A stretch of DNA of 28,644 nucleotides from the IMG/VR virus record IMGVR_UViG_3300025073_000448. One strand, written 5' to 3'. Each line of letters begins with the position of its first letter. Position 1 is the first letter of the stretch. Source of the stretch: a virus. Position numbers and translations under genes: made by a program. Shown here in pieces: positions 1-28,644 of this stretch. The notes under the pieces were generated by a model that made no database searches, was not told the origin of the DNA, and saw nothing but the letters and a program-made list of their open reading frames with translations.

Positions 1-2
1 AG

Positions 3-3000
3 AACCAAATAGAGCTTCCTGAAAAGGCAGGGAAACTCAAGGCCATGCAAGCCATCAAGGATCATTACATGAAGGGCGTTTCAGGAGAGCAGCCCGCCAC
101 GACGACAGAGCCCCCTCCTTCCAGGCCAATTGATACCACGGGAACTGCAGCAACCACGGCATCAGTGAAGATGTTTCTCACCAAGGCTGACATCGCCGCG
201 CTAAAAAACCTTGGGTGGGATGACGCATCCATCAATAAGATGAAACCGGAAGAGGGAGCGAGGATTATTTCCGAGGCAATGAAAGGAGAAGCACCCAATG
301 CCCAAGGGATACGAAGCGATGAGGGACAGGTTTATCCGGGAGGGAATGTCCAGAGACAAGGCTTGCGAGAAGGCGGCCAAGATCTGGAATTCCCAAAATC
401 CGAGGAACCCGGTGGGGAAGCGGCACGTCAAGGCGCCGCCGAAGAAGTAGGGCAGGAAGAACCGGCTGGCCTCGAAGGGCAAAAAACGCGAGAAGGCCTC
501 GAAAGAGAAGCCCCTCCCCTTCAAGGCGAGCAGACAGAACAGGAAGACCCGACAGCCATAGCCAAGCAGTCCCTGAAAACGCCGCTCGATATAGCCGCCC
601 ACGAGGCCGCGTCTTCCCCGCTGAACGACAAGCCGCAACCCACGACCCCGCAAATCAAGGCCGACAACGCCGAGCTAGGCCACTTCTCCTTCCAGGGAAT
701 CCCGATCTCCATAGAAAGTCCCATCGGCTCCGTCCGGAAAGACGTGAATCACGACCCCCCGAAGTGGCAGCGTGTCATAAAAGAGGCGCATTACGGCAGG
801 ATCAAGGGAGTTCGTGGCCGCGACAAGGACCTGCTCGACGTGTTCGTGCGGACGGACAACATGCAGCCGGCTCCCGAGGGAAGCGATAACGAGGCGGGAA
901 GGACGGGCAAGGCGTTCGTTGTCGATCAGATCGACCCTGAAACCGGGAAGTTCGATGAATTGAAGGTCGTGCTGGGCGCGAAGGACGAGCAGCAAGCCCG
1001 CAAAACCTATCTCGCCAACTACCCGGAAGGGTGGCAGGGGCTTGGTGCCATTACCGAATTCACTATACCTGAATTCAAGGCGTGGCTGAGGGGTGGCGAC
1101 GCCACGAAGAGGGTTGGGAAGAAGGCCCCCAAGGAGATTGAGACTGACAAGGGTGTGGTGAAGCAGAAGGAGGACGTCGATCTTCCCTTCGCGGCCGGGC
1201 TTGCCGAGCAGTTGGCGGAGCGGAAGCGGATGGATCAGATGGCCTCCGCTCCAAAGACTCGAATTGAATTGATGGGTAAGCTGAAAGATGGCACCGCGAA
1301 TGGTGTTTTTGTTTTAGGTGACGATCAGCTCGATTTGTGGTGGTTGCCTGGAAACTATGCCAAGGATGTTCGTGGATATAGTGGACTCGACTTGATACGC
1401 CTTGCAAGAACTGGCATGGAGCCTGGGGCGATATATTTGAGGCATCCTGGATGGTATGCACAAAATCCTACGCCAGAAGAGCGCAAGGTTATAGATGAAA
1501 TTGTCAAGTTTCTTGGGAAGGATGCCCCGGATAGGCCTGGTGAGTTTGTAGATATACAAGACATCATCAATGCCAAGCGCGACAAAGGGAAAGAACCTGC
1601 CTCCGCGCCCCCAGTAACGCCAAAGCAGACCCGCACCGGGCCGACGGCCGAGACCGCCGCGCGGAAGCCACTCAAAGAGAAAACTGAGCCGGTTACCGTG
1701 GCCGAGAAGGGAGAGTCAACCAAGAAAGAAGAGGCCCCTCCCTCTTCTCGGCCGACGCCATCCACGCCAGCTCAACCAGCCCCTTCCGCACCCCCCACCC
1801 TCACAGTCTCAGACCTGGACACCAAGTCCATAATCGTGAAGGGCGACTACACCGCAAACAAGGACCGCATCGCCCCCGTCTTGAAGCAGCACAGCGGGCT
1901 CTACAACGGCAAGCACAAGGGATGGGTGTTCCCCAAGAAGAACGAGGCCGCGGTACGGGCGGCGTTGGGGATTGGTGCGGAACAGAAAGCTGAGCAGCCC
2001 CCTCCTTCCAGGGAAACAGAGCAGGTAGTGTCCGCGCTTGACCAGACCAAAGAGAAAGCCCTTGCGAGATACGTTGAAGGCATGAAGCAGTATCTTGGCG
2101 AGGAACGCGCCGAGGAGCGGGGCCGGTACTGGATCGACAAAATAGATTCCAAGGATGTTGTGACTCTCCGCGAGACTATGAACGGCATCAACCCCGAACT
2201 GAACAGATTGTTCTCGACCATAACCGGGCTCCCGGCGAAAACGCAGAAGGACGCCGACGCATCGCTCAGGTCTCTTAACCCTAATAAGTGGGACGAATGG
2301 CAGGGAGACAAAAAGAGGGAGAGGGAGAAGAAAGAATCCGACCGTGCAGAGAAGATAAAGAAGGATGCAGAGGACCAGGTTCTTGACGAGAAGGTGAGCT
2401 ACAACGGGAATGTCACGACTCGCCGGGACATCTATCAGAACATGGTTGCCTCTGGATACACGCAGATCGAGACGAGGCGCAGGGGCGTGGTTGACGAGTT
2501 CTTCCTCGTGAATCCCAAGACTGAGATGCAGGTCAAGGTTCCGAAGCCTGCCGTTGATTTTGTGCGGGGCTTGGTTGATGCCGTCGAGGCCAAGAGGGAT
2601 AAAACGTCAGACCTCCCCGATATTTCCGAGGAAGACGCCGATCATCTGTTCGGGACCAAGAAGAAACCCGAGCCAGCCACTCAACCAGAGACCCAACGTA
2701 TAGTTGTCGGAAAGAACAGGGACGGGGATACGATCTACTCCGACGACAAGGGCGCTCGCTACATCCTTGAAGGGGGAATGCGGGTCCAATCCTTTGTGTT
2801 GCGTCCAGGATACATCGACGAGCAGTTCATGACGGTTGAGGAGGTGGATGCGAAGAAGCCCAGGAGCGAAGATGCTCTTGCCGAGCCCATCACCCCTTCA
2901 AGGCCAGCTACTACGAAGTCCATGGCCGATGCGTCCCGAGAAGACGTGATGGCCGAGCTTCGCAAGCAAATGAAGGAGCGGGGAGAGAAGACCGAGCCAG

Positions 3001-6000
3001 CAGTCACGCAATCCACCGCTACGAAGGAAGCAAAATCCGCCCCCACCCCCACCGCCAAGCTGGAATCCGCCGCAGACCACATGAAGGCCATAGCGGATGG
3101 CATAAAGAAAATCAACGCCATCTTCGGGGAAGAGGGCTCATTCTCCACCGCTCCCATCTCTTCTTCAGCCTCCTCGACCGCTCCCATCTCCTCTTCCAAG
3201 CTTGACGAAACCAAGTGGCGGCAGATCCGCCCCATCCTGGACGAAATGTGGGGCCATGCGGTTGCCACTGGACAGGATGTAAAAGACTTCGTATCATTGG
3301 TATTGGATAGCCTTAGCCTCAAGGCCGCTCCTTATTTCGAGCGGTTTATCGAGGAGAAGTTTTCTGGAAACGAAGAAGTATCGACTCAGAAGGGGGAATC
3401 AGATGCCGATACCGCCTCTCCCGGACAGCAGGAAGCGAGCGATCAAGGCGTGGTTGGAGACCTACAGGAAGAGGGACTTCGACCGGATGAAGAAGAACGA
3501 GACGCTGAATCAGTTCGTGGAGGACTTGGACAGCCAGATGAAGGAGGAATATCTCCAGGAGATCGATCAGATTCTGAACGAGTTGATAGCCGAGAAAATC
3601 CAGGGAACCAACGAGGGATTGATGCAATACCAGACCCGGACCAGGGAGGCGTGGGAGAGGATATTTCACAAGCACCTGCCGGCAAGGGAAGAGAGCGTGG
3701 CAAAGGCGGCGTAACAACGAAGCCCGCCAAAAAGAAAGGTAACGACTACTCCGCTCCGGTTGGAAGCCTCAAGCGCGAAGGCTCTTGGCTGGATACTGCC
3801 AAGCGGAGCGTCGAGATCATTGAGCTTGCCGTAAAGATCGACGCAGAGAAACGCACGGCTACCCCTGCCGAGCAGGAGCTGCTTTCAAAGTATGTAGGCT
3901 TCGGGGCAGGCGAGATCAGGAACAAACTCTTCCCAGCCCACAGCAATACCCCACTCACTCAAATCTGGCCCAACTATTCCATCTACGATCAGTCGTGGAA
4001 AGACCTTGCCGAGCGTCTTTCAAAACTCCCCGAGCAATGGCAAAAGACACTCCTCCAATCCACTCAGTACGCGCACTACACAAGCGAAGGCGTGACCCGG
4101 CAGATGTGGGAAGCCGCAAAGCATCTAGGCTTCACCGGCGGGCATGTTCTCGAGCCTGGAATGGGAATCGGGAATTTCTTCATGACCATGCCGGAAGGAC
4201 TCAGGAAGGTTTCCACCTTCACGGGAATCGAGTTCGACGGACCGACGGCGCTTATTGCAAAGCATCTTCTCCCAAGACAACAGGTCCTGCACGACGATTA
4301 CACCAAACGGAAACTCCCCAAGAACTTCTTTGACTTTGCCATCGGTAACCCGCCCTTCGCGTCCATACCCATCACCAACGACCCCGACTACGCGAAACAC
4401 GAATTCTCTCTTCATGATTACTTCTTTGCTAAGACGGTTGACCTTGTTCGCCCGGGCGGGATGGTTGCCTTTGTGACCAGTCGCCACACCATGGACCGGC
4501 AAGGGGATAAGGCGAGACGGTATCTCCAGGAGCGGGCCGACCTCATCGGAGCCATCCGGCTTCCCCAGATGGCTTTCCAGGACAATGCCGGGACGTCGGT
4601 CGTAACGGATGTCCTGTTCTTCCGGAAACGCCAGGAAGGCGAGGAGCAAAATGGCAACGCATGGTCGAAGCGCGTTGAGATCGAAACGAAGGACGGCCCG
4701 GTCAACATCAACGAATACTATGCGGCCCACCCGGAAATGATCTTGGGTCAGGTTCGCAAGACCGGCCACACCGACGATGTTGGGAGAAGAATCGGCGGTG
4801 AGCGTGGGTACGATCAGCCCACGGTGATTTCCTACTACGAAGACTATGCGGACCTCGACGCTGCTTTCGCGGAAGCCGTAAAGAAGCTCCCGAGCAACGT
4901 GTTCTCGATCACTACCAAAGATGCCGAAAGCATCAAGCGAGAGACCGAGGCCATTGAATTCAACCCGAAGGTGCGCCGGGAAGGGGCTCTTTACCTGGAT
5001 GAGAAGGGCAATGTTCGGCGCGTGCAAGGCGGAGTAGGTGTTGATTTCTTTAAGGGGGCTACGCCGCTCCTCGAGTCGAAGCGTGAGTGGTTCAAGGACT
5101 TCGTTTCGCTGAAGGGTGCCGTCAATGCCGCAAGGTTCGATCAGTACAACGATGGGCCATGGGAAGCATCCCTGAAGAAGCTCCAGAGCGCGTACAACAA
5201 ATTCAGAACGAAGCATGGCCCCATCCTGGATTTCACCACGAGAACGACCACCAGGACCGATGAGGACGGAAACGAGTACCAGATTCAAAGTCGCACGTTC
5301 AAGAACAAACGGTTCTGGGATCAGGATTACGATTCGGCTCTCATCACCCAGCTCGAAAAAATCACAGAGGAAGGCGAGATTGTAAAGTCGGCGTTCCTCA
5401 CCGAGCGCACCATCGGGAAACCGGTTCAGGCCGAAGTCAAAACCATTCACGACGCCATGGCCGTTTCACTCGATGCCGTTGGAAAGCTGGATCTAAACGA
5501 CATTGCGACTCGCATGGGGATCAGCCAGGAAGATGCCATCGAAACGCTCGACGATCTCATCTACCGGGACGTCTCGGGCGAATGGATGCTTGCCGATGAA
5601 TACCTTTCCGGAGATGTGGTGAGGAAACTTGACGAGGCTCGCACCGCCGCCGAACTTGATCCTTCTCTTCAACGGAACGTCGAGGCGCTCCAGAAGGTTC
5701 AGCCTACGCCGCTCGGGCATAGTCAAATTCGCGTCTTGTTAGGTGCTGGCTGGATACCTGACCGATACGTTACCGAGTTCGCATCGGAAATTCTCAACGC
5801 CGGGGAGGCGTCTTACGATAGACGAACCGAGACGTGGACCGTAGCCGGCGGGAACATGAGGTCCGAGCGCAGGTCCGGGAACGAATACGGGACGAATGGC
5901 CGCTCTCCTTCCGAGATACTGGAAGCGGTATTGAATGGCAGGCGCATCGTCGTCAAGAGAACCGAGAAGGATGCCTCGGGGAGGACTTATACATACACAG

Positions 6001-9000
6001 ACAAGGAATCAACTGAAGCCGTAAACGACATCACGAAGAAGATGAAAGAGAAGTTTTCTTCATGGATCTGGACCGACAGTGCCAGGACATCCGACCTGCT
6101 CGACGTTTACAATCGCACCAAGAACAACATCGCACCCAGGCGCTTCAACGGCTCCCACCTCACCCTTCCCGGTGTGTCCTTGAAGTATAAGCTCCACGAC
6201 CACCAGAAACGTGCTGTTTGGCGCATCATCCAGACTGGGGACACGTATCTCGGGCATGCCGTCGGAGCCGGGAAGACGCTCGAGATGATTTCCGCCGGCA
6301 TGGAGATGAAGCGGCTTGGCCTCGTCAAGCGGCCGTGGTACGTCGTGCCGAATCACATGCTTGAGCAGTTCGCCAACGAGTTCATGGATCTCTACCCGCT
6401 CGCCAACATCATGGTTGCCGACAAGGAGGCATTTCACAAAGATAAGCGCAAGGAATTCGTCGCACAGGCCACGCTGAACAACCCGGATGCCGTGATTGTC
6501 ACTCACTCCGCCTTCGAGCGCATAGGAGTCAAGGAAGAGTCAGTGGCTCCCATCAGGGAAAAGCTCGTAACCGAGTTGACCGAAGCCCTCGACGATACCG
6601 AAGACAGCGACAGGATCAGGCGCTCGGCGCTCCAGCGACAGATAGAAATTGTGGAGCGCAGGTTCGATTCCATCACGGGTAGTTCCGGGAAGGATGTAGC
6701 TATCACCTTCGAGGAAACTGGATGTGATTTCCTCTTTGTGGACGAAGCGCACAACTACCGCAAGCTGGATTTTCACACAAACAGGAAGCTCAAGGGTATC
6801 GACCCAAACGGTGCAAGAAAATCCATGGATATGTACGTCAAGGTGAAATTCCTCGACAGTAAGAATCCTGGAAGGTCTCATGTCTTCGCATCCGGAACCC
6901 CACTCACCAACACCATCGGGGAAATGTACTCCCTCATGCGGTTTTTCATTGAGGATCGCATGCAGGAAGAAGGCATGTCCACCTTCGACGGGTGGGCATC
7001 CACCTTCGGAGATTCCAAGATTTCCTTGGAGCCCAACGCCGCCGGAAACTATGAGAACGTCGAGCGGTTCGCCACGTTCGTAAACGTGCCAGAGCTTATG
7101 AGCCGGGTGCGATCGTTCATGGATGTTCTCACTTCGGATCAACTCGGCTCCATTGTAAAGCGGCCTGACTTGGAAGGGGGGAAGCCCGAGATTATTGCCG
7201 TGCCGTCCACTCCCGAGCAGGAGGATTACAGGTCCGGGCCGTTGTCCGAGAGAGTCGCGGCGTCCAAGAGATGGAAGCCATCATTTCAGCAACGAAACAA
7301 TCCGGACCCGATGATCGCCATCATCTCCGAGGGAAGGAAGGCATCCATTGATCCGCGCTTTTTCGATCACACTATCTCGGAGAAGACGCCATCCAAGCTT
7401 AACCGCATGGCCGACGAGATCATTGCCGAGCACAAAAGAACGAAGCTCTTCACCTTTGAGGGAATCGACGGAAAGCAGGAAGCCAAGAAGGGTGGAGTGC
7501 AGATCGTTTTCTACAACCTTGGATTCGGGGCACAACTCAGGGCGAAGAATGCCTTCGACGCACGCGACGCACTTACGAGGCGATTGACCGCCGGCGGAAT
7601 TAAGCGGGATGAAATCGCGTGGTTTGACGATGCGGACACCGATGCCAAGAAGGAGAGGGTTTTCAAGGAGGCGCGGCTCGGAAACATCCGGGTGGTCATT
7701 GGATCAGCCAAGAAGATGGGGACCGGCGTGAACATCCAGAAGCGCCTGACCGCCATGCACTACCTCGACCCTCCGTGGTATCCGGCCGACTTCGAACAGC
7801 CGCAGGGGAGAATTATCCGGCAGGGTAATCAGAACGAGACGGTCAGGGTCAAGCTCTACGCCACGAAGGGCTCTTACGACGAGACCATGTGGTCAATGGT
7901 GGCCAGGAAGCAGAAGCAGATCGACCAGGCGTTCAGTGGGGATGCGAGTGTTCGGAGCATCGAGGACATCTCCGAGGCGAGTAGTTACGAGATGGCTGCG
8001 GCCCTGGCCTCCGGTGATCAGCGGATTTTGCAGTTGGCCGGGCTCAACCAGGACATCGATAGGCTCGACCGGCTGGCGGCCGCTCATGCTTCATCGCAGC
8101 ACGCCATAGCCTACGATTTGGACAATATCCAGCGGTATCAGTTGCCGGGACGGCGCGAGCGGTTGGCGAAGCTGAAAGAGGCCAAGAACTTTGCGGATGA
8201 TAGTTACGCCACGTACAAGTCCGGGAGCGTCGAGGGACGGAGCTTCGACCACAAGCAGAAGGATGAGTTCGGTGCTGCCATCAAGGCGGCGTATAACAAG
8301 GCTATTGTCGATCATGCGGCTACGCTCAAAAAGAACAGCAAGAGCGGGTGGCGAGTCGTTGCAACCATCGGGAAGGTGAACGACAAGTATCCCCTGCGCG
8401 TGAATGTCTACCAGTGGGATGAATCAATTGATGCCGCCGAGCTCGAGCTTGGCATTGGTCCTCTTTGGTTCGAAATTCAAACCGGCAAGGTATTGAATGA
8501 AACGGTGTCCGACAGTGGCTTGATCACCAAGTCCATCAACATCGTGAATCGACTTCCGCGAGACATCCGGGAAGTGGAAGACACTATCGAAGAGCATGAG
8601 ACCGAAGTGAAGCGCCTCAGCAAAGTCCTGGGCGCTCCCTTTGAGTACGAAGCCGAACGGGCCGACAAGATCGCTGAGAAGAACCGGCTTGAAGCCGAGC
8701 TGGTTTCCGAAGGTGTCGCGGCCAATGCGCCGCACCAGAACGCACCGCCCCCGGGCGTGATTTCTCAGAGTGGGAGTGGCGAAGTCATAGAGGAAGAGGA
8801 GTCTCCAAGAACGACTTACAGAACCGGCCCTACTCCAGGGGCAGCGACGGGTTACACCAACCTATACTCAGGTTTCCCGGTAGACGAGTTGATCCGCGAA
8901 ATCCGCGCGGCCAAGGCGGGTATAGAATCCCTTCTTCCAGGCCAGATCTCCGACATCATGCCACGCCTAACCGACCTCGGCACCCGCATAATCGCCCGCG

Positions 9001-12000
9001 GCTTTGATACGGCCCGCACCTTCAAGGAAGAGCTGTCCCGCGTTCTCGGAGACGCCTTCGACGCCGTGCGCCGGTACGTGCTGAAGATATTCGCTGCCGC
9101 GCAACGGGCTTATGCGAAGCTGCCTGATGCCGTGAAGAATGAGTGGGGGACTTTTGCAGGTCCCAAGGCGCAGTGGTGGGACAAGGCCGAGGGAAAGTTC
9201 ACGAGCTTGTACGACAAGAGGGAGAAGGTTGAGATTGATGATTCGAAGATGGTGGTCGATGAAGATTTCCTGAATAGGAAACGAAGCAAAACTTATGTTT
9301 TGTCTGACATCGTAGAACATCCTGAGTTATTCGAGAACTATCCAGAAGCCATGAATATCAAGGTGAAGCTAACCCCCCTCCGTGGATATGGCGGCAACAT
9401 GGGTGGCAATACAATGGAAATAGCCACTGACTCGGATAAGGCGGATAGAAGACAAACGATTATTCATGAACTCCAGCATTGGATTCAAGGTCGAGAAGGT
9501 TTTGCGGTTGGAGGATCGGTTGGCACGGTTCTCAGAAGTTCTCCATTTTCCGCAAAGCAAGAGGGTTTAGTGGACCACCTTATCAACGCTTTACATTCTG
9601 AGTCATGGCCAAAAGGGAACGCGCTTCATGGACTTTCTCCAATTGAACGAGTGGATTGGTTCGTGAATCGAGAAATCCAACGAGGCATGTCGGAAAGCAA
9701 AGCAATGGAGGCAAGGGATTATACACTGTCCCTTCCTGGAGATCGCAAGAAAGCAGAGCGACAATTCGAGAAGGATATCTCCGAGAAAAGAATCTCTCGG
9801 AAATCAGACTACATGAGGATGGCGGGCGAGATTGAGGCCAGAGACGCAACATCCAGGGGAAGCATGTCCACAGAGCAACGCCGCGCAACGCCACCCTACT
9901 CTTCCGAGAACATCGCGCCCGAGGACGCCATTGTGCGGTTTGGGGGCGGCGAGGCTCAGATGTCAGCAACGGAAGATACTGCCGAAGAATCCAGAGCCCA
10001 AAGGAGGCGACTTGAGAAAAACCAAGGACAGCAAAGACTCTTTGATGAAGGTGGTAAAGCCCGTGATCTACCCACTGCCAAGCAGGAACGATCTGACCGA
10101 GGGACAGAAGGACGAGAGACAAGCCCCGTACAGGTCGAGCAGTCAATCACGAGTCTTCCAGAATACCGAAAGGTAATCAAGAAGCACATCAAGGAAGAGG
10201 GGATTTTAAAACGTCCAGATACCTACGTGATCCAGAACGCGGATACCGACGACAAGCCTACCCTCGTGGTTGTGACGGGTAAGGTCGGAGATCCCAAGAA
10301 GGTCAGTACATACGATTTGTCGAAGATGTCGCCGGGCGGATTAAGGCAGGTCAAAAAGTGGGCTGATACGGCAAGACCAGGGAAAGCCCCACTGTTTCCT
10401 GCCGACAACGTTTATCCTCTTAGGCATACGCCTCCGCAGATGGCAAAGCCAGATTACAAGCCTGGACAGAAATCAGAGCCATATCGATTCCTGAATCAAA
10501 AGACCGGCAAGATGGAATCTTCGGCCACTCCCGCTTCGAGGGTCCAATTCGCAATAGCCCCCAAGGATCTCCCTGAATCAGCGAAGGCGAAGCTGGCGGG
10601 GACTCGGGTTGTTGACGAAAACGGGGAGTTAAAACTTGTCTATCACGGGACCCCTAATGCCGATTTTCAGCAATTTGATTTGTCGTTAGCAGGAAAAAGC
10701 ACAAAAGCTAAAAGCGCAAAAGAGGGGATCTGGTTTGCATCCCGTCCAGAGACAGCGGAGACATACAGTGGCTTCGAGCAAGAACCAGGGAGCACTGGCG
10801 GCCCAGGCATAGGCCAATATTATCTGAAAATGACAAATCCAAAAATTATCGACATGGATGATCTGTTCAAGAATAACATCGAGAGGTTTGATTCGATTTC
10901 CATAGCCTATGAAATGAAACTTGCCAAGCAGGAAGGATATGACGGTTTAATCCTAAAGAACAATTTCGATACCGGACCCAAGAAATTATTTGATCGAGAA
11001 GCATTCAAGAAGACAAGGCGAATGCCTCAAGATATGTACGCCGTCTTCTCCCCCGACCAGATAGTCTCGGTCCTGAGCCCTGAGGCATCGGTCAAGGGCT
11101 CATTCAAAGAAGCCCCCATCGTGGGATACAGAAGAGAAGCCAAGTCCATTGAATCGAGCCTTCCACCGATCAAGGAGGGCATGACCAGGCTTTGGAGAGG
11201 CAACAGAGAAGGCGAGGTCGGAACCGCGACTCAATTCACCAACGATCTTCCAGGGATAGCCATTCCATTTAGGAATATGTATGGTGGCGGGCTCTCGTAT
11301 GTGGATGTTCCCACAAAAGATTTGACAAAATATGAGCAGCGAGTAGCGGCGGCCCCTGGGGCCGAGTTCAATTTGCCGGATGAGCTTGCAAGAAACGCTC
11401 GCAATGTATCTGGCATTGGCATGGAAGGGGAGAAGGCTACGACGGAGATCAATGAATCAAGAAACTCTCCCCTCGCAAACGAAGCGGGCTTCATCAGGCT
11501 TCCCTCTCTCGGCAACATTTCCCAATCAGCAACCGACCAGCTAGCCGGGACTCTCCTCTCCATCCGCAACCTCTTCCATCCCAAGGACGCAAGCCTCATA
11601 GGAAGCATCCTGCAATCCCCGGAGTACAGGAAGAACCTGCAAGAGAAGGATGCCTTCGAGGCGACACAGTTCCGCGAAGAGCGGCGTCATGAAATCTTCA
11701 TCGACCACAAGGAGCCCATCGACCTCATGGCCGGGATGAAATTCGCCAATGCTACGAAACTTGGTGGAAAAATCAATATGGGCCGCTTCAAAACCTACGA
11801 CCGGTACAACATCAACGACCCGAAGAACTCCCACCTTCCAAGGGACTACCGTCAAACCTGGAAGATCATAGACGACATGGATGCAAAAGAGATCTCCTGG
11901 AAGGACTACAAGGAGAAGCTGATCGCGCGGAACAAGGAGCGCGCCAGATCCGGGAAGGGTGAGGCCGTATCTTCGAGGGTCATTTCCGCAATCGACAAAA

Positions 12001-14510
12001 TCAGGTCCTCTTATGATGACCTCCTCGAGTACATGCGGCGCCCGATCAAGGAAGTGATCGACTACCTTGACGAGCAGGCAAGGAAGAAAGCCGAGCAGGG
12101 AGTGACCGGCGAGGAGGTGGATGACCCGGCAATCGAGATCCCCTTGGGGAATGGCAAGACCAAGAAGTACCGCAAGAGCGAGCTTATGGAGATGTATATG
12201 TCCATGGGGCAGCTCAAGGGCTTCTATGCTCCGCGCATCCGGGCGCCGGGAGATTACTTCGTTCGCGGGAAGGACGCCGAGGGGAATTTCTACCGATACC
12301 ATACGCCGAGAGAAGATCAAGCAGAGATCCTCCGCCGCCAGCTCGAGCGCCGCGGCTTCACCAACCTGGAAACGGGAAACATCGCCAAACTCCCAGAATC
12401 CATCTATCAGGATATCAGCATCATCGACATGGGGAAGGCCATTGAATACTCGGTGAGCAAGGCCGACATCAACGACCCCAATGTCAGGGCCCAGATGCAG
12501 GCCGAGATTTTGTCCTCGGCATCGAACATGCTGAAGGCCCGCGCTTTCCGGTCGCACAAGATCGCGCGGCAGAACCGAGGGGAGATGGCGCGGTATATCC
12601 TTGAAGGGACAGGGGCTGACGCTAAATGGACACTGAGGGAAGACTGGAAAAGCTACACTCCGGGAAAGGCCGCGAAGGATGGAAGGCCGGCCGAAGCACC
12701 GCGTATGCCATCCGGCATCGTAATCGACAGCATCCCCCTTTCAAGGGAAGAGCGTGAAGCTTTGTCCGCTTCTCCTTCTCCTTCTCCTTCTCCTTCATCT
12801 CCATCCCCCGGCAAAAAGAAAACGAAGCTCATGCGCGTGGGCTGGACCCCGCCGGTCAAGGGCTACATCGAGGATCCACTCGAGAGATACACCATCTACC
12901 TTTCACAGATCTCCGGCGGCGTTGCCAAGGGCGAGGCAGGGAAGAAGATGTACGCCGCCCTCATGGCCGTAGATGCGGCGAACGAGCGCGAGCGGTATAA
13001 ACGCCTCAAGAACTACATCACCGAGCAGCTCAGAAATCCGGATGCCTGGGATCGCCGCATCGCCATGGGGAAAAGTATCATTTCCTTTAAGTACCTGGGG
13101 CTCAATCCGCGCTCGGCGTTCGTCAACACCACGGCGACCGTCACCACGGCCCCGCCGGCAATCCTGAAATATACCCTCGGAAACGACGGTTCACTCATGG
13201 AGATCCTGGGGGCCATAAAGACGGCGGCCGTGGATTATGTCTCGGTCATGCGCGGGGGCTCGCTAAAAAACAAGGATGAGCAGGCCTTCATGGATGAGAT
13301 CTACCAGAAAGGATATGCCTCTCCCCAGCTCACCAGGGATGCCATGCGGAATGTGCAGGGTGCTTTCGGGAACACCTGGGGCAAAATCATGGACGCTTCC
13401 ATGTGGGGATTCGGAAAGACCGAGCAGTGGAACCGCGGGACCACCATGCTTGCGGCTTACCGGCTCGCTCGAAAGCAAGGGCAAACTCACGAGAAGGCCA
13501 TGAAGGGAGCGAGGGAGGCAAGCGACAGGGCGCACGGTGTTTACGGGCGCGCCACCCTTCCTTCCTGGGCGCTCGGGGACAACCCATTCGCCAAGATTGC
13601 ACAACTCGCCTACACGTATCAGAAGTTCGGGCACAACTACTTCCAGATGCTGACCGACATGGGGGCAGACATGGGGGCCGATAGGAAAAGCATCAAAGCT
13701 TTTGCCTTCGCTCTGGGAGCCCCGGCCGTTGTCGGCGGAGGCAAAGCCTTCATCGGCTACAAGGCGCTCATGATCGCTCTCGGGGTCATACTCTCTCAGC
13801 TTGGCATGGGTGATGACGACCCGGAAAAGTGGATCTATGACACCATTCGCCGCGAGCTTGGAAGCGCCGCCGAGGTCACGGCGAGATACGGCCTGGTGGG
13901 TGCCGGCGGGTACGGATTCGATATTTCATCTTCACTCGCCGTTGGCATGGAGCTTCCCCGCACCTTCTCGGATCTTATCGGCCCCTTCGGAGGGATCTAC
14001 AAGAACGTCGAGCAGGCTTCGAAATTTGCCCTTCAAGGACAGGGTTGGCGCGCCGGCGAGGAACTGGCCCCGTCCTTCCTTGGAAACGTCATGAGGGCAC
14101 ACAGGGAATTTGTCGAGGGTGGCTCAACGAAGTCTCTAAACCCGATCTGGGATGAGAACGGGAAAATCTACCAACCCAAGGGACGGGAGATCGCCGGGAA
14201 GGTTGTGGGGTTCACCTCGGCCGAGCGGTCAACGATCCAGGCGAGAACCTGGGAATCCAAGAAGGAGGTGGCGAACTATGCCGAGAAGAGGAAGCGGATC
14301 TATGCGGCGTATCGTGGCTACCTCCTCGATCCCGAAAGATCCAAGGAAGAAGAGAAAAGGATTTACAAGCTCATCGAGGAATACAATGAAGGCGTCACGG
14401 CCAGGAAGAAGCAGGCGTTGATTCCATACGTTACGCCGGAAAGCTTGAGAAGAGAGACGAAGAACATCATGGAGCCGAGCAGGAGGGAGCGGGCACTGCT
14501 GGCGGAGTAG
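3..14510 (+). CDS. Giant polyvalent (probably virion-injected) protein with DarB-like methyltransferase-helicase core; 5'-truncated by the window
   Basis: The frame is open from nt 3 (NQIELPEKAGKLKAM...), so ATG 45 is probably internal. It ends at TAG 14508-14510. Domain motifs are listed separately below. Confidence 0.93.
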   Translation, partial: NQIELPEKAGKLKAMQAIKDHYMKGVSGEQPATTTEPPPSRPIDTTGTAATTASVKMFLTKADIAALKNLGWDDASINKMKPEEGARIISEAMKGEAPNAQGIRSDEGQVYPGGNVQRQGLREGGQDLEFPKSEEPGGEAARQGAAEEVGQEEPAGLEGQKTREGLEREAPPLQGEQTEQEDPTAIAKQSLKTPLDIAAHEAASSPLNDKPQPTTPQIKADNAELGHFSFQGIPISIESPIGSVRKDVNHDPPKWQRVIKEAHYGRIKGVRGRDKDLLDVFVRTDNMQPAPEGSDNEAGRTGKAFVVDQIDPETGKFDELKVVLGAKDEQQARKTYLANYPEGWQGLGAITEFTIPEFKAWLRGGDATKRVGKKAPKEIETDKGVVKQKEDVDLPFAAGLAEQLAERKRMDQMASAPKTRIELMGKLKDGTANGVFVLGDDQLDLWWLPGNYAKDVRGYSGLDLIRLARTGMEPGAIYLRHPGWYAQNPTPEERKVIDEIVKFLGKDAPDRPGEFVDIQDIINAKRDKGKEPASAPPVTPKQTRTGPTAETAARKPLKEKTEPVTVAEKGESTKKEEAPPSSRPTPSTPAQPAPSAPPTLTVSDLDTKSIIVKGDYTANKDRIAPVLKQHSGLYNGKHKGWVFPKKNEAAVRAALGIGAEQKAEQPPPSRETEQVVSALDQTKEKALARYVEGMKQYLGEERAEERGRYWIDKIDSKDVVTLRETMNGINPELNRLFSTITGLPAKTQKDADASLRSLNPNKWDEWQGDKKREREKKESDRAEKIKKDAEDQVLDEKVSYNGNVTTRRDIYQNMVASGYTQIETRRRGVVDEFFLVNPKTEMQVKVPKPAVDFVRGLVDAVEAKRDKTSDLPDISEEDADHLFGTKKKPEPATQPETQRIVVGKNRDGDTIYSDDKGARYILEGGMRVQSFVLRPGYIDEQFMTVEEVDAKKPRSEDALAEPITPSRPATTKSMADASREDVMAELRKQMKERGEKTEPAVTQSTATKEAKSAPTPTAKLESAADHMKAIADGIKKINAIFGEEGSFSTAPISSSASSTAPISSSKLDETKWRQIRPILDEMWGHAVATGQDVKDFVSLVLDSLSLKAAPYFERFIEEKFSGNEEVSTQKGESDADTASPGQQEASDQGVVGDLQEEGLRPDEEERDAESVRGGLGQPDEGGISPGDRSDSERVDSRENPGNQRGIDAIPDPDQGGVGEDISQAPAGKGRERGKGGVTTKPAKKKGNDYSAPVGSLKREGSWLDTAKRSVEIIELAVKIDAEKRTATPAEQELLSKYVGFGAGEIRNKLFPAHSNTPLTQIWPNYSIYDQSWKDLAERLSKLPEQWQKTLLQSTQYAHYTSEGVTRQMWEAAKHLGFTGGHVLEPGMGIGNFFMTMPEGLRKVSTFTGIEFDGPTALIAKHLLPRQQVLHDDYTKRKLPKNFFDFAIGNPPFASIPITNDPDYAKHEFSLHDYFFAKTVDLVRPGGMVAFVTSRHTMDRQGDKARRYLQERADLIGAIRLPQMAFQDNAGTSVVTDVLFFRKRQEGEEQNGNAWSKRVEIETKDGPVNINEYYAAHPEMILGQVRKTGHTDDVGRRIGGERGYDQPTVISYYEDYADLDAAFAEAVKKLPSNVFSITTKDAESIKRETEAIEFNPKVRREGALYLDEKGNVRRVQGGVGVDFFKGATPLLESKREWFKDFVSLKGAVNAARFDQYNDGPWEASLKKLQSAYNKFRTKHGPILDFTTRTTTRTDEDGNEYQIQSRTFKNKRFWDQDYDSALITQLEKITEEGEIVKSAFLTERTIGKPVQAEVKTIHDAMAVSLDAVGKLDLNDIATRMGISQEDAIETLDDLIYRDVSGEWMLADEYLSGDVVRKLDEARTAAELDPSLQRNVEALQKVQPTPLGHSQIRVLLGAGWIPDRYVTEFASEILNAGEASYDRRTETWTVAGGNMRSERRSGNEYGTNGRSPSEILEAVLNGRRIVVKRTEKDASGRTYTYTDKESTEAVNDITKKMKEKFSSWIWTDSARTSDLLDVYNRTKNNIAPRRFNGSHLTLPGVSLKYKLHDHQKRAVWRIIQTGDTYLGHAVGAGKTLEMISAGMEMKRLGLVKRPWYVVPNHMLEQFANEFMDLYPLANIMVADKEAFHKDKRKEFVAQATLNNPDAVIVTHSAFERIGVKEESVAPIREKLVTELTEALDDTEDSDRIRRSALQRQIEIVERRFDSITGSSGKDVAITFEETGCDFLFVDEAHNYRKLDFHTNRKLKGIDPNGARKSMDMYVKVKFLDSKNPGRSHVFASGTPLTNTIGEMYSLMRFFIEDRMQEEGMSTFDGWASTFGDSKISLEPNAAGNYENVERFATFVNVPELMSRVRSFMDVLTSDQLGSIVKRPDLEGGKPEIIAVPSTPEQEDYRSGPLSERVAASKRWKPSFQQRNNPDPMIAIISEGRKASIDPRFFDHTISEKTPSKLNRMADEIIAEHKRTKLFTFEGIDGKQEAKKGGVQIVFYNLGFGAQLRAKNAFDARDALTRRLTAGGIKRDEIAWFDDADTDAKKERVFKEARLGNIRVVIGSAKKMGTGVNIQKRLTAMHYLDPPWYPADFEQPQGRIIRQGNQNETVRVKLYATKGSYDETMWSMVARKQKQIDQAFSGDASVRSIEDISEASSYEMAAALASGDQRILQLAGLNQDIDRLDRLAAAHASSQHAIAYDLDNIQRYQLPGRRERLAKLKEAKNFADDSYATYKSGSVEGRSFDHKQKDEFGAAIKAAYNKAIVDHAATLKKNSKSGWRVVATIGKVNDKYPLRVNVYQWDESIDAAELELGIGPLWFEIQTGKVLNETVSDSGLITKSINIVNRLPRDIREVEDTIEEHETEVKRLSKVLGAPFEYEAERADKIAEKNRLEAELVSEGVAANAPHQNAPPPGVISQSGSGEVIEEEESPRTTYRTGPTPGAATGYTNLYSGFPVDELIREIRAAKAGIESLLPGQISDIMPRLTDLGTRIIARGFDTARTFKEELSRVLGDAFDAVRRYVLKIFAAAQRAYAKLPDAVKNEWGTFAGPKAQWWDKAEGKFTSLYDKREKVEIDDSKMVVDEDFLNRKRSKTYVLSDIVEHPELFENYPEAMNIKVKLTPLRGYGGNMGGNTMEIATDSDKADRRQTIIHELQHWIQGREGFAVGGSVGTVLRSSPFSAKQEGLVDHLINALHSESWPKGNALHGLSPIERVDWFVNREIQRGMSESKAMEARDYTLSLPGDRKKAERQFEKDISEKRISRKSDYMRMAGEIEARDATSRGSMSTEQRRATPPYSSENIAPEDAIVRFGGGEAQMSATEDTAEESRAQRRRLEKNQGQQRLFDEGGKARDLPTAKQERSDRGTEGRETSPVQVEQSITSLPEYRKVIKKHIKEEGILKRPDTYVIQNADTDDKPTLVVVTGKVGDPKKVSTYDLSKMSPGGLRQVKKWADTARPGKAPLFPADNVYPLRHTPPQMAKPDYKPGQKSEPYRFLNQKTGKMESSATPASRVQFAIAPKDLPESAKAKLAGTRVVDENGELKLVYHGTPNADFQQFDLSLAGKSTKAKSAKEGIWFASRPETAETYSGFEQEPGSTGGPGIGQYYLKMTNPKIIDMDDLFKNNIERFDSISIAYEMKLAKQEGYDGLILKNNFDTGPKKLFDREAFKKTRRMPQDMYAVFSPDQIVSVLSPEASVKGSFKEAPIVGYRREAKSIESSLPPIKEGMTRLWRGNREGEVGTATQFTNDLPGIAIPFRNMYGGGLSYVDVPTKDLTKYEQRVAAAPGAEFNLPDELARNARNVSGIGMEGEKATTEINESRNSPLANEAGFIRLPSLGNISQSATDQLAGTLLSIRNLFHPKDASLIGSILQSPEYRKNLQEKDAFEATQFREERRHEIFIDHKEPIDLMAGMKFANATKLGGKINMGRFKTYDRYNINDPKNSHLPRDYRQTWKIIDDMDAKEISWKDYKEKLIARNKERARSGKGEAVSSRVISAIDKIRSSYDDLLEYMRRPIKEVIDYLDEQARKKAEQGVTGEEVDDPAIEIPLGNGKTKKYRKSELMEMYMSMGQLKGFYAPRIRAPGDYFVRGKDAEGNFYRYHTPREDQAEILRRQLERRGFTNLETGNIAKLPESIYQDISIIDMGKAIEYSVSKADINDPNVRAQMQAEILSSASNMLKARAFRSHKIARQNRGEMARYILEGTGADAKWTLREDWKSYTPGKAAKDGRPAEAPRMPSGIVIDSIPLSREEREALSASPSPSPSPSSPSPGKKKTKLMRVGWTPPVKGYIEDPLERYTIYLSQISGGVAKGEAGKKMYAALMAVDAANERERYKRLKNYITEQLRNPDAWDRRIAMGKSIISFKYLGLNPRSAFVNTTATVTTAPPAILKYTLGNDGSLMEILGAIKTAAVDYVSVMRGGSLKNKDEQAFMDEIYQKGYASPQLTRDAMRNVQGAFGNTWGKIMDASMWGFGKTEQWNRGTTMLAAYRLARKQGQTHEKAMKGAREASDRAHGVYGRATLPSWALGDNPFAKIAQLAYTYQKFGHNYFQMLTDMGADMGADRKSIKAFAFALGAPAVVGGGKAFIGYKALMIALGVILSQLGMGDDDPEKWIYDTIRRELGSAAEVTARYGLVGAGGYGFDISSSLAVGMELPRTFSDLIGPFGGIYKNVEQASKFALQGQGWRAGEELAPSFLGNVMRAHREFVEGGSTKSLNPIWDENGKIYQPKGREIAGKVVGFTSAERSTIQARTWESKKEVANYAEKRKRIYAAYRGYLLDPERSKEEEKRIYKLIEEYNEGVTARKKQALIPYVTPESLRRETKNIMEPSRRERALLAE
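298..450 (+). CDS. Overprinted 50-aa basic helical protein (+1 frame inside the giant ORF)
   Basis: AAAGGAG (282-288) lies 9 nt before ATG 298. Translation: MPKGYEAMRDRFIREGMSRDKACEKAAKIWNSQNPRNPVGKRHVKAPPKK*. The host frame here is a low-complexity linker. Confidence 0.6.
   Translation: MPKGYEAMRDRFIREGMSRDKACEKAAKIWNSQNPRNPVGKRHVKAPPKK
585..1110 (+). other. Inorganic pyrophosphatase-like (InPase) domain of the polyvalent protein
   Basis: ISIESPIGSVR...HYGRIKGVRGRDKDLLDVFV...FVVDQIDPETGKFDELKVVLG...YLANYPEGWQGLGAIT...FKAWL matches the polyvalent-protein InPase pattern. Confidence 0.85.
3403..3714 (+). CDS. Overprinted 103-aa helical protein, TnpV-like (+1 frame inside the giant ORF)
   Basis: AGGGGGA (3391-3397) precedes ATG 3403. 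The sequence is amphipathic and helical (WLETYRKRDFDRMKKNETLNQFVEDLDSQM...REAWERIF). The host frame is a D/E/G/R-rich disordered linker. Confidence 0.65.
   Translation: MPIPPLPDSRKRAIKAWLETYRKRDFDRMKKNETLNQFVEDLDSQMKEEYLQEIDQILNELIAEKIQGTNEGLMQYQTRTREAWERIFHKHLPAREESVAKAA
3740..4910 (+). other. DarB-like N6-adenine DNA methyltransferase domain
   Basis: SKYVGFG, AHYT, motif I VLEPGMGIGNF, motif IV NPPF (4347-4358), HDYFFAK, AIRLP...F...AGTSVVTDVLFFRKR. Confidence 0.9.
6100..8080 (+). other. SNF2/SF2 helicase domain (DarB-like)
   Basis: Q motif LHDHQKRAV, Walker A HAVGAGKT (6255-6278), DEAH (6741-6752), ASGTP, MGTGVNIQ, QPQGRIIRQGN. Confidence 0.92.
9138..9940 (+). other. LPD23-like domain with zincin metallopeptidase motif
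   Basis: EIDDS...LSDIVEHPELFENYP...IIHELQHWIQGREGFAVGG (HExxH at 9465-9479)...YMRMAGEIEARD. Confidence 0.8.
10599..11075 (+). other. ART-PolyVal-like ADP-ribosyltransferase domain
   Basis: VVDENGELKLVYHGT...FD...GIWFAS...AETYS...YLKMTNP...GYDGLIL...YAVFSPDQI. Confidence 0.82.
11170..11400 (+). other. Second, minimal ART-like domain
   Basis: TRLWRG...QFTND...YVDVP...EFNLP resembles the R-S/T-E strand pattern of the ART fold. Confidence 0.45.
11480..14510 (+). other. C-terminal helical/hydrophobic region like that of PLxRFG-domain ejection proteins
   Basis: YAPRIRAPGDYFV (12225-12263) resembles YFPLxRFGDY. Also YLGLNPRSAFVN, EQWNRGTTMLAAYRLA, HGVY, YQKF and a Gly/Ala-rich hydrophobic stretch. 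Confidence 0.6.
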
Positions 14511-14558
14511 ATCAGAAGAAGCAAGGGATTAAACCAAAAAATAACCAGGAGATAATCA

Positions 14559-17231
14559 ATGCAAAGGCAAAAGCCCACCCCTTCATGGCCATTCATGGCA
14601 CTCCTTGTTGCGTTTTCGTTTTTCGCCGCGAGTTTTTCATTTCAATTTCAATCACCCTCCATCTCCAACGCCTACGAAAAGGTAATCACCACCAACAACG
14701 CGACCTCGCGCATAGCGACCACCATAACGGCGGCCGCAACCTCCATAACCGTCAACCCCGGAACGGGCGCGCTCTTCCCCGACCCGACCGCCACCGCGGG
14801 GACCTATGCACCGGCAACGCTGTATGATGCCTCGGACAACAAAGAGATTGTCTACATCACCGAGCGAGTAGGGGACATCCTGACCGTCGAGCGCGGGAAG
14901 GAAGGGACCGTTGCGAGAGAATGGGCCGTCGGGACCGGGATAGGGTGCAGGCTCACGTCAAGCATCATTGAGGACAAGCTCAGAAACCCTATCGACCATG
15001 TGTACTATGTGAACGTCTTTGCAGTCGATCAATCAGCGGTCGGGGTTGCCGGGGCATTAGACGATTACAGTCTTGCTGATATAAACGAGTATCTTGATTC
15101 GGCGGGAATTCAGGCCAGGGTCGTCCTCCCGGCGAAGACGACAAACTATGTCCTTACCGGGAACCTGACCATTTCCGAGGAAGTGGAGCTCGAAATCCAC
15201 AAGGGAGCGATGATAGAGCCCGACGGGAACACGCTCACTTTTCCGGGAACCTTGTCCTCTCTCTCTGGGATCATTGATTGTGGATGGCAGATATTCGACG
15301 CATTATCCGGAGAGGTTGTCGGCCTCAATCGGGTGCGCCCGGAATGGTGGGGGGCTGCGGCTGGAGACAACACTGTTGATTCGGGGGTTGCGTGGAATAG
15401 CGCGATAGAAGCCCTTGTGCAGCATGGCCGGGTGGATGCCGAGAATGGGGCCTATTATCTTGCAACCGGCATATTGGTTGATGCAAAGCCGATTTCCATA
15501 ATCGGGGACATGACCTATGGGACGGTGTTTTCTCCAAAGGCCGGGCTTGCGGCCTGGACGGCCATGATGACCGTGAATAGTACGGACAGGGGCACGCCGT
15601 CCAATTGGTGGACCACCGCTCACGACAATGGGTTCGTGATGAAGAATGTTACCTTTGAAGGAGGGGGGCGGGACTATCAGTGTCATGGCTTGGTCTTTAC
15701 CGGGCAGAATTCGGATGTTCAGCTCGACAATATATTTTACGCGAACATCAAGGGCTCCGGCATGAAGGCCTGTGACCCGTTTGGAGTTACATACGATGAC
15801 GTGGTTACAGGCAATGTGATGCAGCAGTGCCAGTTCGGAAATATTAGATTTCAAAACTGTGGATACGAGGCCACGGGGGGCACGGCAAGCGAAAACTTTG
15901 CGGCCAGCCATGCCGCATACGAGATCGGGAGGAATTCGGTTGGCACGGGTTCGCATAACCACCTGAAGCATACCGGGGTTTTCCAATTGGGCTACTCGAG
16001 GTGGCGGGGGATTCGTGTGCTGAACCGGGGCGGAGCGGGGGAAACCGGACCCAACATGCACGAGCTGACTTTCCAGGATTTCTTCCTTCACGGCACCGTG
16101 AGCTTGGCTGGAAATGATGAAAACGGGGATGCATGGAACACGGATCAGCATTTGATGACCATAGGGAATATCGTTGCCGACGGCGAGAGCTCGGCTGACG
16201 CCAATTATAATCAGGGCGAGATCAAAACCATTTTCATCGACAGGTTTCATGTTGTCGAGATGGAGGAGAATTATGCCGGGATTGTGGTCGGTAAGTGTTG
16301 GACTGGCGGTGGGGCCGATCCACACGTTGGGGCTTCCGTGCATCTGGCGGCAGGGCAATTCGGAGCGAGCAGCTACCTGGTTCCATCCTATGGAATTCTG
16401 TTCGATGGAGCGGAAAGTAGCTATGTCGGCGGTATCACATACCAGTCTCCAGGAGGTCCTGCGAATTCGGTTTATGTGAAAAGCTTGCTGGATGAATTCC
16501 AGGAAATAACCCTTGGCCCTGTGTCGGCCGAGGTTCCAACGGGGACTCCCGCAGCTTCGGCCACGGTCTACGTGAAGACCGATATCGGCCAGGGACAAAT
16601 CCATGATTTGACGGCTCAGACCTATACGGCGCGTGTCCCGGCCTGCGGGAAAGATGTGACCGGGGATACCGACGGGGCAACCGAGGTCGTTACCGGACTT
16701 GCCTATACTACTAATTTTCCACCTGGATCTCTTGTGTATGTCAGTGCTGGATTTGCAACCACCGGACCCTTTACTGTTTTGGGTAGAAACGCAACAGATT
16801 TGACGCTGAGTGCCGTGAGTAACTCAGCGGAGGTGAATGTTTCTATAACCGGTACGACGCGTGAATTCGCTCTTGCCAGGGCGACCCCGGATTACAAGTT
16901 CATCAAGCGAGCGTGGATAGTTCCGGAATGGGGAGGACTGGTAGCAGACAATGCTAATTATGCAAGTTTGAAGGTTGGATATCGAAACAACTTGGGCGCC
17001 GACGGGACCGGAAGCCCTGTGAGCACCACGACAAAGTTGGTTGGCGGGGGCGGTACTGGGGATTGGACAGCGTTTATCCCGGTCGAGCTTGAGGTTGATC
17101 GAGGGGTTGCATATCTGCCGACGGGAGGTAGCGTTACCTTTGCAATCGATCAAGTAGGAACCGGCGTTGAGGTGCCGGCCCTGCTTGTCGGGTTTGAGAT
17201 GTCGGACTGGAAGTATTTTCAAGATCCTTGA
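14559..17231 (+). CDS. Tailspike/tail-fibre-like protein with predicted beta-helix and N-terminal signal-peptide-like leader
   Basis: SD AGGAG upstream. Tail-attachment-like domain NNATSRIATTITAAATSITV..GTGALFP..EIVYITERVGDILTVERGKEGT. Beta-helix cap VRPEWWGA..D.TVDSG.AWNSAI. G/N/T-rich beta-type composition. Confidence 0.75.
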   Translation: MQRQKPTPSWPFMALLVAFSFFAASFSFQFQSPSISNAYEKVITTNNATSRIATTITAAATSITVNPGTGALFPDPTATAGTYAPATLYDASDNKEIVYITERVGDILTVERGKEGTVAREWAVGTGIGCRLTSSIIEDKLRNPIDHVYYVNVFAVDQSAVGVAGALDDYSLADINEYLDSAGIQARVVLPAKTTNYVLTGNLTISEEVELEIHKGAMIEPDGNTLTFPGTLSSLSGIIDCGWQIFDALSGEVVGLNRVRPEWWGAAAGDNTVDSGVAWNSAIEALVQHGRVDAENGAYYLATGILVDAKPISIIGDMTYGTVFSPKAGLAAWTAMMTVNSTDRGTPSNWWTTAHDNGFVMKNVTFEGGGRDYQCHGLVFTGQNSDVQLDNIFYANIKGSGMKACDPFGVTYDDVVTGNVMQQCQFGNIRFQNCGYEATGGTASENFAASHAAYEIGRNSVGTGSHNHLKHTGVFQLGYSRWRGIRVLNRGGAGETGPNMHELTFQDFFLHGTVSLAGNDENGDAWNTDQHLMTIGNIVADGESSADANYNQGEIKTIFIDRFHVVEMEENYAGIVVGKCWTGGGADPHVGASVHLAAGQFGASSYLVPSYGILFDGAESSYVGGITYQSPGGPANSVYVKSLLDEFQEITLGPVSAEVPTGTPAASATVYVKTDIGQGQIHDLTAQTYTARVPACGKDVTGDTDGATEVVTGLAYTTNFPPGSLVYVSAGFATTGPFTVLGRNATDLTLSAVSNSAEVNVSITGTTREFALARATPDYKFIKRAWIVPEWGGLVADNANYASLKVGYRNNLGADGTGSPVSTTTKLVGGGGTGDWTAFIPVELEVDRGVAYLPTGGSVTFAIDQVGTGVEVPALLVGFEMSDWKYFQDP

Positions 17232-17249
17232 GATCATTGAGATCCTTGA
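17223..17249. repeat. 3 x 9-bp tandem repeat GATC(C/A)TTGA between convergent genes
   Basis: GATCCTTGA GATCATTGA GATCCTTGA; the first unit contains the tailspike stop codon. Confidence 0.85.
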
Positions 17250-18245
17250 TTACAGAAGTGACCTCCCTCGAAGTTGGGGCAGTTCTTTTCGTGCTGGCAC
17301 ATCAAACCACTCAAGCACGGTAGGATACACGTCAACGGTGCAGGCCCCTCCATCGGCCCACCGTTGACGCAACGGAATGTCCGTAGCACACCAGGACCAC
17401 GGAGCGTTGAGATGGCGAAACTCGGCCCCGTCGAAACCATGGTCCGAGATGACCATGACGTGCGTTCTCTCACGGTCGATGCCGCTGAGCACCCGACCAA
17501 GCGTTTCGTCGCATCGCTCTATCTCGTGCTCGTATTCAGGGCTCTCTCCACCGAATGCGTGGCCGAACTTGTCCGGATTCAAGTGACAGAAGATGATCGA
17601 TTTTCGGTTTCGATGCGAGAAGTTCACGGCAGCTTTCGCAAGCGATTCCATGTAAGGATCGTCAATGGATCGAGGCTTTACGGTGACGCAAAGCTGTGCG
17701 TTTTGACCAATACGGGCAAGAGGGCTCTGCGCGTCTTCTACCCCGAGATACCCACGTTTCGACGTGAGCCATGCGGTACTGAATCCGTGCTGTTGCATGG
17801 CCCATTGGAGGGTATGCTCGTATGGAATACCTGAGAACCACCCAACCCGGGCAAACTGTCCATGCTGCTGGTCGTAGTGCTCGGTCCACTCCATGGGGCG
17901 ACCGACCATTGTATGATTCCCGAAGGCCCCGGTTTGTCGCGCGGTAAGCCCCGTGAAAATTTCAGTCCATACAGGGATGGTGAGGCTTGCACCAGTCGGG
18001 GCTAGCGGGGTCAGATGCGCGCCGGGCTCGTGCAGGAAGGAAGTGAGGTTCGGGAGCCTTTTGTCGTGCATCATTCTTCGGGCGTGGGGGTGGCCTACGC
18101 TGTCCCAGGCTAGCATGAGGAGGCTGTCGCGGGGGGTTGTGGACGTGGATGTGTTGGATGCCGCGCTGATTTTGGGCATGGCCGTTGCCAATGCCGCCGA
18201 ACTCAACGCCGCCCCTGTTGTCTTGAAAAAGTCTCGTCGCCTCAT
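17250..18245 (-). CDS. Tat-exported alkaline-phosphatase-superfamily (nucleotide pyrophosphatase/phosphodiesterase-like) enzyme
   Basis: Twin-arginine signal MRRRDFFK. Metal and catalytic motifs: AWDS, SLTIPVWTEIFTG (Thr nucleophile), PDKFGH, ISDHG and a downstream H. Confidence 0.85.
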   Translation of the reverse strand: MRRRDFFKTTGAALSSAALATAMPKISAASNTSTSTTPRDSLLMLAWDSVGHPHARRMMHDKRLPNLTSFLHEPGAHLTPLAPTGASLTIPVWTEIFTGLTARQTGAFGNHTMVGRPMEWTEHYDQQHGQFARVGWFSGIPYEHTLQWAMQQHGFSTAWLTSKRGYLGVEDAQSPLARIGQNAQLCVTVKPRSIDDPYMESLAKAAVNFSHRNRKSIIFCHLNPDKFGHAFGGESPEYEHEIERCDETLGRVLSGIDRERTHVMVISDHGFDGAEFRHLNAPWSWCATDIPLRQRWADGGACTVDVYPTVLEWFDVPARKELPQLRGRSLL

Positions 18246-18247
18246 AA

Positions 18248-18715
18248 TTACCCCTCCTCACCTAGAACCGCTTCCTCGACTTCATCCCAAGTCAAATCGT
18301 CCTTGTCCCATGAATCATAAAGCCTTTTGTAGTAAGGCAATCTTTCTTCTGGTTTCAAGGATGACCAACACTCTTCACAAAGGGGAAACATCGCTCTGTC
18401 TGTCCGGTATGTCGTGGCGTGCCCCTTAACCCCCTTGGATGCTTTTTCTGTCATGAATGGTCTACTATTGTAACTTATCGTTTGTTCTGATAGGGCCCAT
18501 GGTCGCATGCATCTCATGCATCCGGATATGTTCAACGGGGCCATGAATCGCTCAGTTATGGCCTTTACGGGATGAATGCCAAGCCATTCAAACCCAAAGC
18601 CACCAGGCACAAAAAAAAACGGCGTTGCCACCCTCACAAAGACAACGAGGAACCCTATCGCCGCCGCGGACATGGCAGCCATACCTACCGATTTCAGAAC
18701 CGCACGTCTATCCAT
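18248..18715 (-). CDS. Hypothetical membrane-anchored protein with Tat-like motif and two CxxC motifs
   Basis: MDRRAVLK followed by a hydrophobic segment; CMRC and CEEC; SD AAGGAG upstream. Confidence 0.7.
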   Translation of the reverse strand: MDRRAVLKSVGMAAMSAAAIGFLVVFVRVATPFFFVPGGFGFEWLGIHPVKAITERFMAPLNISGCMRCMRPWALSEQTISYNSRPFMTEKASKGVKGHATTYRTDRAMFPLCEECWSSLKPEERLPYYKRLYDSWDKDDLTWDEVEEAVLGEEG

Positions 18716-18738
18716 TTTGACTTTTAGCTCCTTTCCTT

Positions 18739-19425
18739 CTAGGTGGTGCCAAGATTGAACTTCTTAACGACGTCAGCGATCGCAACTTCCATCATGGGGT
18801 GACAGAACATCCAACTCTCCATCCCAGGCATCCCAGGCATCCCTGCCATTCCCGGCGTTCTTCCTTTATTGACCACGTACACGCTCCTGCTTGGCCGAAA
18901 GTTCCTCGGGTCCTTGCTCCACTTCTTTCGGATTCGCTTCTTCTTGGAAGTCGGGAACCTGAATTGCTCGGTCAGGTAGGGGTTGGTATGGATTGGAGGA
19001 AGTGGAGGGATGAGCGGAATAGAAGGAGACGCAGTAATGGGTTTATTGAAATTGTGAAACCCAAGACGCGCGGGGCTTGGCATCGCATCGCTGAACCCGC
19101 ACTTTTCGTGTAGCATGCGCTCCATCATGCGGATTTGTTCCAAGACATCTTCCTTTGAAAGAGAGGATGCCGAAGACTGATTAGCGTAGGTTGAAGGGTT
19201 GGGGTTGTCGTTGAGGTTGGGGTTATCTGACATGGAAAAGGACGGAAAGAGCGGGGAAGGCATCATTGTTTCCGGTGGCATTACAAGAGTTTGAAGCATC
19301 TCTTTCTCTATCTTGTCCATAATTCTCTTGGTCGTCATCACCTTTTTGATAATGGAATCCATGGTTGGATCGCCACCCACAATAATGATATTCTTCTTCT
19401 GGTCCGTGTCTTTCGGATCTGGCAT
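18739..19425 (-). CDS. Hypothetical phage protein
   Basis: 228-aa ORF in the operon with SD AGGAG and a basic motif QFRFPTSKKKRIRKKW. Confidence 0.75.
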   Translation of the reverse strand: MPDPKDTDQKKNIIIVGGDPTMDSIIKKVMTTKRIMDKIEKEMLQTLVMPPETMMPSPLFPSFSMSDNPNLNDNPNPSTYANQSSASSLSKEDVLEQIRMMERMLHEKCGFSDAMPSPARLGFHNFNKPITASPSIPLIPPLPPIHTNPYLTEQFRFPTSKKKRIRKKWSKDPRNFRPSRSVYVVNKGRTPGMAGMPGMPGMESWMFCHPMMEVAIADVVKKFNLGTT

Positions 19426-19442
19426 GACAAGATAGCTCCTTT

Positions 19443-19928
19443 CTATTCCTTTTCACCCACCACCACAAACCGCACAGTGAGCACATTCCCTCGGAACCCA
19501 CGCACCACGTACAGTACGGATTTCCCGTCGAGCATGTAATCATCCACGAAGGTAGAATTCCTTATCTCCTCGAGGCCGATCTTGTCTGTGAGGCCATGAA
19601 GATTGAGGCCATAAAGATCATCCTTCTTGGCTTCCGTGGTTTCCGTGACTTCTCGATAGAATAGTGACCGAGCCGCGACTTGAGGTCCCGGGCGCCTCAC
19701 CATCACGCATCTCCGCTTGATTTCTTCCTCGTCCGGCAGGCCATCCTTCACCAATGCGCCACCAGCAATAAGCCCCTCCCTTTCAAGGATGCCTCGAAAG
19801 AGGAATTCCGTCTGCTGTGCAATCTTGGCATTGAATTCTGCGAGCGCATCGCTCAAGTCCTGGTCTATGGCTTGCTCGTAGGTCCAGAAGCCTTCTCTTT
19901 CTAGGGTGTCTTTGATGGGTGTAACCAT
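19443..19928 (-). CDS. Hypothetical protein
   Basis: 161-aa ORF, operon spacing, purine-rich SD. Confidence 0.7.
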   Translation of the reverse strand: MVTPIKDTLEREGFWTYEQAIDQDLSDALAEFNAKIAQQTEFLFRGILEREGLIAGGALVKDGLPDEEEIKRRCVMVRRPGPQVAARSLFYREVTETTEAKKDDLYGLNLHGLTDKIGLEEIRNSTFVDDYMLDGKSVLYVVRGFRGNVLTVRFVVVGEKE

Positions 19929-19942
19929 TTGCTCTTCCTTCC

Positions 19943-20512
19943 TTATGGTTTCGTTTGGATAAACGTCCTCATCGCATCTCCAAACGGAGAGCCAAGACTT
20001 TCGCCCAGCAGGCCAAAAGGAAGTCCGAATTGAAGATGCTGCTGTTGCTGCGTGGCCAAGCCTCCAAGGCCCGACCGTATCGCCTCCGCCTGAATTCTCC
20101 AGTTCTTCGCATTCTCTTCCAGTTTCTTCTCGAGGTCGGCAATCTTCTTCTTGTCAGTCTTCGACTCCATACCTCTACTTCTCACGACCTCGGCAATCAA
20201 GTGAACCGCGGAGAGAAGTGCATCGGCCTCGGACTGATCGCGGAGCTTGCCTTGAAGGGAGGATATGGCGGCGGAGTGTTTTTCCTTCAAGGCCGAGATT
20301 TCGACGGAATGCTCGGCCCTTAGCGTGACTCTGGCGCTCTCTAGCTTTTTAGCCAAGTCTTCAGCATACCTTTCCTTCAAGGCGTTGATGGCCTTGTCCT
20401 GGCGGACTTGCATGTCGGTTTCGGCTTTCTCGATGATCTTGTTCGTGGTTTCATCCGACCTTGCAAGTGCTTTTTCCAGTTCTTTGATTCTTTTGGCTTT
20501 TTTAAAAAACAT
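19943..20512 (-). CDS. Coiled-coil hypothetical protein
   Basis: 189-aa K/E/A/L-rich ORF with SD AAGGAG. Confidence 0.75.
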   Translation of the reverse strand: MFFKKAKRIKELEKALARSDETTNKIIEKAETDMQVRQDKAINALKERYAEDLAKKLESARVTLRAEHSVEISALKEKHSAAISSLQGKLRDQSEADALLSAVHLIAEVVRSRGMESKTDKKKIADLEKKLEENAKNWRIQAEAIRSGLGGLATQQQQHLQFGLPFGLLGESLGSPFGDAMRTFIQTKP

Positions 20513-20542
20513 GACGATGCACTCCTTCCTATATCCTTGAAG

Positions 20543-20573
20543 GGGGAAGGGCTTCCTCGGTTTGCCCTTCCCC
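20543..20573. other. Intergenic 10-bp perfect hairpin
   Basis: GGGGAAGGGC (20543-20552) pairs with GCCCTTCCCC (20564-20573); 11-nt loop; no clear U-tract. Confidence 0.6.
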
Positions 20574-20611
20574 TCTATCGTGACGATTGTCGGATGTGAC
20601 GACCGTCTGGT

Positions 20612-20821
20612 TCATCGCGTGGTTGGATGGGTCAGCCTCCCCAACTTGATTTTGCGGATCTGTATCACAGCCCTGCGACATTCTTTACACGTCACCGGCT
20701 CTCCTTCCGCTGCAAAGCGAATTTCTGTTTCCACGTCTCCACTTTCGTAAGCGTCGCATGCGATTCCGCAAATCGAGTATTCACCACCGCCAACTGGGCT
20801 CTGAGCGTGCGTCTTCTCCAT
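20612..20821 (-). CDS. Small Cys/His Zn-binding hypothetical protein
   Basis: THA...ICG...VTCKEC motif; SD GAGG. Confidence 0.7.
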   Translation of the reverse strand: MEKTHAQSPVGGGEYSICGIACDAYESGDVETEIRFAAEGEPVTCKECRRAVIQIRKIKLGRLTHPTTR

Positions 20822-20921
20822 ATTTCCTCTCGGCCTAACGCGTGGCGATAACTCGACGTCGGCCTACTCTGACTCGCACAGCACAACGGACTGCGTGGCC
20901 GCCGTCGCCTGCATTGCTGGG

Positions 20922-21140
20922 TTAGGACGGCACACCACCGTCCTGCTTTTCATTCCACGGATTGACACCCGGATTCTGGACAGCCCCATTGTTCCGGATG
21001 TCCGCCCATGACCACGACTCTGCCCCAACCACGTGCAGCGAGAATTGAATCTCCCCCCGGGGAAGTTCAGGGTGATTGGTCTCTCTCAAGATCTGCTGCA
21101 CCTTCTTCGCGATCTCTCGCTTTTGTCTGACCGAAAACAT
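20922..21140 (-). CDS. Small hypothetical phage protein
   Basis: 72 aa; SD AAGGAG; protein-like sequence (HPELP..EIQFSLHV.G..SWSWADIRNN). Confidence 0.75.
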   Translation of the reverse strand: MFSVRQKREIAKKVQQILRETNHPELPRGEIQFSLHVVGAESWSWADIRNNGAVQNPGVNPWNEKQDGGVPS

Positions 21141-21197
21141 AGACTTCTCCTTTGCGGTCTAATCACGTTCCCTGCCCATGCCACTCCCCCTACCCTC

Positions 21198-21953
21198 CTA
21201 CGCCACGACAACAACCCCGTCAGGCAACGCCCCCTCCAAATACCCCTTGATCCCGGCCATGGCCTCCACCTTCCAGGCCCCGCCGTCGGCCTCGTACAGC
21301 GCGCAACTCGGCATCTTGCCCTGGGCGCTTCCCTGGAGCCGCAGCACGAACAGCGACTCGGGCTGATCAATCTCGATGAAGGTCCGGAACGGCTTCAATG
21401 CCACCGGGTTGGGAAGCCGGATTTCTTCCACGAGGGAAATGCCATGGTTGGTCTGCACCTTCTGCGAGACCCCGTCGTCCACCGTGGTCTTGACGGCCGA
21501 GTCCTTGATGTTGCCGAGGAGCTGCAGAAGCTGGCGCGTGGTGTCGGTCTGGATGAAGCGGGTTTGCAGGCCGATCATGAACTCTTCGTGGGACAGGAAG
21601 CGATTGAAGGTGAAGGGCTCAAAGAGGTCGGCTTTGGCGGTGGCGAAGCAGGTGCGCTGCTTCCATGAGCCGTGGAGGTTGGAGAGAATGGACACCGTGT
21701 TGAAGTTTTCGACGTGGAAGAAGCCGGGTCCGATAGCGGCGAGGGTGTCGGGGGTATCGCTTGCCTCTTCGAGAACGCTTTCCCCCTCCCCGTTGTAGTA
21801 GTCCACAAGGCCGGCGAGAGAAGAGAGCCTGATGATTTCGGGCTGCGGCTCATAAACGGGGTGGATCGGCTTTGAGCTGTAGGTCCTCCCGAGCGCCGGG
21901 ATGATCTCCGGGTTTGCGATGTCGAGCAGTTTCTGAATGGCTTGTGCTATCAT
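21198..21953 (-). CDS. Conserved phage protein (LPNPVxLxPFRTFxEIxQPES family)
   Basis: DDGVSQ..LPNPVALKPFRTFIEIDQPESLFVLRL..ALYEADGGAWK. As I recall, this family is usually paired with the 22511-22951 family. Confidence 0.85.
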   Translation of the reverse strand: MIAQAIQKLLDIANPEIIPALGRTYSSKPIHPVYEPQPEIIRLSSLAGLVDYYNGEGESVLEEASDTPDTLAAIGPGFFHVENFNTVSILSNLHGSWKQRTCFATAKADLFEPFTFNRFLSHEEFMIGLQTRFIQTDTTRQLLQLLGNIKDSAVKTTVDDGVSQKVQTNHGISLVEEIRLPNPVALKPFRTFIEIDQPESLFVLRLQGSAQGKMPSCALYEADGGAWKVEAMAGIKGYLEGALPDGVVVVA

Positions 21954-22058
21954 GGTGTCGTGCTCCTTTCGTCTTTCTTGTTTGATGGTAGTGGTAGTGG
22001 TGGTGGTGATAGTAAAGGCATTATTCCTTTTGTGGCTTATTTTGGGTTCATGCGCTGG

Positions 22059-22424
22059 CTAGGGCTTTTCTCCCACCGTTAATTGATCTTTGGCTTTCTT
22101 GATGATCTCCTTCATGCTGGAGACCATTCCCGCAAAGTCAGTATCCTTTAGCGTGGAGCGGCATGCGTAATCGCATATGCATCCGGTGGCAATGAGGAGA
22201 TACGAGCTCGTTGAAGTGCTTGATGATGCGTCGGATTTCTCCTTGTCTTTTTTTGGGTTGATCTGGCCTTCCACGCAGACAAGGTAGTCAATCGCGGATT
22301 GCAGATCTTTTGACTTTCCCAATCCATCTTCGATGTCTCCGACCTTTATGGCGCCGACCTGGGAAGCCATCAAAATCATGACGATAATGATCATCGTTGC
22401 CACTGTTGCCAATTTTGCATTCAT
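22059..22424 (-). CDS. Secreted hypothetical protein (Sec signal peptide)
   Basis: MNAKLATVATMIIIVMILMASQVGA leader after an AAGGA SD; four Cys. The ORF track start at 22442 is an alternative. Confidence 0.7.
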   Translation of the reverse strand: MNAKLATVATMIIIVMILMASQVGAIKVGDIEDGLGKSKDLQSAIDYLVCVEGQINPKKDKEKSDASSSTSTSSYLLIATGCICDYACRSTLKDTDFAGMVSSMKEIIKKAKDQLTVGEKP

Positions 22425-22510
22425 GTACTTTTCCTTTCTCATTCACTGAGCCCTTGTTTATTTGTCTACCCTATTTTCTTGCTGCGATGAGGTGCGTCGC
22501 GCAACGCTCC

Positions 22511-22951
22511 CTACTCAGCAGCCACCTCCCTTCCAGGCATTGACACAACCTTCCCCTCTTCACGGCCCTTCTTCTCAGCTTCTCTCGCTTCCTTCAGTCG
22601 CGCCTCTTCCTCCCGCAACTGATCCCGCATGTGCATTTGCTTCGGGTCAGCCGATTCATACATCACGGGACATCCATTCTTGATACCCAGGTAGCCCTTG
22701 GTGGGGTACGATTTCAGCGGGGCCAACTTGGCGGACACGTCATGAGTGATGTCCACGAGCTCGCGCTCTTCGTCGGATTTGAGGGAAACGGTGAGGGTGA
22801 TCTTGCGAACCGTCGTGGCCTTGGTGTTGGGGTCCTGCATGTTCCTCAGTACCTGCTCGAGTACATGCTCGAAGCGTTCAGCCAGGGCGCCGCCGGCCAG
22901 GTTATCGAAGCTCATGGGGGTGGGTTGATTGGGTTGTCTGTTCTGCGACAT
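22511..22951 (-). CDS. Phage protein of the family often labelled 'replication terminator protein'
   Basis: LAGGALAERF...VLRNMQDPNTKATTVRKITLT...KLAP; SD AAGGAG. The functional label is not verified. Confidence 0.75.
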   Translation of the reverse strand: MSQNRQPNQPTPMSFDNLAGGALAERFEHVLEQVLRNMQDPNTKATTVRKITLTVSLKSDEERELVDITHDVSAKLAPLKSYPTKGYLGIKNGCPVMYESADPKQMHMRDQLREEEARLKEAREAEKKGREEGKVVSMPGREVAAE

Positions 22952-23020
22952 TTTGTTTTGCTCCTTCTTTGCGGTGATTGGTTGAGAGATGTCAGTAATG
23001 TCACGCTCATCGTCTATCTT

Positions 23021-23058
23021 GTTTCAATCCACGCCCCCCCCCCTGAGTGGGGAGCGAC
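23021..23058 (-). CRISPR. Solitary type I-C-like CRISPR repeat unit (no array)
   Basis: Minus strand GTCGCTCCCCACTCAGGGGGGGGGGCGTGGATTGAAAC has the GTCGC start, GC stem and GCGTGGATTGAAAC end of I-C repeats. It is 38 nt because of an expanded G-run. No second copy was seen. Confidence 0.8.
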
Positions 23059-23074
23059 TCACTCAGGCATCACA

Positions 23075-24598
23075 TTAATGCCCTTCACCATCTTCGTTTT
23101 TCTTGTTCTTTTCACTCCTCCTATTTGACTCCCTGATAGCCTCCACGACAACCCCGGCATCCGATAAGTCATCTCGGCAGAACTCCACATCGTTGCCCTC
23201 GAAGTCGAGGAGGTTGATCGAGCATTCCCCCTTCTCGGCATTGATCTCAATGGAGTAGCCGTCGGCAAGGTTTTCTATTATGGCTCCGAGGAGATCGTGA
23301 AAGTCCATCCTGAGCTTGGAAGGTTTAGAAGCAATGAGTGAATAATCTTCTACTTTCCATTCCTCTATTTGAGCATCGAAGGAATAAGTGCTTCCGTCAT
23401 TTCGTGGACGGGGCGCTTCATATTTGTTTTTGGCTAACTCAGCACTTTTTCTAGTAGCGTGAAGACTAATTACATCCCACTCGTCGCCATCTGATCCACT
23501 ACCAGTCGTGAGAATGAAAACGATTTTATCGTTTTCGGAAGAGAGGATCTTTTCTTTCAAGGCATCCCGTTCTTTCTTTAACGCATTCCGCTCTTTCTCA
23601 ACCTCACGGTAATTCCTTCCAAGATCTTCGTGATTCATGTGCATTCTGGCAAGGCTTTCGCTGAGCCTCATCACCTGCGCTTCCTGGGACGTAGAGGGGA
23701 TGGAGGGGGTGGATGGGATAGAGAAGGATGGATAATACTCATGTGTCGGCTTCATCCCCTTCTCGGCCAGCTTCTCCTCGAGAACGAGTAGTAGCTTTCG
23801 GCTCAGAATCGAAACCACCTTATTCTTTTTGGAGAGCTTCCTTGTTTTCCATGCAATCTCACCCTCCTGCCATGCAATCTCTTTATCCTTCCTGGCCAAC
23901 TCTTCCTTGCACTCATCGAGCTCCACTTCTCGCTCGGTCAGTTTGTCTTTGACCTCCGACTTTTCCCTGCACAACAGATTGTATTCCTCTTCCACAATAG
24001 CGTTTCTGATTATGAGGCTATTGCTTTCCTTTGTGAGCCCTACAACCTCGTCTTTTTCTTTACCAAGCGCAACGCTGAGCTGCATGATCTGATCTGATTT
24101 CGCAGTATTCTCCGCAATGATTCCAGCGGGATCACAGTTCGTTTCAAGATCGTGGATATACCTTCGAAGAGGAGGGGGCAGGGCGTTGATGTTTTCCGAA
24201 GTGGGGCGCCAGCCTACCCAGTACACGGGGTTATTCCCCTCCATTTCCCACGGCCTATCCTCACTTATCGACTTTCCACCCCAAACCGCCCACCACTTAA
24301 TGACCTTGTACTGCTCCGGATCAAGGGGAAGCCTTGCGCCACTCACAAGATCGGCCGACACATTCCCGTCGATGTCCACCCAGGCGTCATATTCGCATCC
24401 TTCGGTGACGTGGCAAGGTCTCACCGTGCTGCCCGTGCTGCCCGGCGTGGAAGATGAGAGGCTTTGCGCTTGTACGCTTTGCTTGGCTCGGATTACCCTG
24501 GGCACCAGATCTCCGAAGGGATACGATGACGAACGGTAGGATAGGGCTGGGGATGGGGTGGCGTGGCTGTATGATGGTGTGGTATTTGTTTCACTCAT
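23075..24598 (-). CDS. Mosaic multi-domain phage accessory protein with central coiled coil
   Basis: 507 aa; SD AAGGAG; several small globular segments joined by S/P-rich linkers. Confidence 0.8.
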   Translation of the reverse strand: MSETNTTPSYSHATPSPALSYRSSSYPFGDLVPRVIRAKQSVQAQSLSSSTPGSTGSTVRPCHVTEGCEYDAWVDIDGNVSADLVSGARLPLDPEQYKVIKWWAVWGGKSISEDRPWEMEGNNPVYWVGWRPTSENINALPPPLRRYIHDLETNCDPAGIIAENTAKSDQIMQLSVALGKEKDEVVGLTKESNSLIIRNAIVEEEYNLLCREKSEVKDKLTEREVELDECKEELARKDKEIAWQEGEIAWKTRKLSKKNKVVSILSRKLLLVLEEKLAEKGMKPTHEYYPSFSIPSTPSIPSTSQEAQVMRLSESLARMHMNHEDLGRNYREVEKERNALKKERDALKEKILSSENDKIVFILTTGSGSDGDEWDVISLHATRKSAELAKNKYEAPRPRNDGSTYSFDAQIEEWKVEDYSLIASKPSKLRMDFHDLLGAIIENLADGYSIEINAEKGECSINLLDFEGNDVEFCRDDLSDAGVVVEAIRESNRRSEKNKKNEDGEGH

Positions 24599-24652
24599 AG
24601 CTTTGCTTTTCTCCTTTCAAGGCTATTCCTGTCCCGGCTGTCCAGCTATCCA

Positions 24653-25006
24653 TCATTGCTTTTTTCCCTTCTTCCCCTCAATCTCCCGCACTACCTCATC
24701 AATCCTCCCTTCCCGGCATGCCGGAATCCCCTTCCTGGCCCACGAAGCAATCCCGCGCTCCGTGTAGCCGAACTTTTTAGCGACCCGAGCCCACGTGCCG
24801 TAGTGCTCGTAGATTCTTCTGAGGCGCGGGTCTATTTTGGCGAGCGTTTCCTCGTGGGCTCTGAGCGGCTTGGAGGGGATGATGGTGGACTGGGAAGGGT
24901 GGAGGGGCGGCGATGGGGGCGATGATGGGGGCGATGATGGGGGCGATGATGCTTGGCCTGCTTGATGGGACGTATTCTGGCCGTCCAGGCTGTCTTGATC
25001 TTTCAT
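24653..25006 (-). CDS. Cro-like helix-turn-helix protein
   Basis: C-terminal YEHYGTWARVAKKFGYTERGIASWARKGIP. ATG 25006 follows AAGGAG and is preferred over GTG 25045. Confidence 0.75.
   Translation of the reverse strand: MKDQDSLDGQNTSHQAGQASSPPSSPPSSPPSPPLHPSQSTIIPSKPLRAHEETLAKIDPRLRRIYEHYGTWARVAKKFGYTERGIASWARKGIPACREGRIDEVVREIEGKKGKKQ
24912..24947. repeat. 3 x 12-bp tandem repeat GATGGGGGCGAT (SSPP repeats in the HTH protein)
   Basis: Three exact copies. Confidence 0.9.
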
Positions 25007-25071
25007 TCGTATATGCTCCTTCCATTCGAGGTTATCATCCTTCACCTTTCATTTTCACAAATTCCACCACA

Positions 25072-25099
25072 ATCCTACCAAAAAAAATCCAGAATGCAA
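25072..25099 (-). promoter_or_regulatory. Putative leftward sigma70 promoter
   Basis: Minus strand TTGCAT-16 nt-TAGGAT with an extended -10 TGn. Confidence 0.55.
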
Positions 25100-25133
25100 G
25101 ATGTTTTTCACTAAAATATTCCGCAAATAGTGC

Positions 25134-25163
25134 TTGACTTACATGTTTTTCTCGTGAGATATT
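25134..25163 (+). promoter_or_regulatory. Putative rightward sigma70 promoter
   Basis: TTGACT-18 nt-GATATT with an extended -10 TGn, in the AT-rich divergent gap. Confidence 0.55.
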
Positions 25164-25256
25164 GGCGTTGATGGAATACTCGTGGAAGATTGTTGTATTG
25201 AGCCACGATATTTTTTCATTAATCCATTTATTCCTTGAAAGGGGGAGTTAAAGACT

Positions 25257-25919
25257 ATGGCAGATATCGATGGTATGGACAGCACGGACAAGACATGCAA
25301 GCCTCACGAGACGTTGCGTTCAGCATTCGAGGCGTTCAATGGAAGCAGGATCAGGGCGCGCAAGCTCTTCCTCACCTCAATCGCGGCACAACTCACCATG
25401 AGCCAGGCGGTGCAGCGCGCGATGACGGTCGAGGAGATCCAGGGCTACCTCGAGGGGACGTTCTCCACCCTTCTCGGCATGAGGAAGAGGGAGGTGGAGA
25501 TTGGGATGGAAGAGATTTCCGATAGGGCAAGAGTGGCCGGGTCAAGCCTTGGCGCACTCATTGCCTCTGCTGGATTCCGCTTTCCCTTCGAGGGTGGCGA
25601 TGAAGAGAATGACGGCCTTGAAGGTGGGGCAGCCGGATCTTCCTTCTCTCCCGCCATCTCCCCAGCCGACTCCATCCAGGAAGACAAGGTAATCTGCCTG
25701 GAATGCGGGAAAGAGTTCAAGCAGCTCACGCAGAAGCACCTCTCTCTTCACAGCCTTTCTCCCAAGGAGTACAGGCAGAAGCACGGGATGAGGCTGAAAA
25801 CTTCTCTCATGGCTAAGTCGTTGTCCGCGGCGAGGTCCGAGGCTGCGAAGGCTCGGGGAGTGCCTGAGAATCTGAAGGCGTTTCAGGAGAAAAGAAGGCA
25901 AGAGAAAGGAGAGGGTTGA
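25257..25919 (+). CDS. mucR: Ros/MucR family transcriptional regulator
   Basis: SIQEDKVICLECGKEFKQLTQKHLSLHSLSPKEYRQKHGM...LMAKSLSAARSEAAKARG, plus N-terminal oligomerisation-like helices; SD GGGGAG. Confidence 0.9.
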   Translation: MADIDGMDSTDKTCKPHETLRSAFEAFNGSRIRARKLFLTSIAAQLTMSQAVQRAMTVEEIQGYLEGTFSTLLGMRKREVEIGMEEISDRARVAGSSLGALIASAGFRFPFEGGDEENDGLEGGAAGSSFSPAISPADSIQEDKVICLECGKEFKQLTQKHLSLHSLSPKEYRQKHGMRLKTSLMAKSLSAARSEAAKARGVPENLKAFQEKRRQEKGEG

Positions 25920-25921
25920 TT

Positions 25922-26209
25922 ATGAATCCGGATACGACACCCACTCCGTCAGCATTCGAAGCTTCCGAGAAGCCCACGTACAACCCTCCCGCCACAGTGC
26001 GGCAGCAACACGCGCCTACGTGGATCAATCGGATTATCGGCATGTTTCGCGGCTCTGTCCGCCCGGAGCAGCAGAGAAACTTTGAAATGTACGGGGGTGG
26101 GACTGGAGGAACCCCGAAGACGAAGCGCCGCAGGAACTGCGCTGTCATGAAGCGCAGGCGGTTGCGCGACATCGCCAAGGAATCCAGGAAGAGGAATCGC
26201 GGGGTGTAG
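25922..26209 (+). CDS. Small basic hypothetical protein
   Basis: ATG 25922 follows GGAGAGG; Arg/Lys-rich C-terminus (IAKESRKRNR). Confidence 0.65.
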   Translation: MNPDTTPTPSAFEASEKPTYNPPATVRQQHAPTWINRIIGMFRGSVRPEQQRNFEMYGGGTGGTPKTKRRRNCAVMKRRRLRDIAKESRKRNRGV

Positions 26210-26216
26210 TTGGGAA

Positions 26217-26320
26217 TGAAGCAATGCGGCTCCGAGAGCACCACTCCGCAAGAGCGACCGGCGTATAGGTCTGAAGGGTGTCGTGTACCGCGCCGAATGC
26301 TGGAGCCGCTTCACTTTTCT
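26217..26320 (+). ncRNA. Candidate structured leader RNA (three-way junction) upstream of the PAPS-reductase-family gene
   Basis: Nested pairings GCGGCTCC/GGAGCCGC, TGAA/TTCA, AGCA/TGCT and CGGCG/CGCCG, a GCAA-loop hairpin, then CTTTTCT. Confidence 0.4.
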
Positions 26321-26334
26321 CTGTAGGAATCAAA

Positions 26335-27156
26335 ATGGCAAAAGCCTCTCGCTATCAAATGAGCATGACACCCGTAAGTAAGATGGTGGCAGACTCAATC
26401 AAGTTCATCCAGGACAATGAGCCCGCCGAGGGGTACTTTGTTGGCTTCTCTGGCGGGAAGGATTCCATCGTCTCCTTGGAGTTGTGCCGAATGGCAGGCG
26501 TGAAACATCAAGCCTTCTACTCGGCAACTGGAATTGATCCGCCCGAAGTTGTCAAGTTCATTCGGGAACACTATCCATCCGTGAAGTGGCTACGGCCCAA
26601 GATGACGTTTTGGGAAGGCATTTACAAAAAACAACCTCCATTGAGGATTCAACGCTGGTGCTGCGATGTGCTCAAAAAAGATCCGTCCAAGAACCTGCAC
26701 GCATGGGTGACGTTTTCGGAACGATCTGGTGGAATGATGTGGACTCCATTGAATCATCGGATTATGGGAATCCGCGCAGAGGAGTCCGTTAAGCGGGCGT
26801 TGCGCCCCATGATTGATTATTTTAAGAGATATAAGCAATACATTCTAAAACCGATATTCCATTGGACCTCATGGCACGTTTGGGATTTCATCGCCGAGAG
26901 GGGATTGCCATATCCATGTCTGTATGACGAGGGGTTTGACCGCATTGGCTGAGTGATTTGTCCGTTCTTGTGTCACAAGAACCAGCGCGCAATCAACCAG
27001 CACAAGGCAAGATGGCCCAAGCAGTACAGGGCTTTTGAGCATGCCATGACTCGATGGTGGCATAAGAAGCGTAGATCGAATGGATTTAGGCCGGAAGAAT
27101 ATGAGGACGAGACTCCTGAAGAATATATCGCGGCCTGGTATCGCGGATTTGAATAA
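26335..27156 (+). CDS. PAPS/APS-reductase-family (PP-loop, [4Fe-4S]) protein with in-frame UGA (probable selenocysteine at residue 206); 273 aa
   Basis: FSGGKDS, RWCCDVLKK, GIRAEESVKR, KPIFHW, then LYDEGFDRIG-TGA-VICPF. The two ORF-track pieces (26278-26952 and 26953-27156) are one reading frame. Confidence 0.85.
26954..26995 (+). promoter_or_regulatory. Putative bacterial SECIS element
   Basis: Perfect 8-bp stem GTTCTTGT (26964-26971)/ACAAGAAC (26975-26982). The loop GTC starts 19 nt after the TGA. Lower stem TGATT (26954-26958)/AATCA (26991-26995). Confidence 0.7.
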
Positions 27157-27180
27157 GCAGATTCAAATGAGCGTATTCGA

Positions 27181-27348
27181 ATGAAAGGACATGGACAAGC
27201 CATGCAATCACTTCTCAATCTTCAAGGATGGCAACTCTTCTGGATCTGCGTTGCGGTCGGCATCATCGGCGGCGGGGCGATGGTGGGGCTGATGGCTCTT
27301 GTGAATTGGGGATGGGAAGCTTTGGGTGGAGGGGAGGGACGTGGATAA
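27181..27348 (+). CDS. Small single-pass membrane protein (not in ORF track)
   Basis: MKGHGQAMQSLLNLQGWQLFWICVAVGIIGGGAMVGLMALVNWGWEALGGGEGRG*; alternative start 27202. Confidence 0.6.
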   Translation: MKGHGQAMQSLLNLQGWQLFWICVAVGIIGGGAMVGLMALVNWGWEALGGGEGRG

Positions 27349-27504
27349 ATGATTTCATTGTCAAGCATCGGCATTTTTCTTCTTGGTCTTTTCGTCGGAG
27401 TATTCGTCGGCATGTTCGCTATGGGGCTTTGCCAAGCCGCGGCGGGAGCTTCACGGGCGGAAGAGCTCGTTGAGCCCAACCCGACGCTTCATGCGCCAGA
27501 GTAG
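27349..27504 (+). CDS. Small membrane protein, DUF3789-like (not in ORF track)
   Basis: MISLSSIGIFLLGLFVGVFVGMFAMGLCQAAAGASRAEELVEPNPTLHAPE*; abuts the upstream stop, with GGAGG upstream. Confidence 0.65.
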   Translation: MISLSSIGIFLLGLFVGVFVGMFAMGLCQAAAGASRAEELVEPNPTLHAPE

Positions 27505-27535
27505 TGAAGCAATAAAGCGATGACCCACGAAACAT

Positions 27536-27571
27536 AAATCACCAAGACACCAAATCACCAAGCAAGACACC
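27536..27571. repeat. Imperfect tandem duplication AAATCACCAAG(CAAG)ACACC
   Basis: A 16-bp unit followed by a copy carrying a nested 4-bp duplication. Confidence 0.8.
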
Positions 27572-27594
27572 GAGAAAGGAGGATCTTCCCCGCC

Positions 27595-28314
27595 ATGTCA
27601 TACCAGCCGCGCCACAGAAACCCCATGGTAGCACTCCATGGCCCGGGCCCCGACGGAACGCTCTGCCGGCACTGCGATCACATAGATTCCGACCTTCATG
27701 GAAAGGAGAGCAAGTTCAATAGGTTCTTTTGTAAGATAGCCATCGGGGATTCCATTGAAGTGGAAGAGGAAGGACACCCCTCCCTTCAAGGCTACATTCC
27801 CGCCATCCACAAAATAGCCAGGCAAAACCCGAAGCTCTATCTTGCCAACTACCAGAAATACAACCACCGCATCACCTGGCCGTCCTGCTCACTCTTCTCG
27901 GGACAGGCCACGATCACGTATCTCTGCAAGGGAACCTGCGGGAAAGAGTACACCATCGCCAGGACCGGGCACGACAGCAGGAAATTTACCGGATACTGCC
28001 AGAGCTGCGCCGAGATCTCACACCGGGAAAAGAGAGAGCTCGCACGGGAGATGGCGGAGAAGATGTTGCCTCGGTATGAGAGGAGGGATGATCGGGGGAA
28101 TGAAGGTGCGGGGAAGAAAGTGGGCGAGAAGAATGGAGGGGATGTGAAGGTGTGTTTCCCTGTAAAGGCAAAGGAGGGAACGAAGCGGCATAAGTGCCTG
28201 GGAAACAGCATCGCGGAGGAGTGTCCTTCGTATAGTGCATGCATAAATTATGCTTGCAACATGGGGTGGAGCGGGTTTAGGGATTGTGGCGAGGAAGGGA
28301 AGGGTAGACGATGA
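27595..28314 (+). CDS. Cys-rich multi-Zn-finger hypothetical protein
   Basis: SD AAGGAGG; CRHC, CKGTC, CQSC and CPSYSAC motifs. Confidence 0.8.
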   Translation: MSYQPRHRNPMVALHGPGPDGTLCRHCDHIDSDLHGKESKFNRFFCKIAIGDSIEVEEEGHPSLQGYIPAIHKIARQNPKLYLANYQKYNHRITWPSCSLFSGQATITYLCKGTCGKEYTIARTGHDSRKFTGYCQSCAEISHREKRELAREMAEKMLPRYERRDDRGNEGAGKKVGEKNGGDVKVCFPVKAKEGTKRHKCLGNSIAEECPSYSACINYACNMGWSGFRDCGEEGKGRR

Positions 28315-28365
28315 TCGATCATAAAAACGGGGTGGCACGGAGATGAAAGAAGAGCACTTCTTTGC

Positions 28366-28542
28366 ATGCATGCTTGGTGGGAACGAGATCTCGCCATGGT
28401 GAGCCATTGCCTGGACTGCGGGGCTGTTGATGGTCCTTTATGTCCTTCATGTCACGGAAAGTCGTGGGGAAAAAAGATGCAGGTTTATTGCCGGTGGTGC
28501 GGATTTGTCGGGGAAAGGAAGGTTGGTTTGATGCAACCTTGA
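28366..28542 (+). CDS. Small Zn-ribbon protein (3 x CxxC), start uncertain
   Basis: MHAWWERDLAMVSHCLDCGAVDGPLCPSCHGKSWGKKMQVYCRWCGFVGERKVGLMQP*. Confidence 0.55.
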   Translation: MHAWWERDLAMVSHCLDCGAVDGPLCPSCHGKSWGKKMQVYCRWCGFVGERKVGLMQP

Positions 28543-28644
28543 AGGGATGGGAGAGAGGTGGGGGCTTGCGTCGGTGGAGTCAAAACAAAAAAGTAAGACC
28601 CCCCCCCCTCTCAAGGCTCCCTATGAACTACCGCAGTATTCCTA

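Follow-up and report, generated by a model that had tools for sequence, protein, structure and literature searches.

Solitary CRISPR repeats carried by phages have recently been recognised as a means of counter-defence and, to our knowledge, very few of those of type I-C have been tested. RacrIC1, which lies 11 nt after acrIC5 on a bicistronic RNA, inhibits the type I-C system (Camara-Wilpert et al. 2023, PMC10651486). The SRUFinder definition used in that study asks for a single complete repeat, with no further repeat, whole or partial, inside 100 bp, at an intergenic site of a virus or plasmid that lacks associated cas genes (PMC10651486). The repeat has to match a known CRISPR repeat of a defined subtype with identity and coverage of 90% or more, and the host has to carry a CRISPR-Cas system of that subtype. 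The viral Cracrs (Liu et al., bioRxiv 10.1101/2024.10.29.618823) are also found in cas-less phages, and in their case a repeat-derived unit is followed by a conserved stretch of spacer length; I-C examples exist. They are defined by similarity to host CreA/CreR and by at least 9 PAM-proximal matches to a target, and they silence host cas or CreT. Viral cas-less mini-arrays (reference 4 in PMC10651486; review PMC11656645) have two or more repeats, and their spacer has a target.

The locus described here belongs to the phage record IMGVR_UViG_3300025073_000448 (85,285 bp, CheckV 98% complete, 54% G+C), of which the window, that is the whole stretch of DNA analysed (28,644 nt), is a part. As indicated by the record names, the samples behind the phage records are groundwater metagenomes. 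A type I-C repeat unit occupies a 123-nt intergenic gap, in the orientation of both flanking ORFs. The features are as follows (window positions).

23075-24598, minus strand: 507-aa ORF upstream of the unit, encoding a coiled-coil protein with a C-terminal domain at about residues 430-496
23059-23089, minus strand: upstream stretch of about 30 nt that travels with the unit; homology to contig L185 (see below) begins here
23058 to 23021, minus strand: solitary type I-C CRISPR repeat unit, 38 nt, GTCGCTCCCC-ACTCA-G10-CGTGGATTGAAAC; from 5' to 3', GU, 8-nt 5' stem half (23056-23049), loop (23048-23040), 8-nt 3' stem half (23039-23032) and 11-nt handle (23031-23021)
23034-23043, minus strand: G10 run, six G of which are part of the 3' stem half while the remaining four enlarge the loop
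23021-23031, minus strand: 11-nt 5' handle, UGGAUUGAAAC; predicted Cas5c cut between 23032 and 23031
22952-23020, minus strand: 69-nt leader of the 146-aa gene, made of a 35-nt pseudo-spacer (23020-22986), a linker and an AAGGAG ribosome-binding site (22966-22961)
22511-22951, minus strand: 146-aa ORF, PHROG 997 with a faint YfdP match; the unit is part of its leader in three lineages

The stop codon TAA of the 507-aa ORF is at 23077-23075 and is separated from the unit by 16 nt (23074-23059), and 69 nt (23020-22952) lie between the unit and the ATG at 22951. These are exactly the spacings given by the first-pass annotation, which had placed a single intergenic repeat on the minus strand, the strand of the surrounding operon. 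A pattern combining 5' GTCGC and 3' GTGGATTGAAAC matched once in the whole 85,285-bp record, confirming a single copy, and its reversed control did not match; the 13-nt 3' part of the unit had one exact match in the window. By our own arithmetic, about 6e-10 chance matches are expected for 24 specified bases in some 170 kb of two-strand sequence, and the match is therefore not due to chance. Local and semi-global alignments, compared with shuffles and random genome windows, revealed no second partial repeat within 100 nt on either side (p 0.43-0.80), and a profile search of the 85-kb record found no Cas5d or Cas7 homologue. The locus thus carries one full repeat, solitary and intergenic, in a virus without associated cas genes. 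The earlier statement that the window contains neither cas genes nor a second repeat was correct; fuller assemblies of about 93 kb add a type I-E mini-array outside the window.

The unit is best placed in the known class of viral solitary repeat units, with an arrangement closest to that of RacrIC1, and its kind is not new. Like RacrIC1 and the other viral solitary units (PMC10651486), it is one full I-C repeat at an intergenic site of a cas-less phage; RacrIC1 is 11 nt and the unit 16 nt from the upstream stop, and both have the operon sense and keep the hairpin and the handle. Unlike RacrIC1, the unit is not adjacent to a recognisable acr gene, and its loop is enlarged by a run of G8 to G10; in addition, it lies in the leader of the following gene, with which it moves. 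It is likened to the Cracrs by layout only and, unlike the Cracrs compared, has no second repeat-like element. The mini-arrays share the reliance on host Cas proteins, whereas the unit has a single repeat and a pseudo-spacer for which no target was found. What this locus adds to the class is natural conservation evidence, enlarged-loop variants and the pairing with an I-E mini-array.

We then compared the unit with natural repeats. A search of 185,579 species genomes for its 5' and 3' parts yielded at least 120 loci. Long arrays make up the majority of the matches listed and come from MAGs of Chloroflexota, Acidobacteriota, Lentisphaerota, Clostridia and other groups. In the loci listed, some 2,250 repeat copies measure 32-34 nt and have a 2-nt overhang and a 4-5-nt loop; their stem is CGCTCCCC/GGGG(A/G)GCG and their 11-nt tail TGGATTGAAAC. 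In these loci, the unit's 5' GTCGCTCCCC and 3' GGGGGGCGTGGATTGAAAC are identical to those of real I-C array repeats, and its U-G wobble stem variant is found in hundreds of array copies. The unit therefore has the 2-nt 5' overhang, the 8-bp stem (U-G variant included) and the 11-nt handle of the natural GTCGCTCCCC...GGGG(A/G)GCGTGGATTGAAAC family, which bears out the type I-C assignment made from the window. The loop alone differs, being enlarged by the G run: the natural repeats have loops of 4-5 nt and stand in arrays, whereas the phage unit is 36-38 nt long, has a loop of 7-9 nt and stands alone. Runs of eight or more G did not occur in the array repeats examined in the loci listed.

The closest repeat among the matches listed is a 34-nt repeat with the loop ACTTA in a Bacteroidales MAG (L146), from which the unit differs by one changed loop base and four extra G. 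Identity to this repeat is 33/36 (92%) for the G8 form of the unit found in a sister lineage and 33/38 (87%) for the G10 form. Beyond the matches listed there may be a closer repeat. Enlarged-loop variants may slip past the 90% identity filter used for cataloguing and would then represent a missed class of candidates. The Rfam model CRISPR-DR9 matched the unit weakly, under its gathering score (20.4 bits, E 0.026). The unit is missing from the part of the published viral solitary-repeat catalogue that was compared; this part does list further solitary I-C units recovered from these aquifer samples.

BhaCas5c reportedly recognises its substrate through the stem base, the UGG that follows the cut and the 3' overhang, and it accepts mutations of the loop and of the 5' overhang (PMC8524198); the cut position between 23032 and 23031 was deduced from this biochemistry. 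All of these determinants are present in the unit and are conserved across lineages that are about 15% diverged. The predicted repeat hairpin has a free energy of -15.0 kcal/mol, compared with about -15.8 for natural repeats, and dominates the ensemble (P 0.83-0.98). By its sequence and predicted hairpin the unit thus qualifies as a type I-C repeat and predicted Cas5c substrate with an atypical loop length, and the cleavage at the stem base by Cas5d/Cas5c that had been proposed, leaving the 11-nt handle (23031-23021) downstream, holds as a prediction. A free loop with everything else fixed matches what Cas5c reportedly reads, and the natural variants are in this respect evolutionary evidence that selection keeps the Cas5c-read bases and leaves the loop unconstrained. 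The series G6, G8 and G10 is also a ready set of substrates for loop-size effects on Cas5c binding and turnover.

As a whole, the intergenic RNA folds no more stably than its shuffles do (z 0.05). Upstream of the unit, a small hairpin GGGCAU/AUGCCU (23083-23065) holds the TAA stop in its loop; its stems are kept in L185, where the loop is changed. The arm CCTGAGTG (23067-23060) is perfectly complementary over 8 bp to CACTCAGG (23049-23042) inside the unit and could trap the 5' stem half. This competing hairpin (-12.7 versus -15.0 kcal/mol for the repeat hairpin) occurs in the window and in the G8 lineage, and we calculate a chance of about 1% that a stretch as short as this would give rise to it. 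Its two top pairs are disrupted in L185, where it also has an extra bulge; we thus rejected it as a conserved switch, and it could act in the window's own lineage. In addition, UGG(A)UUGA of the handle can pair with UCAACCA at +34 to +41 of the leader, with an outer helix GGUGA/UCACC that has one compensatory pair. Given the z of 0.05 against shuffles, and since 17 other viral I-C solitary units have no comparable anti-handle, this pairing was dropped.

The conservation of the unit was studied in three lineages. The G10 run is present in 6 of 6 independent assemblies encoding the identical 507-aa protein and is therefore not a sequencing artefact, and a sister lineage, whose 507-aa protein is 88% identical (local DNA about 95%, genome-wide mosaic of 81-99%), has G8 in five assemblies. 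Since the two lineages are otherwise identical over about 700 nt around the unit, this pair is uninformative on selection. The third lineage is represented by L185, a 1.7-kb ENA contig whose unit has the loop TCTCAT followed by G8; run length is thus fixed within lineages (G10, G8 and T+G8). The L185 homologue of the 146-aa protein is 74% identical, coding identity to the window is 81-85%, and third codon positions are 21-25% diverged. In contrast, the overhang, stem and handle are unchanged at 29 of 29 positions (handle alone, 11/11), and both substitutions inside the unit lie in the loop. With this single diverged comparator of 1.7 kb, the absence of changes (0/29) differs from the 23/107 to 36/143 changes at third codon positions with a Fisher p of 0.0005-0.002. 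The element, whose absence or decay in related phages would have spoken against the first-pass proposal, is present in all three lineages.

Homology between L185 and the window starts about 30 nt 5' of the unit and spans the leader and the 146-aa gene, and the gene upstream in L185 is unrelated; by this comparison of sequences, the unit moves with its downstream gene. The unit is absent from the more distant 146-aa homologues L180-L184 (57-71% identity). The downstream gene of L184 has its start codon one base after the end of a 76-aa protein; because the flanking genes of these more distant relatives abut, the unit, with about 100 nt of surrounding sequence, is an insertion. It is retained in a single clade and can move along with the downstream gene. 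The G runs would be explained most simply by slippage, in copies that an array no longer homogenises.

The operon starts from a divergent region (about 25050-25250); a weak helix-turn-helix protein precedes the 507-aa protein, the unit and the 146-aa protein come next, and a string of proteins annotated without function follows, one of them an alkaline-phosphatase-superfamily phosphodiesterase. No function for the flanking proteins emerged from Pfam, PHROGs, NCBIfam, PDB sequences or the Atlas, and the AlphaFold model of the 146-aa protein is poor (pLDDT 49). Residues 430-496 of the 507-aa protein have a homologue in the 76-aa stand-alone protein of L184 (E 4e-21). In L161 (1934-3741), a distant relative, two genes stand for the 507-aa protein, a 414-aa product corresponding to its N-terminal part and the C-terminus of a 184-aa product to its C-terminal domain, and this split indicates that the 507-aa protein is modular. 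No recognisable anti-CRISPR was found among the neighbouring genes. No promoter-like or terminator-like site flanks the unit, and read-through transcription was therefore assumed.

Several other genes were seen in this region and in its relatives. The same accessory operon encodes, at 17250-18245 on the minus strand, a 331-aa protein of the type I phosphodiesterase/nucleotide pyrophosphatase family (Pfam E 2.7e-20). On the plus strand of the window, a single open frame spans 4,821 codons (45-14510); the protein encoded after it has 890 aa, and its N-terminus resembles tail fibres (PHROG matches). In L180 (5445-6578) and L181 (1806-2939), a TnpB-like gene (OrfB_IS605 and Cas12f1-like TNB) lies two genes 3' of the 146-aa homologue.

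The same phage, in its fuller assembly of about 93 kb, also carries a cas-less I-E mini-array (L176:4122-4211), which lies outside the 85-kb record; the fuller assemblies are tied to the phage by identical 507-aa and 459-aa proteins. Two 29-nt repeats, starting with GTGTTCCCCAC and ending with GGGGATGAACCG, surround a 32-nt spacer in a 143-nt gap between same-strand genes, and the repeat stem has an A-C mismatch. The spacer had no match at up to 6 mismatches in the genome of this phage (G000) or in that of its 89-kb relative (G001), and none in IMG/VR. An I-E-like stretch at G000:24858 turned out to be a coding look-alike inside a 901-aa ORF. The I-E repeat pattern matched 2 of 401 genomes of one class. 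An I-C repeat mimic and an I-E mini-array in one phage would imply hosts with both systems in the aquifer community.

In the leader of the 146-aa gene, the pseudo-spacer is identical to L185 at 32 of 35 positions, with changes at positions 3, 6 and 18, and the rest of the leader is 86% identical. The last 25 nt or so are ancestral, being shared with relatives that have no unit. A weak Rfam CRISPR-DR10 match at 22955-22988 (E 0.24) overlies this ancestral ribosome-binding region; as the DR10-like stretch is present in relatives without the unit and the alignments were negative, we rejected it as a degenerate second repeat. Positions 22988-23005 (minus strand) share 17 of 18 nt with a spacer of an I-C array in an Anaerolineales MAG (L115, minus strand, position 670). 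The match covers leader positions 16-33, a conserved stretch with the direct repeat TGACAT-TAC-TGACAT; it is out of register, its flanks are unmatched, and it is probably due to chance.

The reading we favour, though tentatively, is that the unit is a phage-borne mimic of the host I-C repeat, under selection and carried on the polycistronic mRNA of the accessory operon, where it would serve as a Racr-like decoy. The unit would be transcribed within this mRNA and take up the usual 8-bp repeat hairpin, though with a larger loop. In an I-C host it would be bound by Cas5c and cleaved between 23032 and 23031; an RNA that is not a guide would then occupy Cas5c, probably together with Cas7 subunits, and less functional Cascade would result, as for RacrIC1. 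That the determinants are kept across lineages about 15% diverged supports an RNA that engages host Cas5c, and the I-E mini-array indicates that the lineage already borrows CRISPR parts, a point in favour of a mimic, as is the published listing of further solitary I-C units from these aquifer samples. Against this stand the 2128 spacers of 120 arrays of the unit's repeat family (loci listed), none of which matches the phage, the lack of a promoter-like site directly 5' of the unit and of a recognisable anti-CRISPR neighbour, the identity of about 87% between the G10 form and the closest repeat listed, which is under the 90% cut-off, the single 1.7-kb comparator behind the conservation and the shuffle-like stability of the whole intergenic fold. 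The Racr-like interpretation of the first-pass annotation thus has partial support, from the solitary I-C repeat in operon sense, the conserved Cas5c-read bases and the RacrIC1 precedent, but its variant with a guide found none. According to that variant, which we consider quite improbable, the handle and the 35 nt that follow would load host Cascade as a one-guide crRNA-like RNA and silence a host cas or toxin promoter in the manner of a Cracr, or act against a competing phage. L185 keeps 91% of the pseudo-spacer and, positions 6 and 18 being unpaired in type I guides, two of the three changes fall where no pairing takes place. By our own binomial arithmetic this has a chance of about 0.055, which is suggestive and not significant, and the remaining change falls in the seed, at position 3. 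I-C is among the systems against which viral Cracr RNAs have been described (bioRxiv 10.1101/2024.10.29.618823), and the phage does bear an I-E mini-array. However, even with every sixth base left free, the pseudo-spacer had no match outside the phage's kin in IMG/VR or JGI metagenomes; it had no target elsewhere in the phage itself, and a PAM with 9 seed matches was found neither in 160 loci nor in three phage genomes. Moreover, there is no second or degenerate repeat to supply a 3' hairpin. The RNA may also act as a partial-pairing regulator of a host promoter.

The position of the unit in front of the 146-aa gene raises another explanation, which we think unlikely: a Cas5c-dependent leader, in which the unit would be a processing or docking site setting the 5' end, stability or translation of the linked gene, whose expression would then depend on active host I-C machinery. 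If Cas5c and Cas7 load from the handle, they could extend as far as the ribosome-binding site, which is 55-60 nt away. The common movement of the unit and the 146-aa gene agrees with such a role, as does the somewhat higher conservation of the pseudo-spacer and leader compared with third codon positions (3/35, p 0.02-0.07), and about one third of 18 other viral I-C solitary units lie at most 90 nt 5' of a ribosome-binding site and start codon; yet the more distant 146-aa homologues work without the unit. We know of no I-C sensor of this kind that has been demonstrated. In an extended form, which is very doubtful, the repeat unit, the conserved leader and the 146-aa gene would make up a mobile "CRISPR-sensing" cassette, in which the Cas5c cut and Cas5c-Cas7 loading would report active I-C and the length of the G run would tune the competition with the upstream hairpin. 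If true, this would be a phage riboregulator with a host Cas nuclease as trans factor, and more than a decoy. The unit could also be a leftover, gained from a host array by recombination and now a neutral scar or a generic stable hairpin protecting mRNA ends, and this too does not seem likely. The loop would then be degenerating through slippage of the G run, from G6 to G8 to G10; such a leftover agrees with the lack of a target or acr neighbour and with the presence of the unit in closely related genomes only. At the third-codon rate, however, a neutral scar is expected to have accumulated about 6-7 changes in 29 positions, and none was seen. A generic hairpin does not need an unpaired 11-nt handle, and yet all 11 handle positions are conserved. 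As no U-tract follows the unit, it is not a terminator either.

Two further observations concern repeats elsewhere. A groundwater deltaproteobacterial MAG (L092:2240-2375, PHAZ01000042.1) contains an unrelated solitary I-C unit with a G8 run, in the order partial I-C repeat end, solitary I-C G8 unit, 34 nt and a single type I-E repeat. This locus, which has no homology to the phage, looks like a string of repeat units of mixed subtypes; in the same MAG a Cas8c gene is present, and a search for Cse1 did not find it. Finally, tandem arrays of 15-nt units occur in this phage (G000:33863-33970, AAACGGAATGCCGAT) and, in a form resembling GGGGCATCCCTCAAC, in its 89-kb relative (G001:72993-73320).

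Follow-up and report, generated by a model that had tools for sequence, protein, structure and literature searches.

The gene at positions 26335 to 27156 of the window (the whole 28,644-nucleotide stretch of phage DNA analyzed here; the gene and all features described below lie on the plus strand) is very likely an intact phage selenoprotein gene that is decoded by the SelB of the host by means of a stem-loop, and its in-frame UGA codon at 26950-26952 is, with good probability, read as selenocysteine (Sec). By following the frame from the ATG at 26335 to the TAA at 27154-27156, 273 codons including the UGA are obtained, and this TGA is the only stop among them; the peptide around it reads R-I-G-*-V-I-C-P. 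The sequence-only reading had presented the TGA as the sole interruption of an otherwise intact gene of the PAPS-reductase family with a CC...CxxC motif, and both statements are borne out, the first by the reading frame and the second by the profile and structure matches given below. The PP-loop motif SGGKDS, which is the ATP pyrophosphatase signature, occupies residues 39-44 (26449-26466) and is invariant in the alignments. Cys109 and Cys110 (W-C-C, 26659-26664), which are likewise invariant, make up the first half of CC...CxxC; the proposed Sec206 stands at the first position of the second half, which becomes U-x-x-C and is completed by Cys209 (TGT, 26959-26961), itself in an invariant column. 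The C-terminal 67 codons (26953-27153) form a conserved tail that is translated only when the UGA is decoded.

Over 1.0-1.2 kb that include the TGA, the window is matched at 100% identity by two loci assembled from other runs, L082 and L081 (the latter from a groundwater metagenome), so the TGA is not an assembly slip. The virus record that contains the window is 85,285 bp long, is estimated to be 98% complete, and carries terminase, portal, primase and further phage genes; the source of this phage is groundwater. In a profile search, exactly one PF01507 match with one TGA inside it was found in each of four virus records.

The window protein matches Pfam PF01507 (PAPS_reduct) at 1e-27 (97.7 bits; cut-off, 22.5) and phrog_424 at 5e-33, and full-length homologues of 245-270 amino acids align with it from end to end. 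In an AF2 model built on 79 homologue sequences (pLDDT 94.2), the 67 residues after the TGA are folded as helices packed on the core, with pLDDT values of 91-98. The top Foldseek matches of this model are 6VPU, 7LHS, 1SUR and 2GOY, all CysH/APS reductases. The assimilatory [4Fe-4S] APS reductases of P. aeruginosa (2GOY) and M. tuberculosis (7LHR/7LHS) show the same fold (Foldseek E ~1e-9, TM 0.5-0.66) and likewise have the PP-loop domain. In the family profile alignment, both halves of CC...CxxC pair with 2GOY column for column; Cys109-Cys110 fall on its CC pair, and the UGA column falls on its Cys228. The four Cys residues of CC...CxxC in the P. aeruginosa APS reductase ligate a [4Fe-4S] cluster. 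On the other hand, the APS reductases are only ~20% identical to the window protein, which has a helical tail ending in W-Y-R-G-F-E where CysH-type enzymes have the catalytic tail E-C-G-L-H, and the window protein scores far below the cut-offs of the NCBIfam cysH, APS_reductase and PAPS_reductase models. Because the CysH catalytic tail is missing and the cysH and APS scores are so low, the window protein does not appear to be a sulfate-assimilation enzyme, and such a role is unlikely.

The column of the UGA is a Cys column in the family. It is occupied by Cys (TGT or TGC) in 119 of 119 protein homologues and in 79 of 79 IMG/VR loci compared. The UGA could have arisen by a recent TGY to TGA nonsense mutation, after which translation would end at Gly205, the gene would be a young pseudogene and the hairpin described below would be a by-product of the peptide F-L-C-H-K-N. 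This explanation is improbable, and it draws on several observations: the window lineage is represented by one sequence, and its nearest relatives, at 70-77% identity, all encode Cys; accessory phage genes do decay; and a TGA stands at a non-Cys column in two members of the family. It is opposed by the recurrence of the same change. The gene offers 135 single-step nonsense routes, and the chance that a random mutation would land at this column is 1 in 135; nevertheless, TGA occupies the same column in at least four other independent lineages. Repeated random nonsense hits on one column among 135 routes would not be credible.

This recurrence was established in two ways. With the degenerate DNA pattern Y-D-[EQ]-G-x-x-R-x-G-TGA-x-x-C-P, three IMG/VR and four JGI metagenome contigs were matched, and these represent three distinct genes (L085 = L087 = L198; L086 = L201; L199 = L200), while the pattern with TGY at the same column matched more than 111 contigs. 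There were no matches to the pattern with TGA at the second Cys, none to the TGA pattern in 185,579 species genomes, and none in IMG/VR to a strict TGA pattern specific to the sub-lineage of the window. In addition, among 190 family proteins, examined in connection with a protein search that started from the N-terminal piece of L085, six lack G-C-x-x-C-P, and each of them ends exactly at R-[IL]-G: P0002 (the window), P0122, P0123, P0130, P0132 and P0134. For P0005, P0123 and P0130, the stop codons were deduced from the end positions of the proteins. The DNA of P0132 (L205) carries TGA at both motif cysteines, including the position of Cys209, so that the motif reads UxxU, and it then continues into an intact conserved tail of ~60 codons. 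On the trees, UGA forms occupy three or more places across the family as a whole, and at least four changes are required within the subfamily; when L199 is added, at least five independent switches between Cys and UGA are counted. Homologues of both kinds therefore exist at the column that the sequence-only reading had singled out, and the column is interrupted in at least five independent lineages. The window lineage itself comprises one sequence and lies within a group of Cys forms, the nearest of which is 77% identical.

The part of the gene after the UGA is, as far as substitution rates can tell, under purifying selection, and its constraint appears to be the same as that of the upstream part. 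Between L085 and L086, pN is 0.305 downstream of the UGA and 0.296 upstream, with pS saturated; between L086 and L205, the values are 0.204 and 0.226, with pS again saturated at ~0.75. Compared with Cys homologues, the 67-codon tail is saturated at synonymous sites and yet retains 82-84% identity in amino acids. The 273 codons of the window gene contain no second lesion, which again speaks against a pseudogene.

In bacteria, selenocysteine is decoded by SelB together with a SECIS element inside the open reading frame. A SECIS-like stem-loop is found at 26954-26995 of the window. Its lower stem pairs 26954-26958 with 26991-26995, its upper stem pairs 26964-26971 with 26975-26982 in eight perfect pairs, and the apical loop is GUC (26972-26974), whose G lies 19 nucleotides past the TGA, that is, at +23 when the U of the UGA is counted as +1. 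The 8-bp hairpin, the position and sequence of its loop and the lower stem had all been claimed beforehand, and all are present; the lower stem is also formed by RNAfold, which gives a dG of -23.4 and a z of -2.5 for the 71-nucleotide fold. Four of the eight pairs of the upper stem are fixed by the amino-acid sequence. No SECIS family of Rfam was matched, either at the gathering cut-off or at E <= 10.

By applying one fixed rule (stem perfect over at least 5 bp; loop 3-8 nucleotides long, with G in its first two positions; loop start between +17 and +38), a hairpin was detected in four of four independent UGA lineages for which DNA is available, with dG from -5.7 to -9.0 kcal/mol and 7-8 bp. 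Among 127 distinct Cys genes, just 3 have a hairpin that passes the rule at -5 or lower (Fisher p = 3e-6 against the UGA lineages). As a background, 12 of 176 in-frame TGA contexts in the 85-kb genome of the window phage pass the rule, and none of them is convincing as a further candidate for a UGA with a hairpin; one of those considered, at genome position 76483, was rejected, as its frame looks non-coding.

The hairpin also exceeds what the encoded peptide would produce. When the window was recoded with the same peptide and the phage's own codon usage, an equally good hairpin arose in 0.6% of the synonymous recodings; the corresponding values for the other three lineages are 8.4%, 4.1% and 8.3%, and the p value combined over the four lineages is 8e-4. 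Matched pairs of UGA and Cys forms give the same picture. L083, the closest Cys homologue of the window, codes for the same 16 residues, with Cys, and forms no hairpin; L206 and L207, the counterparts of L086 and L205 (stems of 7 and 9 bp), contain P-M-I-C-S-S-G-M-G with Cys and no hairpin; and L063, the Cys sister of L199, is likewise without one. The hairpin is present in the UGA forms and missing in the matched Cys sisters, and the proposed link between the SECIS candidate and the UGA is upheld. As for a nonsense mutation, the four upper-stem pairs dictated by amino acids count in its favor; against it stand the rarity of equally good recodings and the identical-peptide Cys sister without a hairpin.

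The loop is moreover in register with that of E. coli fdhF (NC_000913), whose apical loop GGUC spans +22 to +25, and this register is a further point against a nonsense mutation. In the window, the loop reads G23-U24-C25; in L199, GGUC begins at +22; in L085, GGUC spans +27 to +30; and the loops of L086 and L205 are CGGGA and CGGGU at +29. The fdhF type (codon 140) and the window gene thus have in common a UGA at a Cys-homologous position, a stem-loop a few nucleotides later and a loop G-U at +23/+24, and mixed Cys and Sec forms within one family occur among bacterial selenoprotein genes as they do here. In contrast to the fdhF type, the present gene is encoded by a phage that has no Sec machinery of its own, and its hairpin consists of 8 bp without mismatch, capped by a 3-nucleotide loop and lacking a bulged U.

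Another line of evidence comes from a related phage. G001 (89,432 bp, estimated complete) has 89.6% nucleotide identity to the window phage over 64% of the latter, and its flanking proteins are 80-93% identical to those of the window phage. Its PAPS-like gene, however, shows only ~54% amino-acid identity to that of the window and differs in position, orientation and clade, and this allele also has a UGA, with a GGUC hairpin. That a close relative bears another TGA allele argues against a chance nonsense mutation. Since two separately acquired alleles in one phage lineage both contain the UGA, the UGA would reflect a property of the shared host, and this property points most simply to an active Sec system. 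The host itself can be approached through few signals: the TerL of the window phage is ~44% identical to terminases of Pseudomonadota phages, no prophage relative or host was recovered with TerL as the query, and annotated homologues in Desulfovibrio MAGs are 55-58% identical, which is the sole basis for the idea of a Desulfobacterota host.

The UGA might instead be passed by leaky termination that does not involve SelB, in which a near-cognate or suppressor tRNA inserts Cys or Trp, the hairpin stimulates read-through, and a possibly toxic enzyme is kept at a low level. In-frame UGAs do occur at a non-Cys column of phage PAPS-reductase-like genes: in two other phages (L080 and L154), a TGA lies at a conserved Gly column and has no SECIS-like hairpin. 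Code 25 was considered for these two cases and ruled out, as both genomes use TGA as a stop. The Gly-column TGAs imply that not every TGA in the family stands for Sec, and read-through of another kind appears to exist within it. Further, the inserted residue is not readable from the sequence, which by itself does not distinguish Sec from Cys; we infer that it is Sec rather than Cys. Leaky termination is nonetheless quite improbable for the window gene, for the following reasons. Although ~135 routes are possible, the hits cluster on one catalytic Cys, and in L205 on both Cys residues of CxxC; an enzyme with Trp in place of the invariant Cys would be inactive; a suppressor tRNA is found in none of the four virus records; and the hairpins have the position and the G/GU loop of bacterial SECIS elements, whereas the Gly-column TGAs are not accompanied by such hairpins.

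It is still less probable that the gene is split, in such a way that translation restarts at the GTG behind the TGA and the resulting 67-residue C-terminal protein assembles with a 205-residue N-terminal protein into one enzyme. The window and L086 have GTG directly behind the TGA, and L085 has ATG there, as re-initiation would need; but the codon is ATA in L199 and L205, and a second TGA follows three codons on in L205. The invariant Cys would be lost in such an arrangement, the GTG is not preceded by a Shine-Dalgarno sequence, and a search of gene calls found no called C-terminal fragments with the 67-amino-acid tail. Finally, a genome-wide reading of TGA as a sense codon, by the code of the phage or of its host, has a negligible probability. 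Phages with recoded stop codons are known, but in the four contigs TGA closes between about a third and three quarters of the genes (25 of 76, 9 of 17, 12 of 16 and 9 of 18, counted on non-overlapping ORFs), a 5,663-codon ORF is free of in-frame TGA, and the family genes have a single TGA at the same Cys (in L205, at both Cys of CxxC) while their other Cys codons are TGY.

Returning to Sec decoding, the virus records give an indication of where the machinery would reside. No tRNA or tRNA-Sec genes were detected in the four virus records; because these phages have no tRNAs and use TGA as an ordinary stop, the SelB and tRNA-Sec of the host would have to decode the UGA, and the host would accordingly carry selA, selB, selC and selD. 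During infection, host SelB carrying Sec-tRNA(Sec) would bind the stem-loop at 26954-26995 as the ribosome reaches the UGA, the UGA at 26950-26952 would be decoded as Sec206, and the product would be a 273-residue PAPS-reductase-like PP-loop enzyme in which U-x-x-C replaces C-x-x-C. Judged from the homologous CC...CxxC motif of APS reductase, Sec206 would either ligate a [4Fe-4S] cluster or act in redox chemistry or sulfur relay. The repeated replacement of the first Cys, and in L205 also of its partner, would mark CxxC as a chemically critical site.

The likely role of the enzyme can be approached through its relatives. Among defense-system models, the best match is BrxP (4e-25 over the PAPS domain), and DndC is weaker (1e-5); the NCBIfam DndC model gives 23 bits against a cut-off of 290. 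The relation to BrxP and DndC therefore appears to be one of similarity, not equivalence. BrxP, SspD and DndC are sulfur-inserting PAPS-domain proteins in DNA phosphorothioation and require a partner NTPase (PMC12914056). The PAPS domain of the window protein is like theirs, and relatives of the window gene sit among DNA methylase and helicase genes; unlike them, the window protein is a lone 273-residue domain without DUF4007. When the neighboring ORFs were scanned, no BrxC/SspC/DndD-type NTPase was seen adjoining the window gene, and a MucR-like regulator and ORFs without Pfam matches were found. By family resemblance only, sulfur-dependent modification of nucleic acids or nucleotides, similar to that by BrxP/SspD/DndC, may be its function. 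A broader proposal, which we put forward tentatively and consider rather doubtful as a whole, is that phages of selenium-using bacteria have repeatedly exchanged Cys for Sec, up to UxxU, in a BrxP/DndC-like nucleic-acid-modifying enzyme, with Sec at a [4Fe-4S] ligand or sulfur-relay position, and that the modification would then depend on host selenium and SelB.

In the literature searched, no description of a selenoprotein gene in any virus of bacteria was found. A 2022 catalogue of prokaryotic selenoprotein families contains neither the PAPS-reductase-like family nor any phage (PMC9312934), and tRNA-Sec genes have been noted in huge phages (PMC10747093). The carrier, the family and the site of Sec appear to be new, while the decoding mechanism is known. 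Sec would fall here on a residue that binds an Fe-S cluster in homologues, and a UxxU variant exists; the Sec site would also mark the first Cys of CxxC as critical in a very common phage enzyme. If the enzyme is Sec-dependent, phage fitness would be tied to the selenium status of the host, and the gene could be used as a marker of the host, in which selABCD must be encoded.

These results also bear on surveys of phage auxiliary genes. Phage 'PAPS reductase' genes of phrog_424 are often listed as cysH auxiliary metabolic genes; the window protein belongs to the same family, whose described members encode Cys. Gene callers truncate the genes of the UGA form, and surveys of phage 'cysH' would consequently miscount them. 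The family as a whole is very common in phage contigs, with at least 357 confirmed IMG/VR relatives, and only a small part of it has UxxC or UxxU, namely 2 of the 150 best cluster representatives.

Another locus of the PAPS reductase-like family, L205 (JGI 3300068073, Ga0613805_068590), carries TGA at both cysteine positions of the CxxC motif, which reads G-*-I-V-*-P (L205:778-792). The tail that follows these TGAs, approximately 60 codons in length, is intact and conserved. L205 also has a hairpin of 9 bp; the loop of this hairpin begins at +29 relative to the first UGA and at +17 relative to the second. The L205 product is a candidate UxxU selenoprotein.

In-frame TGA is also found outside the CxxC motif. 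The divergent family members L080/L130 (G005:C1:6571-7173) and L154 (G004:C1:28931-29539), each located in a virus genome, have the TGA at one common conserved Gly column, K-E-x-x-G-A-G, and in both of them GCCGGA follows it. No SECIS-like hairpin, that is, a G-loop hairpin just 3' of the UGA, follows the Gly-column TGA in either locus, and TGA otherwise serves as a stop codon in both genomes (10 of 75 ORFs in that of L080/L130, and 21 of 46 in that of L154). Recoding at a second site, leaky read-through and parallel decay are possible explanations for the Gly-column TGA.

In the alignment, the W-C-C...K-K-D-P-S-K segment of the window protein is followed by an insertion of 17 residues (window 26695-26750, residues ~121-138), which is absent from the protein's closest relatives; the insertion is predicted, with lower confidence (pLDDT 72-81), to form a β-hairpin. 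The gene itself (G000 67425-68246 in the full virus record) shares only ~54% amino acid identity with its counterpart in the related phage G001 (G001:C1:82342-82815), although the two phages are ~90% identical, and its position and orientation relative to the common flanking genes differ between them. The difference reflects mosaic replacement of this accessory gene.

The product of the gene directly upstream of the PAPS reductase-like gene (window 25257-25919) is 220 aa long, and its C-terminal domain is a ROS/MucR zinc finger (PF05443, 2e-27). In relatives, namely, the contig of the family protein P0123 (ENA ERZ1426829) and the locus L206:2220-3296, DNA methyltransferase and helicase genes adjoin the PAPS reductase-like gene: an 896-aa protein that fuses Helicase_C and N6_N4_Mtase domains, and a C5 DNA methylase together with a UvrD helicase. 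Such neighbours are consistent with a DNA-modification setting. On the phage-like contig L208, which carries a Cys-form relative, the gene two positions upstream of that relative (L208:681-1043) encodes a 120-aa product containing an RF-1/ArfB-like release-factor domain (PF00472).

The minus strand of the window also bears a solitary CRISPR-like repeat (23021-23058) ending in ...CGTGGATTGAAAC, which is longer than the usual type I-C repeat because of a ten-G run in its middle and could provide a lead to the host.
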